A DNA stretch of 64,000 bases. Origin: an uncultured bacterium. GTDB lineage: Bacteria > Patescibacteriota > Minisyncoccia > UBA6257 > 2-01-FULL-56-20. A program made the position numbers and the translations under genes. The notes under the pieces were generated by a model that saw nothing but the letters and a program-made list of their open reading frames with translations, was not told the DNA's origin and ran no database searches. The stretch spans positions 650,880 to 714,879 of the forward strand of contig OY970382.1 in NCBI GenBank assembly GCA_963719425.1, read 5' to 3'. This document shows positions 1 to 64,000 of this stretch, in pieces; the first letter of the stretch is position 1, and the number at the start of each line of letters is the position of its first letter.

Positions 1-441
1 TGGCGTATGCCGCGTTGGATGTTCTCGGCGAGATTGTCGGAATAATACTTGGACTGACCGAACGCCACTTGGAGCATGAATAACCCCTGCGGGGTAGGTT
101 CAAACCAAAAAGTCGGAAAGCGCAGGGAGACGACCTGCTTCTGATCCACGGCGTAGATGATGCGGCCGCCGTCTATGCTGTTTCTGGCCAGCCTGTCGGG
201 ATGCCACGCAAGGATGCCCACGCCGTCGCTCTTCTCAATGCGAGCCATCATCTCGCCAAACACTTCGCGGCCTGGCGTCTTCGCGCTTTTCGACTCTTGA
301 AATTCGGTGACGATTTCAAGCTTTTCTCTACGGGCATACTCGCGCAACTCGAACAACTGCGCCTCGATGCTCATCACTTGACGGTCGTCGTCCTCGCTGG
401 ACTTCCTAGCGTAGAGAAAATATTTTGGCTTGCCGTTCATC
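1..441 (-). CDS. Large serine recombinase, N-terminal catalytic (resolvase) domain; partial, continues past window start
   Basis: Minus-strand translation from ATG at 439-441 reads MNGKPKYFLYARKSSEDDDRQ…SIEAQ…GILAWHPDRLARN…, a resolvase-type catalytic Ser motif. Paralogous to the N-terminus of ORF 7541..8896. Not in ORF track because it is truncated at the window edge. Confidence 0.8.
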
Positions 442-577
442 GTTTTTATTTATATGATCGCCCTGTTTGAATTTTCCGAACCCAGCCAGTTTGCCGCGAA
501 GCGGCGCGAGATTTTGGCAGTTGCGTCCGCCGCGCGGACGCAGGGTAAATTTCTTTCTGATCGCGAAGTCTCTATTT

Positions 578-843
578 GCGGTGAAATTCTGGCCTTTGCT
601 CGAACCTATTTTGAGAGAATAGCATAGCAATCCACCCCTTCAAATACCCCTTCAATTGCCCCGCGCCAATTTGAAGGGGTAGCGGATCAAGATTGCCCCG
701 AAAAATCTGGGCTTTCCGACCATCGCCCGACAAAATCCAAAGTCCTACTTCACTCCGCTAGACCCCCTCCGAAATGGTGTGCTCAGCCCCTCGGCCTGCT
801 GGCCTCGGGGCTTCGCGTATGGCGCGCCCAAATTCCTCCCCCA
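578..843. repeat. Left copy of a perfect 266-bp inverted repeat (IR-L)
   Basis: Reverse complement of 2416..2683 matches 578..843 base-for-base (checked in blocks 601-637, 680-739, 740-800, 799-843). Contains an internal 11-bp hairpin CCCCTTCAAAT…ATTTGAAGGGG. Confidence 0.9.
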
Positions 844-909
844 CAAAAAACGCTCGAGGCCGCGTGGCCGAGGTCGATATTTTTTTATAAAGAGTTATAC
901 TGACAGTAA

Positions 910-1980
910 ATGCCTTTTATCAAATCATTGGGTGCGTTTGTTATCGGGCTATTTATCACCTTGAGCGGCGTTTTTGGTTTGCATAAAAATCTCCCGAGTA
1001 GTCCAATTGCGCCCCCTCCCGAACAAAATCAGATAAGTATCACAACCGCAAGCAATACGCCAACTCTGAAAAAGAATGTTAGTTCTAGTGATGATATAAA
1101 AGTAAAACCCCCCAGCATTATTTTAAGCCAACCTAAAATCGAACAGAACACAACGCCAGAAGCATCAGTTACAACCGACTCAGAATCTCAGAAAATATTA
1201 ATATCTGAAGTAGATACATTGCAGAGTTTCCTTAATTTCTATCAAACGTTTTTATTGGAAACACAGAAAGGGATACCACAAGCGTTAAGTTCGATTACCA
1301 CGGACTACAACTCAGCTACGGGCGCAATAACTGCTGAGTATAATATGAATAAAGATTCTTTGACCTCGCAATACAATATGGGTGAATCATATTTAGCAAG
1401 AGCTAAAGATAAAATTAGTCTGAGCCCCGGGATAATAAAAAGCGTCGAGGATAATTATGTGCTTGCTAAAAGCTCGTTTGAATCTTTATATCAAGACGAG
1501 TCGCAACAGCTCCAATCCTCTTATAGCCAATGCACAAATCAAGCGAGCAGTGTAGAAAAATCCAATACCGATAATTACCAATCCATGTCGAGTTACATAT
1601 CTTTAGAACTACCAATCATCAGTTCTCAGCTAAATTTATTGAATCAGTTTAGCAATAAACTTTCGTCGCCACTTTCCGTGTCGGATTTAGCAGAAATAAA
1701 TGCCTCTCTGAGTCAAAACTTTCCTGAATTACAAAATTCAAACTACTATGATTCTTCCGAGGGCGCAATCGTAGAAAGGCCGGAATATGCAAATGGATTT
1801 CCTGCAAACGCCATAGCACAATGCAATGACGGAACATATAGTTTCAGCGAAAATAGCAGCGGGACTTGCTCCTCGCATGGGGGCGTGAATAGTCTGCTAT
1901 ATACGCCACAAGTGAGCGATTGCGTTTCGGCTGCTGCCGATCTGCCATTGGATGATTTACAAAGCCAACTCGGTCTTTAG
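910..1980 (+). CDS. Hypothetical membrane-anchored Ser/Thr/Gln/Asn-rich protein (N-terminal TM helix)
   Basis: 356-aa ORF with N-terminal hydrophobic helix (GAFVIGLFITLSGVFGL). About 37% GC against ~55% background. A TATACT box lies 8 nt upstream of the ATG. Sits inside the IR-bounded cassette. Confidence 0.55.
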   Translation: MPFIKSLGAFVIGLFITLSGVFGLHKNLPSSPIAPPPEQNQISITTASNTPTLKKNVSSSDDIKVKPPSIILSQPKIEQNTTPEASVTTDSESQKILISEVDTLQSFLNFYQTFLLETQKGIPQALSSITTDYNSATGAITAEYNMNKDSLTSQYNMGESYLARAKDKISLSPGIIKSVEDNYVLAKSSFESLYQDESQQLQSSYSQCTNQASSVEKSNTDNYQSMSSYISLELPIISSQLNLLNQFSNKLSSPLSVSDLAEINASLSQNFPELQNSNYYDSSEGAIVERPEYANGFPANAIAQCNDGTYSFSENSSGTCSSHGGVNSLLYTPQVSDCVSAAADLPLDDLQSQLGL

Positions 1981-2016
1981 TTTAGCCACGAGAGAGGTTA
2001 TTTAAAAAAACAAATT

Positions 2017-2223
2017 ATGAAAAAATATATCCCAGCACCAATTGTAATTGTGTCGTTTGTCGGATTGCTTTTGGCATATCACTTTGCGCCTTGGTGGCTT
2101 TTTGAACTCATTATCGTTGCTTTCATAGGAATAATTTGGGGAGGGCTTTGGTTGCTTGGAGGATATGCCGAAAGAAAGAAAAAAGTAAATCCTAATCAAG
2201 AACAGGAGAAAACAGAAAAATAA
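2017..2223 (+). CDS. Small hypothetical membrane protein (2 TM)
   Basis: 68-aa ORF with two hydrophobic helices and a Lys/Glu-rich tail. AT-rich like the upstream gene. Inside the IR-bounded cassette. Confidence 0.4.
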   Translation: MKKYIPAPIVIVSFVGLLLAYHFAPWWLFELIIVAFIGIIWGGLWLLGGYAERKKKVNPNQEQEKTEK

Positions 2224-2415
2224 GATTAATTTATTAAATCAGATATTTCCAAGGGAGCTAGATCGCCTCTTGCCCGCGCAATGGGAGGGCTGGGGCAAGG
2301 GCAAGAACCGCTTTCTGAAGGGTCAGACACACAAAGACGTAGGATTTTCTCACTAGACAGGAATAGGGTCGCAAGACGCGGGACTACCACCTCTGAGCGC
2401 GCCTCAAAGGAGGGG

Positions 2416-2683
2416 TTGGGGGAGGAATTTGGGCGCGCCATACGCGAAGCCCCGAGGCCAGCAGGCCGAGGGGCTGAGCACACCATTTCGGAGGGGGTCT
2501 AGCGGAGTGAAGTAGGACTTTGGATTTTGTCGGGCGATGGTCGGAAAGCCCAGATTTTTCGGGGCAATCTTGATCCGCTACCCCTTCAAATTGGCGCGGG
2601 GCAATTGAAGGGGTATTTGAAGGGGTGGATTGCTATGCTATTCTCTCAAAATAGGTTCGAGCAAAGGCCAGAATTTCACCGCC
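2416..2683. repeat. Right copy of the perfect 266-bp inverted repeat (IR-R)
   Basis: Reverse complement identical to 578..843. Outer tip ends …GAATTTCACCGC|C. The 16-mer CACCGCCCGTTAGTGC (2677-2692) recurs at 11016-11031. Confidence 0.9.
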
Positions 2684-2843
2684 CGTTAGTGCAGCGGTTC
2701 GAGAGACCTCCCGGCCTCGGATTTTGCCATCTTTTTGAAACGCAGTTTAGGCGATGAAAGTCGGCGAGTGTCTAGGATTCGAACTTTGCATTTTGCGGAT
2801 CAACAAGTAGCCCCCCTGATTATAAAAAGCGGAATGGGTTGGG

Positions 2844-3506
2844 TTACAACTTAAAGAAGCTGAAAAGATTTGCGAAAAAGCTCATAACGGATCCAAAGAA
2901 CCCCTGGCTGACTGTCGCTGTTGAGGTTGAGACAGGCGTCGAACTTGGAGAATCATTGCGATAGCCCGGAAACGTGCCGCTTGCGAATGGCGGCGTACCG
3001 GAAGGTGTCCCTGTCGGGCGATTGTCGATGCGAAGCGTGCTCGAAGGTGTTCCCGTTGGGCGAGTGCCAATGCGAGGAGGCGTACCGCTTGTGTTGATTG
3101 GGCGGGTACTGGAACCCATTCCGCCTGGTCGTCCCGGATAATTACCACTACCGCCGAGACCATCCAGAATACTCGTTGCAATCACTGAATTACCGTTGAC
3201 CGTTCCTTGTACCATAACGGTGTCGCTGACAGCGATATTAGAGAGCGAAGATGCCGACCCATTTTTCGTCACGCTGGCATTTGAGGCATCAACCGTGTAG
3301 GTCGTACTGTTGCGACTATCTGTATCTGTAATGGTAATAGTTGTACCGTTAATTGCGGTTACCTGCCCGAAAACACCAGGGGGCTGACCCATTCCTCCGC
3401 CTCCGGGACCGCCAGCGGGCGGATACGACTCTGCAAGAACGGGTCCTGCGACAAGAACAAACGATGAAATTACGACTGCTGAAATTCCCCATAATCTCTT
3501 TTTCAT
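2844..3506 (-). CDS. Hypothetical secreted Gly/Pro/Thr/Ser-rich protein (signal peptide)
   Basis: 220-aa ORF with N-terminal signal-like sequence MKKRLWGISAVVISSFVLVAGPVLA and low-complexity G/P/T/S-rich regions. Confidence 0.55.
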   Translation of the reverse strand: MKKRLWGISAVVISSFVLVAGPVLAESYPPAGGPGGGGMGQPPGVFGQVTAINGTTITITDTDSRNSTTYTVDASNASVTKNGSASSLSNIAVSDTVMVQGTVNGNSVIATSILDGLGGSGNYPGRPGGMGSSTRPINTSGTPPRIGTRPTGTPSSTLRIDNRPTGTPSGTPPFASGTFPGYRNDSPSSTPVSTSTATVSQGFFGSVMSFFANLFSFFKL

Positions 3507-3592
3507 GACAGTGTTTTAATGTTTATACTCTATATACTGGCCGCTCGCAGAAAAAGTTTCATAATTCAATAAAGTTGCGAGAAGATCCACGC

Positions 3593-4816
3593 CTATTCGT
3601 ACCGTAAGGCCTCGATGGGATTCAAGCCAGCCGCCCGGCGTGCAGGGAAATAGCCGAAAACGATGCCGATCAGCATGGAAACTCCTACCGCAAGAAGCAC
3701 GGAATACATGGAGACGGTGGCGGTAAGAAGCCCGGTCAACGTGATAATATATGAAGCGCCGTATCCTATGACAACGCCGATGATGCCCCCGGTCATGGTG
3801 AGCGCAACTGCTTCAGTAAGAAACTGAATGCTGATGTCTCTTTTCTTCGCGCCGATTGCCTTGCGCAGACCGATCTCTTTCGTTCTCTCGGTAACGGTCG
3901 TAAGCATCATATTCATAATACCGATCCCTCCTACGATAAGGGATATCGATGCGATTGCCGCGAGGAGATAGGTAAGCGTGGTGGTGATGCTTGAAAGCGT
4001 CGAAGAAAGACTTGCCTGACTCTCAATGTTGAAATCTGCATTCGCCGAATCAGAAATACGGTGCCGCTTTAAAAGTAGCGCAGTGATACCATCTTGTACG
4101 GACTGTGAATCGCTGGAGGTGTCGGCCTCGACAGATATATCGCTCAGATATTGATTGCCCGTGATCATCTGTTGGGCGGTGGTGAGGGGAATATATGCGG
4201 CGTTATCCGGATTGTTAAATCCCGACCCCCCCTTCGCTTTAGTAATGCCAATGACAGTGAATTCAAGATTATCGATGCGAACAGTCTGGCCGATCGCTTC
4301 CGCGCCCGCGCCGAAGAGATCATCACGCGCCGTGGGGCCGAGAACCACAACCCGCGCATACCCTTGCAAGTTCTTATCTGAGATGAACGATCCCTCCTGC
4401 ATATCCACATTGTGCACGGTCGCGTATACCGTTTCGACGCCGTAGATCGAGGTATTGGTGTTTTTACTCGCCGCGACGATCTGCTGATTCGTGCTTACCT
4501 CGGGCGAAACATTCGCCACTCCGGAGACATGGTCTTGAATTGCGGTAGCATCGTCCCGGGTGAGGCTTTGCGCTGATCCACCGCTTCCCCGAACTTGGCT
4601 GCCGGGAGTCCTTGCCGCCCCCGCCGAAACGGTCAAGAGGTTCGAGCCCAGCCCTTGGATGTTCGACTGGATCGAACTGCTCGTGCCGTTGCCGACCGCA
4701 AGCATGATGATGACCGAAGCGATGCCGATCACAATGCCAAGCACGGTAAGTCCGGATCGTGACTTATTGCTGAGGAGCGCCGACGCGGTTTCCCGATATA
4801 GGTTGCGAATGGTCAT
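3593..4816 (-). CDS. ABC transporter permease (MacB/FtsX-like)
   Basis: 407 aa with N-terminal TM, large periplasmic domain and C-terminal FtsX-like 3-TM region. 4-bp overlap with upstream ATPase gene; operon with 4813..5529 and 5541..7220. Confidence 0.85.
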
Positions 4817-5529
4817 GCGGGAAGGTTTTTATCGAGATTTTTTTGATTTGGATTCTTCTTGTCTTCAAGAATGAGGCCATCCTTGATAAAAATGATCCGC
4901 TCCGCACAATTCGCCGTATCAGGATCATGGGTGATCAGAATCATCGTGACCTTGTGTTCCTTATTGAGGCGCTGAAAGGTGCCAAGAACGATCTCTCCCG
5001 TTTTTGAGTCAAGATTGCCCGTCGGCTCATCCGCCATAATGACCGAAGGATTATTAACAAGCGATCGAGCGATGGCCACGCGCTGGATCTGCCCTCCTGA
5101 AAGTTGGTTCGATTTATGTGTCCACCGATTTTCGGGAAGTCCTGCCGACTGAAGAGCGGCGGCGGCACGCGGTTCAAGTTCGGCCTCGGGCGCACCGGAA
5201 TATACCAGCGGCAAGGTTACATTGCGCATTACCGTAGTGCGCGGCAGCAAATTGAACGCCTGAAATACGAATCCGATCTTACTCGAACGTATGTCCGCAA
5301 GTTCATCATCGGAAAGCTTTGAAACGTCCTTGCCGTCAAGAAAATATTGTCCCGACGTTGGAGTATCGAGGCATCCCAAGATGTGCATAAGCGTGGACTT
5401 CCCCGATCCGGAGGGGCCGATAATGGCAACGAACTCCCCGTCTTTAATGGAAAACGAGACCCCTTTCAATGCTTGGGTTTCTTCTTCGCCGCTTCCATAG
5501 ACTTTTGTGAGATTTTTGCATTCAATCAT
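4813..5529 (-). CDS. ABC transporter ATP-binding protein (MacB/LolD-like)
   Basis: Walker [10 protein letters not shown], signature [15 protein letters not shown], Walker [12 protein letters not shown]. Confidence 0.9.
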
Positions 5530-5540
5530 GGGATATATAT

Positions 5541-7220
5541 TTAGGCACCGGGGCCGCCCAATAGCCCTCCCGATGATGTCTTGGTAGCGCCCGTAACGGT
5601 ATGCGTTACGATGAGTTCGCCCTCGGTGAGGCCGGAAGTGATAACGGTATTTAAGTTGTCGGAATCTCCCGTTTGCACCGTAACGGAATGCGGGGCGGTA
5701 GTTAATGAAATCGTCGCGCCGTCCTTCGCTCCGGCCACCCCGTCAAGCACCTGCACCGTTGAATTTGACCCCACGCTTAACACTGCTGAGTTAGGGACAA
5801 GGAGCACTCCAGTATCCTGTCCGATAGTTATTGTCGCCGAAACACTCATCCCCGGCTTCACTCCTTGGCCTGAGGCATCGAAAACAATTTTTGCATTATA
5901 ACTCACCACCCCTTGGGTAACCGTACCGATGGTATCGATCTGAGAGACTGTGCCCGTTGCCGTAACGCCGGGCAACGCATTGAAGGTAATGGTTGCTGTA
6001 TCGCCGAGCTTCACCTGCGCCGCATCGACTTCGTTCAACGAGATTTTTGCAATCTGCTCTTTGGTTATGACGGTGGCAATAACCGTATTGGTATTCACGA
6101 CATCGCCGACCGAAACGTTCACGGCGGCAACAACACCGCCAAACGGAGCTTTGATAAAGCTTTGATCGTAGGTGTTCTGAGCGGCTTGCAGTGCCGCCGT
6201 ATCGTTATCGAGCTGCGCCTTCGCCGTTGCGATGTCTTCGGGAAGAACCGGGGCAGTCGTTTGGTTATATGATGCCTGATTTTGTGCAAGCGACGAGGAG
6301 GCAGTTTGAACACTTTGCCCCGCCGCAAGCACGCTTGAAATGTCAGATGAAATGGTCGCCCGCGCCGAATCGACGGTGGTTATATAACTCGTCCCCGCAG
6401 AGGCGGGCACGATATAATTGGTGAGAACGCTCAGCATATCGTTAAGAAACTGGCTGGTCGAAGCGAGGTTGGTGTTGGTTGTCGCGAGCGCCGCAGCAAG
6501 ATCATTGACGTTGATATTCCCCGTGGAGGAGGCGGCCTTTGCAATTTGATCTTGCCATGTCGAAAACATATATTGAGCGCTCAGCCTCTCGTCGTTTATG
6601 TTGTTTTGAAGCTGGGTATTGGTCACGGTACCGCCCGGAACGGAAAATTGCGGATTAGCCGTCGTATTATTTGCATTGCCAAAAAATCCGTTCGTGTTGG
6701 TGAATACCACGGAAAATGTGTCGTTATAGGCACTCTGCAAACGGTTTATGAGTGTTTGTTCGGCATTTTGTAACGAGAGTTGAGCAGAGGCCACCTGCGC
6801 CTGACTCACTGCCACGCTTTGGCTGGTCGCCCCCGCCACCACTTTGTCATAATTTGCCTGTGCGCTTTCAACATTCGCTTTTGCCTGTGTGAGCTGTGTA
6901 AGAGCACTCGCATTACCAATGACCGCAATTTGTTCACCCGCAGTTACGGTGTTGCCTTGTTTTACATCCACCTCAGTAATCGTTGACGCGGACTGAGTCG
7001 TACCCTGCGGTTGGAGATCGACTTGGCTTTCGGCCTCCACTTGGCCAGTGCCATTCACGGTAATTGCAAGATTCCCCTTGGTCACTGTCCCGACCACATA
7101 TTGGGTCGGAGACCCCTTTCCTGCACTCACAATAAAGAATCCGCCAATTACAAGAACGACTACCACAGCAACAGATAGTATCTTGTGCGCTCCCACCCAC
7201 GCAAGAATCTTTTGTTTCAT
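5541..7220 (-). CDS. Efflux periplasmic adaptor subunit (HlyD/MacA family) with long coiled coil
   Basis: 559 aa with N-terminal TM anchor, long Ala/Gln-rich coiled-coil segments and a β-barrel-like C-terminal region. First gene of the three-gene export operon. Confidence 0.8.
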
Positions 7221-7233
7221 ATTGTTAGTTCTA

Positions 7234-7476
7234 TTACGGTCGCTCTTTTAAAATTCTGGCGATTTTCCCCAAATGTTCCGTGAAGGCTTTTGCTTTTACG
7301 ATGACAATGCCGTCATCAAAAGGAGTGCCTATGATAAGGAATCGTTCGCCCGATTTTATATGGAGTTTTTTCCGCGCTTCCGCCGGGATGACAACTTGCC
7401 CCTTCTCGTTGATCGTCGATGTCCCATAGATTTCCGACATGGGAGGTATAAAATTACCCTTTTTATTACTTTTCAT
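7234..7476 (-). CDS. AbrB/MazE/SpoVT-family DNA-binding protein (possible antitoxin/regulator)
   Basis: 80 aa. GQVVIPAEARKKLHIKSGERFLI matches the swapped-hairpin AbrB/MazE motif. Immediately downstream of the serine recombinase on the same strand. Confidence 0.6.
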   Translation of the reverse strand: MKSNKKGNFIPPMSEIYGTSTINEKGQVVIPAEARKKLHIKSGERFLIIGTPFDDGIVIVKAKAFTEHLGKIARILKERP

Positions 7477-7540
7477 ATACTTATTATACTACCTCTGGCG
7501 CTATTTTGTTTCAATTTGCAAAATAAGCGCCCAAAAATCA

Positions 7541-8896
7541 TTATAAAATGTCGCTCTTCTTTTCAATCACAAGCTGCTTATTCTTCAGCACCAGCCAGCT
7601 CTTGAGGTTCGTTAGCAACTCCCTTTTCTCCGTAATGCTACCCTCTTTGAGGAGGTATTTAGCATAGGTCTTGAAATCGATGTCGTTGGTTTCTTTCCTG
7701 ATTTTCTCCTCGATTTTGTCGGTACCAAACATCGCCCGCTTAAAGTGTTTATAGCGTTCAATCTCTTCTTCAAATTTCTTTTTGACGCCGAGCTCGTTCA
7801 TGTCGATCCGGTCCATGAGTTTCACGAGCTGTGCAATCAAATCCTCCTCGCGGATCGCACCGCCCTTGCAGTGCAGATCCCTCGATCGTGTGCAGGCGTA
7901 ATAGACGTAGCGATGCACGTTCCCATTTTTCTGCTTCTTGAATTTCTCATCGGCCGTAATGCCCGATCCACACTCGGCGCATTTGATGAGCTTTGTAAAA
8001 GCGAACTCTTTTGATTCCCGTTGGATATGATCTCGCTTTAGTTGTTCCTGTACCTTGTCGAATAAATCTCGCGAGATGAGCGGCTCATGCTTCCCATTGT
8101 ACCAGTTGCCACTTTTCTGCGGATACTCGAAGACGCCGTAATAAAAGGTATTTTGGAGAAGAACATAAATATTTCCGAGCGATAAATGGTGGTTGCTCTT
8201 AGTCCGGAAATTCAGCTCAAATTTCAACCAGTGGAAAAGCTTCCTCCCCGACCAGCGGTCGAAGGCCACCTTTTCGAACATCTTCTTGATAACGGGCGCG
8301 CGCTCGGGATCAATAATAACTTGGCATTTCCGCTCGGCGAGCCGTTGCGTGAGATAGCCCGTGGGTGGGGTTGTCGGCCATAAACCCATCTCGCATCGCG
8401 CCCGCTGCCCTCTCTTTATATTCACGCCTCGGTTGTCGTTCTCAAGCTTCGCCTGCGAGCACAGGATCATGAGGAGGAACTTCTCGTTTGGCGAGTTACT
8501 GAATCGCTGACCGTAAGTGCGGATCTCCATAAGGAGCTTCTGGTCCATGAGGTCCACGAGCGATCCAAGGTCGCCCGCGTTCCTTGAGAGCCGATCAGGT
8601 GCCCACGTGAGGATGCCGTTGAACTTGCCCATGCGAAGATCGTTGATCATCTCGTTGAAGATGGGTCGTTGTCCGGTCGCTTTCGCCGAATGGCTCTCGC
8701 GCTTCATCTCCACGATTTCAAGATTCTCGCGCTCGGCAATCTGGAGCATCTCCTTTATCTGCGAATCAATGGAAAGGATCTGACGCTCCTCCGATTCCGT
8801 GCTTTTCCTCGCGTAAAGGCAGTATTTGACCTTTATGGGAGCCTCCACTGCCGTCTGGGTCCCGACTCCCCGGGGATCCGTTGTTTTTGCTGTCAT
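7541..8896 (-). CDS. Large serine recombinase (resolvase domain + recombinase domain + zinc ribbon)
   Basis: 451 aa. N-terminal YARKSTESEERQ…SIDSQ catalytic Ser region, central recombinase domain, C-terminal CAECGSG…C zinc-ribbon and coiled coil. Confidence 0.9.
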   Translation of the reverse strand: MTAKTTDPRGVGTQTAVEAPIKVKYCLYARKSTESEERQILSIDSQIKEMLQIAERENLEIVEMKRESHSAKATGQRPIFNEMINDLRMGKFNGILTWAPDRLSRNAGDLGSLVDLMDQKLLMEIRTYGQRFSNSPNEKFLLMILCSQAKLENDNRGVNIKRGQRARCEMGLWPTTPPTGYLTQRLAERKCQVIIDPERAPVIKKMFEKVAFDRWSGRKLFHWLKFELNFRTKSNHHLSLGNIYVLLQNTFYYGVFEYPQKSGNWYNGKHEPLISRDLFDKVQEQLKRDHIQRESKEFAFTKLIKCAECGSGITADEKFKKQKNGNVHRYVYYACTRSRDLHCKGGAIREEDLIAQLVKLMDRIDMNELGVKKKFEEEIERYKHFKRAMFGTDKIEEKIRKETNDIDFKTYAKYLLKEGSITEKRELLTNLKSWLVLKNKQLVIEKKSDIL

Positions 8897-8948
8897 ACCA
8901 CAAGGGATGACGCAACGGTGGATGGAGTCCAGACCCCTCGGAAGGCCC

Positions 8949-8977
8949 TTGAAAAACCCCTAAAAATGTGGTATTCT
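8949..8977 (+). promoter_or_regulatory. Putative sigma70-like promoter for the 9047..10460 gene pair
   Basis: TTGAAA (8949-8954), 17-nt spacer, TATTCT (8972-8977), about 70 nt upstream of ATG 9047. Confidence 0.4.
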
Positions 8978-9046
8978 CATGGGAAATAAGCCCTCGAAAT
9001 TGAGAGAAAGGTCGATTGTGTAAAATCAGCTAACAACAATATTTTC

Positions 9047-9631
9047 ATGACCAAAGAAACATTCTCAAAAGAACTCAAAGAGATCCTCGAGCTTGTAAAA
9101 ATGTGCCCACAAAATCTCCAAGAAAAATGCTTCGAGATTCTTCTTAATGATGCGCTGACATCAATGAAGGGAGGGCGGCGCGCGGACACGGGAGCGAAGG
9201 GAGAAATACCTGACCGCGCCGACGTCGGGGCATCGGGCGTACCCCCCGAGATCAAAAAACGAATCAAGGTCTTCGCCGAACATCACCAGCTTTCCGATGT
9301 TGAGATTTATAAAGTGTTCGGCGTCGACGAAGCGGGAAATGTAAGCATCGAGGCTGCGGATTTGAAGTCTAAGAAAGTTGCGCAACAACAGCGGCGGCTA
9401 GCGTTGCTAATCGGTGTCAAGCATCAATTCGCAGAGAGCAGCTTTGATGTACCAAAGGATGAGTTGCGCGAAGCGTGCGTAACCTATGGAGCATACGACG
9501 CCGCAAACTTTGTGCAGAATCTCAAAAATATGAAAGAGATATTCGCCGGCTTCAAGCCAACCGCGACCAACAAATTATCTCCCTTGGGGAAGACACAAGC
9601 AGCGGCTCTCGTTAAGGAATTAGCTTTGTAA
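9047..9631 (+). CDS. Hypothetical protein (first gene of two-gene module)
   Basis: 194-aa ORF, no recognisable motifs. Stop lies 8 nt before the start of the next ORF, suggesting translational coupling. Confidence 0.55.
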   Translation: MTKETFSKELKEILELVKMCPQNLQEKCFEILLNDALTSMKGGRRADTGAKGEIPDRADVGASGVPPEIKKRIKVFAEHHQLSDVEIYKVFGVDEAGNVSIEAADLKSKKVAQQQRRLALLIGVKHQFAESSFDVPKDELREACVTYGAYDAANFVQNLKNMKEIFAGFKPTATNKLSPLGKTQAAALVKELAL

Positions 9632-9641
9632 ATTATGCCGC

Positions 9642-10460
9642 ATGGTAGAACAACTGGAACGCTTCCTGTCGTCCCTTGCGGAACTTCAAGAAGCCATCAA
9701 GAAAAATAAATCCGACTTTATTTCTCGCTCCGCTCTGCGAGGTAGCGTTGCAGATTGCGGGAAGTTTTGGCTTGGTAAGCTCTCGACCCAAATCCGTGGT
9801 GAGGGGTTGATTGACGATCAAATTCTTAACGCGATAGATGAAAAAATCGAAAAGTTGTTAGAGTTGACTTCGAATAACAACCGAAAAAACTCTTACCTCG
9901 GTTTGCTCAACGCGCTGCCGAAGGAAATCCAAAAGGGAGTCCTCGTCCCTATTATCAAGAAAACGAAAACGGCGCAAAATCCACTCGCCGCCTCGATCCT
10001 GTCGAAGATTTATTCCAGCCTCTCTTCTGACGAGGAGAGAAAATATTTTGAGGAGGCTGCTCGGGCGGCGGCCAGTGAGTGCTATAAGGCTGCAACAGTA
10101 ATGGTATGGTGCGCAGCAATTGATAGGCTTCGAAAGGTGGTTGAGAAGTTAGGTTTGAAAAATTTTAATAAAACCTCGAAACAGCTGAAGGCGCGGAAGA
10201 CCGGGTACTATAAACGTTTTTCTAAAGAATTTGATATATCACAGACCAACGAATTACCGGAGGTTTTTGATAAAGATTTGATCACGGTTCTTTCGGCAAT
10301 GGTAAATCTGGATTTGAACGAACTAGCAGCGATTATCCACCTCTTTGACGTACGCAACCACTGTGCCCATCCGTCTAGCTACGTCATGGACGAATTGGCC
10401 TATATCAACTACCTCAATGAGGTGTTGAAACTGGTGCTGTCCAATCCAAAATTTCTATAA
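9642..10460 (+). CDS. Hypothetical protein with C-terminal Rx4H HEPN-like motif (Abi/HEPN-like RNase candidate)
   Basis: 272 aa, mostly α-helical. The C-terminal …LFDVRNHCAHPSSY… fits the HEPN Rx4-6H motif, reminiscent of Abi2/AbiD-type HEPN domains (inference from the motif only). Confidence 0.55.
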   Translation: MVEQLERFLSSLAELQEAIKKNKSDFISRSALRGSVADCGKFWLGKLSTQIRGEGLIDDQILNAIDEKIEKLLELTSNNNRKNSYLGLLNALPKEIQKGVLVPIIKKTKTAQNPLAASILSKIYSSLSSDEERKYFEEAARAAASECYKAATVMVWCAAIDRLRKVVEKLGLKNFNKTSKQLKARKTGYYKRFSKEFDISQTNELPEVFDKDLITVLSAMVNLDLNELAAIIHLFDVRNHCAHPSSYVMDELAYINYLNEVLKLVLSNPKFL

Positions 10461-10479
10461 ATTTTCTGCTCTCGGGCAG

Positions 10480-10920
10480 GATCAAATGAGACATCGCCCC
10501 GAGACACGCAAAAAGTGTCTCATTTGTCTCATTTGATCAAAAAAAGTCTTATTTTACGGGCTTCGGTTTTTCGAAATGAGACACTGGTTTGTCCCACTGG
10601 AACACCCAGTTTTGTGTCTCATTTTGTCCCATTTCGGACACGTCCGGAATGCCGTTTTGGTGTCCGATTTGTCCGATTTGGCACACCGGGATGGCACACG
10701 AAAAAGTGCCTATGCTGTGTGCCATTTGTGCCATTTTCTCCCAAAATGTTACATGCCCCGGCAGTGTAACATTTGTAACATTTTGGGCGTTGCGCTTGGG
10801 ATGTTGCATTCCGGATCCCTTGAAAACACACATATTTTCGGTCTTGGCTGGCCACCCCACCGCAGAGGTGTCATTTCCCAAATGTTACACATCGTGTTGC
10901 ATTTGGTGCATGTTGCATTT
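10480..10920. repeat. Degenerate dyad/direct-repeat array of GT-NNN-CATTTG words with stepwise-varying cores
   Basis: Tandem pairs gtctcatttg×2, gtcccatttcg, gtccgatttg×2, gtgccatttg×2, gtaacatttg×2, gttgcatttg/gtgcatgttgcattt, each preceded by a matching inverted half-site (gagacac…gtgtctc, ggacacgtcc, ggcacac…gtgcc, tgttaca…tgtaaca). Region is open in 5 of 6 frames; the translated products look non-proteinaceous. Confidence 0.8.
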
Positions 10921-11100
10921 ACCCTAAATCCAAGAGCGACCTCCCGGCTTCAAAAACCGCTTTTCCAAGAAAGCCCTGAAAGGCTCATCAAAAAGAGGTT
11001 CCCGACCGAGGATCACCGCCCGTTAGTGCGTAAGTTTGAGGGGCCGCTTTGCCTAGTTTAACGCATTTCCACCCTGAGCTATAATTAGGGCATCAATAAT

Positions 11101-11274
11101 ATGAAGTTCAATATTTCTTCAAAATATTTTATCCCAATAGGAATCGCGCTCTATATTATTTTTCTTATCATAGGAGGCGTTATCGGCAGCGCAATTGGAA
11201 CAGTCGGATTTATCTTGTTTCTGTTGGGCCTCTTTGACATACTGCGTTCATGGTTTAAGAAGGGCAAGTCATAA
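11101..11274 (+). CDS. Small hypothetical 2-TM peptide (57 aa; below ORF-track cutoff)
   Basis: ATG at 11101 preceded by TATAAT (11079-11084). Product MKFNISSKYFIPIGIALYIIFLIIGGVIGSAIGTVGFILFLLGLFDILRSWFKKGKS has two hydrophobic helices. Confidence 0.35.
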   Translation: MKFNISSKYFIPIGIALYIIFLIIGGVIGSAIGTVGFILFLLGLFDILRSWFKKGKS

Positions 11275-11409
11275 TATGAATAAAGGAGGTGATTTGAATT
11301 GCGATAAATGCGGAAGAACAATAAAATCAAAACCGAACTAATCCTTTATTGGCTATTTCAGTATTTGAAGTTCGTGTAAATAATCGAAATCTTACTTATA
11401 TCGTAGACA

Positions 11410-11868
11410 ATGATAGATAAAAATCCAAAAGGACTTTTTAGGGAGGATTTGAAAAGCGCCAAAGTTATAAGCGTGGGGAATAAATTTGGTATTGAGGCGG
11501 AATACATTGGTGGCGAAAAAGAATTACTCCACGATTCGTTTAATTCTTCCGATGAAGCTCAAAAGGAGATTGACGAGACTCTAAAATGGGTCGGTAGAAT
11601 TTCCCTATCAGATTCAATTAAGGCGACGGACGAGGTATTTGTTAAGATTGTTGACAACATTAAATGGGAGGCGAATGACCTCGCGCTCATTGGTATCTTA
11701 TTCACATTGATGGTTGGGCTGATTCCCCTGGTCAACCTTCTAGTTAAAAATTTATTCGCAGCCTGTATAATTGCTGTTATTAGCACAACAATCCTAATGG
11801 TGATAATTGCGAAGATAAAGATTGTTAAACGCCCTATAATCATATTCTTTAGATGGCTTTTGAAATAG
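11410..11868 (+). CDS. Hypothetical protein with soluble N-domain and two C-terminal TM helices
   Basis: 152 aa. C-terminal LALIGILFTLMVGLIPLVNLLV and IIAVISTTILMVIIAKI hydrophobic segments. AT-rich. Confidence 0.5.
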   Translation: MIDKNPKGLFREDLKSAKVISVGNKFGIEAEYIGGEKELLHDSFNSSDEAQKEIDETLKWVGRISLSDSIKATDEVFVKIVDNIKWEANDLALIGILFTLMVGLIPLVNLLVKNLFAACIIAVISTTILMVIIAKIKIVKRPIIIFFRWLLK

Positions 11869-11920
11869 AATCATAAAGTCGAGTATGTTCTCGTTATTCT
11901 ACTGACGGATCCGGGTTTTG

Positions 11921-12010
11921 GGGAAATAGACCCCGACCGACCCGCCTCAAATGACCGATTTCCAAGAACGTTGCGATGGATTGCCAGGATTTGGTTCTAG
12001 ACCTCTTCAC
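11921..12010. repeat. Direct repeat A (~95 nt), upstream flank of the nucleotidyltransferase gene
   Basis: About 80% identical to 12881..12975. Conserved core …CCGAC(C/T)CGCCTCAAA(T/C)G(A/G)CCGATTT(C/T)CAAGAA(C/T)GTTG…GGATTTGGTTC…CACCGC. Confidence 0.7.
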
Positions 12011-12038
12011 ACCGCCAGTTGGGAAAAACACAAATATT

Positions 12039-12830
12039 ATGAGTGAAAATTTAGATCATATACTAGAACACAAAAGATTCGCTCCAACCCCGGAATCGCT
12101 TAGCGCCATGAAAAATATCCGAGACATGCTTGAGGGCATACAAAAAAATATTCCCGGAATCCGCGGGATAGGTTTTATGGGGTCGCGAACAAAAGGCCAG
12201 GAAAAAGCAGATTCAGATTTAGATATTGTTGTTTTTTACGACTGGAATATAGTATTTAACACCAAGAAATATATAAACAAAGAAGTTATTCGAGATTCAT
12301 TTCCAGTAGATATCCCCCTCGATGTGGAGCATTATGGTGCTTTACATTTGGTAGAGATAGGTAAAGGGTCATTAGATTCTGAAATTTCTGACCTTGTTGC
12401 CACAGCCAATGAGATTGCTGAAGGAGAAAATATTCCAGTGGAACAAATTCCCACATTACCTTTCCGGTCACCTTTGAGCAATTTATTTATGCTTGCGGTT
12501 GGTGACCAGGTTTATAAAGCGAGGAGATATGTGCTTGAACAATTACAGTCCAAACCTTACGGAGAAAAATACCTTCAACTTTTAATGAAGCAACTCTCTA
12601 AAGACGAACGCGAAGGAACCAGGAAACGAATAAGCCCGCAATATCCGAATTACCCTAAAACTTTTGAAGACGCAGAAAAGTTTTTTATTACCGAACCCTA
12701 CGATCTTGAAGAATTAAACGCGCCACTTATATCGCCGGCCAAAGAAGAGCCAAGGCGTTTAGGAGAAACTATTACAGCAGCGATTAACAAATTCTATTTG
12801 AACCTTAAATCGAAGAAGGGACGTGAGTAA
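12039..12830 (+). CDS. Nucleotidyltransferase-domain protein (pol-β/minimal-NTase fold with C-terminal helical domain)
   Basis: GIGFMGSRTKGQEKADSDLDIVVFYD (GS…DxD) plus a third acidic residue at DIPLDVEH about 30 aa later. Start placed at ATG 12039 because the upstream part of ORF 11976 overlaps repeat A. Gene is about 27-30% GC. Confidence 0.7.
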   Translation: MSENLDHILEHKRFAPTPESLSAMKNIRDMLEGIQKNIPGIRGIGFMGSRTKGQEKADSDLDIVVFYDWNIVFNTKKYINKEVIRDSFPVDIPLDVEHYGALHLVEIGKGSLDSEISDLVATANEIAEGENIPVEQIPTLPFRSPLSNLFMLAVGDQVYKARRYVLEQLQSKPYGEKYLQLLMKQLSKDEREGTRKRISPQYPNYPKTFEDAEKFFITEPYDLEELNAPLISPAKEEPRRLGETITAAINKFYLNLKSKKGRE

Positions 12831-12880
12831 TGATCTGAGTTTGTGTAAAAAATTGGGTGCCATCTATATCGTTATAACGG

Positions 12881-12975
12881 AAAATTGAACCCTACCGACT
12901 CGCCTCAAACGGCCGATTTTCAAGAATGTTGTAACGGCTTGCTGGGATTTGGTTCCCGACCGAGGAACACCGCAG
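12881..12975. repeat. Direct repeat B (~95 nt), downstream flank of the nucleotidyltransferase gene
   Basis: Aligns with 11921..12010. Ends GGTTCCCGACCGAGGAACACCGC, sharing GGTTCCCGACCGAGGA(T/A)CACCGC with 10999..11021. Confidence 0.7.
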
Positions 12976-13184
12976 ATTTGGTTGAAGATTATTTTCCACC
13001 GCGAGCGGCCACGCTTCGCGTGGCATGAAATCTAGCTTTCCCTCGCCGAGCCGGGAGTTCGGGGCTGCCTAGCATCCATAGGTTCTCGCCCTCAGGTTTT
13101 AGCATCGCAAAAAATTTAGGGATAAATCGGAGAGGATCGCCGATCCGGAAAAAATGACGAAAAAAAGGTTATAATCTGATATAT

Positions 13185-13973
13185 ATGATCGAAGTAAGTA
13201 ATTTGACCAAAAAATATGGTGATCTTACGGCAGTAAATAACGTGAGCTTCACCGTGAACGACGGAGAGGTGTTCGCGTTCCTCGGTCCCAACGGCGCGGG
13301 TAAAACTACGACCGTGAAGATGCTCACGACGCTGCTTCATCCCACTGCGGGGGTTATGAGGCTTAATAATATTGATCCCGTACGCGAACCGGAGCAGGCG
13401 CGCCGAACATTCGGGATTGTGTTTCAGGATCCAAGCTTGGATGACGACCTGACCGCCTGGGAAAATATGGATTTGCACGGGGTGCTCTATGACGTGCCGG
13501 ATGAGGCGCGACGGAAAGGGTGCGAGGAACTCCTGAAGTTCGTTGATCTCTGGGATCGCAAAGATAGCGTAGTCAAAGAATTTTCCGGAGGAATGAAGCG
13601 TCGGCTTGAAATCGCCCGGGGACTCTTGCACGAACCCAAGATCCTCTTCCTTGATGAGCCGACGACAGGCCTCGACCCTCAAACGCGGAACCTCATGTGG
13701 GACCGCCTGCAGGATCTCAATAAGACCAAGGGAATGACGATCTTTCTCACAACCCATTACATGGAGGAAGCCGACAGGATGGCGAATCGCATCGCCATAA
13801 TGGATGAAGGCAAGATCATCGCCACCGGGACTCCGGACGAACTGAAGAAGCAAACGAATACCGAGTTCCTTGAGGATGCGTTCCTCGCGCTCACGGGCAA
13901 GACCATTCGCGACGAAGGGGCCAGTTCCACCGACCACGCGAGAACCATAGGCCGCCGGATGGGAAGAAGATAA
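13185..13973 (+). CDS. ABC transporter ATP-binding protein (ABC-2/DrrA-like)
   Basis: Walker A GPNGAGKTT, signature FSGGMKRRLEIARGLL, Walker B ILFLDEPTTGLD. TATAAT at about 13171. Confidence 0.9.
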   Translation: MIEVSNLTKKYGDLTAVNNVSFTVNDGEVFAFLGPNGAGKTTTVKMLTTLLHPTAGVMRLNNIDPVREPEQARRTFGIVFQDPSLDDDLTAWENMDLHGVLYDVPDEARRKGCEELLKFVDLWDRKDSVVKEFSGGMKRRLEIARGLLHEPKILFLDEPTTGLDPQTRNLMWDRLQDLNKTKGMTIFLTTHYMEEADRMANRIAIMDEGKIIATGTPDELKKQTNTEFLEDAFLALTGKTIRDEGASSTDHARTIGRRMGRR

Positions 13974-13987
13974 AACATCCTCAACAT

Positions 13988-14737
13988 ATGAAAAAAATCT
14001 ATTATCTTTGGCTTCGGCAAATCAAGAAATACCTGCGCTCCAGGGCGCGCATGATCGGCACGCTCGCACAGCCGATCATATTCCTCGTCATGTTCGGTTA
14101 TGGTTTCGGCGGCTCGTTCGGAGCAGGAGGGGGCAACTACCTTGACTTTCTGGCGCCCGGCATCGTCGGAATGAGCATTATCTTCACCGCCATTTTCACG
14201 GGTATAGAAGTAATTTGGGACCGCCAGTTCGGATTTTTGAAAGAAACGCTCGTAGCTCCCATGCCGCGCACCGACGTCATGATCGGCAGAACCGCGGGTG
14301 GCGCAACCGTTGCCACCATACAGGGCATTATCGTGTTGCTCATTTCCACCCTCTTTGGTTTCCAGCCGGCAAGCTGGGCGGCGGTTTTTCCCGTAATATT
14401 CATCATGTTTTTTATCGCGATTATTTTTGCATCGATCGGCACCATCATCGGTTCATTTCTCGACGACATGCAGGCCTTTTCGCTCATCATGAACTTTTTG
14501 GTCATGCCGCTTTTCTTCCTTTCGGGCGCGCTCTTCCCGCTGCAAGGACTGCCAGGTTGGCTTACGTTCATCTCCCGCATCGATCCCTTGACGTACGGCG
14601 TCGATGCCCTGCGCGTCCTCCTCGCCAACATCGGCCATCACGATCTGGGGCTGGGGACGGATGCGCTCGTCCTTGTGGGGATGGCAGTGGTATTTTCATT
14701 GGTGGGTGGTTATTTCTTTGAGAAAATTCAAGTTTGA
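13988..14737 (+). CDS. ABC-2 type transporter permease
   Basis: 249 aa with 6 predicted TM helices, immediately downstream of the ATPase gene. Confidence 0.85.
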   Translation: MKKIYYLWLRQIKKYLRSRARMIGTLAQPIIFLVMFGYGFGGSFGAGGGNYLDFLAPGIVGMSIIFTAIFTGIEVIWDRQFGFLKETLVAPMPRTDVMIGRTAGGATVATIQGIIVLLISTLFGFQPASWAAVFPVIFIMFFIAIIFASIGTIIGSFLDDMQAFSLIMNFLVMPLFFLSGALFPLQGLPGWLTFISRIDPLTYGVDALRVLLANIGHHDLGLGTDALVLVGMAVVFSLVGGYFFEKIQV

Positions 14738-14778
14738 CCTGATATGTTATATAATGGCCACAAGGTGCGAATAATTCC

Positions 14779-16323
14779 ATGAAACAGTTTTTCACTGTCC
14801 ATATCCGTTTTGTTGCTGCGGTTGTCGTTGTTCTCGTTGCCGGCGGCGCGGCGTGGTATGTTGCTTCAAATGCGGCGCCTGCGCTTGGTTCTTACACCGT
14901 TGCGCGCGGAAATGTCGCCGAGGCGATTGATGAACCGGGGACGGTGGCCGCAGAGAATAATGCGGAAATTTCCTTTCAAGAAGCAGGCCGGATAACGCAT
15001 GTGTACGTGAAGGAAGGGGATACGGTGAGTATAGGAGAAACGCTTGCGAACTTGGATACCGCATCCTTGGAAACGGGCGTTGAACAAGCGAACGCGGCTC
15101 TTGCGGCGGCCCAGGCGAAGCTTGACGCGCTGCAGACGGGCGCCACGCCGCAGACGATCGCCGTATCACAAACCGCGCTCGCGTCGGCAGAACAATCGCT
15201 CGCAAATGGCTACACAGGAGTTCAGAATGCGCTGAATGACTCCTATGCGAAAGCGAACGATGCGGTACGCAACCAGCTTGCCGCATTCTTCTCCACGCCG
15301 GAAGGAATCAATCCGCAGCTTACGTTCAGCGTGAGCGATTCTCAAGTGCTTAATAATATTCAAAGTCTGAGGGTTTCCGCGAGTGCAGAGCTTAATGCGT
15401 GGCAGGGAGAGCTTGCAAGCACGACCGCGAACGCTCCTGATTCGGTTTTGGATACCGCGCTCCAAAACGCCGCGGGTCATCTTTCGACAATCCAGAATCT
15501 TGCGGACGACACCATGACGGCGCTTACCGATGAGACCGGCTTATTAGCATCAACGCTCGCGGCCTATAAAGTTTCGGCGACAACGGGATTGAATGAAGTG
15601 AATGGGGCAGTCACGGAGATCACCGCTGTCGAACAGAATATCGCTTCCGAAAAAGCTGCCATCGCGCAGGCGCAGGCGGGGTTGAACCTTACAACCGCAA
15701 GTTCAACATCCCAGGTTATCCAGGAGCAGCAGGCTGCCGTCGCGCAAGCGCAGGCCGCCGCTGCCGCCGCACAAGTCGCGCTGGACAATGCTTCGCTCGC
15801 CGCACCGTTCCCCGGTACGGTGCAAGCCCTCACCGCGCAGGTCGGGCAGGTAATCACGCCCAGCGCTCCGGTGCTTTCACTCTTAAATAACGACGGGCTT
15901 AAAATTCAAACCTACGTTTCCGAAGCCGACGTCGCAAAAATGAAAGCGGGCGATGCGGCCGAAGTAACCCTGGACGCGTTCGGTACCGGCACGACGTTTC
16001 CCACGACCGTAACGACGATAGACAGCGCGGAAACGCAAGTGAACGGCACGCCGTCGTACCTCATTACGCTTCACTTCACGAATTCCGAACCGCAAGTGAA
16101 GGACGGCATGACGGGCAATGTTCACATCGTTCTCGCCGAAGATGACAACGTAATCGTTGTACCGAGCCGCCTCGTGCTCAATAACGGCAACCGATATTTC
16201 GTGCTCGTAAAAACCTCCTCCGGGATCGAACAGAAGCAGGTTCAGATCGGCCCTGTGGGCGACAACGGCACGACGGAAATTACGTCGGGAATCAATGAGG
16301 GCGATACCCTCGCAAATTTCTAA
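14779..16323 (+). CDS. HlyD-family periplasmic adaptor/membrane fusion protein with long coiled coil
   Basis: 514 aa with N-terminal TM anchor, Ala/Gln-rich coiled coil and a barrel-sandwich hybrid-like C-terminus. Confidence 0.7.
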   Translation: MKQFFTVHIRFVAAVVVVLVAGGAAWYVASNAAPALGSYTVARGNVAEAIDEPGTVAAENNAEISFQEAGRITHVYVKEGDTVSIGETLANLDTASLETGVEQANAALAAAQAKLDALQTGATPQTIAVSQTALASAEQSLANGYTGVQNALNDSYAKANDAVRNQLAAFFSTPEGINPQLTFSVSDSQVLNNIQSLRVSASAELNAWQGELASTTANAPDSVLDTALQNAAGHLSTIQNLADDTMTALTDETGLLASTLAAYKVSATTGLNEVNGAVTEITAVEQNIASEKAAIAQAQAGLNLTTASSTSQVIQEQQAAVAQAQAAAAAAQVALDNASLAAPFPGTVQALTAQVGQVITPSAPVLSLLNNDGLKIQTYVSEADVAKMKAGDAAEVTLDAFGTGTTFPTTVTTIDSAETQVNGTPSYLITLHFTNSEPQVKDGMTGNVHIVLAEDDNVIVVPSRLVLNNGNRYFVLVKTSSGIEQKQVQIGPVGDNGTTEITSGINEGDTLANF

Positions 16324-16335
16324 CCTATTTTTGAT

Positions 16336-16989
16336 ATGGAAGAAGAATTAAAAACCGGGCAACCATCAAAGGGCAACCGCCGTGCAATCAGATCCACGGC
16401 TATTGTCGCCCTCATTGCTTGCGTCGCTATCGGCGGCGGAGCATACTGGTACATTGCATCGAGGACGGTCTATATTGATCTGTCGGTCATTCAGGCACCA
16501 GTCATTAATTTATCGCCGACAGATTCGGGACCGCTCCAGGCTGTGTTTGTGAATGTCGGCGACCTCGTAATGGCGAATCAGCCCATTGCCCGCGTCGGGG
16601 ACGAGATTGTCGAATCAAAAACGAGCGGCGAGATAGTTTCAGTTGATCAAAACATCGGCGAGTTTGAAAACGCCATGACCGGACAGTCCGTTGTGGCGAC
16701 GATGATTGATCCTACCCAGCTTCGCGTCGTGGGCCACCTGGACGAAGATAAGGGACTTGCAAACGTGATGGTGGGCGATGTGGCGAAGTTCACGGTTGAT
16801 GCATTTGGTTCAAGGGAGTATTACGGCGTCGTCGATGAAATAGGCCAGATTTCACAAGGGAACACAACTTCCAATATTTTCAGCCAGCGCCCGACAGACC
16901 AATTCAATGTGTATGTCCGCTTCAATCCGGCGAGGTATCCCGAACTCAAGGATGGCATGTCGGCGCGCATCTGGGTCTACGTGAAATGA
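16336..16989 (+). CDS. HlyD-like barrel-sandwich hybrid domain protein
   Basis: 217 aa with N-terminal TM and biotin-lipoyl-like β-domain (VNVGDLVMANQPIARV). Last gene of the 13185-16989 operon. Confidence 0.55.
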   Translation: MEEELKTGQPSKGNRRAIRSTAIVALIACVAIGGGAYWYIASRTVYIDLSVIQAPVINLSPTDSGPLQAVFVNVGDLVMANQPIARVGDEIVESKTSGEIVSVDQNIGEFENAMTGQSVVATMIDPTQLRVVGHLDEDKGLANVMVGDVAKFTVDAFGSREYYGVVDEIGQISQGNTTSNIFSQRPTDQFNVYVRFNPARYPELKDGMSARIWVYVK

Positions 16990-17116
16990 GCCGAGCAGAC
17001 CGGTAGCAAATTTCTTGAATCGCTTGGCGATGAGGTCTTAGACGGTGTTGTAGTGACCGCCGGCCGAGCCGGCGCAAACCAGTTTCAAAATCCGCGCGAT
17101 AGGGTAAAATAGGTTT

Positions 17117-18364
17117 ATGGAAGGGAAGAACGGCGGCGCAAAAAAGACCTCATACCCTAAAAACAAGATCAAGGTTTTGCTTTTGGAAAATATCCACGCG
17201 GACGCGGCAAAAACATTCTCTGATGAAGGATATCCCGTAAGGACGGTGGATCGGGCACTGGACGAAGCGGAACTTACAAGGGAACTCGCCGATGTTTTAA
17301 TCCTCGGCATTCGCTCAAAGACGAAGATCACGAGCCGCGTTTTGGCCGCGGCACCGCGCCTTCTTGCCATAGGAGCGTTCTGCATCGGGACAAACCAAAT
17401 CAACCTTGCTGAATGCGACAAGAAGGGTATCGCCGTTTTCAATGCGCCGTATTCCAACAGCCGCAGCGTCGTGGAGCTCGCGCTCGGCGAAATGCTGATG
17501 CTTTTGAGAAAAGTTTTCAACAAGAGCGAGAAGCTCCATGTGGGGGTTTGGGACAAAAGCGCGTCCGGCAGTTTTGAGGCGCGCGGTAAGCGCTTGGGCA
17601 TCGTGGGATATGGCAACATTGGTTCGCAACTTTCCGTCCTGGCCGAAGCGCTCGGCATGGAAGTGTACTTCTACGATATTGAGGAAAAGCTTGCCCTTGG
17701 GAATACGAAACGGTGCAGGTCGCTCGCGGAACTTCTCCGAAAATCCGACATCGTGTCGCTGCACGTTGACGGCCGCCCGGAAAATAAAAATCTGATCGGA
17801 GAGAAAGAGCTCGCACGCATGCGCCCCGGTTCGTATCTCGTGAATATCAGCCGCGGCAACGTCGTAGACCTTGATGCGCTCGCGAAACACCTCGCCGCGG
17901 GCCATATAGCCGGCGCCGCCGTGGATGTATTCCCCGAGGAACCCAAGGGCAACGGCGAACTTTTGGTAAGTCCACTGCAGGGTCTCCCGAATGTGATCCT
18001 CACCCCTCACATCGGAGGCAGCACCGAAGAGGCGCAGAAAAATATCGCCGGATATGTTGCGGGCCGCATCATTGACTTTATAAACAACGGTGATACCAGT
18101 ATGTCCGTCAACCTCCCTAACGTCCGGCTGCCGCTTTTGAAGAAAGCCCACCGCATCATTCACATCCACGAAAACATCCCCGGCATGCTCGCGCGCGTCA
18201 ACGAGATCTTTGCCGCGCACAAGATCAACATTGTCGGGCAATATCTGAAAACCACCGAAACGATCGGCTACACGATCACGGACATTGAGAGCGCCCACGG
18301 GAACGAAGTCATTGCCGCGCTCAAGGCCGTGCCGCACACTATCAAGGCGAGAATTTTATATTGA
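17117..18364 (+). CDS. serA: D-3-phosphoglycerate dehydrogenase
   Basis: 415 aa. AIGAFCIGTNQINLAECDKKGIAVFNAPYSNSRSVVELALGEMLMLLR aligns closely with E. coli SerA. GYGNIGSQ NAD-binding motif; C-terminal ACT-like domain. Confidence 0.9.
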   Translation: MEGKNGGAKKTSYPKNKIKVLLLENIHADAAKTFSDEGYPVRTVDRALDEAELTRELADVLILGIRSKTKITSRVLAAAPRLLAIGAFCIGTNQINLAECDKKGIAVFNAPYSNSRSVVELALGEMLMLLRKVFNKSEKLHVGVWDKSASGSFEARGKRLGIVGYGNIGSQLSVLAEALGMEVYFYDIEEKLALGNTKRCRSLAELLRKSDIVSLHVDGRPENKNLIGEKELARMRPGSYLVNISRGNVVDLDALAKHLAAGHIAGAAVDVFPEEPKGNGELLVSPLQGLPNVILTPHIGGSTEEAQKNIAGYVAGRIIDFINNGDTSMSVNLPNVRLPLLKKAHRIIHIHENIPGMLARVNEIFAAHKINIVGQYLKTTETIGYTITDIESAHGNEVIAALKAVPHTIKARILY

Positions 18365-18400
18365 ACACCCGCGCCGCCGCGCGCGCAGCCAGCCACGCCC

Positions 18401-19531
18401 ATGAACCCCACTCCAAAACCCGCTCCAAAACCCGTCTACTTCACCGTCGGCCCCAGCCAGCTGCATCCGAAGTTTGAAACCTTCCTCCGCGAGGCAAGCC
18501 GCGAAACGATCGGTTCCATCTCTCACCGCAGCGACCGATTTTGCAAACTCCACGCCGATCTCACGCAAAATCTGAAAAAACTTTTTGCGGTGCCGGAGGA
18601 TTACGCGGTGTTCTTCGCCACCTCGGCAACGGAGTTTATGGAGCGCACCGTACAAAATTGCGCTCAAAAGAACACGTTGCATTTCGTGAACGGAGTATTC
18701 TCAAAAAAGTTTTTTGAAATCGCGCAAGCGAACGGCAAGGCAGCGGTCGCGGTCCCACCGAAAGACGACCAATCCTTTTCCCTTGACCGCCTGCCCCAGG
18801 GCGCGGACGCACCGCCGGAATTGATCTGCCTTACACACAATGAAACAAGCAACGGCACGACGCTCCCCCGCGACTTCCAGGAATCGGTGCGGACCACATT
18901 TCCCGATGCGCTCCTTGCCCTTGATATCGTTTCCTCCGCACCGACGAGCGAAATTGACTGTGCCAAATTTGATTGCATCTTCTTTTCCATACAAAAGGGC
19001 TTCGGATTGCCTGCAGGCCTCGCCGCAATGTTTGTGAGCCCGAGGGCGCTCCGGAAGGCAGAACAGATTGAGTCGCAGCAAGCCGAACCGGGCAGCTCAC
19101 AATACACCGGCTCGTTCCATTCGTTCGCCAATCTTCAAAAACACGCGGAAAAGCATCAAACGCCCGAAACGCCCAATGTCCTCGGCATGTATCTTTTAAA
19201 CGAGGCCTGTCTTGATTTTCTCGCGCGCGGTATCGCAACGCTGCGGGCCGAAACCAAAGAAAAAGCCGCGTTAATCTATGCCGCGATTGAAAAATGTCCC
19301 GCGCTCACTCTCACCATACACAACGAAAAAATCCGCTCGCAGACGGTTGTGGTCGCCGAGGCAAAGCACGGCTCAAAAAAAATCATAGAAGCGCTCGCGC
19401 AAAAAGGATTCGTGATCGCAAGCGGCTACGGAGATAAAAAAGATTCCCAAATAAGGATCGGGAATTTCCCCAGCCACACCAAAGAGCAAGTAGCGAAGCT
19501 TTGCGAGGTGCTTCGCGATCTTCCTGTTTGA
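18401..19531 (+). CDS. serC: Phosphoserine aminotransferase (class V aminotransferase)
   Basis: 376 aa. FTVGPSQLHP N-terminal motif. SIQKGFGLPAGLA resembles the SerC PLP-lysine region GAQKNIGPAGLT. Adjacent to serA. Confidence 0.75.
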   Translation: MNPTPKPAPKPVYFTVGPSQLHPKFETFLREASRETIGSISHRSDRFCKLHADLTQNLKKLFAVPEDYAVFFATSATEFMERTVQNCAQKNTLHFVNGVFSKKFFEIAQANGKAAVAVPPKDDQSFSLDRLPQGADAPPELICLTHNETSNGTTLPRDFQESVRTTFPDALLALDIVSSAPTSEIDCAKFDCIFFSIQKGFGLPAGLAAMFVSPRALRKAEQIESQQAEPGSSQYTGSFHSFANLQKHAEKHQTPETPNVLGMYLLNEACLDFLARGIATLRAETKEKAALIYAAIEKCPALTLTIHNEKIRSQTVVVAEAKHGSKKIIEALAQKGFVIASGYGDKKDSQIRIGNFPSHTKEQVAKLCEVLRDLPV

Positions 19532-19610
19532 GTAGCAAGGAGACAACGCCCTTTTTAAAGACGCGCGTCGGCAAGCTCACCTGCCCAACAAGCTTGGCCG
19601 GAAACCGAAA

Positions 19611-20912
19611 TTGACTTATGCTGTAAACACAATGGTTGAGAAGTGGAAAACCGAATCGAACGAACAACCATCGGAGGAACTTATTCGCAAGCTCTCAAAG
19701 ACGGTCCTCCATACCTCAGAAAGAGGACGAAGATCGCTATTCCAGACGTTGACGGCCGCGAACGCCGAAAGGATCGCCGCACTCTCAGAAAAGAAACCTA
19801 TTTTTTATGAGGACAGAGATTCCTCGCCTCAACAACTTCTTCTTGACCCAGAGATAGCCAGCGCGCTTTCGGAAGAATTTTACAAGAACCCGACTCAGTG
19901 GATTGAACAACAAAGTGATATTGATCGCGGACACGCGGAGGGAAGCCTACCTACAGGAGAAACCATCAAAGAACTTTGGCGGAAACCGTACGACGTGAGC
20001 AAGGTGAAAGAATTTGAGGTTGAGCTAAAAGACAAAAAAATCATCGAGATTGTTTCCAAGCGTATAAGGCCAGACCAACTCGCAGAGGTTGCGCGAGCGC
20101 AACGAGCCCTGGAGATGGGGATTCCAACTCCGAAAATCTTTGGGGAAATATTGGATCACGGCAATGCCTATGCGTGGTTTGAACACCTGCCGGGCATCAA
20201 TCTCTTGGCTGCCGAGGAACGGCTATATGAAAAGGGCGACCTTGCCGCGAAGATAAACTCTATCGCCCTTTCAGAAACGTTCTTGCAACTTGAAGGTGCT
20301 CTCGCTAAATTGCCGGCACTTTCTCGCGAGGGACGCGACAGGATACATAGACTCTGGAGAAGGAACCGACATGTCATCGTCCAGCGAGAATCCTTCAGTC
20401 TGCTACAGTCCATTCAGGAGAAGTTTGGCGTAGCCGGCCCTGAGAGCGACGCGAAACAAAGCCTGCATGAATTCATCGATTACATAAATATATCGCACGT
20501 TTTTCGCGAAGGTGTTCAGGAAGCGCTGGCGTCAATCGGTTATGACAATTTAGAGTCGTGTGTCTATGACGTCCAAAAAGCCCAGAAAGACTGGCCACGT
20601 CTGCCTCAAAAAGAAAAAGTTGATGATAAGATGAAAAGAATAATGGAAAGTATAGCCAGGCTTGAAGAGAAATTTAGAAAGGTGATAGTTGAAGACATTT
20701 TTGGTTTTGATTACTTTGAGGAACGACGACGACTCCAAGATTTGTGCATAAAGAAGGGAGTTGAGCATAAGGACCTGAACGAAAGAAATTTGTTGGTACT
20801 GTGGGACTTCAAGAAGAACAGGCCTCTTCCAAGGTCACAAAACGACCCGAAACTTTATATTCTAGATTGGGAGTCGCCATCATCTAATCAGTCGCGTCCC
20901 AAGCCGGCGTAA
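19611..20912 (+). CDS. Hypothetical protein kinase-like fold protein
   Basis: 433 aa. VEHKDLNERNLLV resembles the protein-kinase catalytic loop HxDLxxxN, followed by ILDWE (DFG-like). Confidence 0.45.
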   Translation: MTYAVNTMVEKWKTESNEQPSEELIRKLSKTVLHTSERGRRSLFQTLTAANAERIAALSEKKPIFYEDRDSSPQQLLLDPEIASALSEEFYKNPTQWIEQQSDIDRGHAEGSLPTGETIKELWRKPYDVSKVKEFEVELKDKKIIEIVSKRIRPDQLAEVARAQRALEMGIPTPKIFGEILDHGNAYAWFEHLPGINLLAAEERLYEKGDLAAKINSIALSETFLQLEGALAKLPALSREGRDRIHRLWRRNRHVIVQRESFSLLQSIQEKFGVAGPESDAKQSLHEFIDYINISHVFREGVQEALASIGYDNLESCVYDVQKAQKDWPRLPQKEKVDDKMKRIMESIARLEEKFRKVIVEDIFGFDYFEERRRLQDLCIKKGVEHKDLNERNLLVLWDFKKNRPLPRSQNDPKLYILDWESPSSNQSRPKPA

Positions 20913-20937
20913 GTGCGAGCATGGTATAATTCACAAA

Positions 20938-21891
20938 TTGCGCATCACTAAAAAAACCGGACCCTATCTTGTGTTCTTCGCCGCAATGCTCTGGGCGACG
21001 GACGCGCCGTTCCGCCTTTACCTCACCAAGGGGTTAAGCAGCAACTTTATTGTCCTTGCGGAACACACGGTGGACATACTCGTTCTCCTGCCGATCCTCA
21101 TCGCGGGCTTCGCGGGCATCAAAAAACTTTCGTGGAAGGGGTGGCTCGCGGCGCTTGCGATCGGCATAGGCGGGAGTGCACTCGCCTCGGTCGCCTACAC
21201 GCAGGCCTTCCATTATCTCAATCCATCGGTCGCGATCCTGCTCCAAAAATTGCAGCCCCTGATCGCGATCGGACTCGCAGCCGCACTCCTCAAAGAACAG
21301 CTCGGCAAAAAGTTCTGGCTCTGGGCAGCGGTCGCGATCGCGGGCGCCTATCTCATTTCATTCCCCAATCTGAATCCGCAAGTTTCTTTCGGCGGCGGAT
21401 TGAATCCCAATCTCTTGGGCGTGGGGCTCGCGCTTTTCGCCGCGCTTCTCTGGGGCGCCTCAACCGTGCTTGGAAAATACGTCCTCCGCGAAATTGACTT
21501 TCGGCTCATGACCGGCCTGCGTTTCGCGTTCGGGTTCCTGTTTCTTCTGTTTTTGAATTTCTGGCAGCAGTCATTTCCCGCGCCCGGCCAATTTACTCCA
21601 CGCGACGCGCTCTATATTCTCATCATAGCCGTTGCCTCCGGCGTCGTTTCGCTTTTGATCTATTACAAGGGGCTTGAGTACACGAAAGCGTCCGTGGCAA
21701 CGATTGCCGAGCTCGGATTCCCTATGGCAGCCGTGGTCGTGAACTGGATCTTCTTAAGCGCCGCGCTCGCGCCGATGCAGATCGCGGGTATCGCGGTGCT
21801 GCTCTTCGCCGTCTTCAAGCTCACGGGCAGCAACGAGAAAACTGCCGCTGGCGACGCCGAGGCCGCGGGCGGCGCGGAGGTCGCGGGATAA
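20938..21891 (+). CDS. EamA/DMT-family transporter
   Basis: 317 aa, about 10 TM helices, duplicated EamA-like halves. Confidence 0.8.
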   Translation: MRITKKTGPYLVFFAAMLWATDAPFRLYLTKGLSSNFIVLAEHTVDILVLLPILIAGFAGIKKLSWKGWLAALAIGIGGSALASVAYTQAFHYLNPSVAILLQKLQPLIAIGLAAALLKEQLGKKFWLWAAVAIAGAYLISFPNLNPQVSFGGGLNPNLLGVGLALFAALLWGASTVLGKYVLREIDFRLMTGLRFAFGFLFLLFLNFWQQSFPAPGQFTPRDALYILIIAVASGVVSLLIYYKGLEYTKASVATIAELGFPMAAVVVNWIFLSAALAPMQIAGIAVLLFAVFKLTGSNEKTAAGDAEAAGGAEVAG

Positions 21892-21911
21892 CTACGTGCT
21901 ATTATCTCATT

Positions 21912-22580
21912 ATGAGCGGGCTGCATAAGAACAAGGAATATTTCGCGAGTGTTGACCGGACGGCGGAAAAGGTACGAGAGGAAATCAATAACGGATTGAC
22001 GTTGCTTAACAAAATTGACAAGCCCATTGTCACGTTTTTCGGTTCCCACAGGGTTTCGCCCAAGAGCGAATACTATCAGCATGCAAAACGGGTTGCGTTT
22101 GAACTTGGGGAAAAGGGTTACGCAATATTAAGCGGGGGTGGGCCAGGCATTATGCATGCGGCGAACTCCGGGGCAACTGAAGCAAAAGCGCCCTCCATCG
22201 GCCTGAGAGCGGAACTTCTCAAGGGAGAGAAGGTTCGTGATCCTATTTTCACTCATGAGCTATCTTTCCATTTTCTTTTTGCCCGGCGATTTATCATGGC
22301 AATAAAAAGCGCAGCTCTTATTTTCTATCCCGGCGGCTACGGAACCCTCAACGAACTTTTTGAATATACCGTTCTCATGCAAACGGAAATTGTTGATACA
22401 GTACCAATTATTTGCACAAACAGGAAATACTGGAATGGTCTATTGGACTGGCTAAAAGACAACCCTTTAAAACAAGATTTTCTTGTCCACGACCTCCAAG
22501 ACTTGAATTTGCTTCATCTTGTTGATGACGTTGAAGAGGTGACGCGGCTGATTGAACTCAGTCGGAACATAACTTCCTGA
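21912..22580 (+). CDS. LOG-family (TIGR00730) nucleotide-binding protein / cytokinin riboside 5'-monophosphate phosphoribohydrolase-like
   Basis: FFGSHR…ILSGGGPGIMHAANSGA…PGGYGTLNELFE motifs typical of the LOG/YgdH family. Confidence 0.85.
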   Translation: MSGLHKNKEYFASVDRTAEKVREEINNGLTLLNKIDKPIVTFFGSHRVSPKSEYYQHAKRVAFELGEKGYAILSGGGPGIMHAANSGATEAKAPSIGLRAELLKGEKVRDPIFTHELSFHFLFARRFIMAIKSAALIFYPGGYGTLNELFEYTVLMQTEIVDTVPIICTNRKYWNGLLDWLKDNPLKQDFLVHDLQDLNLLHLVDDVEEVTRLIELSRNITS

Positions 22581-22962
22581 TAGCTTCAATATCCTTTGTG
22601 ATTGCCGCGACGAGGTCTTCTTGTTTCGCAAATTTTTCGCCGTCGCGAATTTTCTTGTACGCGACAACAATGAGCCGCTCGCCGTACAGCTCTCCGGAAA
22701 AATCAATGAGGTGCGCCTCCACGACGTTTTTCCCATTCTCTTTGTAGATCGCCGCGGGATATACGGTCCCCTTCCACATTACCTCTCCCGCGTAAATGCC
22801 GCTCGGCACGGACTGCGCCGTACGAATGTTCGCCGTTGGGAACCCAAGCTTGCTCCCTTCCCTGTCTCCTTGCTGCACGACGCCCTCCACCCTGAAAAGA
22901 AAGTCGCGGTTTGAGCGCATATCTTTCAATTTTACCACAGCACCGCTGCGCGTCTCCGTCAC
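22558..22962 (-). CDS. Riboflavin kinase (monofunctional RibF C-terminal-type domain)
   Basis: 134 aa with GFPTANI…, VEAHLIDFSGELYGERL and ITKDIE motifs of the flavokinase domain. Confidence 0.75.
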   Translation of the reverse strand: MTETRSGAVVKLKDMRSNRDFLFRVEGVVQQGDREGSKLGFPTANIRTAQSVPSGIYAGEVMWKGTVYPAAIYKENGKNVVEAHLIDFSGELYGERLIVVAYKKIRDGEKFAKQEDLVAAITKDIEAIRKLCSD

Positions 22963-23009
22963 ATCGTCGAACCAGATGCACCAAGAAAAACACGTGATAT
23001 ACTGAAAGC

Positions 23010-23327
23010 ATGAAGAGGAACGAATGTTGCCGTGTTATTATAAGCGCTCCTTTTAAGAAAGAGGCCTACGTCATTTCAAAGAGCCTTGTCCAGAAGAAAT
23101 TGGTTGCCGGGACTATAATCAACAAGGGAGATTGCCACTACTGGTGGAGTGGCAAAGTTGTGGCAAAAGAATATTACAATGTTGAGACGTTTTCCCTTCT
23201 GCGGCACAAGGAGAGGATTATTAGCGATGTCAAAAGACTCCATAGCGATAGGTGTCCTATCATTGCCTTCCACGAAATTGATGGCAATAAAGAATTTCTG
23301 AATTGGATTCGGGAATCTGTCTTATGA
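23010..23327 (+). CDS. cutA: Divalent-cation tolerance protein CutA
   Basis: 105 aa with typical CutA1 length and ferredoxin-like pattern (…CHYWWSGKV…). Confidence 0.75.
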   Translation: MKRNECCRVIISAPFKKEAYVISKSLVQKKLVAGTIINKGDCHYWWSGKVVAKEYYNVETFSLLRHKERIISDVKRLHSDRCPIIAFHEIDGNKEFLNWIRESVL

Positions 23328-23977
23328 AAATCACCCGTCGCGATACAAAAGAAAAAATTTTTTTTCCTCCACCGCTTTACGTATCGGCCATCGTGGCCAC
23401 GGCAGAGAGCGATGGCGGGGACGTGTTTGATATAGCCCTCGGCCTTACGCAAAGCATGACCGCTAAGCTTAAGGAGCGATCCATTGACCCGACGGACGAT
23501 GCAATCCAAAAAAATACCGGCGATCGAAAACGTTTCGGCGAAGGGTCATATGAAGCATGGTATACGAAACAGCGTGTTCCCTTCGCACTTATCCATAGAT
23601 CAACCAACGCGCTCGCCGCGCTCATTTGGCTCGGCCCTAAACCACTCGGGAAAAAATCGGCACGGTTCTCAACTTCAGCGAAGGCGGCCGCCACGCCTCC
23701 CTCAACTCTCGATAAAATAGCCAACGCGCGCGGCGAGTGGCATACCGTCACGCTGCGCTCTTATCCTCCGTTTCGAGGCAAAGGCTTAATGAAAGATTTT
23801 GCACGATTCGCGATTGCGATTTATCGAGAACGTTTTCCCGGTGCGCGGTTTTGGATCGGAACCGACCCAGAAAACAGTGCGATGATCGCGCTTGCCAAGA
23901 AACTCGAATTTATCACGCGAGAGGAACTTTCCGACCGCTCTACACACTGGCTTGTGATGACGCAGGACTGGAAGTAA
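23324..23977 (+). CDS. GNAT-family N-acetyltransferase
   Basis: C-terminal RSYPPFRGKGLMKDFARFAIAIY acetyl-CoA-binding-like motif. Start placed at ATG 23324, overlapping the cutA stop by 4 nt. Confidence 0.65.
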   Translation: MKITRRDTKEKIFFPPPLYVSAIVATAESDGGDVFDIALGLTQSMTAKLKERSIDPTDDAIQKNTGDRKRFGEGSYEAWYTKQRVPFALIHRSTNALAALIWLGPKPLGKKSARFSTSAKAAATPPSTLDKIANARGEWHTVTLRSYPPFRGKGLMKDFARFAIAIYRERFPGARFWIGTDPENSAMIALAKKLEFITREELSDRSTHWLVMTQDWK

Positions 23978-24002
23978 GCCGCGAAGGGAGTATAATGGAA
24001 CC

Positions 24003-24449
24003 ATGAAAATCACGGTTATCCTCTTCGTCTTTGTCTCGGCAGGACTGCTTTTTTCCGGTTACTTGAGCGCCGTGAAACTTTTCTCCGGTACCTGCGCATT
24101 CAACGAATCGTGCCCGTACTTTTTGGGCTATCCCGCCTGTTGGTACGGATTTTCCATGTACCTTTTTATGTTCATCGCGACGGGCATAGGACTCACACGG
24201 AAGCTACCCCTCTCCGCCCTGTGTAAAGCAGACGCGACGGTATCGCTCCTCGGCATCATATTCGCAGGCAGTTTCGTTATCCAAGAAATCGCGGCGGCGC
24301 AGGTTACGGGAACGCTTGGACTCTCCACCTGCGTGTATGGCCTCATTTTTTACATCGCCATTTTTGCGACCGCCCTTGTCGGCCTCGGAAAATCCCGTGC
24401 CGCCACGTCCCCCGCCACAGAACGCCCCGCCACAGAACACCATGTATGA
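24003..24449 (+). CDS. Hypothetical membrane protein (4 TM)
   Basis: 148 aa, hydrophobic, several Cys but no CxxC motif. Confidence 0.5.
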   Translation: MKITVILFVFVSAGLLFSGYLSAVKLFSGTCAFNESCPYFLGYPACWYGFSMYLFMFIATGIGLTRKLPLSALCKADATVSLLGIIFAGSFVIQEIAAAQVTGTLGLSTCVYGLIFYIAIFATALVGLGKSRAATSPATERPATEHHV

Positions 24450-25536
24450 GCACGTCTTGAGACCGATCCTTTTCCGTTTTGATCCGGAAGGGGTGCATGA
24501 TTTTTTTGTAGCGCTCGGCGAAGCGCTCGGAAAATTTTCTCTCACGCGCCGCATCACGGGCACTTTTTGCGAATACGACCACCCCGCCCTCCGCACGCGG
24601 GTGCTCGGCATTGACTTCAAAAATCCCGTCGGGCTTGCAGCGGGATTTGACAAAGATATGCGCCTCACGGGGATTATGCCGTCAGTCGGATTCGGCTTCA
24701 TGGAGGTTGGCGCGGTGACGCACTATCCCTACGAAGGGAACAAGGGCCTCCGGCTCGCCCGCCTCCCGGCCGACCAGTCGCTCATCGTCTATTACGGCCT
24801 CAAGAACGTCGGGGCGGAAGCCATTCAGAAAAAACTGCAGCGCCTGCATTTCGCGATACCCGCGGGCGTAAACATCGCAAAAACAAATCGCGCGGATATC
24901 AAAGGAGAAAAATCGATTGAAGATTATGCTGCGACTTACCGGATGCTCGGGAAATATTTTTCGTACGTAACACTCAATGTTTCCTGTCCCAACGCGCAGG
25001 ACGGTTGCATGTTCCAGGATCCAAAACTGCTGGGCGGCCTTTTGAAAACGATCGCAAAAGAAAAAAAGCCCTGCCCGGTGCTTCTCAAAATTTCCAATCA
25101 TCTCACCGAAAAGGAGGCGGATGAAATCCTTGCGGTCGTAAAAAAATATCCGTTCGTGGACGGATTCGTCGTCGGCAACCTTTCCAAACGGCGTGACATC
25201 CTCGCGCTCAAGTCACCGAAGGAGCGGCTCAATCTCATCCCCGCGGGCGGCATTTCGGGAAAGCCCATCCGCGACCTTTCCACAAATCTTATCCGACACA
25301 TTTACCGCACAACGAAAGGGAAATACATCATTGTCGGACTTGGCGGAATCTTCACCGCGGAAGATGCGTACGAGAAAATCAAGGCCGGCGCCTCGCTCGT
25401 GCAGATCATCACTGGACTCATCTACGGCGGACCGACGGCAGTGAAAAAGATCAACCGCGGTCTCGTGCAATTCCTCGCGCGCGACGGCTATTCGCACATA
25501 AGCGATGCAATTGGGAAAGAAACCGGGCGGTCTTAA
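24442..25536 (+). CDS. pyrD: Dihydroorotate dehydrogenase (quinone), class 2
   Basis: MYEHVLRPILFRFDPEGVHDF… aligns with the PyrD N-terminus. NPVGLAAGFDKD and GASLVQIITGLIYGGP motifs. Start moved from 24316 to ATG 24442, same frame. Confidence 0.85.
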   Translation: MYEHVLRPILFRFDPEGVHDFFVALGEALGKFSLTRRITGTFCEYDHPALRTRVLGIDFKNPVGLAAGFDKDMRLTGIMPSVGFGFMEVGAVTHYPYEGNKGLRLARLPADQSLIVYYGLKNVGAEAIQKKLQRLHFAIPAGVNIAKTNRADIKGEKSIEDYAATYRMLGKYFSYVTLNVSCPNAQDGCMFQDPKLLGGLLKTIAKEKKPCPVLLKISNHLTEKEADEILAVVKKYPFVDGFVVGNLSKRRDILALKSPKERLNLIPAGGISGKPIRDLSTNLIRHIYRTTKGKYIIVGLGGIFTAEDAYEKIKAGASLVQIITGLIYGGPTAVKKINRGLVQFLARDGYSHISDAIGKETGRS

Positions 25537-26090
25537 GTAATAGTCGTGGGCTCGCGCTGCTCATACAGCGCTTTCCTGCTTTTCCTAAGCAGCCAGTGCA
25601 CGAACCACGCCGAGGCAAGGCCGACGAGCGCACCCCCCAGAATATCAAACGGCCAGTGGACGCCGACGTAGATGCGCGCGATGCCCATAAGCGCGGAAAG
25701 CCCGAAGAACCACCATCCCCATTTCCGATTCGCGTACCACGCGACGAGCGCGAGTGCGAAAAACCATGCCATGTGTCCCGAGGGAAAAGACCAACCGGAT
25801 TCCGCGATGAGCGGCGCGAAATTATAAAACGAGAATGGACGCTCGTGATGGTAAAAAAGTCGGATGATTTCGGTGAGCAATCCGCGCGCGAGCATGACGG
25901 CAATCGCGCCCTCGGCAAACAGGTAGAGCTTTTTCCGTGAGCCGCTTTCGTACCACACAAGCAACAAAAAAGCCGCGACCAGGAGGTACGGCAGATACTC
26001 CGCAAGAAAGATGCCGAGATCGTCAAGAAAAAAATTCCGGCCGGCGAACTGATGGACAAGTTGAAAAAGCGCTTGGTTGAATGCGGCCAT
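25533..26090 (-). CDS. PAP2-family phosphatase (undecaprenyl-diphosphatase/PgpB-like)
   Basis: PSGHMAWFFALAL and RIYVGVHWPFDILGGALVG are PAP2 motifs 2 and 3. Confidence 0.8.
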   Translation of the reverse strand: MAAFNQALFQLVHQFAGRNFFLDDLGIFLAEYLPYLLVAAFLLLVWYESGSRKKLYLFAEGAIAVMLARGLLTEIIRLFYHHERPFSFYNFAPLIAESGWSFPSGHMAWFFALALVAWYANRKWGWWFFGLSALMGIARIYVGVHWPFDILGGALVGLASAWFVHWLLRKSRKALYEQREPTTIT

Positions 26091-26122
26091 ATCACTTAAT
26101 TAAACCACATCCGCTGAGCGAA

Positions 26123-26326
26123 CTACTTAGCAATGTAGGCCAAAAGGCCCATATACCGCGCGCGCTTGATCGCCTGCGCAAGCTTCCGCTGGTGCTTTGC
26201 GCAAACGCCCGTGTGGCGCGGATCAATGATTTTCGCCTGGCTGGAAACAAAACGCCGCAGGAGATCCACCTCCTTATAGTCAACGTTCTTCAAATTCTGC
26301 GAGCAGAAAAAACACTGTTGGGGCAT
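26123..26326 (-). CDS. rpsR: 30S ribosomal protein S18
   Basis: 67 aa. CFFC…VDYKEVDLLRRFVSSQAKIIDPRHTGVCAKHQRKLAQAIKRARYMGLL. Confidence 0.9.
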   Translation of the reverse strand: MPQQCFFCSQNLKNVDYKEVDLLRRFVSSQAKIIDPRHTGVCAKHQRKLAQAIKRARYMGLLAYIAK

Positions 26327-26362
26327 TGTGCTAGTAACGAGTTACCGGTAACCAGTTTCTGG

Positions 26363-26935
26363 TCATATTTTTTTTACTTGCAATGAGTCTAACTCCACTG
26401 CCGTGTCCCTACCGAATATGGGGACTAATACCTTCACGCTTCCCTTTTCTTCGTTCACTTCCGCAATCTTGCCGTCGTAGTCCTTGAACGGCCCGTCGGT
26501 TATTTTTACCAAATCGCCCACCTTGAGGTCAAGAACCATCTTGCTTTCGGCAGCGCCCGTGCGCGCGAGTAACTGGTCCACCTCTTCCTTAGAAAGCGGC
26601 GTTGGCGTCGTGTTGTCAGGACCGACAAACCCCGTCACGCGCGGCGTATTCCGCACCACGTACCACGAATCCTCGGAGAGGATCATTTCCACGAGCACAT
26701 AGCCCGGGTAGATCTTCTCCTCAATGGTCTGACGCTTGCCGCCTTTCACTTTGACCATTTTTTCCTTCGGAACCAAAATGTTGAATATCTTGTCGCCCAT
26801 CGTGAGCGACTCCACGCGTTGCTTCAAATAACGCGCAACGGCTTCCTCATAACCGGAATACGTCTGCACCGCGTACCATTGTCGCGATTTCGTCTTCTCG
26901 CTGTGCATGCCGGGACGCGAAGGATATAATGCCAT
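26363..26935 (-). CDS. nusG: Transcription termination/antitermination factor NusG
   Basis: 190 aa. WYAVQTYSGYEEAV NGN domain. C-terminal KOW GDLVKITDGPFKDYDGKIAEV. Confidence 0.9.
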   Translation of the reverse strand: MALYPSRPGMHSEKTKSRQWYAVQTYSGYEEAVARYLKQRVESLTMGDKIFNILVPKEKMVKVKGGKRQTIEEKIYPGYVLVEMILSEDSWYVVRNTPRVTGFVGPDNTTPTPLSKEEVDQLLARTGAAESKMVLDLKVGDLVKITDGPFKDYDGKIAEVNEEKGSVKVLVPIFGRDTAVELDSLQVKKI

Positions 26936-26936
26936 G

Positions 26937-27134
26937 TTAGCGGGTAATCAATACTTTAATGACGTTGGTAAAAAGATAATCCCACAAACCGAGGAACGCA
27001 GCGATGCCGAGAGAAATGCCGATCACGATCATCGTGAGCCGCACGGCCTCCTCGCGCGTCGGCCAGTTCACATGCCGCAGCTCCTGCCGCGACTCCGCAA
27101 AAAAATGTTTGATGCGCGCGAACATAGTAATCAC
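26937..27134 (-). CDS. secE: Preprotein translocase subunit SecE
   Basis: 65 aa, single C-terminal TM with RHVNWPTREEAVRLTMIVIGISL. Start is GTG at 27134 or ATG at 27125. Confidence 0.8.
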   Translation of the reverse strand: MITMFARIKHFFAESRQELRHVNWPTREEAVRLTMIVIGISLGIAAFLGLWDYLFTNVIKVLITR

Positions 27135-27190
27135 TATACCTCCCTAAATAAAATACCGCTATATCTGCGGCATTCGGAGGCATTGTGGGA

Positions 27191-27219
27191 AGTATAGCGC
27201 CGCGAGAGACGCCCGTCAA
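27191..27219 (-). promoter_or_regulatory. Putative sigma70 promoter for secE–nusG
   Basis: Minus strand reads TTGACG (27214-27219 rc), 17-nt spacer, TATACT (27191-27196 rc), then a GGGAGG RBS upstream of the secE start. Confidence 0.5.
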
Positions 27220-27339
27220 GCTTTTTCAATATGCTTTCATCGTAATGATAAAAAGAACAATTGCAAGCTTTCTTTAATAATTTTTTAATGCTCCCTCCAC
27301 ATAATTTTACCATGCCCAGACCTGGGTATTTTAGAAAAC

Positions 27340-27600
27340 GTCGGGAGCGGCTCCTGCGGGAAGACCCGCACTGTTATTGGTGCCGAAGAGAATTAAAACT
27401 ATGCCCCGACTACGGAAAGAACGGCTTTAAGGCGACGCCCCCGAAGATTATGCCACGATTGACCACCTTACCTCGGCGTTTATGGGGCCAAGAAAAGATG
27501 CCCAGATGAGGATGCGGACGCTCGTGCTTGCCTGCCCACCATGCAACAACGCGAGAAACGCAAAAGAAATGAAACGGCACCCGTGGCTCGTCCGATGGAA
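27340..27600 (+). pseudogene. Possible frameshifted HNH-endonuclease remnant
   Basis: Frame 1 encodes HCYWCRREL…C, an HNH-like first Cys pair. A +2 frame encodes …IDHLTSAFMGP…LVLACPPCNNARNAKE, a DH…/CxxCN HNH-like C-terminal half. No single intact ORF. Confidence 0.3.
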
Positions 27601-27795
27601 ATCCGGTTCATTCCCGTCCCCCCTGCGATGGCTCGGAAAATTATTGAAACAACACCGGTCGCGTAAACTTGAGGATTAAGCCGTGCACCGGCCTGGACGA
27701 TTTTCGAACGATTTTGTCCAAGTCTAAGGTTGTAAGAAGTTTATAAGCTTAGATCTGGAGGGGCGACCGAGGCCGCCCCCCGGGTTAAATAAAGG

Positions 27796-28785
27796 TCACT
27801 TCTTGAGATACTCGATCGACCGCTTTGTATTCGGCCGAAGGTTGTGGTCGTTCTCGTTGATCTCGAGAACGAACGGCATTCGCAAACAGTTCAAATCGTT
27901 GACGACGATCGGCAGCTGAGTGATGTCGCCCTCGCCGAGGGCAACGCCCTCTTCGAAGGTTCCGCCGTTCCGCGTGTACAGCCCACGGCCATCGTTCAGG
28001 TGAACAAGGTCCGTGGAATGGAGCGCGCGAACATCTCGCCACAGTCCCGCTCGAAGATACTTTAGGTCCTCTGGGAAAAGGATACCCATTGTTTCCTTCT
28101 TAGAGAGCTCTGCCATCTTGTAAATGGTGCGACTGTGGCAGAGATCCAAACAGACGCCGACGCCGGAGGCCCGAAGTTCTTGGAAACCCCAATTTCCCGT
28201 AAGATAGAAGGGGTTGCGGAGATCCCGCAGGACAACTCCACGATACTGACGTTCGTCACTGCTGAGATCGCCGAATTCTGGAACAGGTACTGTTTCCACT
28301 TTAAGGGCGATGCCTTGCAATAGCGCATAACTCGCCAAATGTCCGAGGACCGGGCAGATACGCTTTTCGAAGTAGCGGCGCCACGAGGCTGCGGTTTGCT
28401 CGATAAACTCCTCCTCCGTCACGAGCGTATTCAGGTGAAACGTGACGGTCCGAGAACTTCCGATCGGAAGTTCTTCGGCGAAGAGAATACCGGCATTTAC
28501 GTGCCGGATCGCAACCTCCGTATTGTGCAGGAAATCGATCTCGCCGATCGGCAGGTTCGAGAGCATGATAACGACCGGCTTATTGCCATACCGCTCTTGG
28601 ATCTTTTCGAGATTGGCATACTGGAGTTTGCGCTTCTCTCCGGTCACGCCCTTTAATCCGCCTCGGATCACAAGCATAAAACCGAAGTCGTAGCCTGCCT
28701 CTTGTAGCAAGCTACCGATCTCAAAGCTTCCCCCGATGTCACTTTCAAACTCCGCGACCGTAGGGACAAACACTAAGTTTTTCAC
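27796..28785 (-). CDS. Hypothetical protein (possibly xylose-isomerase-like TIM-barrel / sugar-phosphate isomerase-epimerase family)
   Basis: 329-aa ORF with GTG start preceded by a GGAAAAGGAGGG RBS. LHSTDLVHLNDGRG resembles the HxxD metal motif of AP-endonuclease-2 / TIM-barrel enzymes (weak). Confidence 0.55.
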   Translation of the reverse strand: MKNLVFVPTVAEFESDIGGSFEIGSLLQEAGYDFGFMLVIRGGLKGVTGEKRKLQYANLEKIQERYGNKPVVIMLSNLPIGEIDFLHNTEVAIRHVNAGILFAEELPIGSSRTVTFHLNTLVTEEEFIEQTAASWRRYFEKRICPVLGHLASYALLQGIALKVETVPVPEFGDLSSDERQYRGVVLRDLRNPFYLTGNWGFQELRASGVGVCLDLCHSRTIYKMAELSKKETMGILFPEDLKYLRAGLWRDVRALHSTDLVHLNDGRGLYTRNGGTFEEGVALGEGDITQLPIVVNDLNCLRMPFVLEINENDHNLRPNTKRSIEYLKK

Positions 28786-28840
28786 CTCGCCCTCCTTTTC
28801 CTTTCAAGCTGCTAGATGCAGCATCTATACGCCGTAATCA

Positions 28841-28868
28841 GAATAACATATCAAAGACCATATGTCAA
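28841..28868 (-). promoter_or_regulatory. Putative promoter for 27796..28785
   Basis: Minus strand reads TTGACA (rc of 28863-28868), 16-nt spacer, TATTCT (rc of 28841-28846). Confidence 0.35.
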
Positions 28869-28904
28869 ATTTTATCATTTCGACTAATGCGCACGAGGTA
28901 GGAT

Positions 28905-28934
28905 TCGAACAAAAAAGCGCTGCCTCACGCTTTT
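28905..28934 (-). terminator. Rho-independent terminator downstream of gyrB
   Basis: Minus strand forms AAAAGCG-TGAGGCAG-CGCTTTTTTG (7-bp stem plus U-run). An additional 11-bp-stem hairpin lies at about 28985-29031. Confidence 0.5.
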
Positions 28935-29088
28935 GGAACCGTGCGGAGGCCGAGCAAAAAATCCGCGAGCGAATAGGAAATCCGCCGGGCACCCGGGAGC
29001 AGCGACAGGGTGGCGGATTTCCGTACATGAGCGAGCTGGATTTTTGCGAGGCCGGAGAGGGTTCCGAAAAATCGGAAGGGCTGCGCGC

Positions 29089-31161
29089 TTATGCTTGAAG
29101 ATCCAAGTTCTGCACGGTCGCCGCGTGCGCCTGGATGAAATTCTTTCGCGGTTCCACGGCGTCGCCCATCAGTATGTCAAAAAGTTTGTCCGCCTTTTCC
29201 GCATCGTCAACCATCACCTGCTTCATCATACGGTTCTCCGGATTCATGGTTGTTTCCCAAAGCTGTCCAGCATTCATCTCACCCAGGCCCTTGTAACGCT
29301 GGATGTTCGGGAGGCGCGTACTGCCGCCCGCGCTTTCGCTCTCTGGCACTGCTTCTAGGTCCGCCGTGGATATAGAAGCAGCACTGGACGGGGCCGCTTT
29401 CTGTTTCGCAGATCTTTTCTCCGCCGGCTTTTCCTTCTGCATCTCCGCGATCACCCTATCCTTCTCCGCGTCCGAGAATGCATACCGCACGGCCTTGCCG
29501 AGCTGGATGCGATACAGCGGCGGCTGCGCAATATAAAGATAGCCGCCTTCCACCACTTCTTTGAAGTAACGGTAGAAAAGCGTGAGAAGCAACGTCCGGA
29601 TGTGCGCGCCGTCCACGTCCGCGTCCGTCATGATGATGACCTTGTGATACCGGAGCTTCCCTATGTCAAACTCCTCGCCGATCGCCGTGCCGATCGCGAC
29701 CACAAGCGCGCGCACCTCCGCATTCGCAAGCATCTTGTCCAAGTGCGCCCGCTCCACGTTTAAAATTTTTCCGCGCAAAGGCAATATCGCCTGCGTGTGG
29801 CGATTTCTCCCCTGCTTTGCCGTACCTCCCGCGGAATCGCCTTCCACAATGAAGAGCTCCGATTCCGCCGCATTCTTTGAAATGCAGTCGGCAAGCTTGC
29901 CCGGCAACGTAAGCCCCTCAAACGCGCCCTTTCGTAAAACGGTTTCCCGCGCTGCGCGCGCGGCAAGCCGCGCCTTTGCGGTAAGCAATACCTTCGCCAC
30001 AATGTTCTTCGCTTCCTGCGGGTGCTTCTCCAAAAAATCCTTTAGCGCCTCATTCACAACGCTTTCCACCGCCGTTCTTGCCTCGGGATTTCCCAACTTC
30101 GCCTTGGTCTGCCCCTCAAACTGCGGCTCGCGGAGTTTCACGGAAATCACGGCCACCAACCCCTCTCGCACGTCGTCGCTCGTCAGGTTCTCGTCCTTTT
30201 CTTTCAGGTATCCTTCTGCACGCGCATAGGCATTCAAAGAACGCGTGAGTGCCGAACGGAAACCGGTGAGATGCATCCCACCGTCAGGCGTGTAAATGTT
30301 GTTCGCAAAGCTCATCTCCTGCACTTTCGTGTCGTCCACGTACTGGAACGCTGTTTCTACCTCTATCTTCTCCTGTTCTTTATCAACGTAAAAAATATCT
30401 TCCTGCAGCTTGTTCTTCTTCTCGGCAAGAAACCGCACGAAAGAAAGAAGGCCTCCTTCAAAATAAAATCCGTAGAATACCGGCATCTTCTGCCGCCGAT
30501 CAAATATGTTGATCCGCACACCTTTCGTAAGATAGGCCTGCTGGCGCAAGTGATCCAAAATCGTCTTGTCGTCAAATTCGAGTTCGGTGAGAATCTGCGG
30601 GTCAGGCGAAAAGGTCACCTTCGTGCCGTGCCGCTTGGAAGGGCCGACTTTTTTCACTTTATATTTCGGCTTGCCGCGCACGTACTCCTGCACATAGAGT
30701 CCGCCGTCGCGCTCCACTTCCACCTTGAGCCATTCCGAGAGCGCATTCACGACCGACACGCCCACGCCGTGCAACCCGCCCGAAACCTTGTACGATTCGC
30801 CGCCGAACTTACCTCCGGCGTGGAGCGTCGTCATCACGGTCTCAAGCGCCGATTTCTTCGTCTGCGCGTGCCTCTCCACCGGGATCCCGCGGCCGTCGTC
30901 CGTCACCGCAACTTTACTTCCAGGCAAGAGTTCAACGGTGATGTTCTTCGCGTATCCCGCCATCGCCTCGTCAATAGAGTTGTCCACGACCTCCCAGATC
31001 AGGTGGTGCAATCCAATGGAGCCCGTGGAGCCGATGTACATCCCGGGCCGCCTGCGCACCGGCTCAAGCCCTTCAAGAACGTAAATATCCTTCGCGCTGT
31101 AGGAGGCGCTGCCCTTATTAGTATCCTTTTTGGCTCCTTTTTTCGCTTGTTTTCCAGGCAT
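29089..31161 (-). CDS. gyrB: DNA gyrase subunit B
   Basis: 690 aa with GHKL ATPase motifs (…LHAGGKFGGESYKVSGGLHGVGVSVVNALS…), TOPRIM EGDSAGG and a C-terminal tail. Confidence 0.9.
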   Translation of the reverse strand: MPGKQAKKGAKKDTNKGSASYSAKDIYVLEGLEPVRRRPGMYIGSTGSIGLHHLIWEVVDNSIDEAMAGYAKNITVELLPGSKVAVTDDGRGIPVERHAQTKKSALETVMTTLHAGGKFGGESYKVSGGLHGVGVSVVNALSEWLKVEVERDGGLYVQEYVRGKPKYKVKKVGPSKRHGTKVTFSPDPQILTELEFDDKTILDHLRQQAYLTKGVRINIFDRRQKMPVFYGFYFEGGLLSFVRFLAEKKNKLQEDIFYVDKEQEKIEVETAFQYVDDTKVQEMSFANNIYTPDGGMHLTGFRSALTRSLNAYARAEGYLKEKDENLTSDDVREGLVAVISVKLREPQFEGQTKAKLGNPEARTAVESVVNEALKDFLEKHPQEAKNIVAKVLLTAKARLAARAARETVLRKGAFEGLTLPGKLADCISKNAAESELFIVEGDSAGGTAKQGRNRHTQAILPLRGKILNVERAHLDKMLANAEVRALVVAIGTAIGEEFDIGKLRYHKVIIMTDADVDGAHIRTLLLTLFYRYFKEVVEGGYLYIAQPPLYRIQLGKAVRYAFSDAEKDRVIAEMQKEKPAEKRSAKQKAAPSSAASISTADLEAVPESESAGGSTRLPNIQRYKGLGEMNAGQLWETTMNPENRMMKQVMVDDAEKADKLFDILMGDAVEPRKNFIQAHAATVQNLDLQA

Positions 31162-31265
31162 TTTCGGGCCCTTCCGGCCCTCTTCAAAAAATAATCCCGC
31201 CGGAACGGATACCTTATTCTAGCATATTTCCGGGCAAAATTCCAAGCGTTTATGAACGCCAAAAA

Positions 31266-31619
31266 TCAAGCAGCGGCGCGGGATTTCAGGTAGCGAACGT
31301 CCTCCTTCAGATAGTGGACATCCCCTTTCAGGTAATGAATATCTTCCTTAAGTATCTTCACGTCTTCTTTAAGCACCCTGACGTCATCCTTGAGAACCCT
31401 AATGTCAGCACCCTGGGACACAACCTCCCGCTCCAGTTTCCCCATTCTCTCCTCCATCCGATCTGTTTTTTGAGAAAGCACGGCTACCCGCTCATCGATG
31501 CGGACAATGAGCTCTTTTGTGGAGCCGAGCAAAAGCGTGGAGATCCAGTTGCCGATAGTTTGAGCAATGGTAAGTTTTTCATCCATGGTAGTAGACAATC
31601 TCATCGTAGCGATCGCCAT
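31266..31619 (-). CDS. Hypothetical coiled-coil protein with heptad repeats
   Basis: 117 aa. C-terminal tandem VRVLKEDVKILKEDIHYLKGDVHYLKEDVRYLK is encoded by degenerate 21-bp tandem DNA repeats at about 31290-31400. Confidence 0.5.
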   Translation of the reverse strand: MAIATMRLSTTMDEKLTIAQTIGNWISTLLLGSTKELIVRIDERVAVLSQKTDRMEERMGKLEREVVSQGADIRVLKDDVRVLKEDVKILKEDIHYLKGDVHYLKEDVRYLKSRAAA

Positions 31620-31669
31620 GATAATGTCAAAAGGTTTTTAATAATCTTTTAATCTGGTTTTTCGCGCGT

Positions 31670-32842
31670 TCAAAATTGCGCGGTCTGCGGGACGCCGAGT
31701 CCGGTCACGTAGTCGTAGCGCGCGCGGGCGTTGCAATAATATTTGCAGGTGCCGTTCGCGCCGCTCGTGATGTCGCGGAAATATTTGAGCGTGTCGCCGG
31801 ACGCCTTGTCTGAATAGAGTTTTTGCAGCGAAACAGAGAGGTTGAGCGCGTGGATTGCTGCCCATTGCGGCGCACCGGCAGAGGTGCCGCCGACCGTGTA
31901 CCAGCCGTTTTTTGATGAACCGGTGGTGCGATACACGACGAATCCGGATTTTGGATCCGCATTATAAGCCACGTCAGGAACCGCACGATGGCCGCTCGCT
32001 TTGGGAATGTTGTACGCTTTTTGATAATCAGGCTCCGGCTCGTAGGCACTCACGCCGCCGCCGCTCCCCGCCCACGCCGATTCCGAAATGAACGCACCAC
32101 TTTTGAAAAGTTCCAGCGACGTGCCGCCGACGCCCACCACGTTCGGCGACGCGGCTGGCCACTCCGCGCCCGCGCCGTCGTCGCCGGACGCCGCAAAGAA
32201 TACCGCCCCCGCCTTGCTCACAAGATGTGAATCAAGCGAAAGCTCTTCGGGAAATTCCTCGCCGCCCCAGCTCATGGAGATCGCGACCACATCCTTGCGC
32301 GATGCCGCATAATCAACCGCCGCAAGCAGGTTTGCCCCGCTCGCCGTTTTTGCTTCCACAAGCAAAATTTTTGCCTGCGGCGCTATCGCATGCGCCCACT
32401 CAACGTCAAGTGATTCCTCCAACGCCCACCCGCCATTCGTAGCCGTGGAACTCGCTATTTTATGTTTTTCCAAACAACCGTTCTTCGTCGTGCACGCGGG
32501 CAATCCGTAGGTTTTATTGAACACCGCGAGATTACTCTCAATGTTCGGGGCGTCGTATGCGTCAATAATGGCAATTGTCCCCTGGCCACCCGTGGACGGC
32601 AGATTATAAATCCTTTTGATCTCCGCGGGAGTCACGCCCGCGGGCGCTTTCTGCGCCGATCGGAAAATGTGAATCGGCGGCTTGCCTAAAAAGCCAGAGA
32701 AGTGATAGGTTGCCTCCGCCGTCTGCGACGGCGACAAAGCCAGCGACAAAACCGGCAGCCACACCCACGCCGCCCATATCGCCCACGCCCAACCGCCCGC
32801 AACCGCGACGCACAAAACGCCCGACAAAATTTTGTTTTTCAT
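31670..32842 (-). CDS. Secreted subtilase/sedolisin-like serine peptidase (S8/S53)
   Basis: Signal peptide, IAIIDAYD (catalytic Asp region), ASGDDGAG, GVGGTSLE (catalytic Ser region). Confidence 0.65.
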   Translation of the reverse strand: MKNKILSGVLCVAVAGGWAWAIWAAWVWLPVLSLALSPSQTAEATYHFSGFLGKPPIHIFRSAQKAPAGVTPAEIKRIYNLPSTGGQGTIAIIDAYDAPNIESNLAVFNKTYGLPACTTKNGCLEKHKIASSTATNGGWALEESLDVEWAHAIAPQAKILLVEAKTASGANLLAAVDYAASRKDVVAISMSWGGEEFPEELSLDSHLVSKAGAVFFAASGDDGAGAEWPAASPNVVGVGGTSLELFKSGAFISESAWAGSGGGVSAYEPEPDYQKAYNIPKASGHRAVPDVAYNADPKSGFVVYRTTGSSKNGWYTVGGTSAGAPQWAAIHALNLSVSLQKLYSDKASGDTLKYFRDITSGANGTCKYYCNARARYDYVTGLGVPQTAQF

Positions 32843-32887
32843 GCCGCAATCCTAGCACAAAGGGCATTAAAACTTTGTTAAAGGAAC

Positions 32888-33448
32888 GTGATATCATTTC
32901 CACATATGGCCCACGAAACGGAAACGACAGTGCTGAACATTGACGCCCGCGCGATCACAGAAAAACTTACGGCACTTGGAGCTGTGAAAACGCAGGACAC
33001 GATGCTTTCGGTTGATTGGTACCGGATCAGAGGAACAAAAGAGGGCAAGGATCCGTGGTTTCTGCGGATCCGCTCCGACGCCCGCGGCATGCACGAGGTG
33101 ACATGGAAAGCGAGATCGGACATTTTGGGAACCACGCGGCGGCACAAAGAGATCAATTTTCTGATCGCGGAACCCGCGAAGCTGGCCAATCTCTTTGAGG
33201 AACTGGGACTCGAGAAATACGCACATCAGGATAAAAAACGGACATCATTCCGGTTCAAGGACTGGTCATTTGACATTGACACGTATCCAAAGATGCCGCC
33301 CTATCTTGAAATTGAGGGCACAAGCGAAAAGCACGTAAGGGAAGCAATCGTGCTCCTCGGTCTCCAAGGCCACCGCACATGGGCAGAGGGCGAACGCATC
33401 CTTGCTCAAAAAATTTACGGGCTTGACTGGTACGAGATGCAGTTTTAG
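32888..33448 (+). CDS. CYTH-domain protein (CyaB-like class IV adenylate cyclase / triphosphatase family)
   Basis: 186 aa, β-rich, with acidic/basic pattern (ExExK-like N-terminus, RIR, EIEG) consistent with a CYTH tunnel fold (moderate). Confidence 0.55.
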   Translation: MISFPHMAHETETTVLNIDARAITEKLTALGAVKTQDTMLSVDWYRIRGTKEGKDPWFLRIRSDARGMHEVTWKARSDILGTTRRHKEINFLIAEPAKLANLFEELGLEKYAHQDKKRTSFRFKDWSFDIDTYPKMPPYLEIEGTSEKHVREAIVLLGLQGHRTWAEGERILAQKIYGLDWYEMQF

Positions 33449-33481
33449 CCGCGCGCACCCGGCGCTGGATCCTGCGTGCTC

Positions 33482-34903
33482 CTACCCCTTCGTGCTGCGG
33501 TCGTTCACGCTCACAAAACGGAATCCTTCCGAGCGCATGGCGGGGAGGATATAGGGCGTGTCGTCGTTCTCCATGGAAAGCGTGGGGCGCGCGGGTGAGA
33601 GGTGCGTGACGCGGCTCAAGGCCTGCGGCAAGCTTTCGTCAAAGCGAAGGTGCATGGTTGGACCGACGACCTCGCCGTCCTTCACAAGAAAGACGCCGTG
33701 GAGCGTGGTGCCGGTCGCGCTGCCGTCCTGCTGGTGCGTCGCACGGATATAGTGAAGCGTCGTGATCCAGAGCGCGGGCCTCTTTGACGCGCGGATCATC
33801 TCTTCCACACTTGAGGTACCGCCCTGGATGGCGAGATGCAGCGGCAGGGCGCCGAAACTGCGGGCGGAAGCGGGCAGCGCATGGCCGGTGGACACCGTGC
33901 CGTATTTTTTCGCGAGCGCGTTGTCGTATGCCACGCTTTTTGCGATACCGTTCTCCACCAACACAAGTTTTTGTTTTGGGAATCCTTCATAATCAAACGC
34001 CTGCGGGATGCCAAGCGGATTCAACGGGTCATCAACAATAGTGATGTTCTCCCCCATCACGCGCGTGCCGAGCTTGCCGGAGAAAAAGCTCGTGCCCTCC
34101 TGATATGCCTTCCCGTTCCACGCCTCCGCTTGTCCCGAAAAAATGGCGAGGAGTCCCGCCCAGCACGACGGCTCCATGATCACGTCAAACCGCTGTGGTC
34201 CAGGTTTCCCGTCAAAAGGATCAATGTACTTCCCGCCGTGCGCGGAAAGGTACTTCTTCTGGATCTCCAATTTCTTTTTCACGTCCTCCGCGACCGCAGC
34301 GACTCCGAATCCTTTGAGCGACTTCCCCGCCACCGTGCGATACGCGGAGATGGAGCGGTCCTTCGGATCAAAACCGAATATGGAAAGTTCGGTGCTTGTG
34401 GACTTCGCGCTCTGCAAGGTGCCCGCCGAATTTGCGAACGTAAGCTCGCCCACGCCTTGCGCGATCGCGCCGTCAAATATGAATCCCGCGGGCTCTATGA
34501 TGCCGTTTATTTCCTGAATGGTGTACACGAGTTTCCCGTCGTCCATTTGCGCGGTTTCCGCGTCGTAAAGGAGCGATTCAGGGACCGACGCTTTTGGAAA
34601 CGGCTTTGCGGGGATGAAAAGTTCCTCCTTTTCGCGCGGCAGGAGGCGCGCTTTCACGAACAAATTTTCTATCTCACCCGGGAGCGCATCCAATGAATCA
34701 CATGAGGCATTCACCCGCTTGCCGTCAATGATACAGCTCACCATAATGGAAATGCCCTCGCCTGCCGTCGGCTGATAACTCTCACCGTCCGTGATGCGTT
34801 TGAAGGAGCGCGAGCCCTGCACGACCATCACCTCCGTGAACGCCGCGCCGCGCCGTTTCGTATCCTCAAGAACTTTTGCGATTATTTCTTGTACGTTTTT
34901 CAT
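33482..34903 (-). CDS. TldD/PmbA-family metallopeptidase (peptidase U62)
   Basis: 473 aa, typical TldE/PmbA length. Adjacent and co-directional with the paralog 34900..36534 (4-bp overlap). Confidence 0.8.
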   Translation of the reverse strand: MKNVQEIIAKVLEDTKRRGAAFTEVMVVQGSRSFKRITDGESYQPTAGEGISIMVSCIIDGKRVNASCDSLDALPGEIENLFVKARLLPREKEELFIPAKPFPKASVPESLLYDAETAQMDDGKLVYTIQEINGIIEPAGFIFDGAIAQGVGELTFANSAGTLQSAKSTSTELSIFGFDPKDRSISAYRTVAGKSLKGFGVAAVAEDVKKKLEIQKKYLSAHGGKYIDPFDGKPGPQRFDVIMEPSCWAGLLAIFSGQAEAWNGKAYQEGTSFFSGKLGTRVMGENITIVDDPLNPLGIPQAFDYEGFPKQKLVLVENGIAKSVAYDNALAKKYGTVSTGHALPASARSFGALPLHLAIQGGTSSVEEMIRASKRPALWITTLHYIRATHQQDGSATGTTLHGVFLVKDGEVVGPTMHLRFDESLPQALSRVTHLSPARPTLSMENDDTPYILPAMRSEGFRFVSVNDRSTKG

Positions 34904-36534
34904 TTTTTTGCTGTCGCCGAGCGCGACGAGTCAACATTAATATTCTTGTACCAGGTGGGCGGCGTGCAGTGTCCGGTCGCCATGGTTTGCACTGGCCTCC
35001 CCTTGCCGCAATTGCCCACGCCGAGCAAGAGCGCGCTCTTCGCGTCCGCGGGCGTCACGCAATTCCGGAAGAATTGTTTCAGATTGTCGCCGCGGTAGAC
35101 CGGATTGCGCCGCGGCTCCCAAACCACCTTCCCGTTCCGCATCACCTTCTCCCACCCGGTCTCCGTGCCGAATTGGAAATCGCGGCGGTACGGATCAATG
35201 GACCAGCTCTTGTTGTTGCCGAAGCGGATCGTGCCCACGGGCACGCGATCCAGCATCTCTTCATAGGAAATTTCGCCGGGCAAGAGCGATATGTTGTTCA
35301 TGCGGATGAGCGGGAATGAGGCGTAACTTGACGCGCGCATGGCGCCGCTCGCCTCCGTGAAATAATTTTTGCCGAGCTTGCGGTTAAGCGACGGCGCACT
35401 CTCGCGGGAAACAAGAAGTCCCTTCCAAATGCCACAATCCACAAGGACGGTTCTTTTCGCAGGAATCCCTTCGTCATCGCACGCGAACGTCCCCACGCCG
35501 CCCTCGGTCAAACTGTCCGCAACAATGCTCACCGCATCGGAGCCGAACCGGAACGAGCCGATTTCCGGAAGCACGAGCGAGAACAAGCTGCCGCCGGAGA
35601 GCGACCACTCTTTGTCGTCCACGCGATCCCCTTCCGCGCCGTGCACCGTTTCGTGCGTCGCGTGCAGATTGTTCTGCTCCGGCATCAAAATGATGTCGCG
35701 GACGCCCGTCGGCGTCTCGGGCGCATCCAAAAACCGATCCGCCTCTTCCGCGACCCGTCCCGCATTCCCCACAAGATCAAAATCAAGCACCGCTTCCCAC
35801 CCTTTTTGCATAACCGACGGGAAGTGCGACGGATGCGAACAGGTCTGCTTGTCGGGATCGGCGTGGTCGCGCTCCGCCGTCGCCGTGACGCTTGCGCCGA
35901 CACGCATGAATGTCTGGTCGGCAAACACATTGTCGCTCGTGAACAGAATCTTTCTGAAGCGACGCGAATTTATATGCCCCTTCCGCAAAAACACGCGCTT
36001 ACTCACTTCGGCCATCGCGCGGTCCGCGCGCAAAAGCAGTTCCACCTTTTTGTCAACCGCGATGGAGAACGGATCAGTCTCGTATTTGGAGGTGTAACGA
36101 TGCTCCTTTCCGCGTTCACCGTCACTCAAAGAAAGTAACTCCACCGGATGCTTACGCGTTGCCGCATTCGCGCGGGCGTTCGCGACCGCGCGTTCAACGA
36201 CCTTCGCAATCTCCGCCTTGTCCAGCGTGTCGGTCGCGTAAAAACCCCACGCGCCATCGCAGAGCACCCGCACACCGAACCCGGCATGCGTGCCCGTGTT
36301 CACGGCAACCACTTCGCCGTTCTCCGTTTCCACCTCTTCAAAACGATCCTCGGGGTACACGCGTATATCCGCATAAGAGGCGCCCGCGCGCTTCGCGCGC
36401 TGAATCGCTTCCTCCGTGAACGAACGCCAATCTTCCATGGTGCTTTCCATTGTAAGAAAATCCAGCCCTAAACGCCAGAGTCCGTCTACGGCCCCTGGCA
36501 CCAATTTCCCCGCGCTTTTCGTATAAATATCCAA
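34900..36534 (-). CDS. TldD/PmbA-family metallopeptidase (TldD-like)
   Basis: 544 aa with conserved central Gly-rich region and C-terminal HxxxxH-like segment. First gene of the TldD/E pair. Confidence 0.8.
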   Translation of the reverse strand: MDIYTKSAGKLVPGAVDGLWRLGLDFLTMESTMEDWRSFTEEAIQRAKRAGASYADIRVYPEDRFEEVETENGEVVAVNTGTHAGFGVRVLCDGAWGFYATDTLDKAEIAKVVERAVANARANAATRKHPVELLSLSDGERGKEHRYTSKYETDPFSIAVDKKVELLLRADRAMAEVSKRVFLRKGHINSRRFRKILFTSDNVFADQTFMRVGASVTATAERDHADPDKQTCSHPSHFPSVMQKGWEAVLDFDLVGNAGRVAEEADRFLDAPETPTGVRDIILMPEQNNLHATHETVHGAEGDRVDDKEWSLSGGSLFSLVLPEIGSFRFGSDAVSIVADSLTEGGVGTFACDDEGIPAKRTVLVDCGIWKGLLVSRESAPSLNRKLGKNYFTEASGAMRASSYASFPLIRMNNISLLPGEISYEEMLDRVPVGTIRFGNNKSWSIDPYRRDFQFGTETGWEKVMRNGKVVWEPRRNPVYRGDNLKQFFRNCVTPADAKSALLLGVGNCGKGRPVQTMATGHCTPPTWYKNINVDSSRSATAKK

Positions 36535-37157
36535 TGAAAAAATATCTCCTGTCTTTCTTTCTCGTCATCGCGTTCGCGTTTTACGTTATGCTCAACAACC
36601 AGAGCTCGGTGGATGTCGGTCCCTCTGCGGGCGCACCGATAACTGCGAACACCGGTGCCAATACGAATAGCGTAGCGAACTTGCCCGCTGAGCCGACACA
36701 AAGGAACACTGGCAGCGGCACGACGGGCCAGACAGAGGACACGAGCCCGGAGGACGGAGGAACCGCAACGCCAGCACCTTCGCCCGCGCCGACACCGGCG
36801 ACGACACAAACGCCAACCCCGGCGCCAGTGCAGACACCCACCCCAACCCCGGCGCCGGCACAAACCGCCAGCATGTATAAAGACGGCTCGTACACCGGGA
36901 GCGTGGCTGATGCCTTCTACGGCAACGTTCAGGTGCAAGCCATCATTCAGAACAGAGCATTGAGCGATGTGCAGGTTCTGCAATACCCGAGCGACCGCAG
37001 CACTTCGCGCGAAATCAACGGCGCGGCGATGCCGCAGCTCGTGCAGGAAGCAATCCAGGCGCAGAGCGCAAACGTCAATATCGTATCGGGCGCCACGCAA
37101 TCAAGCGAGGCTTTCCGACAATCGCTCGCTTCGGCGCTTGTGGCGGCGAAGGCATAA
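36534..37157 (+). CDS. Membrane-anchored FMN-binding domain protein (predicted ApbE flavinylation substrate)
   Basis: N-terminal TM helix, Pro/Thr/Ala-rich linker, and an FMN_bind-like domain carrying the IVSGATQSS [S/T]GAT flavinylation motif. Confidence 0.7.
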   Translation: MKKYLLSFFLVIAFAFYVMLNNQSSVDVGPSAGAPITANTGANTNSVANLPAEPTQRNTGSGTTGQTEDTSPEDGGTATPAPSPAPTPATTQTPTPAPVQTPTPTPAPAQTASMYKDGSYTGSVADAFYGNVQVQAIIQNRALSDVQVLQYPSDRSTSREINGAAMPQLVQEAIQAQSANVNIVSGATQSSEAFRQSLASALVAAKA

Positions 37158-37170
37158 ACCGCACCGCACG

Positions 37171-37929
37171 ATGAAAGAAACACGCATCCTTATGGGCATG
37201 CCGGTTACGGTGGAGATCGTGGATGCGGCAGATGCAAAAACCGCAGAAGAAGCCGTGCGCGCAGTGTTCAATTATTTCAGATACGTAGACGAAAAATTCA
37301 GCACCTACAAAGACATGAGTGAGGTCACGGCGATCAATGAGGGACGCCTGCACGCACGCGACTGGAGTGAGGACATGAAAACGATCTTCGCGCTCGCGGA
37401 GGAGACGAAGCGGCTCACCGACGGCTATTTTGACATCCAGCGGCCGGACGGCACGTACGACCCGTCGGGCATAGTGAAGGGCTGGGCAATCCGGAATGCC
37501 GCGAATCTGATAGAAAAACGCGGCTTCAAAAATTTCTACGTGGATGCAGGCGGCGACATTCAAACGCACGGCACGAACGCGGAGGACAAAAAGTGGGCAG
37601 TGGGGATCAAAAATCCGTGGAATGAGAACGAAAGTGTGAAAGTGGTGTACGCAAGCGGCGAGGGCATCGCGACCTCGGGAATCTACATCCGCGGCGGGCA
37701 CATTTATAATCCGAAAACTGGCAGAGCGGCGGATGAGATCGTAAGTTTGACCGTTGTGGGGCCGGACGTCTACGAAGCGGACCGCTTCGCGACCGCCGCG
37801 TTCGCCATGGGCCGCGCGGGCATTCATTTCATAGAAAAGTTGGATGGCTTTGAGGGGTACCTGATAGATAAAAACAAAACGGCGACCATGACGAAAGGAT
37901 TTGAAAAATATGCTCAACGCAATAGATAG
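37171..37929 (+). CDS. apbE: FAD:protein FMN transferase (ApbE family)
   Basis: GYFDI…, DPSGIVKGWA, YVDAGGDI and ATSGIYIRGG ApbE motifs. Start moved to ATG 37171 just after the upstream stop. Confidence 0.8.
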   Translation: MKETRILMGMPVTVEIVDAADAKTAEEAVRAVFNYFRYVDEKFSTYKDMSEVTAINEGRLHARDWSEDMKTIFALAEETKRLTDGYFDIQRPDGTYDPSGIVKGWAIRNAANLIEKRGFKNFYVDAGGDIQTHGTNAEDKKWAVGIKNPWNENESVKVVYASGEGIATSGIYIRGGHIYNPKTGRAADEIVSLTVVGPDVYEADRFATAAFAMGRAGIHFIEKLDGFEGYLIDKNKTATMTKGFEKYAQRNR

Positions 37930-39442
37930 CTTCCTCAACCGGATCACGATGTACTGGCTCCTGCTCTATGTGCTCGCCGCGTCCCTTGTGATCGCCGCCG
38001 CGTTCGGCGCCCTGGGCATCCTTCCCTATTCGCCGGTCGCAATCGCGTTTTCAACCGCAGTGCTCCTCGCCGTCGCATGGATCACAAACCAGCTCTTCGC
38101 AAAAACCTTCGGCGCGCAACCGAACGTGGAATCCGTCTACATCACGGCGCTCATTTTGGCGCTCATCATCGCGCCCGTCATGCCTTCCGGCATCCCTGCC
38201 AATATGACAGGCATCTCGTTCCTTATTTGGGCGGCGGTGTGGGCAATGGCGTGCAAATACATGCTCGCAACCAGGAAAAAACATTTCTTTAACCCGGCGG
38301 CCTTCGCGGTCGCGCTCACCGCCCTCACCATCAATCAATCCGCGAATTGGTGGATTGGCGGAAATCTGCCCATGCTCGCCTTTGTTTTGATCGGCGGGTT
38401 TCTCATCGTGCGGAAGATACGACGCTTTGATCTCGTCCTTAGCTTTCTTACCGTTGGTCTTGCGACGGTCTTGCTCACAAACAGCGGCGAGAATCCGCTG
38501 ACCGCACTCCAACAGGTGTTCCTCCATACGCCGATCTTTTTCCTCGCAGCAGTGATGCTCACGGAACCATTGACAACACCTCCCACGCGCACGGGAAGAA
38601 TCGCCTACGGCGCGCTCGTCGGATTTCTCTTTGCGCCCGCAATCCATCTCGGCTCCATCTATTCCACGCCGGAGCTCGCGCTTCTTGTCGGCAACGTTTT
38701 TTCATATTTCATAAGCCCGAAAGGAAAATATATGTTCTCTCTCAAAAAGAAAGCCCAGACCGGTACCGACACGTACGACTTCGCGTTTGGAACGAAGGAG
38801 CCAATCTCTTTCCGCCCTGGCCAATATATGGAGTGGACTTTGGGGCATAAAAAAAGCGACAGCCGCGGCAACCGGCGCTACTTTACCATCGCCTCGTCGC
38901 CCACCGAGCCCGCACTGCACCTCGGCGTGAAATTTTACGAGCCCGCAAGCAGTTTCAAAAAGCGCATGCGTGCCCTGCAGCCGGGCGATGAAATCGTTGG
39001 CGGACAGCTTGCGGGAGATTTTGTGCTGCCGAAGGACGAACGCAAAAAACTTGTCTTCCTCGCCGGCGGCATTGGTATCACGCCCTTCCGCAGCATGGTC
39101 AAATATCTCGCGGATTGCGAAGAAAAACGGGACATTGTGCTCCTCTATTCAAACCGCACCGCGGACGAGATCGCCTACCGCGAAATTTTCGACGAGGCGG
39201 CGCACACGATCGGGCTCAAGACGATCTATGCCGTAACGAGTACGGAAGGGACGCTCCCGCCGAACGGGTACCGCGGACGCATTGATGCCGGCCTTATCGT
39301 GAAAACCATTCCCGATTATCGTGAGCGGACTTTTTACATTTCCGGAACGCGTGCGATGGTGACTTCGCTCCGCGAAACGCTCCGCGCGATGCATATTCCC
39401 GGCCGCCACATCAAAACCGACTTCTTCCCGGGGTTCGTATAG
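37901..39442 (+). CDS. Membrane oxidoreductase: polytopic N-terminal domain fused to ferredoxin-NADP reductase-like FAD/NAD(P)-binding domain
   Basis: About 290-aa multi-TM N-terminus, then RRYFTIASSP (RxYS FAD motif), GGQLAGDF, LAGGIGITPF (NAD(P) motif) and a C-terminal YISGTRAM region. Confidence 0.75.
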   Translation: MKNMLNAIDSFLNRITMYWLLLYVLAASLVIAAAFGALGILPYSPVAIAFSTAVLLAVAWITNQLFAKTFGAQPNVESVYITALILALIIAPVMPSGIPANMTGISFLIWAAVWAMACKYMLATRKKHFFNPAAFAVALTALTINQSANWWIGGNLPMLAFVLIGGFLIVRKIRRFDLVLSFLTVGLATVLLTNSGENPLTALQQVFLHTPIFFLAAVMLTEPLTTPPTRTGRIAYGALVGFLFAPAIHLGSIYSTPELALLVGNVFSYFISPKGKYMFSLKKKAQTGTDTYDFAFGTKEPISFRPGQYMEWTLGHKKSDSRGNRRYFTIASSPTEPALHLGVKFYEPASSFKKRMRALQPGDEIVGGQLAGDFVLPKDERKKLVFLAGGIGITPFRSMVKYLADCEEKRDIVLLYSNRTADEIAYREIFDEAAHTIGLKTIYAVTSTEGTLPPNGYRGRIDAGLIVKTIPDYRERTFYISGTRAMVTSLRETLRAMHIPGRHIKTDFFPGFV

Positions 39443-39500
39443 ACACGCAAAGAACAGATTTACAGCCGCCGCGGAAACTGCCAGAATACCATCATAGCGC

Positions 39501-40652
39501 ATGCCCTACTGTGAACATTGTTTTCCGTTCCCGCCACGGCACCTGGAGAATTGGTTCAACGACCTTCTGGAACTCTTGTTCTATCCTCCTTTTGAACGCA
39601 TAACACCGTCTCTTTTCAATTCGCAGTTTTTTGAAAAGGCGATCACAGACTGCTTTGTTTTTGCCGGCATCGTGCGGAAGGAAAAAGAATTCCCGCTTAA
39701 AGAAATAAATCCTATCGCGGCGCTTTTCATACAACACGGCAGGGCAAGAGGAATAGAATTTGAAGCCCTGCGGGGACCCTTCGGCTACCTCACGTTTTTC
39801 CGGATGCGCATCGGAGGGCAGTCGTACGAATTTGACCGCCTCCCCGGCGCCTCGGCGAACTCCCTTGCCGCGGACGATAAATGGCACACGAAAAAAGCGC
39901 TCCGCAAGCTGGGCTATCCGGTCGCAGAAGGAATGCCGTTCTGGTGGTTCCAAAAGCGCAGGGCGGCACGCTACGCGGAAACACTGGGATACCCCGTCGT
40001 CGTAAAACCGCGCAAGGGATCATTGAGCCAGCACCTCTTCGTCGTAAAATGCGCTTCCGAGCTCCTGCCGGCGCTCCAGAGCGTCGCGCAATACTCGCCG
40101 GTATTCATAGTGGAAAAATTTGTTCCCAATGCCACGCTCTACCGCATCACAATCGTGGACGGCAAGAAAATGTTCGTCGTGAAGCGCTTCCCCGCGGAGG
40201 TCGAGGGCGACGGGAAAAGCACGCTCCGAGCGCTCGTCCGCAAAATAGAATTCAATCCCAAAAACCTTGACAAGGTCATTCTCAAGGAACAAAGAGTCAG
40301 TATTAGCTCGGTTATCGCAAAAGGAAAAAGGATATTCCTCCAGCGCAAAGCCATCCTCGCGCTCGGATCAAAGATAGAGAAGGTTCCTATCGCCGAAGTG
40401 CATCGCGACATTGTCGCCATGGGCCGCGCCGTTGCAAAACACTTCCGCTTGCCGCTCGTCGGCATTGACATCCTCCTTCGCAACCACACGCGGCCACTCA
40501 AGGATCAAACCGCCGCGATCCTGGAACTCAACACCCTCCCCAACATCCTCATGCACACGTTCAAGAAAAAGGGTAAAACGGAGAACGAAGTCGCCGACGC
40601 GCTCGTGGATCTCGCATTTGCACACTTCGACGAACAGACAAATCAGCGTTAG
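39501..40652 (+). CDS. ATP-grasp domain protein
   Basis: YPVVVKPRKGSLSQHLFVV…, VFIVEKFVPNATLYRITIV and an LNTLPN C-terminal loop, consistent with the ATP-grasp fold (RimK / cyanophycin-synthetase-like). Confidence 0.6.
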   Translation: MPYCEHCFPFPPRHLENWFNDLLELLFYPPFERITPSLFNSQFFEKAITDCFVFAGIVRKEKEFPLKEINPIAALFIQHGRARGIEFEALRGPFGYLTFFRMRIGGQSYEFDRLPGASANSLAADDKWHTKKALRKLGYPVAEGMPFWWFQKRRAARYAETLGYPVVVKPRKGSLSQHLFVVKCASELLPALQSVAQYSPVFIVEKFVPNATLYRITIVDGKKMFVVKRFPAEVEGDGKSTLRALVRKIEFNPKNLDKVILKEQRVSISSVIAKGKRIFLQRKAILALGSKIEKVPIAEVHRDIVAMGRAVAKHFRLPLVGIDILLRNHTRPLKDQTAAILELNTLPNILMHTFKKKGKTENEVADALVDLAFAHFDEQTNQR

Positions 40653-41203
40653 CGCTCGTCCGGAAATTCAAACATCGGCGCGTCAGAATCCATAATGATG
40701 CGACCGCCATCAAGCTCTTCGGAATCCCACTGAATTATCCAACGATGCCGTGGGTTCCGATTGCATTGGCATTTGGTCATCAAGTTTTCTGTAGACCCCC
40801 CGATGGGCTGCTTCCCTCCGCAGCCGGGATAGGGACAAAGGAAAGGCCTCTCAAGTGCTCTTTGCCTTTTAAGCTCTCCCTCTTTCCTGTCTGGTATTCT
40901 AAATTTCTCTCCAAATGAAAGTGGTTTTGGCTGCGGTGGGAACTCCCCCTCTTTCGCCAGATAATCCAAATACCCAGGAATTTCCGGCGGCCCTTCTTCG
41001 GGTTTCTCCACATGCGAACGCCTCGGCATACCCGCATTATAGTAAACATGGAATGTCCCGGCAACATCTTTGCAGATACGACCGCGCACGATCTTAGTTC
41101 TCAAAAGGAATCCTTTTGATTTTACCTTTATTTTCTTGCAAATATCTTCTGATTCTATCGTCTGCCTCTTCTCTAAACTCATCAATGATTTTCCTCCAAT
41201 CAC
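40649..41203 (-). CDS. Hypothetical protein (start uncertain)
   Basis: 184-aa ORF overlapping 41094..41642 by 110 nt; an internal Met at about 41029 is a more likely start. Confidence 0.4.
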   Translation of the reverse strand: MIGGKSLMSLEKRQTIESEDICKKIKVKSKGFLLRTKIVRGRICKDVAGTFHVYYNAGMPRRSHVEKPEEGPPEIPGYLDYLAKEGEFPPQPKPLSFGEKFRIPDRKEGELKRQRALERPFLCPYPGCGGKQPIGGSTENLMTKCQCNRNPRHRWIIQWDSEELDGGRIIMDSDAPMFEFPDER

Positions 41204-41642
41204 GAGAGAACCTATCCCGAACCGTGGGAACGTACCTCATAACAAAGTCTTGCAGGTCAGTACCTTCAATGGGATAGGTATCTACGAAATATAACCTATT
41301 CCCCTGATTATTCTTTTTATCTTGGCCGAAAATAAAATTTTCCCCTTTTAGATCGGGAGTTAAGAAGTGTGGTATCGGATCGCTGCCGTAGTAAAAAAGA
41401 TTGTTTATATAAGTATCAATGGCTCGCCTCAAGAATAACCTAAGCTGCTCGGCTACTTTTTCATCATATTTCAAATGATCTAAATTCTGCCCCTCGATCC
41501 TGTCCTGGATTATATACACGGTTTTTTTACCGCGCTCGTTTTTACCGACAACGAGTTGACTGTTCGGGATAAATTCCCCGAAGTTTTCTTTCAAAAAATC
41601 TAGGTTGGATTTGATATGGTCGGGGTCTGCCAACGGGTGCAC
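41094..41642 (-). CDS. Hypothetical protein
   Basis: 182-aa ORF, no recognisable motifs. Confidence 0.45.
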   Translation of the reverse strand: MHPLADPDHIKSNLDFLKENFGEFIPNSQLVVGKNERGKKTVYIIQDRIEGQNLDHLKYDEKVAEQLRLFLRRAIDTYINNLFYYGSDPIPHFLTPDLKGENFIFGQDKKNNQGNRLYFVDTYPIEGTDLQDFVMRYVPTVRDRFSRDWRKIIDEFREEADDRIRRYLQENKGKIKRIPFEN

Positions 41643-41804
41643 GCCTTCTTCATCGCCCTTTTTCCACTCCGTCCTCGCAACTTTTGCGATAAGATCGGGA
41701 TCGTCAACTGGTACTTTTACTTCAAAGTATTTTCCTCCGCCGACGTCCTCTAGTTCACGAAGGGGGGTTTCGTCGGGAATGGAAGCTTGCGGAACTCGGA
41801 CTCG

Positions 41805-42035
41805 AAAAAGTTCGAATCCTTGCCCCCTGCGACTTTTCGTCGCCTAATCTGACCTTCTGCAAGTATTGGGAAGCCGAGGGGGGACTGTCCCTCGAACGGG
41901 CGCACAACCCTGCGGGAGCGAACCGACACCAACTAAACTCGAAATAAGTATTGAAAAATCTGCATTTTTATTTCCCGCTTTGCCCCGAATTGGTTCGAAT
42001 CTCATCCGGGTCGTTAAAATTATTCCGGTTTCTTT
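41805..42035. repeat. Intergenic repeat family, copy 1 (~230 nt)
   Basis: About 75% identical to 43880..44105. Starts AAAAGTTCGAATCC, ends GGTTCGAATCTCATCC. Internal GAGGGGGGACTGTCCCTCGAACGGGCGCACAACCCTGCGGGAGCGAACCGAC block. Confidence 0.75.
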
Positions 42036-42054
42036 CCATAACCTGGTCCGAGGG

Positions 42055-43794
42055 TTACGCTACTTCTGTCTGGTAACACCGTTCGCAATATACCATCTCG
42101 GGTTGGTCTGGAGCGTATGGGGTTTCAAACTCAACTGGACATCTGGCGGTATGCTCGTGCTTCTCTTTCGCACACATGCATTGCCGATGCCACAATTCCA
42201 AAGGATTGCGCATAGCGAACCGTTCGTAATGCCGGCAATTTGGACAAAGATGGGGTAGCGGTATTCCACGCGCACGATAGAACGCAAGTTCATTTGGTAT
42301 TATTTTGAATGCCGCGGTGCACTGATGCAAACACTTTTCTTTATGCTCACACTCAATGATGTCCTCAAGGATTTTGTCGCTCGCTTCGCCAATCAAATCG
42401 GGGATATCGATGTTTTTCCGCGTCACCGCGTAATCTCTGGCATCCGTGTCTCTCCACCGAAATCCTTTGGCTACGGCTTCATTTTTTGTCAGTGGGAAAT
42501 ATTGCTGCGTGAGCGATTCATTGTATGCATACGGGCAAAAATCAAGCGGGAAAAATTCTCCGTATTTCCACGCCCGACCCCGCCGGTCAACATACGGCAT
42601 CTCGTTCATGTGCGCGATAATCTTAGGAAGAAGTGCTTCATATTCTTCTTTTGAGTATTGTTTGTTGAGAATGCAATACTGTTTATTCCTTATCCCGATG
42701 CAGCCGAACAAGTTACTGCCGGAAGTTTGATTTTCGCAGTAAGCAATATTGTTGCCCTGAGGATTCGTGTTCATGATAAATTTTGCGTTCTGGCTAGGAG
42801 AACCGACGTTAATACCCTCGTAGATCAGCTCGCCCCCCGCAAATCCGAACGCGTCGTAGGTGTCTTTGGAGCGGAAAACTCGACAGGTATATTTCACATC
42901 TTCCAGATCAAATCCCTCAAATACCATTTTGCTGTTCTTCGCGTTCTCAATATCGTCTCCGGTGGCATTAGTAGTTTTCTCAAGATAGGCATATTTATGG
43001 ATCGCCCCTCGCTTCATTTTTTGGAATTCCGCTTTCAATGATTCACTTGCTGCGTGGCTTGCAAGATTAACTTCCTTTATTTTCTGTTCATATTCTCCTT
43101 TCGCGAGCTGTTGATTACGAAATACGTATTGCTTGTTGCGGAGATTACTACTCATAAAACAGCGTTGGCAATTTCTACAATCGAAAAGAAATGAGCATTG
43201 GATACAATCCGAGCAATCCAGAAGGTATTCTGATTGAAACACGCGAGAGCAACCTACATTTTCGTACACGAGCTCTCCTTTGTTTACGCTGTAAGAATCG
43301 TACACCTGGCGACTGCCAGATACGGTGCGCGAATAGTAGATCTCTTCGCTTTCAACAATAGAAAAAGAAAGGTATGTATTGTGGGCGTCTTTGAGATAGC
43401 TGGAATACGCTGCATTTAGGTTATTTCCATACTCCTGAAGCGGCAAAATGGGGACGGTCTTTTTGAGTTCCGCATATTGTTCAAAAAACGGTTTTTTGAA
43501 ATCATAATCCCTGCCGTACAACATGGGATCCCATTTGTCGCTCCACCAACAATCCCGGCAGTACACAACAAAATCTGACTCTGGAGCGTAGTGCGCAATG
43601 GTGCGCTTATGACAAAGATCGCAGTTTCTTGGGTAGAGAGTTCTCTCATTCCTAAAATAGAGTCGTCGTACGAGGCGACACTGAGGGCACCAGGTCGGCG
43701 GCGGCACTTTAATTTTCTCATAGAACGTGAAATCTTCCGGTTCTATTGTAAACTGGGTTTTGCAGTTCTGACACACCCTTATTTCCTGCTCCAT
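42055..43794 (-). CDS. Hypothetical Cys-rich protein with multiple CxxC pairs (zinc-ribbon-like)
   Basis: Start set at MEQEIRVCQNCKTQF (ATG 43794, preceded by GAGGT) because the 5' part of ORF 42055..44028 overlaps repeat copy 2. Repeated CxxC…CxxC modules throughout. Confidence 0.6.
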   Translation of the reverse strand: MEQEIRVCQNCKTQFTIEPEDFTFYEKIKVPPPTWCPQCRLVRRLYFRNERTLYPRNCDLCHKRTIAHYAPESDFVVYCRDCWWSDKWDPMLYGRDYDFKKPFFEQYAELKKTVPILPLQEYGNNLNAAYSSYLKDAHNTYLSFSIVESEEIYYSRTVSGSRQVYDSYSVNKGELVYENVGCSRVFQSEYLLDCSDCIQCSFLFDCRNCQRCFMSSNLRNKQYVFRNQQLAKGEYEQKIKEVNLASHAASESLKAEFQKMKRGAIHKYAYLEKTTNATGDDIENAKNSKMVFEGFDLEDVKYTCRVFRSKDTYDAFGFAGGELIYEGINVGSPSQNAKFIMNTNPQGNNIAYCENQTSGSNLFGCIGIRNKQYCILNKQYSKEEYEALLPKIIAHMNEMPYVDRRGRAWKYGEFFPLDFCPYAYNESLTQQYFPLTKNEAVAKGFRWRDTDARDYAVTRKNIDIPDLIGEASDKILEDIIECEHKEKCLHQCTAAFKIIPNELAFYRARGIPLPHLCPNCRHYERFAMRNPLELWHRQCMCAKEKHEHTARCPVEFETPYAPDQPEMVYCERCYQTEVA

Positions 43795-43879
43795 TACCTC
43801 AATTCTATCAGAACGAGAAATTGTAGGCCTTTTGGTCTGTCCGATACTCAAACTGGTCGCTCTGGCAGTGAGCCCATTA

Positions 43880-44105
43880 GCATAATTAACGAAAAGTTCG
43901 AATCCTGGCGCCCTGCTCGGATTCGTGACATAAACTGAGCTCCCGGAAGCATTGAAAAACCGAGGGGGAGCCGTCCCTCGAACGAGCGCACAATCCTGCG
44001 GAGGCGAACCGACTATCACTAGTCTCAAAAAAGTATTGAAAAAACCTACATTTTATTTTTCTGCTCTGCACTAATTCGGTTCGAATCTCGTCCAGGTCGT
44101 TCAAC
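43880..44105. repeat. Intergenic repeat family, copy 2 (~225 nt)
   Basis: Aligns with copies at 41805 and 48345. Causes the shared KFESWRPARIRD(I/V)N peptide in spurious ORFs 43591..43938 and 48171..48398. Confidence 0.75.
43951..43980 (-). terminator. Rho-independent-terminator-like hairpin within repeat copy 2
   Basis: Minus strand forms CGAGGG-ACGGCTCC-CCCTCG then GTTTTTC. Lies 125 nt downstream of the 44105 stop. Equivalent hairpins occur in the other two copies. Confidence 0.45.
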
Positions 44106-45877
44106 TACAACCCCGTAATCACCCCCTTCTGAATATCCCCTTGAAGCTGGGAGCCGCTTCTCTCGGAAAGATTATATAGCCATTCTATGGCTTGCGCAGT
44201 GGGCATAATGTTTGGCTGACTTCTTGCGCTCCGTACTGGAATGAGCTGGCAGGTAACTCCCGAATCACTGAATTGCAGCTCTACCATCAACTCATTTTGA
44301 GTATCATCGGAAAAATATTGATCGAAAATGAAATTGCCGAGTGAATAGAAAATCAACTTACCCTTATATTTTTCTATACCCTCGACAACGTGCGGATGTG
44401 CACCGATGATCATGTTGGCTCCTGCATCTATGAGATCGTGGGCAAGTGACTGTTGCTGTTGATTCTCCGTCAGGCTGTATTCGTCTCCCCAGTGCGCAAG
44501 GACGATAAGAAAAGCATCCGGCTGTTCTTGCTTAATGTTGGTTATTAGGCTGACAGCGTCTTGTTCCGGGAAATACGGATCGGTGCCATTGATGGCAATG
44601 AAGGCAAATTTCTTTCCGTTGATGAATTTGATGGATGTGTACTTTTTATCAACGCTGTACGGGTTGCCGACGGAGTCTATCGAATAATCTCCAAGATATT
44701 TTTGTGTGCTCAGATAGCCGCTTTCTCCAAGGTCATAAGAATGGTTGTTTGCAAGCGAGAGGACTTTGAAATTATTTTGCGCGAGAAGCTGGGCGACCTT
44801 CGGCGCGAAGGAAAATTGTATTGAAGTGCTCGAGTTTTGCGGTTGATTCGAAGTAATCGGACCTTCCAAATTGCCAATTACCGCATCAAACGCATTGAGC
44901 GATCCTGCAATCTTTTTAAATGGATAACTCTCGCCGTATCGGTTCATGAGCGTAGCAACATATCTTCCGAGCATAATATCTCCCACTGCGGCTACGGTAG
45001 CGGTGGAAGAAGTTGGCACATAAAATTGAGTTATATAACTCGTCGCGCTGGTCAATTTTTCCTTGGTGTAATCTTGAGAATTCTTATCGGCGATGATATT
45101 AGGCGCTGCCCCGAAAATATCTTTCTGCACCCGCATTTGGACGTATTGAGAAGCTATAGAATCGAGGTTGTCCGACTGGTTGAGAGAGAAAAGTTTTTCT
45201 GGGTCGTCGCTTTTAAGAACCGCAAGCGTCTGACGGTCTTTAGTATTGGCAACGGCCTTGGGAAGGTAGTGAGAAAAATCGGTGCTCTGTACGATAAGCG
45301 TGCGTTTATCAATATTTTGTTCTAAGAGATCCACAAATGCGCTGAGTTCGCTCTGCGTCGTACTCTCCTTGAGGGCGATTGCTACCACTGGCACGCCGGG
45401 GAAATAATGCGCCACGAACGGTAGCTCCGCCTCAATGCCATGTTCTCTGTAAAAAAAGTCTGCTGTGGAAACGAACGGCAATTGTGTCAGCTGATCGACA
45501 AAATGGGTGTCTGTTTCAAGTTCGCCCAAAACGGTGCTCAAGTTGCGCCGTGAAATCGAGATGTCGGTACTGCCAAGGTTGTAGTGATCCGGACTCAAAA
45601 TAATAATCCGATCATATGAGCCGCGGGAGGCTAGAAGGAATGCCTGGGCGATGAGGTCCGAGGCGAGAAGGTGATGCGGCACCGTGATGCCGGAAACTTT
45701 TTCATCAAGCGGAGTCCCTGTAGCATTTAAAATCGGCGTTAGGAAAATGGAGGTGTCCGTGAACTCTGGCGGTATCGGCCTTTCCGTATCGGCGTGTGAC
45801 GGGACGACAGACAGGACAAGTCCGACAAAAAACACCGAATAGAGAACAACTCTATATCGTCGAAGCACCTTCGTCAT
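44105..45877 (-). CDS. Secreted fusion protein: Memo-like domain + CapA/PGA_cap metallophosphoesterase-like domain
   Basis: Signal peptide MTKVLRRYRVVLYSVFFVGLVLSVVPSHA (start moved to ATG 45877). N-terminal region with GITVPHH…ILSPDHY (Memo-like). C-terminal VAAVGDIMLGRYV…HWG…GAHPHV (CapA-like). Confidence 0.65.
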   Translation of the reverse strand: MTKVLRRYRVVLYSVFFVGLVLSVVPSHADTERPIPPEFTDTSIFLTPILNATGTPLDEKVSGITVPHHLLASDLIAQAFLLASRGSYDRIIILSPDHYNLGSTDISISRRNLSTVLGELETDTHFVDQLTQLPFVSTADFFYREHGIEAELPFVAHYFPGVPVVAIALKESTTQSELSAFVDLLEQNIDKRTLIVQSTDFSHYLPKAVANTKDRQTLAVLKSDDPEKLFSLNQSDNLDSIASQYVQMRVQKDIFGAAPNIIADKNSQDYTKEKLTSATSYITQFYVPTSSTATVAAVGDIMLGRYVATLMNRYGESYPFKKIAGSLNAFDAVIGNLEGPITSNQPQNSSTSIQFSFAPKVAQLLAQNNFKVLSLANNHSYDLGESGYLSTQKYLGDYSIDSVGNPYSVDKKYTSIKFINGKKFAFIAINGTDPYFPEQDAVSLITNIKQEQPDAFLIVLAHWGDEYSLTENQQQQSLAHDLIDAGANMIIGAHPHVVEGIEKYKGKLIFYSLGNFIFDQYFSDDTQNELMVELQFSDSGVTCQLIPVRSARSQPNIMPTAQAIEWLYNLSERSGSQLQGDIQKGVITGL

Positions 45878-45878
45878 C

Positions 45879-48302
45879 CTACTTGACGATGAGTGATTGG
45901 TACCAGAAGTTTTTTGTCGGAAGTGAGGAGGTGACATTGTATACCCAATTCCTCCATTCCTCATCCGTCAGCCGTTGGCCTCCAAGGGGCTGCGTGAACT
46001 CGTAGTGATTGAACGCGAGTCCGACGACTATGCGGGGGTTATTCTCATCATTAACATAAGTCAGCATGAGATATGGATTTCCGTCACCCTCGTAGAGTAT
46101 CTGGTTAGTAAGCGCATCGGTATGGATGTCGGCGACAAGCGCAGGTTTCCCGGAATCCTTGTCCGGTTCGTCTTGACCGCCGAATGGCTGAGCCATGAAT
46201 GACAAGCTGGTCGTACGGAGTTTTTCGTAATCATCGTCGCTGATTGGTGCCCCATTCATTTCCTTTTCGGCCAACCCATCATAGAAACCTACAATACTCT
46301 TAAAGTCATCGAGCCGCGAGAATGCCGCACTATTTTGAAATAGATTGTATTGGTTGTAGAAATCCTCTGTTCGATTGATGAGTCCTTGAAGTTTTTTCCA
46401 AAAAGCGACATTAGGTTCGACGAACCCTCGAACCAATGGCTGGATCGTGCACTCTTCCTCCCCGCCTCCTTTTTCGGCATAGCTCTGTTTGGCGTACAAA
46501 AGTGTGTCGTGTTTTAGCTCGGTGTACGATCCAAGGAATGTTTGAATTTGTTTATCGGAAAAATTCGGCGATTGCATATAGAGCGGATAGCTGCTGCCAT
46601 ATTGTCCGGTAAGCGTCGAGAGTACATTGAGCCACGCGCTGCCGAGCGAATTTTGCCATTCGTCGGCGGTTATCGCCTGAAGCTGTCCAGATTTTTGGTC
46701 AAGAGCCGCCATGAACCCCGCGATATCGGCTTGGGTAAAACCGCTATTCAAGAGAAACTGCGCTGTGTCGCTTTGCGCTTGCGTGTCCCCGAAAGCCGCT
46801 GGCACAAACAGCGCGGAGGGCATTGATGGCAATCTGGTCTGCGTTGCTTCTTGTCCAGCGGTAAGATCGTTCAAAATCCATGCGTCAAAGGTGAATTTTT
46901 GTCCGAAGATTCTGAATCCCAGAGATTGTTTCAATAGATCAGCCTTCGTTAACGATCCAATATTTGGGTTCACAACAACGCTAGAAAATATCTTAGGGAG
47001 CTTCAATTGACCGATGTTGCTATCCAAAGTGCTAAGGGTTGCGGCGCTCGCCAGATTCTGAGGCGTAGAGTTGAATCCGTTTCCTAGAACGTTGTTAAGG
47101 AAACTTTGCCATTCGGTATATGTGATATCGTCGCTCTGGCCAGCGTAAAAACTTGTCACATCGCTAATGTGTTGCCAGGATGAAAGCGGTACATTGCCAT
47201 CGCTGCTCGTCGCCAAAAAGAGATTGGTGAGAAGATTGATATCTTCCACGCCGATGTCTTTCCCGAGGAAATAGCTGTTGCGGCCAAGGTACATCATCGC
47301 TCTGAAGTACGCACGCAGGGCGGAGTTCTTCGTATAATGGCTTCTTGGCGTGAATTGTGTATAGTCACTTTGCAAATCGTCTTTATACTGACCCCAGAGG
47401 GGCGAGGACGTTATATCGCTTGCAGCGTAAATGAGTTGAAGTTCCGAAAGAGCTTCGCTCGCCAAGTCGGGAGTGAGGAATGAAGAGTATTTTACGAAAA
47501 TCGTTTTCGCGTTGGCAAAACTGTCTATGGTTTGGTCTTGAGTAAGATAGGCGTTTTCGGCATCAGGACCAGAGAAATAGTCAGGTTCCGGCGGGCTTTG
47601 ATTTTCAAGTAGAACCCGAGCGACCGTAAGTTGCGCGAGAATATTCTGATATCGCGCTGCAACATCGGGGGTGGCCTGAGTTATTTCTTGCGCTACGTTG
47701 CCGGTAATCTCGGTCAAAAACTTTTCGAGAGCTGGAGAAAGATCGGTTTGCTCAAGCTCCGCGAGCGAGAGATCGAAGTATTTGTGGTAAGCGTGTAGAA
47801 CGATGTCGGGGGTCACGAACACAGCGTCCTCGGGCGCTCGATAACAGGGGTCATAAGGCCCACCAATTCTATCAAATGCATCGAGCATGCTATCGAAACT
47901 GTAATCAGATACCTGGCTCACAGGCAAGAGCAAAAACTTATTCTGTTCTAAATAATCAGCTTGTGCCTGAGAAAGTTGTAAGTTGTATGCAGTTGCGACG
48001 TTGTCAAGGTTATACGCTTTCCCCACAGTACTCACGCTCGTGAACAAGGCTGATGCTGTTGAGGACTGCGTCGCCATTGATGATGTGACCGCTTCGGTAG
48101 TGGTTGCACTTATGGTAGAAGATGGCTGGATTACAGAAAGTGATTGAGCGGTTGAAGACTCCGTTGTCTGTTGGGTTGGAGTGGTCGGGGAAATGTTTGG
48201 TCTTTTCATAAACACAAAGCCAGCCCCGATTATCGCTATCAGCACAACGGCGACAATGATGCCAATAAGAACTCCGGAGAAGCCGCCCCTCCTAGGGATC
48301 AT
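45879..48302 (-). CDS. Large hypothetical membrane-anchored protein (N-terminal TM, Ser/Thr-rich linker, ~650-aa extracytoplasmic domain)
   Basis: 807-aa ORF with N-terminal GVLIGIIVAVVLIAIIGAGFVF helix followed by a T/S/Q-rich linker. Confidence 0.6.
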   Translation of the reverse strand: MIPRRGGFSGVLIGIIVAVVLIAIIGAGFVFMKRPNISPTTPTQQTTESSTAQSLSVIQPSSTISATTTEAVTSSMATQSSTASALFTSVSTVGKAYNLDNVATAYNLQLSQAQADYLEQNKFLLLPVSQVSDYSFDSMLDAFDRIGGPYDPCYRAPEDAVFVTPDIVLHAYHKYFDLSLAELEQTDLSPALEKFLTEITGNVAQEITQATPDVAARYQNILAQLTVARVLLENQSPPEPDYFSGPDAENAYLTQDQTIDSFANAKTIFVKYSSFLTPDLASEALSELQLIYAASDITSSPLWGQYKDDLQSDYTQFTPRSHYTKNSALRAYFRAMMYLGRNSYFLGKDIGVEDINLLTNLFLATSSDGNVPLSSWQHISDVTSFYAGQSDDITYTEWQSFLNNVLGNGFNSTPQNLASAATLSTLDSNIGQLKLPKIFSSVVVNPNIGSLTKADLLKQSLGFRIFGQKFTFDAWILNDLTAGQEATQTRLPSMPSALFVPAAFGDTQAQSDTAQFLLNSGFTQADIAGFMAALDQKSGQLQAITADEWQNSLGSAWLNVLSTLTGQYGSSYPLYMQSPNFSDKQIQTFLGSYTELKHDTLLYAKQSYAEKGGGEEECTIQPLVRGFVEPNVAFWKKLQGLINRTEDFYNQYNLFQNSAAFSRLDDFKSIVGFYDGLAEKEMNGAPISDDDYEKLRTTSLSFMAQPFGGQDEPDKDSGKPALVADIHTDALTNQILYEGDGNPYLMLTYVNDENNPRIVVGLAFNHYEFTQPLGGQRLTDEEWRNWVYNVTSSLPTKNFWYQSLIVK

Positions 48303-48344
48303 AATGAAATTGTAGCATATGATTTGGCTGTTTTAGGCAGCAGC

Positions 48345-48458
48345 TCCTATAAAAAGTTCGAATCATGGCGCCCTGCTCGGATCCGTGACGTAAACTGATT
48401 CTCCGCGAGCATTGGAAAATATAGGGGGAACTGTCCCGCGAGCGGGTGCACACTCCCG
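48345..48458. repeat. Intergenic repeat family, copy 3 (partial, ~115 nt) abutting the 3' end of tRNA-Ser
   Basis: AAAAGTTCGAATCATGGCGCCCTGCTCGGATCCGTGAC…GGGGGAACTGTCCCGCGAGCGGGTGCACACTCCCGCGG aligns with the first halves of copies 1 and 2. Confidence 0.7.
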
Positions 48459-48545
48459 CGGAAGGGGCGAGATTCGAACTCGCGGTACCATTTCTGGTAC
48501 ACGATCTTTCCAGGATCGCCAGTTAAACCACTCCTGCACCCTTCC
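48459..48545 (-). tRNA. tRNA-Ser (anticodon GGA), class II with long variable arm
   Basis: Minus strand folds as GGAAGGG-TG-CAG/D-loop/CTG-G-CGATC-CTGGAAA-GATCG-variable arm GTACCAGAAATGGTAC-GCGAG-TTCGAAT-CTCGC-CCCTTCC-G. Anticodon loop CTGGAAA gives GGA. No encoded CCA. Confidence 0.85.
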
Positions 48546-48589
48546 CCGTCCCGCGCCATATTTCCGCAAGGAAATCCGGCACCGGGAAA

Positions 48590-49282
48590 CTACCCAATAA
48601 TAGTGCCCTGAAAGTCCTTTCCGTTCAAGAGGTTGCGGAAGTTGGGGAGATTGCGGCCGTCTGCGATGATCGCTTTCACGCCCTCGCGCGCGGCGAGCGC
48701 GGCGCCCACGGGATCCACCGGCGCGTGGAGGCCCGGCTTCCACTTCCGCGGAATGAGCCGCCGATACTCGCGCCACGTAAGCTTGTGGAACGGCTTCGCG
48801 TCGGCATACTTCGCATGGTCTTTGTCGTACACATGTGCGGGCTTTCCCGCAACAACCACCTCTCCCACACCGAGATCCGCCGCAATCCGAATTGCGACGT
48901 AATCCGTGGACCATCCCGGCCGCCAGCCCGAGGCGATCGTGATGGGATATTTTAATTTCTTCACCTTCTCGCGCGCGTCAACGATCACGGGATCCGCGCT
49001 CTCGCGGAAGATGGTGCGCAGGAGATGGGCATTGAGCCGCGTCGCATGAATGCCAATCCAGTCCTTGTCTTCATCGGTCACCCGCGTTACCCTTGCCGCC
49101 GCTTCCTGAAAACGGCGGGATAATTTACCGCCGCCGATCACAAGCACGAACTTTACGCCGCGCCGGAGGTAGGGCACGACGAATGATTTGAACTTTTTGA
49201 TAAACGCCGTATCAATCTCGTCCGGATATATCACAGAGCCGCCGAGGGCCACCACTATTGTTTTTCCGAACGAGTATCTCAT
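48590..49282 (-). CDS. Amino-acid-kinase family protein (UMP kinase-like)
   Basis: TIVVALGGSV, VIGGGK and D…G motifs of the carbamate/UMP kinase fold. Start moved to ATG 49282 to avoid overlap with htpX. Confidence 0.55.
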   Translation of the reverse strand: MRYSFGKTIVVALGGSVIYPDEIDTAFIKKFKSFVVPYLRRGVKFVLVIGGGKLSRRFQEAAARVTRVTDEDKDWIGIHATRLNAHLLRTIFRESADPVIVDAREKVKKLKYPITIASGWRPGWSTDYVAIRIAADLGVGEVVVAGKPAHVYDKDHAKYADAKPFHKLTWREYRRLIPRKWKPGLHAPVDPVGAALAAREGVKAIIADGRNLPNFRNLLNGKDFQGTIIG

Positions 49283-49289
49283 GGGCGTG

Positions 49290-50258
49290 CTAGACGGAAA
49301 TTGCTTTGAGCGCCGCGATGCGTTCTTCAATCGGAGGGTGGGTCATGAAAAGCTTGTGCCACCAGGAGGCCTGCGAACCCTTGAATGGATTGTCCAGCCA
49401 CATATGCGCCGTGGAGTCCTTCGCGGAACGCATGGGCGTGGAATCCTCTCCGATCTTCTGTAAAGCCGAAATCAGCCCTTCCGGATAGCGCGTGAGCAAA
49501 ACGCCTGAGGCGTCCGCGAGCGCCTCGCGTCGGCGCGAAATCGCGAGCTGAATCAGCATCGTGCCGATCGGCGCCAAAATAGAAAGGATGATCGCGAAAA
49601 TGAAAAACATCTCACCGCCCTCGCTATTGCTGCGCCGGCCACCGCCCAGTCCCATACCTCCCATGAAAAGCGACCGCAGAAAGAGATCGGCGACAAGCGA
49701 GATGATGCCCGCAAGGATCGCGGCAACGGTGGATACGAGGATGTCGCGGTTGCCGACATGCGAAAGCTCGTGGGCGAGCACTCCTTGCAGCTCGTCCTTA
49801 TTCAAACGCGCGAGCGCGCCCTGCGTGACCGCGACCGCCGCATGCTGCGGATCGCGCCCGGTCGCAAACGCGTTGATCTGCATCTCGGGCGTGATATAGA
49901 GCTTCGGCATCGGCAAGCCAGCGGTAATGCAAAGATTTTCTACGATATTGTAGAGCATCGGATTGTCGCTCTTCTCAATTGGCTTCGCGCGAGCGAGTGA
50001 AAGCGCGATCGCCGCGGAGGAATAATAACTGATGAGTGAATATACGACGCTGAAGATCAGCGCGAACACAATGAAGCTCGGATCACCGTACGCCTGCGAG
50101 AACACATACCCGATGCCCATGACCACGACAAAAAATACCGCGAACAAAACCCATGTTCTGCGGACGTTCGCAGATTGATACGTGTAAAGATTAGCCATAA
50201 ACGGTACATCCATTATACGACTGAGAAATGAAAAAGTAAACCGAATAAGTTGACGCAA
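49290..50258 (-). CDS. htpX: Zinc metalloprotease HtpX (M48)
   Basis: HELSHV zinc motif (LAHELSHVGNRDIL), 4 TM helices, C-terminal MTHPPIEERI. Confidence 0.85.
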   Translation of the reverse strand: MRQLIRFTFSFLSRIMDVPFMANLYTYQSANVRRTWVLFAVFFVVVMGIGYVFSQAYGDPSFIVFALIFSVVYSLISYYSSAAIALSLARAKPIEKSDNPMLYNIVENLCITAGLPMPKLYITPEMQINAFATGRDPQHAAVAVTQGALARLNKDELQGVLAHELSHVGNRDILVSTVAAILAGIISLVADLFLRSLFMGGMGLGGGRRSNSEGGEMFFIFAIILSILAPIGTMLIQLAISRRREALADASGVLLTRYPEGLISALQKIGEDSTPMRSAKDSTAHMWLDNPFKGSQASWWHKLFMTHPPIEERIAALKAISV

Positions 50259-50332
50259 TAAAAGAATTCACCTATAACCTGTCTTAGTGGCCCACGCGTC
50301 ACGTTGTCATTTCAAAGCGAGAGGAGAACGAA

Positions 50333-51004
50333 ATGAAGAGCATCCTGAAAATCGCTGCGGTCCTATTGGTAATCCTTCTTTCACCATCGCCGTCTGCCGC
50401 CCAGGTAATCAGGCCGGTCTGGGACGACATAAACAGTAACCTCAAAGGCCTAGAAAAACACCTCGCCGCGTACGAAGAGGCGCGCGCCCAAGCATGGGAA
50501 AGCTTCGTCGTCCTCAGGCAGATAAAGGGTCTGTCCTCTTCAAAAACGGATGTTGTTGAAATGGCCCGCCGATACTTCAACGCAAAACGGCAGACCGCCA
50601 AGGGCATGAGAAAAGATTTGATCAGAAACAATAATGAGGTTTCGAGATGGGTCAGCGAGAATGTATCTCCTTGTGTGAATAATGAAAGAAAGGAGATAAC
50701 CGCTGAGTGTTGGTCCGAGATGAGCCGAGAGGAACGGCGGGGAAAGTTGGATGATGCCTATGATCGTCTTGATAGGATTCATGCGGCAATTCGCCAGGCG
50801 AATGTGGAAGAGAAGAAAAGGGACGAGGAGATACACAGGGTCATACCGGAGCCTGATGACGTAGCATCACCCCCCTCGCATCCGCCGGCGACGGGAACCT
50901 CCACCGGACAACAACAAACGTGTCGCAACGACGCACAGTCACGTAAGCCCAGAGAAAATACCCTCTGGGCTTGCACTTTTTATAATCCTCGCGCCTCTGT
51001 TTAG
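50333..51004 (+). CDS. Hypothetical secreted protein
   Basis: Signal peptide MKSILKIAAVLLVILLSPSPSAAQ followed by a charged helical domain. Confidence 0.5.
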   Translation: MKSILKIAAVLLVILLSPSPSAAQVIRPVWDDINSNLKGLEKHLAAYEEARAQAWESFVVLRQIKGLSSSKTDVVEMARRYFNAKRQTAKGMRKDLIRNNNEVSRWVSENVSPCVNNERKEITAECWSEMSREERRGKLDDAYDRLDRIHAAIRQANVEEKKRDEEIHRVIPEPDDVASPPSHPPATGTSTGQQQTCRNDAQSRKPRENTLWACTFYNPRASV

Positions 51005-51552
51005 AACTTCACCTGCACCGGCTGCTTCTCGGCTTCCGTGAGGTCGCCGAAGAAATCCATTTGTTTGAAACCGAACGCGTTCGCGAACATGTTCGTCGGG
51101 AAAACTTGGATTTTTATGTTCAGGTCACGGACCATACCGTTGTAGAAGCGGCGCGCGGCCTGGATCTTATCCTCGGTGTCGGTCAATTCGTTCTGTAAGC
51201 TCAAGAAGTTCTGGTTCGCCTTGAGGTCGGGATAATTTTCCGCAACCGCGAACAAAGATTTGAGTGTTTGCGAGAGCTGGTTTTCCGCACCCGCCTTCGC
51301 CGTACCCGTCGCCTGCATCGCCTGCGCGCGCGCTTTCGTCACGTCCTCAAACACCGTCTTTTCGTGCGCGGCGTAGCCCTTCACCGTTTCCACAAGGTTC
51401 GGAATCAGGTCGTACCTACGCTTCAATTGCACGTCAATATCCGACCACGCCTCCTGCGCGCGATTCCGCGTCTGCACAAGGCCGTTGTACGCAAGCACAA
51501 GCCATAGCAAAATAATGACGATGAGAATCAAAATAATCCAAAGCGCAATCAT
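51001..51552 (-). CDS. LemA-family protein
   Basis: N-terminal TM, then YNGLV…RN…EAWSDIDVQLKRRYDLIPNLV, the conserved LemA core. Confidence 0.8.
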   Translation of the reverse strand: MIALWIILILIVIILLWLVLAYNGLVQTRNRAQEAWSDIDVQLKRRYDLIPNLVETVKGYAAHEKTVFEDVTKARAQAMQATGTAKAGAENQLSQTLKSLFAVAENYPDLKANQNFLSLQNELTDTEDKIQAARRFYNGMVRDLNIKIQVFPTNMFANAFGFKQMDFFGDLTEAEKQPVQVKF

Positions 51553-51599
51553 GTGAGATGTGGTCTTAGTATATCACGCAACGCGAAACAAGCAAGGAA

Positions 51600-53276
51600 T
51601 CAGTAATCCTCGCCACCCATTCCCTCCATCCCGCCGCCCGGCGCCGGCGGATTCTTCTTCTCCGGAATGCTCGTGATGGCCGCCCCCACCGTAAGATAAT
51701 TCGCGGCGACGGAAACGGCATTCACAAACGCCGCGCGCACCACCTTCAAGGGATCAACGATACCGGCCTCTTTAAGATCTCCGATTTCGTTGGTCACTGC
51801 ATTGAATCCGCTCCACGGTTCGCCCCGCCGCTTCCGAAGATCGCCCACCACGCGGTCCGGCGATTCGCCGCTGTTTGCGACGATCGCGCGGAGTGGCGAT
51901 TCAAGCGCGCGCTCAAGGATGTCCACCACGCCGTCGTTGATCGTCGCCGTTCCATGGCCACCGCCGCCCTCCGCACCACCCCTCGCACTGCGCTTCTCTC
52001 CCACGGTCGGCAACACGTTAAAAAGCGCGATGCCACCGCCTGGAACGATTCCCTCTTCCATCGCGGCGCGGGTCGCGGCGACCGCATCCTCCACGCGCTG
52101 CTTCAGCTCCTTCTGCGCGGCCTCGGTCGGCGCGCCAACTTTGATCACCGCGACGCCGCCCGCGAGCTTACCCAACCGCTCTTTCAATTTCTCCTTATCA
52201 AAATCAGAGTCGGCCTTTTTGATCTGCGCCTTGATCTGCGCCACGCGATCGTCGATCGCCTTCTTTTCCCCCTTGCCGCCGACGATCGTCGTATTGTCTT
52301 TGTTTGACACCACGCGATGCGCGTGGCCGAGGTCATCAACCTCCGCGTTCTCCAGTTTCTTTCCAAGGTCCTCCGAAATGAACGTGGCGCCGGTCACGAC
52401 CGCAATGTCCTGTAACATCTCTTTCTTTCGGTCGCCGAAGCCAGGCGCCTTCACCGCAAGCACATTGAAGATGCCGCGCAGCTTGTTGACGACTAACGTC
52501 GCAAGCGCTTCACCCTCCACCTCGTCCGCGACGATCAGAAGCTCTTTTTTCCCGCTCTGCACGATCTTTTCCAAGAGCTGAAGGATATCCTGAATGGAAG
52601 AGATTTTCTTGTCGGTCACCAAGATGTATGGATCTTCCAAAACGGCCTCCATCCGCTCCTGATTGGTCATCATATAAGGGCTCACGTAGCCGCGGTCAAA
52701 CTGCATGCCTTCTACGATCTCATGAGAATTGCTGATGGTATTGGAATCCTCAGTGGTCACCACCCCTTCCTTGCCGACCTTCTCCATCACCGTCGCGATG
52801 AGCTCGCCGATCTCCGCATCCTTCGCCGAGAGCGTCGCGACTTCCCCTATTTTTTTATTGTCGATGAGTTCGCGCTGGTCCTCAAGCGCTTTGATGACCG
52901 ACTGGCTCGCCTTGCGGAGTTCCTCCGCAAGCTGGATCACGTTGAATCCCTTCTCGCGGATCACTTTCTCGCCCTCGTCAATCATCGCGTGCGCGAGGAT
53001 CGTCGCCGTGGTCGTCCCGTCCCCCACGCCGTCGTTCGTCTTGTCGGCTGCCTGCTTGATAAATTCCGCGCCGACGTTCTCCCACTTGTCTTCCAGCTCA
53101 ATCTCCTTTGCCACGTTCACGCCGTCAAACGTGACTTGCGGCGCGCCGTAGCCCCTTTCAATTACAACCGCGCGGCCCCGCGGCCCAAGCGTCATCGTGA
53201 CCGCCTTCGCCAGTTTGTCTATCCCGCGCTTGATTGCCGCGCGCGCGTCCTCGTTGAATTTAATCTGTTTTGCCAT
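51600..53276 (-). CDS. groL: Chaperonin GroEL
   Basis: AKQIKFNEDAR…GPRGRAVV…, C-terminal GGM-like repeat (GGGMEGMGG). Confidence 0.95.
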   Translation of the reverse strand: MAKQIKFNEDARAAIKRGIDKLAKAVTMTLGPRGRAVVIERGYGAPQVTFDGVNVAKEIELEDKWENVGAEFIKQAADKTNDGVGDGTTTATILAHAMIDEGEKVIREKGFNVIQLAEELRKASQSVIKALEDQRELIDNKKIGEVATLSAKDAEIGELIATVMEKVGKEGVVTTEDSNTISNSHEIVEGMQFDRGYVSPYMMTNQERMEAVLEDPYILVTDKKISSIQDILQLLEKIVQSGKKELLIVADEVEGEALATLVVNKLRGIFNVLAVKAPGFGDRKKEMLQDIAVVTGATFISEDLGKKLENAEVDDLGHAHRVVSNKDNTTIVGGKGEKKAIDDRVAQIKAQIKKADSDFDKEKLKERLGKLAGGVAVIKVGAPTEAAQKELKQRVEDAVAATRAAMEEGIVPGGGIALFNVLPTVGEKRSARGGAEGGGGHGTATINDGVVDILERALESPLRAIVANSGESPDRVVGDLRKRRGEPWSGFNAVTNEIGDLKEAGIVDPLKVVRAAFVNAVSVAANYLTVGAAITSIPEKKNPPAPGGGMEGMGGEDY

Positions 53277-53294
53277 GATGGTATGTGAAATTAT

Positions 53295-53612
53295 TTATTC
53301 AATGATCGCCAAGATGTCGTCCTCGTCGCCGACCAGATATTTCTTCTCGTCAATCTCGATCTCGTCCGGCCCGTATTTCTTGAAGAGGACGATATCGCCG
53401 ACTTTGACCGACATTGGCGTGAGCTCGCCTTTCTCATTACGCTTCCCGGGACCAACCGCGAGCACTTTCCCTTTTATCGGCTTTTCTTTCTCCGCCGTTT
53501 CCGGAAGCACGATGCCGCCCTTTGTTTTCTTTTCCTCCTCCACCGGCTCAAGGAACAAATGATTGGATAATGGTTTGAAATTCATTACTGTTTTAAATGT
53601 TTTAGCACTCAC
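53295..53612 (-). CDS. groS: Co-chaperonin GroES
   Basis: 105 aa with KPLSNHLFLEP…GGIVLPETA…GDIVLFKKY… typical Hsp10 pattern. Confidence 0.95.
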   Translation of the reverse strand: MSAKTFKTVMNFKPLSNHLFLEPVEEEKKTKGGIVLPETAEKEKPIKGKVLAVGPGKRNEKGELTPMSVKVGDIVLFKKYGPDEIEIDEKKYLVGDEDDILAIIE

Positions 53613-53657
53613 GACCTTTGAGTGCCAATAGGTATTTTATGCCGAACGGCGGCGTTG

Positions 53658-53879
53658 TCAAGCGCGCCAAAATCTTCTCGCAGAGAGTTGTGATTGTTTT
53701 ATGATAGACCGCATAGTGCCTTTCGGAATCTCCAGCTTGTTCATCGGTACTATCACAACGATCGCCCCTCGCGCATCAATCTTTCTATATTTCCCATGGC
53801 TGCCTTTCTGTGAAATAAAAACGAAGCCCTCCCGGAGGAGGACCGCAACCACCTGCTTTGATGAAAACAGTTTAGACAT
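53658..53879 (-). CDS. hicA: Type II toxin HicA-family mRNA interferase
   Basis: KQVVAVLLREGFVFISQKGSHGKYRK matches the HicA/YcfA dsRBD-like motif. Start set at MSKLFSS (ATG 53879). Confidence 0.7.
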   Translation of the reverse strand: MSKLFSSKQVVAVLLREGFVFISQKGSHGKYRKIDARGAIVVIVPMNKLEIPKGTMRSIIKQSQLSARRFWRA

Positions 53880-54108
53880 ACACCAGGTGGTCGTGAGTGC
53901 GAATGGAAGGATTACCGATCCGGGTGATCTCCGCCGATGAGGCATCTTCCAGATACAACTCCAACGCTTCTTTGAGGTTTTTTAACGCCCCGTTTTTCGT
54001 TGTGCCGAAGCTTGAAATATCCACATTCAAACACTGGGCAACGTAGTATTTGCCTTCTTTCCAAATCGCGGTCGCAAATTGCATTTTTTTCATGCGTTTT
54101 CGTTTCAT
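53872..54108 (-). CDS. hicB: HicB-family antitoxin
   Basis: …YYVAQCLNVDISSFGTTKNGALKNLKEALELYLED resembles the HicB RNase-H-like fold consensus. 8-nt overlap with hicA. Confidence 0.6.
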   Translation of the reverse strand: MKRKRMKKMQFATAIWKEGKYYVAQCLNVDISSFGTTKNGALKNLKEALELYLEDASSAEITRIGNPSIRTHDHLVYV

Positions 54109-54142
54109 AATGGCATAGTGTGATGAAAATGCAAGAATTCTT

Positions 54143-55099
54143 TTAGCTTTTTTTAATGTGGTCGTAGATGTTCAAAACGGCCTTTACGGCGTCGCCGGCG
54201 GAGATGTTGTTCTGCCGGTACAAGACGTCCGTCACATCCCCTACTGCCCAGACGCCGGGGCATGAGGTGGCCTGGGTCCGCGCGTCAACGACCACGTGGC
54301 CGCGTTCATCAAGCTTCACAAGATCTTTCACGAAGTCGGAATTGGGAAGTAAGCCGACTTCCACAAAAACGCCGTCAAGCGAGAGGTCGCGCCCTTCGCT
54401 GGTCTTCGTATTTTTGATATGAACGCCGGTCACAAAATCCTTGCCCTGTATCGTTTCTACCACCGTGTTCCACAAAATGGTCACCTTGGGGTCATTTTTT
54501 ACCTTGTCCTGTGAGATGGGGTCGCCCCTCAAAATCTCCGAGCGGACGATCAAATAAATCTTGGATGAGTAGGGAAACAGATCCATGACCGACTCAAGCG
54601 CGGAATTCCCGCCGCCAACCACGGCGGTCACTTTGTCCTTGAAAATGGGTGCATCGCACGTGGAGCAATACACCACGCCCTTCCCGTCAAATTCCTTCTC
54701 GCCGGGAACGCCAAGTTTTCTCCTGCGGCTGCCGGACGCCAAAAGCACGAATTTCGTTTCGTATGTCTTACCATTCCTCGTCGCAACGGAGAAACCCTGC
54801 CCAGCACCACTCGCAGGCGAGTGGTGCTGCGCGGCGCTATCGTCCTTTTTGATTCCTGTGACGAGATCGTCGTCCACGATGTCAATATCCTCCTGCGCGC
54901 GGAGGTGTTCTTCAAGCGATTTCGCAAGATCGTAGCCGGAAATGGACTTCGTCCCGATCCAATTCTGCACCTCGCCCGAAACCGACGACTGGCCACCGAA
55001 GCTGTCGGTGATAAGCAATGTCTTTATTTTCTTCCGCGCAGCGTAAACACCCGCGGCGACGCCGCCCGGCCCACCGCCAATGATAATCAGGTCGTACAT
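54143..55099 (-). CDS. trxB: Thioredoxin-disulfide reductase
   Basis: YDLIIIGGGPGGVAAGVYAARK FAD motif, CSTCDAPIF redox-active CxxC, VVGGGNSALE NADPH motif. Start moved to ATG 55099. Confidence 0.85.
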   Translation of the reverse strand: MYDLIIIGGGPGGVAAGVYAARKKIKTLLITDSFGGQSSVSGEVQNWIGTKSISGYDLAKSLEEHLRAQEDIDIVDDDLVTGIKKDDSAAQHHSPASGAGQGFSVATRNGKTYETKFVLLASGSRRRKLGVPGEKEFDGKGVVYCSTCDAPIFKDKVTAVVGGGNSALESVMDLFPYSSKIYLIVRSEILRGDPISQDKVKNDPKVTILWNTVVETIQGKDFVTGVHIKNTKTSEGRDLSLDGVFVEVGLLPNSDFVKDLVKLDERGHVVVDARTQATSCPGVWAVGDVTDVLYRQNNISAGDAVKAVLNIYDHIKKS

Positions 55100-55121
55100 G
55101 GCATACCTCAAAAAAGAATGG

Positions 55122-55364
55122 CTACTCCTTCGCGGGCAGGAGGAGACTTTCCAACGTCTTCTTGTCAAAACCGATGATGACCTCGCCGCCCACGTCAATC
55201 ACGGGAACGCCCATTTGGTGGGACTTCGCGAACATCTCTTCGCGCGCTTTCGCGTCAGCGGCCACATCGTGTTCCTCATACGCGATCCCGTTCTTTTGAA
55301 AGAAATCTTTCGCCATCCTGCAATAGACGCAGGTCGGCGTGCTGTAAATCACAACTTTTTTCAT
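55122..55364 (-). CDS. Glutaredoxin-like protein (NrdH/Grx family)
   Basis: 80 aa with CVYC active site and C-terminal GVPVIDVGGEVIIGFD. Confidence 0.75.
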   Translation of the reverse strand: MKKVVIYSTPTCVYCRMAKDFFQKNGIAYEEHDVAADAKAREEMFAKSHQMGVPVIDVGGEVIIGFDKKTLESLLLPAKE

Positions 55365-55555
55365 GGATTTGTTTGTGACGGACCTTTATTATTTCGTTGC
55401 TCGCCGAAGAGCAACCAACTGTTCACGAGGATAAGAATAAGGCCGCAGAGGATGCTGCTCCACTTCGCGATTGAGATATTCGCAAATCCCAAAAGCCACG
55501 GCGAAAGCAAAATCCAAAATCCGACGATGCCTTCTATCCAATATTCCACCACCAC
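55361..55555 (-). CDS. Small SPW-repeat-like membrane protein
   Basis: 64 aa, two TM helices, LSPWLLGF motif. Confidence 0.4.
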   Translation of the reverse strand: MVVEYWIEGIVGFWILLSPWLLGFANISIAKWSSILCGLILILVNSWLLFGEQRNNKGPSQTNP

Positions 55556-55587
55556 TCTATTTTAGGAGTCGGCCACGCCCGAGTCAA

Positions 55588-56478
55588 CTATTTGACTGCC
55601 GCATCAATGGCTGCAAGGACCGCGCTCCCGTTCGCACCGACGCTCTGGCCAGCCGCATCCGTCGCTTCTTTCCCGTTCACGAACGTCATCGGCGTTGAAT
55701 TAACCCCGGCGTTCATGGCAGCAGCGTAATCCGCAGTGACCGTCGCAGTATATTTCCCGCTGTCAATGCAACTCGCAAATGCGGTGGTATTCATACCAAG
55801 CTGGCCCGCGAGCGTGAGGAACAGTGCGCGGTTAAAAAACCCATCATCCTCTGTGCCACCCTTCGCCTCGTCAGTCGCCTTCGCGGCATAGAGCGCATCG
55901 TGATACGGCCAGAATTGGTTCTCATCCTTGGCGCACTCCGCCGCCGCCCCGGCCGCGTGCGATTCCCCCACGCTGGATGAGGTGATCTCCGCGCCATCAA
56001 GGAATGGGAAGTCCCTAAATACGAGTTTTGCCTTTCCCGCGTTCACATAGTTCTGGATGATAAGCGGCTGAACCTGCTCGTAGAACCGCACGCAGAAGGG
56101 GCACTGGTAATCGCCGTATTCAATGACCGTGACGGGCGCGCTCGCATTGCCCAAGATCACATCGCGGGACCCGAGGGCGGGCGCCGTAGCTACCGCGGCT
56201 GAAGGAGCTTGCGCCGTCCCGCCGTTCGCGGCTGGGGCGCCGACGTTTCCCGCACCGGCGTTCCCTGTGCCGGCGCTTGGCGTACTCACGCCCGGCCGAT
56301 ACAGTGCCAAAAAAAGAACCGACCCGCAAATAAGCACCGCGGCAACGATAATGCTTATCGGAAGAAAGCGGTCTCTGCCCCTTGCCGGCAGTTTTTCTTC
56401 AACGGATATCTCATACCCATCTCCCCGCTTTGCCTTCTCGATAGTTTCCTTGAATGAAATTTTTTCTTGTTCTTCCAT
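55588..56478 (-). CDS. DsbA-like thiol:disulfide oxidoreductase (membrane-anchored)
   Basis: N-terminal TM, Ala/Gly-rich linker, thioredoxin fold with CPFC active site (YGDYQCPFCVRFYE). Confidence 0.7.
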   Translation of the reverse strand: MEEQEKISFKETIEKAKRGDGYEISVEEKLPARGRDRFLPISIIVAAVLICGSVLFLALYRPGVSTPSAGTGNAGAGNVGAPAANGGTAQAPSAAVATAPALGSRDVILGNASAPVTVIEYGDYQCPFCVRFYEQVQPLIIQNYVNAGKAKLVFRDFPFLDGAEITSSSVGESHAAGAAAECAKDENQFWPYHDALYAAKATDEAKGGTEDDGFFNRALFLTLAGQLGMNTTAFASCIDSGKYTATVTADYAAAMNAGVNSTPMTFVNGKEATDAAGQSVGANGSAVLAAIDAAVK

Positions 56479-56490
56479 GGGAAAAGTATA

Positions 56491-57186
56491 TCAGCCCCCA
56501 CCCCTCTGCGTCAACAAGGAATGGCCGTGAGGCCTATGGGCAAATAGTGCGTAATCGTTCGGAAAAAACTTCGCGGTGATCGCAAACACGCCGTACATGA
56601 TGAAGGGCGCCGCGAACACGTCAATGGAATAATGCACGTGCGCGAGAAGCACGGCGGCGCCGAAGACGACGGTGGCAACGATGAAAAAGCGGCGCCAGAA
56701 CTTTTCATCCCAAAAAATGAGCGCCATGAGATACGGAAATGCGGTGTGGCCCGAGAAGAAAAGATTCCCCTGGAACGTGAGGAGGTGATAGAAGCCGAAG
56801 CCGGTGTTCAGAGCGCTTGGCACGACGCCGCCGGGATAAATCCCTTCGCGGGTCAGGTTCATGAAAAACGCCCGACAGATGACGAACAACGCGATTGCCT
56901 TAATTCCAAACAGCAGGTAACGCGGGCGAACAACAAGCAAAAAGCAGGAAAAAATCCAAAAAAGAATGATGGCGCCCACGATGAGGAACCCAAGATTGAC
57001 GACGGGAAGATTGTCCAGAAAAAGGTCGCTTTCGGGAGGCGCCAAGAGCGCGTGGTTCGCGGAATAATGCCCGGCGCTTACCTGGACGAAAATCGCGATC
57101 GCCACAAGGAAAAGTCCGAGGTAGAGCGACCGCTTGCGCGCGGCGGTCCAGAAACCACCTCTGTGTTCGCGAAAAATATCAGGCAC
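56491..57186 (-). CDS. PAP2-superfamily membrane protein
   Basis: Polytopic protein with SGHTAF and HVHYSIDV motifs. Confidence 0.55.
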   Translation of the reverse strand: MPDIFREHRGGFWTAARKRSLYLGLFLVAIAIFVQVSAGHYSANHALLAPPESDLFLDNLPVVNLGFLIVGAIILFWIFSCFLLVVRPRYLLFGIKAIALFVICRAFFMNLTREGIYPGGVVPSALNTGFGFYHLLTFQGNLFFSGHTAFPYLMALIFWDEKFWRRFFIVATVVFGAAVLLAHVHYSIDVFAAPFIMYGVFAITAKFFPNDYALFAHRPHGHSLLTQRGGG

Positions 57187-57242
57187 GAAAATAGTATACC
57201 ATCTCGGAGGAAGCGGATGGAGTATAATGAATCGGTTATCTC

Positions 57243-57839
57243 ATGCCGTTCGCATCCCCCATCGCCTCGTGGCTTCTTACGTATCGCTATCCCATCCTCT
57301 ATCCGCTCGCGGTCGTGGAAGGACCAGTGGTCATGATGATCTCGGGCTTCCTTGTGCGCTTGGATTTCTTTTCATTCTGGCCGGTGTACCTCCTGCTCGT
57401 GGCCGGGGATCTTACGGGCGATATCCTTTGGTACCTGCTCGGCCGCCACGGCGCGCGGTCTTTCATAGAAAAATACGGGAGATTTTTCAGCATCACGGAG
57501 GAGAACGTGGAAAAGGCAGAGCAGTTTTTCCACAAGCACCAAGTAAAAATACTTTTCATATCAAAAATCACCATGGGATTCGGCTTCGCGCTCGCCACGC
57601 TCATCGCGGCCGGCGCCGCCAAAGTGCCGTTCAAGAAATATTTGACCATCAATTTCCTGGGGCAATTCGTCTGGACGGGGGTGCTGATGGCAGTGGGATA
57701 TTTCCTCGGCAACTTGTACATCATGGTTGATAAAAGCTTGCGCTGGGCGTTCATCATCGCCTTGATTGTGATCGCGGCCTTCGCGGCATACGGCTTCGGA
57801 AAATTCATGCGAAACCGCATACGCGGAGAGATAAATTAA
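57243..57839 (+). CDS. DedA/TVP38-family membrane protein
   Basis: …GDLTGDILWYLLGRHGAR… and KITMGFGFALATLIAAG motifs of the DedA family. Confidence 0.8.
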   Translation: MPFASPIASWLLTYRYPILYPLAVVEGPVVMMISGFLVRLDFFSFWPVYLLLVAGDLTGDILWYLLGRHGARSFIEKYGRFFSITEENVEKAEQFFHKHQVKILFISKITMGFGFALATLIAAGAAKVPFKKYLTINFLGQFVWTGVLMAVGYFLGNLYIMVDKSLRWAFIIALIVIAAFAAYGFGKFMRNRIRGEIN

Positions 57840-57852
57840 TATATCCTTCCCT

Positions 57853-59448
57853 ATGAAAATCTCCGTCATTATACCCACACTCAACGAAGAAGAGGCGATA
57901 GAAAAGACGCTGCGCCAGATCCACGATAACCTGACGGCGTTTGACCACGAGCTCATCGTGACCGACAGCGGGAGCACCGACCGCACGGTCGCGATCGCGA
58001 AACGGTACGCGCGGGTGGTCGTGGATGCGAGCCCGAGCCACACGATTGCGAGCAACCGGAACAACGGGGTGCGCATCGCACACGGCGAATTCCTCGTGTT
58101 TATTGATGCCGATGTCATTATCCCCGATCCAAACGCGTTCTTCAAAACCGCGCTCCAAGATTTTGCTGCCGACAAAAACCTCGTTGCAATCACTGCGCGG
58201 CTTATGGTATTTCCAGAATCCGCGACGCGCGCGGATAACTTCTTCTTCACATTGGTAAGCGTGGACCACTGGCTCAACAACAACGTAATCCGCATGGGAA
58301 GCGCCTCCGGTGAGTTCCAGATGATACGGCGGAGCGCTTTTGAGGCAGTCCATGGCTTCCAACCGCAGCTCGCCGTCGCGGAAGACAACGATATGTTCCG
58401 CCGCCTCACGAAGGTCGGCCGCACCAGGATGGAATGGCGCCTTATGGTATATCACACTGGCCGACGCATGCACGAACTGGGATGGCCGCGGGTGCTTTGG
58501 GATTGGGGCATCAACTATTTCTACGTCCGGCTCTTCAATCGTTCCTACAACAAAGAGTGGCGCCCGGTCCGCCTCATGAAATTGAGCTTCGTCATCCCCG
58601 CCTACAACGAGGAGCACTATCTCCCCGACTGCCTCAATACCATCTTGAAGCAAAAAGAAAAACTCCCATACGACATTGAGATTATCGTGGTGAACAACGC
58701 CTCCACCGACCGGACGCGGGAGATCGCCCGGTCATATGCACACAAGGGAATTATTGTGGTCAACGAACTGAAGAAGGGCCTCGTCCGCGCGCGTGCTGCG
58801 GGATTCCGCGCCGCGACCGGCGACCTTATCGCAAACGTAGACGCCGACACGCGCCTCACGCCGGGCTGGATAAAGAAGGTGATGGAGGCCTTTGCCAAAG
58901 ACGAAAAACTCGTTGCGTTCTCCGGCCCGTTCATCTATTACGACGTGCCGCGAACGATAAAAATGCTCACGAAAGTATTTTACTACCCCGGATTCTTGTT
59001 TTACCTCATCAACCGCTTCGTTCTCCGCGCAGGATCCATGCTGCAGGGCGGAAACTTCATCGTACGCCGGAGCGCGCTCACGAAAGCCGGCGGGTACAAC
59101 ACCGACATTGATTTCTACGGCGAGGATACGGACATAGCACGGCGCATGAGCAAGGTCGGGAAAGTGCGCTTCACGTTCAGTCTTCCGATGTATTCCTCCG
59201 GCCGGCGGCTCGCTAAAGAAGGAGCATTTACAATGGGCCTACGCTATGGGCTCAATTACTTCTGGATAATTTTCTTCAAGCGTCCGTTCAGTAAAGTATC
59301 GGCGGACATCCGCCTCACGAAAAAAAATGTGGCCGTCTACCAGCCGGAAAACCGCAAAAAGGAACTCATGATCGCCGCGGCCGCGCTCCTCATCTTCCTC
59401 GCGCTCCTCTGCGGCATTGGGTACCTCGTTTACCGCCTCGCGCATTGA
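57853..59448 (+). CDS. Tandem family-2 glycosyltransferase (two GT2 domains) with C-terminal TM
   Basis: Two copies of VIIP(T/A)(L/Y)NEE…DSGSTD/NNASTD…DAD GT-A motifs. Confidence 0.8.
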   Translation: MKISVIIPTLNEEEAIEKTLRQIHDNLTAFDHELIVTDSGSTDRTVAIAKRYARVVVDASPSHTIASNRNNGVRIAHGEFLVFIDADVIIPDPNAFFKTALQDFAADKNLVAITARLMVFPESATRADNFFFTLVSVDHWLNNNVIRMGSASGEFQMIRRSAFEAVHGFQPQLAVAEDNDMFRRLTKVGRTRMEWRLMVYHTGRRMHELGWPRVLWDWGINYFYVRLFNRSYNKEWRPVRLMKLSFVIPAYNEEHYLPDCLNTILKQKEKLPYDIEIIVVNNASTDRTREIARSYAHKGIIVVNELKKGLVRARAAGFRAATGDLIANVDADTRLTPGWIKKVMEAFAKDEKLVAFSGPFIYYDVPRTIKMLTKVFYYPGFLFYLINRFVLRAGSMLQGGNFIVRRSALTKAGGYNTDIDFYGEDTDIARRMSKVGKVRFTFSLPMYSSGRRLAKEGAFTMGLRYGLNYFWIIFFKRPFSKVSADIRLTKKNVAVYQPENRKKELMIAAAALLIFLALLCGIGYLVYRLAH

Positions 59449-60347
59449 AGGGTTTTTTTAATCCCATCGGTAAATTCGATCTCGGGTTTCCAGCCCAGAA
59501 TTTTTTTGGCCTTGTAGTTGGTTATTGAAATTCTTTTCACCTCTCCCTTCCTGAAGGGAACGTACACTGGTCTTTCTTTAAATCCGGTCCACCTGGCTAT
59601 GGCATCAAAAACCATTTGATCACTTATTTCCTTGCCAAGCCCGAGGTTGAGCGTCTCATCTTTGCCGCGTCTCAAAGCCAAGATATTGGCTCTTACTACG
59701 TCGTCAATGTGAATGTAATCCCTTGTTTTCGTGCCGTCACCGAAAATTGTCGGCCGCAGCCCCCCCTTCATCAATCTGCCGAATATCGCGACAGCTCCTG
59801 CTTCGCCTTTGGGATCTTGTCTTGGACCATACACATTGGCGTATCTGAAAATCAGATAGCGAAAGCCAAAGTTCCTTGCGTAGAATTTTATACATATTTC
59901 ATCAATATTTTTTGAGAGCGCGTACGGAGAAAGAGGCATCAGTTCCGTGGTTTCATCGGCCGGAAGTTTCTTTGGTTCTCCGTATATAGTTCCACCCGTT
60001 GATGGGAAAATGAACTTTTTAATACGGTACTTCCCGCCAGCGAGCAGTATGTTTATGGTTCCGGTTACATTGGTATCGAATGTCAGCATTGGATCGTGGA
60101 GCGATATGGCCACCCCCGATACCGCTGCAAGATGATTTACTACTTCTGGCCTTTCTTTGCTGAAAACGTCGCTGATTTTTTTTGCGTTGCGTATATCGAT
60201 TTCGTAGAATTTAGCTTTGGGATTTAGATTTTTCTTGAATCCCGTTGAGAAATTGTCAACAACCGTAACTTTGTGGCCGGCTTTGAGGTAAGAATCAACG
60301 ATGTGCGAACCTATGAATCCGGCTCCGCCCGTTACTAATATTCTCAT
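59430..60347 (-). CDS. NAD-dependent epimerase/dehydratase (UDP-sugar 4-epimerase-like SDR)
   Basis: MRILVTGGAGFIGSHIV Rossmann motif and YALSK catalytic YxxxK. Confidence 0.85.
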   Translation of the reverse strand: MRILVTGGAGFIGSHIVDSYLKAGHKVTVVDNFSTGFKKNLNPKAKFYEIDIRNAKKISDVFSKERPEVVNHLAAVSGVAISLHDPMLTFDTNVTGTINILLAGGKYRIKKFIFPSTGGTIYGEPKKLPADETTELMPLSPYALSKNIDEICIKFYARNFGFRYLIFRYANVYGPRQDPKGEAGAVAIFGRLMKGGLRPTIFGDGTKTRDYIHIDDVVRANILALRRGKDETLNLGLGKEISDQMVFDAIARWTGFKERPVYVPFRKGEVKRISITNYKAKKILGWKPEIEFTDGIKKTLQCARR

Positions 60348-60421
60348 GGTATATATTGTATCAGACAGTCTCTGTCTATAGAATAGTAGTCCTTTTTACC
60401 CTATACTATCGGTAAGTGTAA

Positions 60422-61732
60422 ATGATAAGAATAAAACAATTCATCCTGTTTTTGGGCGATATACTGCTCCTTTATGGGACGCTTTTTCTCACGATTTACG
60501 CGAGATATGGAGAAATAAATCATGGGCTTCTTAGGGCCCATCTTGTGCCCTTTTCTGTAATCTTTGTCATTTGGCTGGGACTTTTCTATTCGGCGGGATG
60601 GTACGAAATCAAAGCTATCGGGAAGAATCTGATCCTTTTGGAAACTATCATTGTTACGCTTATTGTGGGATTCGGCCTTGCCATCATCATCTTTTATTCC
60701 GTTCCGTACTTTAATATCGCGCCCAAAACCAACCTGGCGATTTTTACCGTACTTTTTGCAGCATTCGCTTTTCTCTGGCGTCTCTTGGTCGGCGCCGCCA
60801 TCAAAACGCCGCGTGAGAAAGTCCTGTTGATAGGCGGGAGTGCCGATGCCGAAGAGGTCAAGGAGCATCTGAAAAAAAATCCCCACATCGGATACAAAAT
60901 CCAATTCCACATGAAGAGTCCGTCGGCTCCCGAAGTTGAAAAATTGGGCGGTGTCATAGCGCGAGAGGGCACACACACGATAGTTATTCTCGAGACAGAA
61001 CAAAACAAAAACTACGTTGCCGCATCACTTTATAAGAATCTCGGTATGGGCGTTGAAATAATCCCCTTCGCAGATTTTTACGAAATGGTTTTCGGGAAGG
61101 TTCCCCTGGGAGAGCTCCGCGAAGAATGGTTTTTTGAGAACATTGCGAGGCGGCACAGGGGATATAACTTCGTGAAGCGCGGCACGGATATAATTGCCGG
61201 CGTTCTCGTAGGTATTTTTTTTGTGATCGTGTGGCTGCCCCTGTACCTTATGGTTACGTTTACATCCAAGGGGCCGTTTATCTTCAAGCAGACGAGGGTC
61301 GGCAAAAGCGGCACCACATTTACTCTCTACAAAATCCGCACTATGTACGAGCGTGATGGAAAAAATGGCTGGGAAGATTTGGATGACCATGTGACGCCGG
61401 TCGGCAGGATTCTCCGCACGACGCATTTGGATGAATTGCCGCAACTCTGGAATATCCTGAGGGGCGATGTTTCTCTCATTGGACCGCGGCCGGATTTCAT
61501 AGATTTCTTCAAAAAATTGGAAGAGAAAATTCCTTACTATGCCATTCGCACTCTCGTTAAGCCCGGCGTTACTGGTTGGGCTCAGACCAACTACCCAGTC
61601 ACGGCTTCGCTTGAAGAAACACGCGTGCGTCTGTCTTACGATTTGTTTTATTTGAAACATTACTCGTTCATGGTTGACTTGCTTATAGTTTTGAAGACGT
61701 TGAAGACGGTTTTCACGGCCGCCGGACGTTAA
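60422..61732 (+). CDS. Polyprenyl-phosphate sugar phosphotransferase (bacterial sugar transferase, WbaP/WcaJ-like)
   Basis: N-terminal TM bundle, then KRGTDII…SKGPFIFKQTRVG…LYKIRTM…DELPQLWNILRGDVSLIGPRP. Confidence 0.85.
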   Translation: MIRIKQFILFLGDILLLYGTLFLTIYARYGEINHGLLRAHLVPFSVIFVIWLGLFYSAGWYEIKAIGKNLILLETIIVTLIVGFGLAIIIFYSVPYFNIAPKTNLAIFTVLFAAFAFLWRLLVGAAIKTPREKVLLIGGSADAEEVKEHLKKNPHIGYKIQFHMKSPSAPEVEKLGGVIAREGTHTIVILETEQNKNYVAASLYKNLGMGVEIIPFADFYEMVFGKVPLGELREEWFFENIARRHRGYNFVKRGTDIIAGVLVGIFFVIVWLPLYLMVTFTSKGPFIFKQTRVGKSGTTFTLYKIRTMYERDGKNGWEDLDDHVTPVGRILRTTHLDELPQLWNILRGDVSLIGPRPDFIDFFKKLEEKIPYYAIRTLVKPGVTGWAQTNYPVTASLEETRVRLSYDLFYLKHYSFMVDLLIVLKTLKTVFTAAGR

Positions 61733-61750
61733 ACGGGTAAGGTATAACGC

Positions 61751-62734
61751 ATGAGCAACATCATCGTAACAGGTGCCGCGGGGTATGTCGGAGGAATGGT
61801 GGTTGATCGGCTGCTTGAAATTCATCCCGAGGTATCTGTCGTGGGAATCGATCTTCTGCCGATGCCGAAAGAGTGGCATCTGAAAAAGCGCGTTTCTTGG
61901 ATTCAAGCAGATTTGGCTACGGATGAGTGGCAAAAGAAAGCTCTCGGGCGTGGTCCGATTGACGCCATCATCCATTGCGCTTTCAGGATCCGCACGCCAT
62001 TTGGGAAGATTAAAGCCTATGAGAAAAACAATCGGACTGCTTCCGAAAATACTTTTGCATTCGCTTTTAAAAATAGAATTCCTTCCCTGGTTTATTTGAG
62101 CACCGTGTCCTTGTACGGAGCGCGCAGGGAAAACATCGGCCGGCTTTTGAAAGAAAATGATCCGTTTTTGGAAACGAAGAACCCGTATGGATATCAGAAG
62201 AAATTGATCGAGGAAGATTTGAATAGGCTCATCAGGTATATGAATCCAGTCACTCGGATAACAACACTTCGTTTGAACAGTGTGACCGGTCCCCGAAGCC
62301 AGAGCTTGTCCTCAAAATTCGGATTGATAACTTTTCTCAAGAAACTATTGCCGTTTGTCATTGAACTCAATCCGCATTGGGCGAGGCAATTCGTCCACGA
62401 AGATGATGTCGTCGACGCCATATTAGCTTCCTTGGCGCGTAACGGAGGAGAGATAATGACGCCTTACAACGTTGCGCCGAAACGATTTTTGGAGGTAGCC
62501 GATATCGCGCGCGCGTTGAATAAAAAAATCCTGCGCTTGCCGCCGTGGTTGGTCAAAGCAGCACTGTTTGTTCTCTGGCCCGTGAGTTTCGGAAAATTGG
62601 TTCCGGCGAGCGCGGCCGATGGCCTCATATATCCCGTCAACGTTGACGGTTCAGCCATTGAAAAGGATTTAAATTTCAAATATCGCTACACAGCCGAAGA
62701 AGCCCTCATCGGCAAGGTTGGCCGTTATGCATAG
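61751..62734 (+). CDS. NAD-dependent epimerase/dehydratase family protein
   Basis: IIVTGAAGYVGG Rossmann motif and YGYQK YxxxK. Confidence 0.75.
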   Translation: MSNIIVTGAAGYVGGMVVDRLLEIHPEVSVVGIDLLPMPKEWHLKKRVSWIQADLATDEWQKKALGRGPIDAIIHCAFRIRTPFGKIKAYEKNNRTASENTFAFAFKNRIPSLVYLSTVSLYGARRENIGRLLKENDPFLETKNPYGYQKKLIEEDLNRLIRYMNPVTRITTLRLNSVTGPRSQSLSSKFGLITFLKKLLPFVIELNPHWARQFVHEDDVVDAILASLARNGGEIMTPYNVAPKRFLEVADIARALNKKILRLPPWLVKAALFVLWPVSFGKLVPASAADGLIYPVNVDGSAIEKDLNFKYRYTAEEALIGKVGRYA

Positions 62735-62793
62735 TTCACAGTGCGGCGCGCCGCGACGCCAACTCGCGCGCTTCACGTATTTCCCCGCCTTCT

Positions 62794-63300
62794 TCAACCC
62801 GATTCCTTCGCCAGACGCCTTTTTACATATTCATCCAAAAGCCACGAGCTTGACTGCACCTTGCCGCCGATACCGACATTGAAGACCATTTTAATCCCGT
62901 ACTTTTTGCAAGTATCAATGTCCCAGTAGAGCGACGAGGCGGGATTTGCTGCGTTCTTTTTGTTTCGGTCGCCGCCGTTCGCGAAAATGTCCGGTCGCAG
63001 CGCGCGCAACTCGCGGGAAACGCTCATGGCTTTCGGGCCTTTCGGGTCAGGCCCATGTTTCGTGAGCACCACGCGATCCACCGGCCGCAATGCTTCAATC
63101 ACTTCTTTCCGCTCACGCTCCGGCATAAACACGTGATGCTTCTTCTTCCGCAGCCAGTGGTCGTTATTCAAAATCACCACCAGTTCATCGCCCAGCGCCC
63201 TCGCGTGCTCAAATAACCGCACGTGGCCGACATGAATCGGATCAAAACCACCGCTCACGGCAACCACGGTCTTCCCGCGTTGAACTGTCTTTCGTTTCAT
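62794..63300 (-). CDS. Cytidylyltransferase-like nucleotidyltransferase (HxGH; RfaE-domain-II / glycerol-3-phosphate cytidylyltransferase-like)
   Basis: VVAVSGGFDPIHVGHVRLFE (HxGH motif), 168 aa. Confidence 0.7.
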   Translation of the reverse strand: MKRKTVQRGKTVVAVSGGFDPIHVGHVRLFEHARALGDELVVILNNDHWLRKKKHHVFMPERERKEVIEALRPVDRVVLTKHGPDPKGPKAMSVSRELRALRPDIFANGGDRNKKNAANPASSLYWDIDTCKKYGIKMVFNVGIGGKVQSSSWLLDEYVKRRLAKESG

Positions 63301-63354
63301 TTCACGAAATGCTGATTTTACGGTATCCTTACGAATGATTATATCACATCCGCG

Positions 63355-64000
63355 ATGTTCCGAAAGTTAAAGTCTTTCCTTTTTGAAAACAAGACGGCGA
63401 AGCAAACCGTCGCCAAAAATACGCTCTGGCTTAGTATTTCCAATTTCGGCGGAAGAGCGCTCAAGGCCGTCATTATCATCTATGCCGCCCGCGTCCTCGG
63501 CACTGCTGGCTACGGCGTCTTTTCGTATGCCGTGACCCTGGCCGGCTTCTTCACGTTCTTCGTTGATCCCGGCGTAAATTCTATCCTGGTCCGCGACGGG
63601 TCGCGAGCGAATACGGAAGACCGGCGGGAACTTTTTTCGTCCTCGTTCATCCTGAAACTGGCATTTATCGCGATCGGCGTCGTTTTCGTGCTCTCCGTCG
63701 CGCCTTTTTTTTCGACGCTCCCCGGCGCAAAAACACTCCTTCCTCTCGTCGCGCTTATCGTTGTTTTTGACAGCTTACGGGATTTCTTTTCGTCCTTCTT
63801 CCGCGCAGAGGAAAAAATGCAATGGGACGCATTCACATATATCCTTGAAAACTTAGGTATCGCCGTATTTGGGTTCCTATTCCTGCGTATCGCGTCTACG
63901 CCGCTTTGGTTCAGCCGGGCGTATGTCGCCGGCACCGCTTTCGGCGCCCTGATTGCCGTTTGGCTCATCCGCCGTTCCCTTCGCGCGCTCGTATCGCACG
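63355..64000 (+). CDS. Polysaccharide flippase (Wzx/MOP family), partial, runs off window end
   Basis: ATG at 63355. Product is multi-TM (…NTLWLSISNFGGRALKAVIIIYAARVLGTAGYGVFSYA…), typical of the Wzx N-terminus. No stop before the window end. Confidence 0.6.
   Translation, partial: MFRKLKSFLFENKTAKQTVAKNTLWLSISNFGGRALKAVIIIYAARVLGTAGYGVFSYAVTLAGFFTFFVDPGVNSILVRDGSRANTEDRRELFSSSFILKLAFIAIGVVFVLSVAPFFSTLPGAKTLLPLVALIVVFDSLRDFFSSFFRAEEKMQWDAFTYILENLGIAVFGFLFLRIASTPLWFSRAYVAGTAFGALIAVWLIRRSLRALVSH

Follow-up and report, generated by a model that had tools for sequence, protein, structure and literature searches.

A string of short palindromes, ~450 bases long and devoid of genes, raises a simple question: what is it, and to which of its neighbours does it belong? 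In the window (the 64-kb stretch of DNA analysed herein), the whole sequence from the stop of a 272-aa gene at 10460 to ~10925 is composed of short TGT-NNN-ATT(T) words. A sequence-only reading had taken these repeats for a multi-site or hairpin element rather than a gene, and had offered a replication origin, a centromere, an operator array or a non-coding RNA as possible identities; the present data narrow this choice and leave it unsettled. It is well supported that the array belongs to a mobile gene island of Patescibacteria, of which it is the conserved, non-coding and modular part. We class it among the repeat-built cis elements of mobile DNA. Patescibacterial genomes are tiny, a genetic system is lacking, and the exchange of defence and accessory genes among these bacteria is poorly understood.

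Anatomy of the array

The array spans 10480-10925 and comprises six contiguous units (Table 1). Each is designed around its own 9-letter word of the form TGT-NNN-ATT, set as an exact 9-bp tandem doublet, with an inverted copy usually upstream. The word of a unit measures 7-10 nt, and the doublet can be written GT-GTNNNATTT-GTNNNATTT-T. Within the window's family, one or two inverted copies of the word lie 15-38 bp upstream of the doublet.

This anatomy revises the first description in several respects. The repeats had been assigned to 10470-11060, the latter part of which belongs to a separate element, R1. They had been read as tandem 10-mers; the period is 9 bp, and the 10-mers as proposed share one overlapping G. 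Tandem Repeats Finder returned four exact period-9 doublets (cores CTC, CCG, GCC and AAC) and one imperfect doublet (CTC/CCC), and the last unit (TGC) has no doublet at all, carrying four copies of GTTGC and one GGTGC variant. Each word had also been credited with its own inverted half-site. In the window an inverted partner does stand upstream of each doublet, with two perfect pairs of 14-nt arms (10480-10493 with 10525-10538, and 10740-10753 with 10774-10787) among others, and the 7-bp stem proposed at 10501-10521 is present; among 36 doublets of related arrays, however, 16 lack a good arm.

The words are concentrated in the array well beyond chance. Across the 64 kb there are 25 occurrences of the motif TGTNNNATTT, where 9.6 ± 3.3 would be expected, and 16 of these fall within 10484-10920. 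Its tandem form GTNNNATTTGTNNNATTT is found four times against 0.02 expected, each time inside the array. The longest repeat family in the array region does not exceed 33 nt, with copies 68-77% alike. A separately assembled Logan contig (L121) matches at 100% identity from 8861 to 10982, and the array is thus no assembly artefact.

Table 1 Features of the island in the window (positions are those of the 64-kb stretch).
Feature	Position	Strand	Description
Large serine recombinase (LSR), 451 aa	7541..8896	-	Pfam Resolvase + Recombinase + Zn_ribbon_recom
LSR leader	8897..8977	+	Conserved motif 8903-8940, GGATGACGCAAC..GGAGTCCAGAC
Cargo: two-gene cassette, 194 aa + 272 aa	9047..10460	+	PF27235 AF_1680, HEPN-like
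Unit 1, word CTC	10480..10538	+	59-bp near-palindrome; in order, outer arm GATCAAATGAGACA, inner arm GAGACAC, GTGTCTC, TGTCTCATTTGATC; doublet 10517-10534
A/T-rich conserved spacer CTTATTTTAYGGGCWTCGRTTTTTC	10539..10571	+	Run of invariant columns in the alignment of the window, L030 and L015
Unit 2, words CTC/CCC	10572..10636	+	5' arm CGAAATGAGACAC, imperfect doublet GTGTCTCATTTTGTCCCATTTCG
Unit 3, word CCG	10635..10681	+	5' arm CGGACAC; doublet 10662-10679
Unit 4, word GCC	10680..10737	+	GGCACAC arms at 10680 and 10693; GTGCC at 10706; doublet 10719-10736
Unit 5, word AAC	10740..10787	+	Perfect 14-bp arms around first doublet copy; doublet 10766-10783
Unit 6, word TGC	10789..10920	+	GTTGC at 10789, 10803, 10896 and 10912, plus GGTGC; arm AAATGTTACAC at 10880
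R1	10916..11022	+	~105-nt conserved element behind the array; nhmmer E 8e-11
R2	11923..12019	+	Second R copy, behind genes of 57 aa and 152 aa; E 4e-15
R3	12881..12977	+	Third R copy, behind a nucleotidyltransferase gene; E 3e-17

The array is non-coding

The array had been reported to avoid stop codons over ~400 bp in five of six frames. The longest stop-free stretches in the six frames of 10480-10925 measure 389, 346, 285, 174, 249 and 333 nt, so that claim goes too far. Stops number 18 in total, compared with 27 ± 3.6 in dinucleotide shuffles, of which ~1% have 18 or fewer, and five frames open for at least 249 nt are seen in 0.15% of shuffles. The depletion is thus real relative to shuffled sequence; against the remaining window, though, 18 stops lie only at the 14th percentile. 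It probably reflects the repetition of stop-free words.

A coding region was rejected on the absence of protein families and of a conserved frame across homologous arrays. The three open reading frames that cross the array have no Pfam match; what similarity they have is confined to homologous arrays, where it extends over several frames of either strand, and the indels among the arrays of the window, L030 and L015 are not multiples of three. The original preference for a non-genic element is borne out by these results. Either a conserved reading frame or an array not conserved in relatives would have spoken against it, and neither was seen, the array being 82% (L030) and 76% (L015) identical at the nucleotide level.

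No known family accounts for the element. An Rfam search of 8500-12500, with E values up to 10 admitted, returned two eukaryotic matches at chance level and nothing else, no tRNA was found in the array region, and BLAST against phage and plasmid records returned no similar DNA. Literature searches yielded no description of such word-doublet arrays, nor did the libraries searched contain a described element of this kind.

Related arrays recur beside large serine recombinases

Related arrays had been suggested to exist in homologous islands, and they do occur: Patescibacteria carry them close to genes homologous to the large serine recombinase (LSR) gene of the window. One genome per species was scanned for two doublets 15-45 nt apart, which gave 16 stretches, 11 of them genuine; L017, L022, L024, L028, L029 and L031-L034 were discarded as false positives of the pattern scan, consisting of simple tandem or coding repeats. 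Nine of the 11 genuine matches are labelled Patescibacteria, Peribacteria, Adlerbacteria or Magasanikbacteria.

An LSR homologue (37-68% identity) lies within the fetched 8 kb in eight of the 11. A further locus, L116, also has an array, and its LSR is 90% identical to that of the window. In six of the eight (L015, L016, L018, L021, L027 and L030) the LSR is directed away from the array, as the doublets are from the LSR; in L020 and L026 the LSR lies on the opposite side of the array. The array starts ~70-130 bp from the LSR start codon in L030 and L021, which are cargo-less, and unrelated cargo separates LSR and array in the window, L015, L016, L018, L027 and L116. Where LSR and array co-occur, the LSR is the only protein common to the loci compared; across them, none of Rep, primase, ParA and ParB recurs with the array. 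Doublets without a nearby LSR occur in L019, L023 and L025.

The recombinase family is very large, with >7,900 proteins at E below 1e-100. Among 80 metagenomic loci with LSRs 57-69% identical, one (L112) has a two-doublet array and another (L086) one imperfect doublet, and five (L087, L102, L109, L111 and L114) have single doublets of the variant word GTCACTTTT. Co-evolution of the array with one LSR clade was rejected, as array-bearing LSRs are scattered across the LSR tree and form no clade.

Conservation and turnover of the units

At the nucleotide level, the array is at least as conserved as the LSR gene, the latter being 71% (L030) and 73% (L015) identical. Its composition is modular: L030 has one extra unit, the unit order differs in L015, and units have been gained, lost and reordered among relatives. 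The A/T-rich spacer behind unit 1 remains recognisable in L116 and L027. Across the 36 doublets, the 9-bp register is invariant (36 of 36), GT precedes in 33 and T follows in 25. The words CTC, CCC/TCC, CCG, AAC, GCC, GCA, CGC and TCG recur in distant elements, and imperfect doublets differ by one base (CTC/CCC, CCC/TCC, CAC/AAC, AAC/ACC). Words also change in step: the five GTTGC/GGTGC sites of the last unit in the window all read GTTAC in L015.

Imperfect doublets that differ by a single base, together with stepwise differences between words, are the outcome expected of duplication and drift, and other one-word clusters are scattered through the contigs. The array might thus be functionless, a by-product of a recombination-prone spacer in which slippage and template switching occur locally. 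Against this, doublets such as CTC, CCG, AAC and CCC/TCC persist where the LSRs are only 37-65% identical and the genomes belong to different phylum-level bins. Moreover, the array is no less conserved than the LSR coding gene, and it keeps a constant orientation and order with respect to the LSR and R. We therefore regard a by-product as very unlikely.

Island architecture: leader, cargo and the R element

The locus had been placed in an apparent island, and this proved to be the case: it is a mobile, LSR-linked island whose cargo differs between loci. Its layout is a leftward LSR gene, a leader, variable cargo, the word-units and R. The leader motif is kept upstream of most LSR homologues, and a promoter scan of the leader found a promoter-like site, TTGAAA-17-TATTCT (8949-8977), that points rightward and faces the cargo. 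All cargo of the window lies on the plus strand, divergent from the LSR.

The left edge of the cargo is sharply defined. A leader subtype ending AAGG(C/T)AAG accompanies the window-type array in three of the five loci with enough flank, and the left cargo junction is identical in L015, L115, L116, L119 and L090, where cargo begins directly after AAGG(C/T)AAG; in the cargo-less L030 the same octamer runs straight into unit 1. The proposed cargo junction sequence is AAGGCAAG. No clear shared recombinase-binding motif was detected in the cargo-side junction sequences, so the swap of cargo could be homologous recombination in the conserved flanks. The idea that the leader motif and R are direct repeats of one att site was dropped, the leader profile finding no copy beyond the array. 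A second leader-motif copy does exist in L038, L045, L089 and L105, where it is the leader of another co-oriented gene. Exact-protein look-ups with the window's LSR and ABC ATPase, made in search of an empty site, returned no record.

At the other edge, R lies behind the arrays of L015, L018/L112, L020, L026, L027 and L116 and is absent from other LSR loci. It has no conserved fold, and was rejected as a structured RNA for want of a consensus fold. Outside the array and R lies host DNA, namely transketolase in L021, tRNA-Met in L018, glutaredoxin in L020/L027 and DHO dehydrogenase in L116. The window's array is internal to its island: two extra cassettes lie beyond it, each closed by an R copy, and the final 31 nt of R3 are tandemly repeated (12946-13005). 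In L116, the CTC and AAC units of the array are separated by a 205-aa gene, and the cargo genes beside the array face the opposite way. The array hence marks the cargo-distal end of LSR-linked islands, and cargo is exchanged between the parts of the array module.

This position invites a reading as a transcription insulator, in which a stack of hairpins with T-rich tails would stop cargo transcription and R would act as an outward promoter for the next gene. The stretch 8800-11400 has 11 terminator-like sites where 3.4 are expected, three of them in the array, and every doublet ends ATTT(T). R carries promoter-like pairs in L018 (TTGACA-17-TATAAT) and L026 (near-consensus), and in the window such a pair (TTAACG-16-TATAAT) lies just past R1; the array also stands at the island edge beside host genes. 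The stems, however, are A/T-rich and the loops long, unlike those of strong intrinsic terminators, and one or two hairpins would be enough. An insulator would leave unexplained why the second copy of a word matches the first and why words are conserved across distant elements, and cargo has no constant orientation with respect to the array (L116, L018). We consider this function unlikely.

The neighbouring HEPN-like cassette

The array begins 20 bp past the 272-aa gene, whose product has weak HEPN-type matches to PD-T7-3 (E 1e-5) and PDB 9wx2 (E 2e-4), and the sequence-only reading had accordingly set it in the context of a HEPN-motif gene. As the RNA or DNA partner of that gene, it could be a repeat RNA akin to a type III antitoxin, or a set of operators for the 194-aa and 272-aa proteins.

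To place the cassette in context, 19 homologues of the 272-aa protein were collected and sampled in 14 loci. The 194-aa and 272-aa genes form a conserved two-gene cassette, which in other Patescibacteria adjoins restriction-modification and AAA_15 genes. No window-type array lies downstream of the 272-aa homologue in any of the 14 loci (L001-L004, L009-L014 and others), and the DNA there is unrelated: in L009 a gene follows after 26 nt, and in L012 a convergent gene after 137 nt. In L005-L008 a differently worded structured region follows the 272-aa homologue, which speaks for a partnership. Conversely, island cargo is wholly different in L015, L115 and L116, and the array accompanies unrelated cargo (L015, L016, L018, L027 and L116) or none (L030 and L021). 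Its repeats are also non-identical, unlike those of ToxI-type antitoxins. The array as HEPN partner was rejected on these grounds; by the comparative data this reading appears largely refuted, and we hold it to be scarcely tenable.

Folding and strand

The array folds at -174.9 kcal/mol on one strand (z -5.6) and at -166.5 kcal/mol on the other (z -6.0), both relative to dinucleotide shuffles. An upstream arm complementary at 9 or more of 11 positions accompanies 20 of the 36 doublets, compared with three for a downstream control and none in shuffles; the doublets without a good upstream arm belong mostly to the compact arrays L016, L018, L019, L021, L025 and L026. Arm-to-doublet distances cluster near 17, 26 and 38 bp, a weak pattern to which many orthologous sites contribute.

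Base changes are in part compensated. An RNAalifold consensus of the window and L030, which retains only pairs compatible with both sequences, has 101 pairs, among which there are six double changes and ~17 G-U-compatible single changes. Three of the six double changes fall in one short unit 2 helix beside the stem, and the opposite strand gives a like result. On the plus strand, mismatches in good stems are G.T in nine cases and A.C in two. In L015, the imperfect doublet CCC/TCC is paired with two matching 5' arms, GGGACAC and GGAACA.

The very strong fold, the excess of upstream arms, the compensated pairs, the preponderance of G.T and the matched arms of L015 are all consistent with a structured RNA. 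Such a non-coding RNA or 3' UTR would consist of six or seven hairpins, transcribed from the leader, where the promoter-like site faces the array, or by read-through from the cargo, and the duplicated 3' arms would offer alternative pairings or processing sites. Yet the minus strand folds and covaries equally, so that no transcribed strand is identified; neither folding energies nor alignment folding discriminates between the two. Rfam has no match, and the compact arrays (L019, L025 and part of L016, L018 and L021) keep their doublets and not their arms. An exact 9-bp register and the partnerless direct word copies of unit 6 would be unneeded for a hairpin. In L116, moreover, cargo faces the other way, so read-through is not general. 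A structured RNA is thus possible, though in our estimation rather improbable.

Several more specific readings of the words were set aside from the sequences as not fitting all units, namely anticodon or codon mimics, PUF-type UGU..AU elements, sigma-54 or T7-type promoters, and 9-bp target-site duplications.

Comparison with iteron-type origins

Two direct copies and one inverted copy of a short word beside an A/T-rich spacer are the layout of many origins of plasmids and CRESS-DNA viruses, and the array shares it, its A/T-rich spacer being conserved. The likeness to iteron origins (plasmid half-iterons and the Rep sites of geminiviruses and nanoviruses) extends to tandem short words with a nearby inverted copy, an element-specific word that co-varies in all its copies, and an adjacent conserved A/T-rich segment. 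Hence the excised island could use the array to start replication or as its centromere, with an initiator or partition protein as the ligand. A related array in L045, upstream of the LSR, adds to this, having three perfect DnaA boxes 128-137 nt apart, each of them followed by a cluster in which one word repeats every ~10-11 nt.

DnaA boxes are, however, not general. None was found in the arrays of the window, L030, L015 and L116, even at one mismatch, and boxes as a general feature upstream of LSRs were rejected, being confined to L044 and L045 plus single boxes in two loci. Unlike iteron origins, the array has no initiator gene, DnaA box or nick-site hairpin, and in place of Rep, primase, ParA or ParB only the LSR is held in common. 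The array also comprises six words, and six different words in one origin would, to our knowledge, be unprecedented; the first observation that it differs from iterons with identical copies stands. An origin or centromere is accordingly improbable.

Arrays built on the same principle from other words are present at further LSR loci: L044 and L045 contain GTTAAC and GTAGAC word clusters, each behind a perfect or near-perfect DnaA box.

A candidate junction module of double-stranded DNA

We favour a reading in which the array and R form a cis-acting double-stranded DNA module of junction or recombination sites at the far end of the LSR-linked cargo island, to which we assign a probability of about 35%. 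The units and R would stay in place while cargo enters, leaves and is exchanged between them. A site-specific DNA-binding protein would recognise them, the LSR being the one candidate that recurs throughout the loci. Palindromic triple sites together with the A/T-rich spacer may assemble a higher-order complex, and distinct words may keep neighbouring units from pairing or recombining with one another. What the data show is the anatomy of the array, its conservation, its linkage to the LSR, its modularity and the turnover of cargo; protein binding, a role for the LSR and any recombination at the units are inferences.

DNA sites are favoured because the LSR is the only conserved protein and the cargo junctions are precise, because the register is fixed and arms are dispensable in many relatives, and because both strands behave alike and R is unstructured. 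In particular, 16 of the 36 doublets do without a good inverted arm, so the units need not form hairpins. The clustered arm-to-doublet distances add weakly to this. The chief objection concerns the words, since ~15 conserved ones are improbable targets for a single protein. The scattered positions of array-bearing recombinases in the LSR tree, the few arrays in the 80 metagenomic loci and the doublets without an LSR also weigh against this reading. Finally, stem pairing kept through double changes, with an excess of G.T, fits a folded single strand.

Known recombinase sites offer partial precedents. Like the sites of serine recombinases, the array lies upstream of the recombinase gene. Res sites stack several differently spaced dimer sites, and site II of Sin uses direct repeats. 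Unit 1, a near-palindrome of 59 bp, is comparable to an LSR att site, its inner and outer repeats lying at distances similar to those of the motifs for the recombinase and zinc-ribbon domains within a half-site. In contrast, known LSR att sites are single imperfect inverted repeats of 40-50 bp around a 2-bp crossover, placed where element meets host DNA and without arrays of arms, and we know of no LSR half-sites built as tandem copies of one motif. Res subsites have one motif, whereas the words of the array differ, and in most loci cargo separates the array from the LSR.

An analogy to integrons goes further. There too, a recombinase gene stands divergent from a row of variable cargo, a leader promoter faces the cargo, and cargo turns over between conserved junction elements. 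These junctions are imperfect palindromes of variable sequence with constant architecture and short constant ends, and in the window each extra cassette ends in a repeat (R2 and R3). The island might then be a serine-recombinase counterpart of the integron, in which the LSR captures and shuffles cargo at the fixed leader site AAGGCAA|ATGAGACA, the word-hairpins and R serve as cassette sites, and the words act as address codes that limit the pairing of sites. Readout of such words might rely on folded single strands, or on an array RNA that guides the LSR.

The array nevertheless lacks at least one defining feature of integrons. The recombinase is an LSR of the Resolvase, Recombinase and Zn_ribbon_recom type, where integrons have the tyrosine recombinase IntI. 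RYYYAAC/GTTRRRY cores are missing, the units ending instead in AAATG..ACAC / GTGT..CATTT, and the boxes are direct repeats of one word in place of inverted R and L boxes. Five or six units stand back to back with no gene between them, the R element is non-palindromic, and recombination at array sites is only proposed. We thus consider an integron counterpart a long shot.

Other repeat systems

Two further classes of repeat resemble the array superficially. REP/BIME elements are likewise mosaic intergenic clusters of short imperfect palindromes of several types. Unlike these, the array is found at one site in the 64-kb window and about once per 100 kb in the fetched loci, and has no GTAG-type head; no RAYT/Y1 transposase was seen near the array in any locus examined.

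CRISPR and ToxI loci, for their part, combine regular non-coding repeats with a defence-type gene, as in the window. A CRISPR array has identical repeats of 23-50 nt with spacers, whereas only 9-bp doublets and short inverted arms occur here. With no constant repeat alternating with unique spacers, and no cas genes, the early judgement that this is not a CRISPR array is upheld. The identical 34-36 nt repeats of ToxI are also lacking, and the array is not linked to the HEPN gene in relatives.

Put in practical terms, a conserved non-coding module at the far end of LSR-linked cargo is a sequence handle by which islands can be delimited, and a concrete substrate on which an LSR-run cassette-type system can be tested. 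Should the words prove to be address codes for recombination, serine recombinases would gain a principle not seen before, one that would also interest genome engineers; a mere terminator block or operator set would add only modestly.

Copies of R and turnover of the cargo

Three copies of R, the conserved element of ~105 nt that follows the array, lie in the window, where they flank the 57-aa and 152-aa genes and the nucleotidyltransferase gene, an arrangement like a row of cassettes. The closing 31 nt of the third copy occur as a tandem repeat. Every R contains two direct boxes of 9-10 nt, of the GACCGAG type and separated by ~75 nt, which vary in step from locus to locus; in comparison locus L020, for example, GACTAGGAT occurs twice.

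The cargo adjoining the closest homologues of the large serine recombinase (LSR), which are 93% (L115) and 90% (L116) identical, is wholly unlike that of the window, comprising a diversity-generating retroelement (reverse transcriptase and bAvd) in L115 and two genes without a family in L116. Short-read contigs repeatedly stop upstream of LSR, 10-270 nt from its start (L117-L120), and 27-82 nt 3' of homologues of the 272-aa gene (L001-L004), and these recurrent contig ends suggest strain-level variability or repeats at both junctions.

Coordinates of features in the window and comparison loci
Feature	Locus	Position (nt)
R, first copy	window	10916-11022
R, second copy	window	11923-12019
R, third copy	window	12881-12977
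Tandem repeat of R end	window	12946-13005
194-aa + 272-aa cassette	window	9047-10460
AbrB/MazE-type gene	window	7234-7476
LSR-upstream motif	window	8903-8940
LSR-upstream motif, other locations	L038	4170-4213
	L089	844-877
	L045	5840-5869
	L105	3415-3444
Array upstream of LSR, with DnaA boxes	L045	6185-6480
	L044	7640-7960
Clusters of one short word, direct and inverted copies	L080	2941-3081
	L090	11481-11641
	L063	7061-7241
	L019	2861-3001
	L025	301-420
Cargo beside closest LSR homologues	L115	762-2193
	L116	5471-6719
tRNA-Met genes	L018	204-276, 5554-5628
tRNA-Gly(ccc)	L020	1933-2006
	L027	4607-4680
DNA 3' of 272-aa homologue	L005	3700-4300

Gene neighbourhoods and the LSR-upstream motif

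A conserved motif, GGATGACGCAAC...GGAGTCCAGAGCG, stands immediately 5' of most LSR homologues and, at some loci, also precedes a second small co-oriented gene, which in L045 encodes 111 aa and belongs to no family. The motif has the appearance of a shared leader or operator. The 80-aa AbrB/MazE-type gene that follows LSR on the same strand is not conserved across the other array loci.

Two tRNA-Met genes bound the island of L018. In L020 and L027, tRNA-Gly(ccc) adjoins a block composed of the array, R and a glutaredoxin gene, whose orientation relative to LepA is opposite in the two loci.

Other word clusters

The arrays upstream of LSR in L044 and L045 each contain three DnaA boxes, 128-137 nt apart, which are perfect in L045 and near-perfect in L044. 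Behind each box lie clustered copies of a single word (the short sequence specific to a unit) at a spacing of ~10-11 nt, GTTAAC and then GTAGAC/GTCTAC, and next a conserved spacer, ACACAAAA...TAGTATTAGG. Among further one-word clusters, that of L080 likewise varies in steps (ACGCAGAAC, ACGCGGAAC and ACGCAAAAC), and L025 holds five copies of GTTGC, the word of the last unit in the window's array.

The 194-aa and 272-aa cassette

The 194-aa and 272-aa genes (PF27235 AF_1680) form a conserved two-gene cassette, present in the window and in L001-L014, with restriction-modification, AAA_15 and LexA-methylase genes as neighbours. The pair weakly matches PD-T7-3 and also a chain in PDB with the name Dandelion-hepn; the cassette is itself a candidate for a defence system.

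In L005-L008, the ~600 nt 3' of the 272-aa homologue are built in the style of the window's array, with a hairpin that carries its 3' arm in two copies, followed by T runs; their words (e.g., AACGACGA and AATGCCAA) are unrelated to those of the window.

Follow-up and report, generated by a model that had tools for sequence, protein, structure and literature searches.

The 64-kb stretch of patescibacterial DNA analysed here (the window) contains three adjacent genes whose products appear to handle flavins, which raises the question of whether they form a single electron-transfer system, where its electrons would go and whether such a system is already known. A preliminary description had read them as encoding a membrane-anchored FMN-binding protein with a Pro/Thr linker and an SGAT motif, an ApbE flavin transferase following it, and a polytopic membrane protein fused to a FAD/NAD(P)-binding reductase. 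All three identities withstood our analysis, and the domains, folds and predicted topologies of the products together point to an answer.

Three co-directional genes in conserved order

In an ORF scan of the window, all three genes lie on the + strand and encode a membrane-anchored FMN_bind protein, an ApbE flavin transferase and an RnfD/NqrB-FNR fusion. The gene of the FMN-binding protein (36534..37157, +; 207 aa), an NqrC/RnfG-like subunit, was identified from its ORF, matches to Pfam FMN_bind and to a PDB profile, and synteny. The mechanical ORF of the ApbE-family FAD:protein FMN transferase opens at 36967, but alignments with all its orthologues begin at the Met at 37171 (MKETRILMGMPV); the gene therefore most likely spans 37171..37929 (+; 252 aa), beginning 13 nt past the stop of the first gene. 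The reading frame of the fusion runs from a TTG at 37901, whereas its orthologues and an identical public protein (P0001, 510 aa, encoded on an 887,956-bp contig) open at the ATG at 37910, and an AGGA precedes this ATG by 10 nt but the TTG by just 1 nt. ATG 37910 is thus the most likely start, which places the fusion at 37910..39442 (+; 510 aa) and corrects its overlap with ApbE to 20 nt from the 29 nt given in the preliminary description. Promoter and terminator scans of the window returned counts equal to those of shuffled sequence, and Rfam found no riboswitch and no other family.

Most of 80 loci sampled from at least 539 species-level matches in Patescibacteria and Chloroflexota have the genes in the order FMN_bind, ApbE, fusion, with 77 FMN_bind ORFs upstream of the fusion gene across these 80 loci, an association far beyond chance. 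Clustering of the flanking ORFs yielded no conserved neighbour as a candidate acceptor. Relatives in Minisyncoccia MAGs share 85-87% identity.

A membrane domain of RnfD/NqrB type fused to a reductase

The N-terminal part of the fusion (residues 1-270; 37910..38719, +) matches PF03116 (NQR2_RnfD_RnfE) with 44.6 bits against a cut-off of 27.7, and hhalign relates it to E. coli RsxD with 95% probability. Modelled on its own with AF2 (pLDDT 89, pTM 0.87), the domain gave 15 best Foldseek matches in the PDB that are all RnfD or NqrB chains, at TMq up to 0.70, with the next match at E>0.1; a full-length model returned nothing but FNR-type matches in its top 50. Pfam, hhalign and the modelled fold all identify the domain as a homologue of RnfD/NqrB. 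From hydropathy and the positive-inside rule, applied to the K/R bias of 71 fusion sequences, we predict ten transmembrane helices with both termini inside and hence a cytoplasmic FNR module.

In one respect the membrane domain departs from RnfD. Between its fifth and sixth helices the fusion has a short outward loop, QSANWWIGGN (38336..38365, +), at the position where RnfD has a loop of ~75 residues with a flavinylated Thr. RsxD carries DGISQATPLD between NPFNPAM and GGVWLLWQKAIRW; in the fusion the corresponding motifs lie just about 17 residues apart, and the DGISQAT-bearing loop is absent. Within the short loop, A145, W147 and W148 are invariant, and position 146, the nearest candidate for a modified residue, is S or T in 67/71 sequences and N in the window. 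In a PDB-sequence profile search and in hhalign, the alignment to RnfD covered just the C-terminal half of the membrane domain, so the placement of the missing loop rests on by-eye motif comparison with RsxD; judged by those motifs, the loop that carries the covalent FMN of RnfD itself is missing from the fusion.

The remainder of the fusion (residues 274-510; 38729..39439, +) is an FNR-type module for FAD and NAD(P)H, predicted to be cytoplasmic. It matches PF00175 (NAD_binding_1) with E 1.6e-14 and 54.9 bits against a cut-off of 22, with a weak FAD_binding_6 match between PF03116 and PF00175, and its profile matches the FAD domains of flavohemoglobin and NqrF (E 1e-14). Flavohemoglobin, GcoB, NqrF and SpNOX were among its Foldseek matches. 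The motifs RRYFTIASS, GGIGITP, ISGTRAM and a C-terminal FFPGF are all present and their key residues invariant; Pfam found no ferredoxin domain in the module.

An FMN-binding protein predicted outside and an ApbE without a signal peptide

The FMN-binding protein begins with MKK followed by a signal-anchor helix of 17 hydrophobic residues (residues 4-20, YLLSFFLVIAFAFYVML; 36543..36593, +; hydropathy 2.44), and orthologues keep the MKK and an F/Y-LLS...F..Y pattern. Across 68 sequences the short N-terminal flank averages 2.7 K/R as against 1.0 in the next 20 residues, a bias that predicts an N-in/C-out orientation, and Chloroflexota anchors have N-terminal tails of 15-23 residues with several K/R. 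The anchor has no Cys and no AxA site and is therefore probably uncleaved. It is followed by a low-complexity linker (residues 23-115; 36600..36878, +) with 20 Thr, 17 Pro and 14 Ala and just one K or R in 93 residues, which looks like a linker of the envelope type. The K/R patterns of the 68 anchors and the 71 fusions thus agree with the earlier proposal that the FMN_bind domain faces outside and the FNR module inside. Two outcomes had been named as contrary to that proposal, a cytoplasmic FMN-binding domain and an unrelated transporter; the topology predictions and fold matches gave neither.

The FMN_bind domain itself (residues 130-202; 36921..37139, +) starts anywhere from residue 26 to 152 among orthologues. 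It exceeds the Pfam gathering cut-off of 22 for PF04205 with 23.5-26 bits, and a profile of 56 orthologues matches the solved FMN-binding domain 8p2a_A with E 2.3e-21. Within it, IVSGATQSS occupies residues 183-191, and motif conservation marks Thr188 (codon 37095..37097, +), in N-I-V-S-G-A-T, as the predicted site of FMN-phosphoryl attachment. S-G-A is present in 70-71/71 orthologues, and the last motif position is T in 66 of them and S in five. The published ApbE target motif is D-x-x-[ST]-G-A-[ST] (PMC12052999), to which the domain conforms in sequence with N182 in place of the initial D; of the 71 orthologues, 33 have D and 31 have N at this first position, and its change from D to A was reported to have only minor effects (PMC12052999).

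The ApbE protein matches PF02424 with E 9.7e-41 and contains DPSG/KGWA, ATSG, GGHIYNP and ADRFATAA, which we take to be the FAD, Mg2+ and catalytic-His motifs of the family. Orthologues align from residue 1-2 at 66/66 loci; in half of these (33/66) the open frame extends upstream by no more than 14 codons, and in the others nothing upstream convincingly resembles a hydrophobic signal segment (maximum 15-residue hydropathy 1.74). Both here and across the 66 comparable loci, ApbE is thus leaderless. It falls within a large clade of leaderless ApbEs of ~240-270 aa, and almost all of its nearest 150 cluster representatives have no leader either. Read from the sequences, this conflicts with flavinylation outside the cell: if the FMN_bind domain is outside as predicted, either it is flavinylated before export, or ApbE is exported by another route, or the topology prediction is wrong. 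We found no discussion of the leaderless ApbE in published descriptions of the NQR/RNF-like system. Export of ApbE as an FMN_bind-ApbE fusion, through read-through or a frameshift, was rejected, the two reading frames differing in the window; where ApbE representatives do have a long N-terminal extension, it comes from an ORF miscalled through the FMN_bind gene (P0168, P0178) or is a non-hydrophobic extension of actinobacterial proteins.

Probable electron export, its alternatives and known relatives

We consider it likely that the trio encodes a two-subunit Nqr/Rnf-like transmembrane electron-export module together with its maturation enzyme. NAD(P)H would reduce the FAD of the cytoplasmic FNR module, and the electrons would cross the membrane through the ten-helix RnfD/NqrB-like domain. 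Since this domain has no conserved Cys/His set for Fe-S clusters or haem, the carrier there is probably a non-covalent flavin; NqrB uses riboflavin. Electrons would then reach the FMN that ApbE is predicted to attach to Thr188 of the FMN_bind protein, which would be held on the outer face by its N-terminal helix and a flexible Thr/Pro linker of roughly 90 residues. Because the RnfD-like domain has lost its covalent-FMN loop, the covalent FMN of the partner most likely docks in the vacated site, from which it would swing out and reduce an extracytoplasmic acceptor.

The leaderless ApbE is also what speaks for a system facing the cytoplasm, with the FMN_bind domain inside, flavinylated there, and acting as a relay from FNR to membrane domain or as part of a membrane-tethered cytoplasmic reductase. 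Such an arrangement would account for the missing signal peptide at 66/66 loci and in almost all of the nearest representatives, and it has a parallel in the cytoplasmic ApbE-dependent fumarate reductase of Klebsiella, cytosolic ApbEs with cytoplasmic targets being known (PMC12052999). We nonetheless judge it unlikely: the MKK anchor, the K/R-bearing tails of Chloroflexota and the charge-poor C-terminal flank strongly favour N-in/C-out, the linker has an envelope-type composition, and the flavin site modelled for the partner on RnfD/NqrB lies at the outer face (PMC10979944, together with established Nqr/Rnf structures).

Other readings accept the membrane domain but assign it a different task. 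That electron flow is coupled to cation export, or reversed by an ion gradient, in a minimal ion-motive pump is suggested by a fold shared with core subunits of the Na+/H+-translocating Rnf and Nqr and by acidic residues in or at the edge of helices (E74, D174, E219, E255) that are invariant or nearly so; RnfA/E and NqrD/E, needed for coupling in known pumps, are absent from the window, however, and the conserved acids are partly family-wide motifs (TEP here is TDP in RsxD), which makes a pump quite improbable. NqrB forms the quinone site in Na+-NQR, and a class 2 (quinone-dependent) dihydroorotate dehydrogenase is encoded at 24316..25536, 12 kb upstream of the trio; the module could on these grounds be an NAD(P)H:quinone reductase that keeps this site and feeds or drains a scavenged quinone pool shared with that enzyme. 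We regard this as very improbable, given that it leaves the strict co-inheritance of an outer-face flavinylated partner and ApbE unexplained and that the window holds no evidence of quinone biosynthesis. Finally, the succession of transmembrane and FNR parts resembles NOX and ferric reductases, and SpNOX is among the fold matches of the FNR part, as might be expected if an unrelated transporter had been joined to a siderophore-interacting or ferric reductase. PF03116 and fold matches to RnfD/NqrB only refute this proposal, the membrane domain having neither a Ferric_reduct match nor a conserved bis-His set (its only His are 125, 206 and 246), and we give it next to no credence.

The electron-export reading is not new. 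The preliminary description had suggested an Nqr/Rnf-derived module with NAD(P)H oxidised inside and a flavinylated acceptor outside, and the same model has been published (PMC8238504; PMC10979944): the trio is the already known NQR/RNF-like flavinylation system (Méheust et al. 2021, eLife, PMC8238504; Huang et al. 2024, PMC10979944), and because that system is published as a bioinformatic class, the locus adds no new kind. Reports of it come mainly from Actinobacteria and CPR, and its study has been by bioinformatics and AlphaFold only (PMC8238504; PMC10979944); we found no experimental work on it in the literature. Nothing essential differs between the two. The defining fusion of an N-terminal PF03116 to a C-terminal PF00175 is found here, and where the published system has it within five genes of PF02424 and/or PF04205, both adjoin it upstream on the same strand. 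The flavinylated Thr of RnfD/NqrB is likewise lost from the membrane subunit (Huang et al. 2024), and the proposed flow is the same, running one way from NAD(P)H to a flavin outside the cytosol. Our analysis widens the distribution well beyond the 127 genomes published, to at least 539 species-level loci with Chloroflexota among them, and adds the leaderless ApbE and N rather than D at the first motif position in about half of the members.

Compared with Rnf (RnfABCDGE; PDB 7zc6, 8ahx, 9eri), the trio shares the RnfD fold of the membrane domain (TMq 0.65-0.70), a partner that, like RnfG, joins an FMN_bind domain to an N-terminal helix, and the requirement for ApbE. It does not make up the six-subunit complex: phmmer searches of the 64-kb window with E. 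coli RsxA, B, C, E and G gave no match, and RsxD matched the fusion only. NAD(P)H would enter through the fused FNR module and not through RnfC, the covalent-FMN loop of RnfD is missing, and in a trio without a ferredoxin side electron flow cannot be semicircular, unlike in Rnf. With Na+-NQR (NqrA-F; PDB 7xk3, 8a1t) it has in common the NqrB-like fold, an NqrF-related FAD/NADH module and an NqrC-style FMN protein; it differs in having no NqrA, D or E, no 2Fe-2S domain in the reductase module, no T236-type site of NqrB in the fusion and no evident quinone step, and is not a Na+-NQR. NqrF, NqrB and RnfD equivalog scores of the fusion fall far below their cut-offs.

Listeria FLEET consists of Ndh2, DmkA/B, EetA/B, PplA and FmnA/B. 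The likeness drawn to it earlier stands as an analogy of logic, with cytoplasmic NADH, a membrane step and an ApbE-flavinylated surface protein. It does not extend to the parts: the two have unrelated membrane machineries, nothing like Ndh2 or EetAB is encoded next to the trio, there is no sign of a quinone step, ApbE here is leaderless where FmnB is a lipoprotein, and the PplA model scored 17.5 bits against a cut-off of 325. Prokaryotic enzymes with NOX/ferric-reductase domains (SpNOX, PDB 8qt6) also send electrons outward through a transmembrane domain followed by a cytoplasmic FNR dehydrogenase in one polypeptide. Their six-helix bis-haem domain is replaced here by an RnfD/NqrB-like one with flavins, presumably, in place of haems, and the fusion has no match to PF01794 (Ferric_reduct).

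CPR/Patescibacteria have genomes of about 0.9 Mb with almost no recognised membrane redox machinery, so that a widely conserved module leading from NAD(P)H to an outside flavin offers them a plausible means of balancing redox, reducing iron or interacting with hosts. The leaderless ApbE, which bears on where flavinylation occurs, the absent RnfD flavin loop and the at least 539 species-level genomes provide testable handles. A bolder reading, decidedly unlikely in our estimate, sees in the trio a quinone- and cytochrome-free, self-sufficient redox outlet of CPR and Chloroflexota, in which a dedicated leaderless ApbE would flavinylate the C-terminal SGAT motif of the still-unfolded chain in the cytoplasm, the chain would then be exported, and its tethered FMN would plug into the emptied RnfD site, perhaps with ion coupling. 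Were this reading to prove true, extracytoplasmic flavoproteins would have a new route of maturation, and organisms thought to lack respiration would possess a minimal device resembling it.

A flavin-transfer gene trio and its limits

The ORF listing of the window places three closely spaced genes on the forward strand between positions 36534 and 39442, and their Pfam assignments (FMN_bind, ApbE, and PF03116 with PF00175) confirm the three-gene flavin cluster put forward in a preliminary description; the genes themselves stood, although two start codons had to be corrected. Gene 1 (36534..37157, +), identified as an ORF with a Pfam FMN_bind match, encodes a 207-aa protein that begins with MKK followed by a hydrophobic helix of 17 residues and a 93-residue linker rich in Thr, Pro and Ala (20, 17 and 14 residues, respectively, with one Lys or Arg). 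Its C-terminal FMN_bind domain scores 23.5-26 bits against the Pfam cut-off of 22, and a profile of 56 gene 1 orthologues matched the solved FMN-binding domain 8p2a_A (E 2.3e-21). The sequence IVSGATQSS occupies residues 183-191, and FMN is accordingly predicted to be attached at Thr188. The first motif residue, a 'strictly conserved' Asp, is Asn in 31 of 71 FMN_bind members, including the window's protein (N182), and replacement of this Asp by Ala is reportedly near-harmless, with minor effects only (PMC12052999).

The mechanical ORF of gene 2 begins at 36967 and all orthologues align from the Met at 37171, so we assign gene 2 to 37171..37929 (+). Pfam places its 252-aa product among the ApbE-family flavin transferases (E 9.7e-41), and the catalytic motifs are complete. 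Gene 3 (+) starts at ATG 37910, both in an identical public protein (P0001) and in orthologues, and an AGGA lies 10 nt 5' of this codon but only 1 nt from TTG 37901. This start and spacing put the predicted overlap with the ApbE gene at 20 nt, not the 29 nt first described.

The 510-aa gene 3 product fuses an RnfD/NqrB-like domain, in which PF03116 (NQR2_RnfD_RnfE) covers residues 151-268 at 44.6 bits against a cut-off of 27.7, to a C-terminal FNR-type module with PF00175 (E 1.6e-14). This module carries the FNR signatures RRYFTIASS, GGIGITP and ISGTRAM, with FFPGF at the C terminus. All 71 homologues share the key residues of these signatures, and the matches of the module in profile and fold searches include flavohemoglobin, NqrF FAD domains, GcoB and SpNOX. 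The full-length model has a pLDDT of 84.2 and a pTM of 0.77. A PF03116-PF00175 fusion within a flavinylation gene cluster is how Méheust et al. 2021 (PMC8238504) define the 'NQR/RNF-like' system, of which they count 127 clusters, chiefly in Actinobacteria and CPR. The trio almost certainly belongs to this class, and the locus is a correct re-discovery of a described class whose kind was already known. We found no experimental study of an NQR/RNF-like system in the literature.

The membrane domain and predicted topology

Of the two alternatives raised in the preliminary description, an RnfD/NqrB-like domain or an unrelated transporter, the membrane domain of the fusion is the former. Beyond the Pfam match, a profile of 46 membrane-domain sequences matched Azotobacter RnfD (8ahx_D, E 7.6e-6), hhalign gave 95% probability for E. 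coli RsxD, and the 15 best PDB fold matches of an AlphaFold model of residues 1-275 (pLDDT 89.2, pTM 0.87) were all RnfD/NqrB chains, among them 7zc6_D (TMq 0.70), 9eri_D, 8ahx_D and 7xk3_B, with every match beyond these 15 at E>0.1. A transporter paired with a siderophore reductase, the reading under which the membrane domain would belong elsewhere, is refuted by this Pfam and fold identity and is now highly improbable. E. coli RsxA, B, C, E and G had no match anywhere in the 64-kb window and, judged from its gene content, the locus is no conventional Rnf or Nqr operon.

Across 71 fusion proteins, mean K+R counts are 1.3, 0.45, 2.2, 3.3, 1.1 and 4.9 in the loops predicted to face inward and 0.04, 0.01, 0.01, 0.79 and 0.03 in the alternate loops, a pattern that predicts ten helices in an N-in/C-in arrangement with a cytoplasmic FNR module, and that would place the shortened TM5-6 loop on the outer face. 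The FMN of NqrB and RnfD is held on this face, at the site corresponding to the TM5-6 loop. The RsxD motifs NPFNPAM and GGVWLLWQKAIRW appear as FFNPAAF and IGGFLIVRKIRRF in the window's fusion; the loop between them, about 75 residues in RsxD and containing DGISQATPLD, is only about 17 residues here (…NQSANWWIGGN…). The long RsxD loop bears the flavinylated Thr187, and its shortening therefore implies that the membrane subunit's own covalent-FMN site is gone. This loss is consistent with Huang et al. 2024 (PMC10979944), who modelled the Ktedonobacter complex with AlphaFold-multimer and suggested that the emptied site is sampled by the covalent flavin of the partner.

In the outer TM5-6 loop the motif reads Q-S-A-[S/T]-W-W, with A145, W147 and W148 invariant (alignments A1 and A2). 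Residue 146 (38345..38347) is Ser or Thr in 67 of 71 (94%) and 40 of 46 sequences and Asn in the window. It may contact the flavin, or it may be a site of flavinylation that is vestigial or cryptic. Because the membrane domain contains one Cys and three His, of which only His125 is invariant, Fe-S or bis-haem carriers are unlikely.

For gene 1, 68 FMN_bind orthologues have on average 7.7 residues with 2.7 K/R N-terminal to the anchor, compared with a mean of 1.0 K/R in the 20 residues C-terminal to it; Chloroflexota versions have basic N tails of 15-23 residues. This excess predicts an N-in/C-out protein with an external FMN domain. The K/R bias of 68 anchors and 71 fusions thus predicts both placements originally envisaged, FMN domain outside and FNR domain inside. 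Topology and the RnfD/NqrB match together point away from a cytoplasmic FMN domain and from an unrelated transporter, and the interpretation as flavin-based extracytoplasmic electron transfer is supported.

Distribution and genomic surroundings

Database searches gave more than 7,800 relatives for the fusion protein. Those ranked in the best 120 are all about 500 aa, all with PF00175 and most with PF03116 too in a precomputed Pfam list, and their named sources are Minisyncoccia or Paceibacterota. In the GTDB species set the fusion is encoded in at least 539 loci, of which we sampled 80 from many Patescibacteria lineages and Chloroflexota; the order FMN_bind, ApbE, fusion is retained in most. 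Minisyncoccia MAGs, among them a chromosome of 898,885 bp, hold the closest relatives, at 85-87% identity. P0001 is encoded on an 887,956-bp contig, and the window is therefore assigned to a CPR bacterium whose genome measures about 0.9 Mb.

Comparison of flanking ORFs among the 80 loci found no conserved neighbour indicative of an acceptor. The sole recurrent neighbours, apart from an ATP-grasp gene confined to the closest relatives, are an ECF-type sigma factor (Sigma70_r2 and r4_2) and, with it, a small membrane protein that may be an anti-sigma factor. In 11-13 of 80 loci the two stand divergently to the module, on the opposite strand and some 0.5-2 kb before the fusion gene (L013, L015, L016, L018, L019, L022, L027, L028, L031, L039 and L056). 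This pair is followed by a second small FMN_bind gene at L013 and L031, and many sigma-factor loci lack ApbE within 6 kb. The arrangement hints at envelope-stress regulation of the module in some lineages.

The ATP-grasp gene lies directly 3' of the trio (39501..40652, +) and encodes a protein resembling a cyanophycin synthetase ligase core (TIGR02068 E 1e-39, far below its cut-off). Synteny of this gene is confined to the nine closest loci, so its adjacency probably reflects shared lineage and not membership in the module. The genes directly upstream, a pair of TldD/PmbA-family metalloproteases in divergent orientation (33482..36534, -; 473 and 544 aa), are not kept beside the module in other loci. 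The reverse strand also carries a 390-aa ORF (31670..32842) without a Pfam match and with a faint subtilisin-like NCBIfam match only; a pair of ORFs (184 and 182 aa; 40649..41642) that overlap by 110 nt, likewise without Pfam matches; a protein of 657 aa rich in Cys, many of them in CxxC pairs (42055..44028), whose one family match is a weak treble-clef zinc-finger one; and a 619-aa Memo-like and PGA_cap (capsule synthesis) protein followed by an 807-aa DUF3160 protein (E 2e-132; 44105..48302). ARAGORN called a tRNA-Ser(GGA) at 48458..48545 (-); Rfam, applied with gathering thresholds to the entire window, gave zero matches, including for the tRNA model.

ApbE maturation and the route of electrons

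In 66 loci the ApbE alignment begins at residue 1-2 of the window's protein. An in-frame stop lies within 14 codons upstream of the ApbE start in 33 of these, and in the others the upstream in-frame sequence reaches a 15-residue hydropathy of at most 1.74, with no hydrophobic segment that convincingly resembles a signal; the long in-frame stretches overlap the FMN_bind gene in a different frame. The nearest 150 relatives among 1.84 billion cluster representatives, high-GC actinobacterial types included, are almost all 235-270 aa with a domain start within the first ~15 residues. By its sequence, the ApbE of this system is predicted to lack a signal peptide. Cytosolic ApbEs are known, and their targets are cytoplasmic (PMC12052999); a leaderless ApbE is not mentioned in the pertinent sections of the Nqr/Rnf-like system papers (Méheust 2021, Huang 2024).

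A leaderless ApbE and a predicted external FMN domain would imply flavinylation before Sec export, exit of ApbE by an unknown route, or a wrong topology prediction. Flavinylation before export is conceivable, as a 7-residue motif at a protein terminus is enough for ApbE (PMC12052999). The leaderless enzyme would also suit an FMN domain that faces the cytoplasm, an arrangement that the charge bias of the 68 anchors speaks against and that we hold to be unlikely. Coupling of electron flow to ions is more doubtful still. A role as quinone reductase is suggested by the 406-aa dihydroorotate dehydrogenase encoded 12 kb upstream (24316..25536, +), which scores as the quinone-dependent (class 2) type (NF003652, 343 bits; cut-off 267); such an enzyme is odd in a ~0.9-Mb CPR genome expected to be without quinone biosynthesis, and we give this role very little credence. 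Extracytoplasmic transfer through the tethered flavin is what we consider probable: electrons from NAD(P)H would enter the FAD of the FNR module, pass to the flavin(s) of the RnfD-like domain, from there to T188-FMN carried on its flexible tether, and finally to an external acceptor. The interest of the class lies mainly in its wide occurrence in CPR and in its puzzling maturation step.

Follow-up and report, generated by a model that had tools for sequence, protein, structure and literature searches.

Conserved repeats behind tRNA-Ser genes in Patescibacteria as probable ends of small recombinase-less cassettes

Described tRNA-linked islands and the present locus

The closest known system to the locus described here is formed by the ssrA islands of Dehalococcoides, which lie in tandem at the 3' end of ssrA with a serine recombinase adjoining attL, and among which the integrase-less islands have been interpreted as cis-mobilizable elements joined by accretion (McMurdie et al. 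2011, PMC3146451). The principle (tandem t(m)RNA accretion, a serine recombinase and integrase-less islands) is already known from Dehalococcoides; what sets the present case apart is the unusually long, conserved island ends in an ultrasmall bacterium of the Patescibacteria (CPR). The genomes of this group are tiny, and mobile elements are usually described as scarce in them; how such bacteria diversify the genes for their surface and for host interaction is therefore an open question.

The window (the whole 64-kb stretch of DNA that was analysed) carries at 41.8-48.5 kb an array of repeats built from two modules, E and X. Because E lies at tRNA-Ser and starts exactly at CCGC, because X and E stand in a constant relation, and because the genes between them are unrelated from unit to unit, we read E–cargo–X as an integrase-less cassette: E and X are probably the conserved ends of small, recombinase-less units that are inserted site-specifically at the 3' end of tRNA-Ser. 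Like the ssrA islands, these units follow one another immediately behind a gene for a small structured RNA, carry a repeat of its 3' end at their distal boundary, show low GC and broken synteny, and in many cases have no integration module; in autonomous islands, a large serine recombinase (LSR; DsiB, CcrB-like, in Dehalococcoides) lies on the reverse strand by attL, as in our locus L006. Unlike the ssrA islands, they target tRNA-Ser (at least three isoacceptors) rather than tmRNA, and their junction falls one base past the discriminator rather than in the T-loop. Instead of a 20-bp scar there are long conserved ends and a tRNA remnant with a fixed 10-nt deletion, and the cassettes are very small: each spans 1-4 kb and holds between one and about five genes, in a Patescibacteria genome of ~0.9 Mb.

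Classical tRNA islands (P4-like) likewise have an intact tRNA at one end and a tRNA 3' fragment at the other, with tandem accretion possible, whereas here no tyrosine integrase was seen in the window, the repeat runs ~115 nt past the tRNA, and the crossover would lie outside the tRNA body. More generally, we found the features of a tRNA-anchored island: an intact tRNA at the start, repeats of its 3' end, a break in synteny and GC, and an LSR in related islands. With integron arrays (attI/attC) the locus would share promoter-less, recombinase-less cassettes stacked at one anchor, a conserved 100-230-nt recombination element between them, the newest cassette by the anchor and an enzyme acting in trans. 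Unlike integrons, it has no IntI (the neighbours of the array are a pyrH-like gene and HtpX), it is anchored on a tRNA gene and its cargo can lie on either strand; compared with the attC pattern RYYYAAC...GTTRRRY, E reads GTTCGAG...TTCGAAC, in which both order and bases are wrong, and has no supported long hairpin.

The evidence points to compact, recurrent loading of small accessory cassettes behind tRNA-Ser, with a cargo that includes secreted and membrane proteins, a serpin, transporters and redox genes, and with recombinases apparently provided in trans. If this is confirmed, E, X and the CCGC junction would be a signature of the CPR flexible gene pool in metagenomes, new serine integrases would come with predicted attB and attP pairs, and there would be a possible reason for assembly breaks at these loci.

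Anatomy of the array and hairpins of E

A sequence-only reading of the window had noticed three repeat copies, and all three were recovered by an independent repeat search and by blastn (E-values 1e-12 to 1e-40). In the repeat search of the window, the ~111-nt part common to the three copies had 77-81% identity to the reference copy, and the two long copies extended to 213 nt at 74% identity. The 230-nt unit thus resolves into two modules: E (~111-115 nt), present in all copies, and X, an extra ~105 nt in copies 1 and 2. In minus-strand order, the array reads tRNA-Ser(GGA)|E3 – DUF3160 + Memo-CapA – X2|E2 – CxxC protein – X1|E1. In an independent Logan assembly, the locus (L001, 6.6 kb) has the identical order and breaks inside the outer repeats. 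A search with nhmmer showed a full fourth and a partial fifth E in the window, and no further copies there or among the other retrieved loci that it covered.

The array is anchored by tRNA-Ser(GGA) (48458..48545, minus strand), which ARAGORN predicted to be intact and without an encoded CCA; the Rfam tRNA model gave it 23.7 bits, under the gathering threshold of 29. Its segment from the T-loop to the 3' end forms the left (B) arm of the junction. The third copy had been said to abut this gene and does so: E3 (48351..48461, minus; repeat search and nhmmer), the tRNA-proximal end of cassette 3, begins within the last tRNA bases as placed by ARAGORN. Its CCGC core lies at 48458-48461 and GATTCGAAC at 48356-48364, and its first TTCGAG block is mutated to CTCGCG. 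The cargo of cassette 3 consists of an 807-aa membrane-anchored DUF3160 protein (45879..48302, minus; Pfam E=2e-132) and a Memo-like/CapA (PGA_cap) fusion (44105..45877, minus; Pfam, called gene of 590 aa). X2 (43998..44106, minus; X HMM E=2e-29 and alignment) forms the distal end, with GATTCGAAC at its start (44079-44087) and a truncated tRNA-Ser 3' end, GGTTCGCCTCCGC, at its finish. Cassette 2 opens with E2 (43891..44001, minus; repeat search and nhmmer), which has a terminator-like hairpin inside, carries a 580-aa protein rich in CxxC pairs (42055..43797, minus; Pfam and homolog search), and closes with X1 (41912..42020, minus; X HMM E=4e-31), in which GATTCGAAC again stands at the start (41993-42001) and GGTTCGCTCCCGC at the finish. 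The last module, E1 (41805..41915, minus; repeat search, nhmmer and X HMM), has no X downstream and is either the original target-site flank or a solo remnant.

Pfam matches agreed with the earlier description of the three proteins: a weak treble-clef zinc finger in the CxxC protein, Memo plus PGA_cap, and DUF3160. The CxxC family is widespread in Patescibacteria (>7000 homologs, the nearest 53% identical). DUF3160 and Memo-CapA form a conserved gene pair in other genomes, and contig L036 carries the pair (75% identical) without E or X.

The end words reported in the same reading were also borne out: GATTCGAAC, the minus-strand form of its GTTCGAATC word, was counted 8 times in the window, where 1.3 would be expected, and 0 of 100 shuffles reached that count. 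These words bracket every cargo. Several copies within 64 kb, with TTCGAA words at both ends that superficially resemble terminal repeats, are what a MITE or a generic dispersed intergenic repeat might produce. This origin of the 230-nt unit, raised earlier as an alternative, now looks extremely improbable: the end words are direct and not inverted repeats (palindromic TTCGAA aside), terminal inverted repeats and target-site duplications are missing, CCTCCGC at the right end stays the same with different left partners, and the copies are confined to tRNA-Ser or cassette junctions rather than dispersed to unrelated sites.

Each copy had further been credited with a terminator-like hairpin. This is clear for E2 (43960-43981, minus; 7 bp, 5 of them GC, then TTTTT), which was flagged as an intrinsic terminator; the claim fails in part for E1, whose hairpin has a poor T-run, and for E3, which is weaker with a short stem. 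Across genomes, most E copies have a hairpin and a T-run 17-50 nt past the tRNA end (-4 to -16 kcal/mol); in A-type E these are mostly -9 to -12 kcal/mol plus GTTTTT, and B-type E is weaker. An inserted E lying directly behind the tRNA could therewith terminate tRNA-Ser transcription before the cargo. The proposal that the repeat is a conserved 3'-UTR module finds no support in other loci: the cargo strand is not fixed, the gene between two E copies in locus L024 being on the opposite strand, and E4 lies against a convergent gene, as do its counterparts in L016 and L031.

We also considered whether E might be a structured non-coding RNA (an sRNA or a cis-regulatory element), co-transcribed with tRNA-Ser and freed by tRNA processing, so that the repeats would be paralogous RNA genes. 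The conserved blocks keep a strict spacing (66-69 nt throughout, and exactly 68 nt in the four window copies), one hairpin pair is C-G in one subfamily and G-C in another, and the 3' end of E is complementary to the tRNA T-arm. In hand-drawn local hairpins, 70% of cells pair as compared with 40-55% when the partners are slid, a count biased toward structure because the structure was derived from those same sequences. Set against this, the repeat had no Rfam match even at E<=10, the fold energy of the three copies equalled that of shuffled sequence (z -0.3 to +0.4), and RNAalifold gave E -4.9 kcal/mol with 0 compensatory pairs. A variable stretch in the 3' half has no common register, and X and the exact DNA junctions would be left unaccounted for. 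We find no convincing conserved RNA fold in E, and consider the RNA-gene reading very unlikely.

E and X in other genomes

Scans with a pattern made from E alone, with no tRNA sequence in it, yielded 25 distinct true E copies, and the named matches were all Patescibacteria MAGs but one. In 14 of the 25, E lies directly 3' of a tRNA-Ser found by ARAGORN, with anticodons GCT (9), CGA (2) and GGA (3), and two further copies abut tRNA-Ser-like 3' fragments; as every tRNA-Ser in the set was retrieved via E, this linkage is counted from the E side only. The homology of E begins at CCGC, one base past the discriminator, in all 25 copies, whereas what stands to its left differs (tRNA, X, Y, Z and others). 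The X HMM matches only downstream of A-type E and in the same orientation, and to the right of X stands either another E or unrelated DNA. More specifically, we observed tRNA-Ser|E – 1.1 kb – X|unrelated DNA in L021, E – 2.9 kb – X|unrelated DNA in L012, E – 2.0 kb – X|unrelated DNA in L020, E – 1.4 kb – X|E in L024, and E – 4.2 kb – X|E – 1.85 kb – X|E in the window. Thus, E–cargo–X units with unrelated cargo occur in five genomes. The terminus of X is constant, GTCGGTTCGCCTCCGC, except in X1, which has GCTCCCGC. In X1 and X2 it reads GGTTCG-C(C/T)(T/C)CCGC, which is the start of the tRNA-Ser T-loop joined to the end of the acceptor with 10 nt missing, and the same truncated tRNA-Ser 3' end is found on X of L012, L020, L021 and L024.

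The cargo differs from unit to unit, is unrelated across genomes and includes no recombinase. Apart from the CxxC protein and the DUF3160 + Memo-CapA pair, it comprises a serpin, a PsbP-like protein with an ABC transporter, a set of DsrE, ArsP, thioredoxin and ArsR, and an uncharacterised 353-aa protein.

The locus is also variable relative to a syntenic relative. L007 keeps HtpX, the pyrH-like gene, tRNA-Ser(GGA), E and a homolog of the window gene at 37901-39442, and between these flanks the ~9 kb of the window correspond to only ~2.3 kb, with unrelated genes. GC is 45-49% in the array interval and 53-58% in the flanks. This break in synteny and the lower GC support the earlier suggestion of tandem islands at a tRNA 3' end. 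The repeats had been taken for att remnants, and they do lie at att boundaries, since a truncated tRNA-Ser 3' end closes X and every junction falls at the CCGC core; they are not mere decayed scars, because E and X recur as conserved left and right ends in several genomes.

A competing explanation is that E is the native 3' trailer or terminator of tRNA-Ser, extra copies having arisen by local duplication, gene conversion and homologous recombination, so that the site would be a recombination-prone spot and not the end of a mobile unit. The hairpin and T-run behind the tRNA in most copies fit this view, as does the near-free combination of 5' and 3' variants of E, which suggests exchange between copies. 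Likewise, at tRNA-Ser(GCT) loci B-type E keeps synteny with the downstream gene (~85% nucleotide identity) and never has an X with it, so E could be a native tRNA-Ser flank there; LSR islands, moreover, target tRNA-Ser|E, which places E on the host side of the site for those islands. However, the X|unrelated-DNA junctions of L012, L020 and L021 are impossible to obtain from E-to-E homologous recombination, X carries the same truncated tRNA-Ser 3' end no matter what stands to the left of its unit, and the cargo is unrelated between units. Flanks behind three tRNA-Ser isoacceptors, in addition, should not stay ~80% alike by descent. We therefore judge the native-trailer explanation unlikely, and retain the cassette reading.

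In that reading, we infer that cassettes move by site-specific recombination. The crossover core would be CCGC(A), one base past the discriminator, with the T-arm and acceptor of tRNA-Ser, or an element-borne mimic, on its left and E on its right. The mimic on X would be GGTTCG-CCTCCGC, that is, the tRNA-Ser 3' end with its 10-nt internal deletion. Later insertions at the same tRNA would displace earlier cassettes outward, and such stacking would leave X|E junctions resembling the attP of a circular form. The window would then record two insertion events (cassette 3 with DUF3160 + Memo-CapA, and cassette 2 with the CxxC protein), followed by the terminal E1. Among the E-retrieved loci, we saw no excised circle and no empty insertion site of an E–cargo–X unit. 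This scheme leaves unexplained the GATTCGAAC words and the conserved 3' half of E, which presumably has a role.

Serine recombinases and junction geometry

As noted in the sequence-only reading, the array holds no integrase: recombinase genes are absent from 41.8-48.5 kb. The window has two LSR genes, both >33 kb from the array. One, cut by the window edge, is represented by its N-terminal part (3..440, minus; Pfam Resolvase and tblastn), with 96% protein identity to the LSR that adjoins tRNA-Ser in L006; the other (7541..8896, minus) has the Pfam domains Resolvase, Recombinase and Zn_ribbon_recom. The first belongs to an LSR island with inverted Y arms at 578..843 (left, minus) and 2417..2682 (right, plus; repeat search), which are 266 nt long and 100% complementary. 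The right arm stops exactly at the CCGC core, where it meets E4 (2679..2789, plus; nhmmer), a B-type E that has this arm at its left instead of a tRNA; the left arm meets, again at the core, the stretch upstream of the LSR gene, so that an attP-like Y|P' junction results. E4 is homologous to two "unoccupied" loci with tRNA-Ser(GCT)+E, L016 and L031, from exactly the CCGC (2679) onward.

In L006 the LSR lies directly 3' of tRNA-Ser, and CCGCAG stands at the tRNA|P', Y|P' and Y|E junctions; identity of the inverted repeats ends exactly at CCGC in the window and at CCGCAG in L006. The window thus carries the same element as L006: the two share 92% DNA identity over the LSR N-terminus and its upstream region (window 1-871) and 88% over Y+E, whereas their cargo, the abutting E and the downstream gene are all different.

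LSR genes or LSR-island modules lie a few kb from E, with the same core, in L006, L012, L020, L024 and at the left end of the window. An LSR encoded elsewhere in these genomes and acting in trans is hence our foremost candidate for the enzyme, although we hold it tentatively and would put it somewhat short of an even chance. The cassettes might instead be moved by another enzyme encoded elsewhere, such as a phage-type or Xer-like tyrosine recombinase. Tyrosine integrases are the usual enzymes of classical tRNA-targeted islands, the X arm is unlike an LSR attP in its geometry, a short dyad around the core (CTCC-GCA-GGAG) resembles core-type sites, and the window covers 64 kb of a contig of ~888 kb. 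No tyrosine-recombinase signature, however, was found in the window ORFs by motif scan, which is a weak test, or in the best 25 of 72 Pfam families, and the five loci named above combine LSR genes or modules with the same core junctions; a non-LSR enzyme accordingly seems quite unlikely to us, more so than a native trailer.

The junctions themselves can be compared with the attB and attP sites of serine integrases (phage A118/LI, phiC31 and Bxb1), in which the zinc-ribbon-domain motif is reported to sit 5 bp farther out in attP than in attB (Rutherford et al. 2013, PMC3783163). All 14 tRNA-linked copies have the T-loop TTCGAA 15 nt to the left of the junction, and 13 of the 14 have the TTCGAG of E 15 nt to its right, the exception being E3 of the window with its CTCGCG. 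The two blocks form a 42-bp dyad around the core, which is alike to those sites in length (~42 bp), imperfect symmetry and short core. In the element arms Y, Z and L033, the hexamer is 20-21 nt out rather than 15 nt as in the tRNA arms; the offset in Y and Z, an outward shift of 5-6 bp compared with the host arm, appears to parallel the attP-versus-attB shift, and hybrid junctions flank the LSR-bearing island as in serine integrase systems. In these putative sites, the absolute motif positions are ~5 bp farther out than in the LI integrase sites. The X arm falls outside serine integrase geometry, its GGTTCG being just 5 nt from the junction, and, unlike phage systems, the LSR island has an internal inverted attP-like site inside perfect 130-270-nt inverted repeats.

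A broader reading would make tRNA-Ser an integron-like platform for gene capture, on which LSRs acting in trans would insert and stack promoter-less cassettes of accessory genes, invert them and exchange them. In that case, the 230-nt X·E junction would act as attC, a second exchange at the GATTCGAAC words would swap cargo within constant ends, and the LSR island with its perfect inverted repeats would be the autonomous, invertible version. We regard this extension as speculative and improbable, on a par with the native trailer.

The partial E in the window (its 5' 45 nt; 11015..11058, plus; nhmmer E=7e-4 and 7e-3) is likewise preceded by a left arm, GGTTC-N14-CCGC, at 10997-11019.

Repeat anatomy at the tRNA-Ser(GGA) locus

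A repeat search of the window revealed 111-nt copies at 41806-41916, 43892-44002, and 48352-48462 (77-81% identity to the reference copy), with the two long copies reaching 213 nt (74% identity), and blastn yielded E-values of 1e-12 to 1e-40. The three copies noticed in the sequence-only reading are thus real, and the three proteins it placed between them are as it described, namely, an 807-aa DUF3160 protein, a Memo + PGA_cap fusion protein (Memo-CapA), and a 580-aa protein rich in CxxC pairs. The only tRNA that ARAGORN predicts in the window is a minus-strand tRNA-Ser(GGA) (48458-48545), and the start of copy 3 falls inside its last bases. When read on the minus strand, i.e., the strand of the tRNA and of the genes in the array, the repeat resolves into two modules: E (~115 nt), present in all copies, and X (~105 nt), which the two long copies (1 and 2) carry ahead of E. 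In this direction the array reads tRNA-Ser/E3, DUF3160, Memo-CapA, X2/E2, CxxC protein, X1/E1, where a slash marks a junction. An independent Logan assembly (L001, 6.6 kb) has the same order, and its ends fall inside the outer repeats. The GC content is 45-49% in the 41-48 kb interval compared with 53-58% on both sides.

Searching the window with an E HMM identified a fourth full copy (E4, 2679-2789, plus strand) and a partial fifth (11015-11058). All four full copies share two invariant blocks, GTGCnnnnGYTCGnGnGAC and GATTCGAAC, at a constant spacing of 68 nt. In the whole window, GATTCGAAC is found 8 times (1.3 expected), including the start of both X1 and X2. The conserved 3' half of E terminates in GGATTCGAAC, which is the tRNA T-arm word in reverse complement; X opens with this same word, so that it stands on both sides of every cargo.

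We also recorded several features of the individual sites. Against the Rfam tRNA model, tRNA-Ser(GGA) reaches 23.7 bits (gathering threshold, 29); its T-stem is unusual (GCGAG/CTCGC), and no CCA is encoded. The first block of E3 is mutated (TTCGAG to CTCGCG), which is seen in no other E copy. Downstream of E1, the frame at 41642-41750 (minus strand) is open for 36 codons upstream of its first possible start (GTG, 41642), none of them ATG, GTG, or TTG, which leaves the gene start or the frame uncertain. A solitary E-end-like word, GCGCACGAGGTAGGATTCGAAC, followed by AAAAAAGCG, lies in the intergenic sequence at 28881-28910 (plus strand).

Distribution of E and readings of it as RNA, terminator, or gene

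Matches to a pattern built from nothing but the two E blocks were sought in public genomes and metagenomes and confirmed by nhmmer, which left 25 distinct true E copies; all but one of the named matches are Patescibacteria MAGs (Minisyncoccia, 'Saccharibacteria', and Microflora Danica bins). Of these 25 copies, 14 directly adjoin the 3' end of an ARAGORN-predicted tRNA-Ser (anticodons GCT [9], CGA [2], and GGA [3]), and 2 more lie behind tRNA-Ser-like 3' fragments. Whatever the left partner, homology starts in all 25 copies at CCGC, one base past the discriminator. The copies form two subfamilies, A and B; nearly every pairing of a 5' half with a 3' half is represented, which indicates exchange between E copies. 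We did not adopt the view that E closes with the entire 3' end of tRNA-Ser in inverted form, as the match is convincing for the 11-nt T-arm word only and further similarity is weak in B-type copies. A phage origin was also rejected: X+E had no blastn match among 50,697 phage records, and a pattern scan of viral contigs returned only a chance match on a tRNA-Met.

No Rfam match was found in the repeats, either at the gathering threshold on the whole window or at E<=10 on 41.6-48.7 kb. Single-sequence folding of both strands of the four copies gave energies equal to those of shuffled sequence, and RNAalifold on the 25 homologous copies gave -4.9 kcal/mol, with the invariant GTTCGA/TCGAAC pairing only and no covariation or compensatory pair. 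In a set of four small hand-drawn hairpins, 70% of cells pair versus 40-55% with the partners slid, a count biased in favor of the structure because it was taken from the very sequences scored; the set contains one C-G to G-C swap between the E subfamilies. Given the empty Rfam result, the shuffled-like energies, and the want of a compensatory pair, we do not take E to be a structured ncRNA. The one clear element of E is a GC-rich hairpin (CGAGGG/CCCTCG) with a T-run behind it, located 17-50 nt past the tRNA end, which reaches -9 to -12 kcal/mol in most A-type copies and is flagged by the terminator scan in E2; we read the 5' half of E as carrying this predicted terminator.

The earlier alternative that the repeat is a conserved 3' UTR did not hold, nor did a role as cargo promoter: the cargo gene of locus L024 runs on the opposite strand, and a convergent gene faces E4 and its counterparts in L016 and L031, so E is neither; no sigma-70-like match lies inside the repeat. 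A coding function was rejected because, despite one frame that translates similarly, substitutions show no third-position bias and copy 3 has an in-frame stop. Likewise, an antisense tRNA gene or an intron-bearing tRNA was rejected, since the T-stem partners are unpaired and neither ARAGORN nor Rfam reported anything. The tRNA group I introns reported for Patescibacteria (PMC13011429) are anticodon-loop introns and not relevant to the repeat.

E–cargo–X units

Our key result is that E and X, judged by their arrangement in the sequence, appear to be the two ends of one unit. Matches to the X HMM lie only downstream of A-type E and in the same orientation, and blastn of the locus against all fetched loci placed X at sites without an adjoining E. 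The window holds two E–cargo–X units in tandem; others are tRNA-Ser(GCT)/E–1.1 kb–X (L021), E–2.9 kb–X (L012), E–2.0 kb–X (L020), and E–1.4 kb–X/E (L024). X always ends in GTCGGTTCGCCTCCGC, which is the tRNA-Ser 3' end minus 10 internal bases. To the right of X lies unrelated DNA in L012, L020, and L021, and elsewhere the next E. Junctions of X with non-E DNA could not be produced by homologous recombination between E copies, which favors site-specific recombination at the CCGC core. In such a scheme, the X/E junction of a tandem array would be the attP-like junction of a circular form.

The cargo differs in each unit and in none includes a recombinase: in the window it is DUF3160 + Memo-CapA or the CxxC protein, and elsewhere a serpin; a PsbP-like protein with an ABC transporter; DsrE, ArsP, thioredoxin, and ArsR; or a 353-aa protein of unknown kind. 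In the relative L007, the order pyrH-like gene, tRNA-Ser(GGA), E is as in the window (protein identities: HtpX, 81%; pyrH-like, 72%), and a homolog of the window gene 37901-39442 is also present; between tRNA/E and this homolog lie ~2.3 kb of unrelated genes versus ~9 kb in the window, marking the interval behind tRNA-Ser(GGA) as hypervariable. The nearest Memo-CapA homolog with available DNA (75%, L036) has neither E nor X, with DUF3160 and Memo-CapA both present, and the CxxC family counts >7000 Patescibacteria homologs. Thus, the cargo consists of ordinary accessory or xenologous genes that stand outside the mechanism. DUF3160 and the Memo-CapA fusion are a conserved adjacent pair in the window (44105-48302), in a JGI contig (sample 3300047160), and in L036, and also occur in non-Patescibacteria contexts, beside PSD/PSCyt-domain genes of Planctomycetes look, which suggests a functional module gained horizontally.

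These data support and sharpen the proposal of tandem islands at a tRNA 3' end, and the cassette array is a variant of a kind of system already known. The closest published case is the ssrA islands of Dehalococcoides, which lie in tandem downstream of the tmRNA gene and are bounded by repeats of its 3' end, with a CcrB-like serine recombinase on the reverse strand beside attL; many integrase-less islands there are read as cis-mobilizable elements joined by accretion (PMC3146451). In contrast, several isoacceptors of tRNA-Ser are the target here, with a junction immediately beyond the tRNA; long, conserved sequences (E and X) make up the element ends, the cassettes are very small, and the host belongs to another phylum. 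An integron was rejected, as IntI and the attC signature are both missing and the cargo can be on either strand. A MITE, the other alternative initially offered, was abandoned for want of terminal inverted repeats, a target-site duplication, or dispersal to unrelated sites in the window and the fetched loci searched.

Serine recombinases, junction geometry, and probable further arrays

Large serine recombinase (LSR) genes are linked to the same core. The LSR of L006 (Resolvase + Recombinase + Zn_ribbon_recom) lies on the reverse strand directly 3' of tRNA-Ser, and a 6-bp core, CCGCAG, occurs at three junctions: between the tRNA and P' (the region upstream of the LSR gene), at an internal inverted junction of Y (an element-borne left-arm type) with P', and between Y and E. 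CCGCAG is also the exact end point of two perfect inverted repeats (130 and ~270 nt). The left end of the window carries the same element: its LSR fragment (3-440) shares 96% protein identity with the L006 LSR, and at the DNA level identity is 92% (window 1-871). The window also has a perfect inverted repeat of 266 nt (578-843 and 2417-2682), whose right arm stops exactly at the CCGC opening E4. Homology to L016 and L031, two loci with tRNA-Ser(GCT)+E, starts at precisely this CCGC; neither the cargo between the arms nor the DNA past E is the same as in L006. The shared element, the differing DNA past E, and the start of the L016/L031 homology thus place one LSR element at tRNA-Ser/E-type sites in different chromosomal locations.

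Between the arms of the window repeat lies a 1.57-kb segment encoding a DUF3761 protein (910-1980) and a small membrane protein, beside the LSR gene that runs past the window edge. L006 is built alike: its LSR gene and its cargo, which differs from that of the window, are both enclosed by perfect inverted repeats. This arrangement resembles a module that can invert or swap cargo and that contains an inverted attP-like site. A second complete LSR (7541-8896, minus strand), 35% identical to the first, adjoins an HlyD/ABC/MacB efflux operon (3593-7220). Just upstream of its E, L012 has a truncated LSR together with a perfect inverted repeat of 61 nt, and an HNH homing-endonuclease-like protein is encoded between the repeat arms (1019-1792, plus strand); in L020, an LSR lies 4 kb upstream of E.

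Every one of the 14 tRNA-linked copies has a T-loop TTCGAA that ends 15 nt to the left of the junction, and in 13 of 14 the TTCGAG of E starts 15 nt right of it, forming a 42-bp dyad, the exception being E3 of the window (CTCGCG). In the element-borne arms of the Y, Z, and L033 types, the hexamer is 20-21 nt from the junction. As the zinc-ribbon motif of serine integrases is reported to lie 5 bp farther out in attP than in attB (PMC3783163), these arms fit LSR geometry; the X arm misfits the attP geometry because its GGTTCG is only 5 nt from the junction. Movement of the E–cargo–X units by an LSR is possible, and we propose it tentatively.

Three left-arm-like sites of the form GGTTC-N14-CCGC were also noted (10997-11019, 11921-12015, and 12879-12973); two of the three fall within a direct repeat of 95 nt whose copies are 77% identical. 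Small genes of low GC content (11102-11272, 11410-11868, and 11976-12830, the last a nucleotidyltransferase) are bracketed by these sites, and a conserved cluster starting at 13185 follows downstream. At that position, the relatives L004, L009, and L024 have tRNA-Ser(CGA)+E or E–cargo–X/E, and the sites at 10997-12973 are probably a second, decayed cassette array. In L020 (3034-3225 and 5240-5300), tRNA-Ser(CGA) is directly followed by a short non-E trailer, in which an AT-rich hairpin and the GGATTCGAAC word are accompanied by a second 3' fragment of tRNA-Ser, GACGTTCGATTCCCTGTACCCTCCGCC. L020 also has an additional left arm of the Z type, GTTCGGATTTTAACCAAAAGGCACCGCAG, with no E behind it. 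Together, these L020 features indicate a heterogeneous multi-cassette array.
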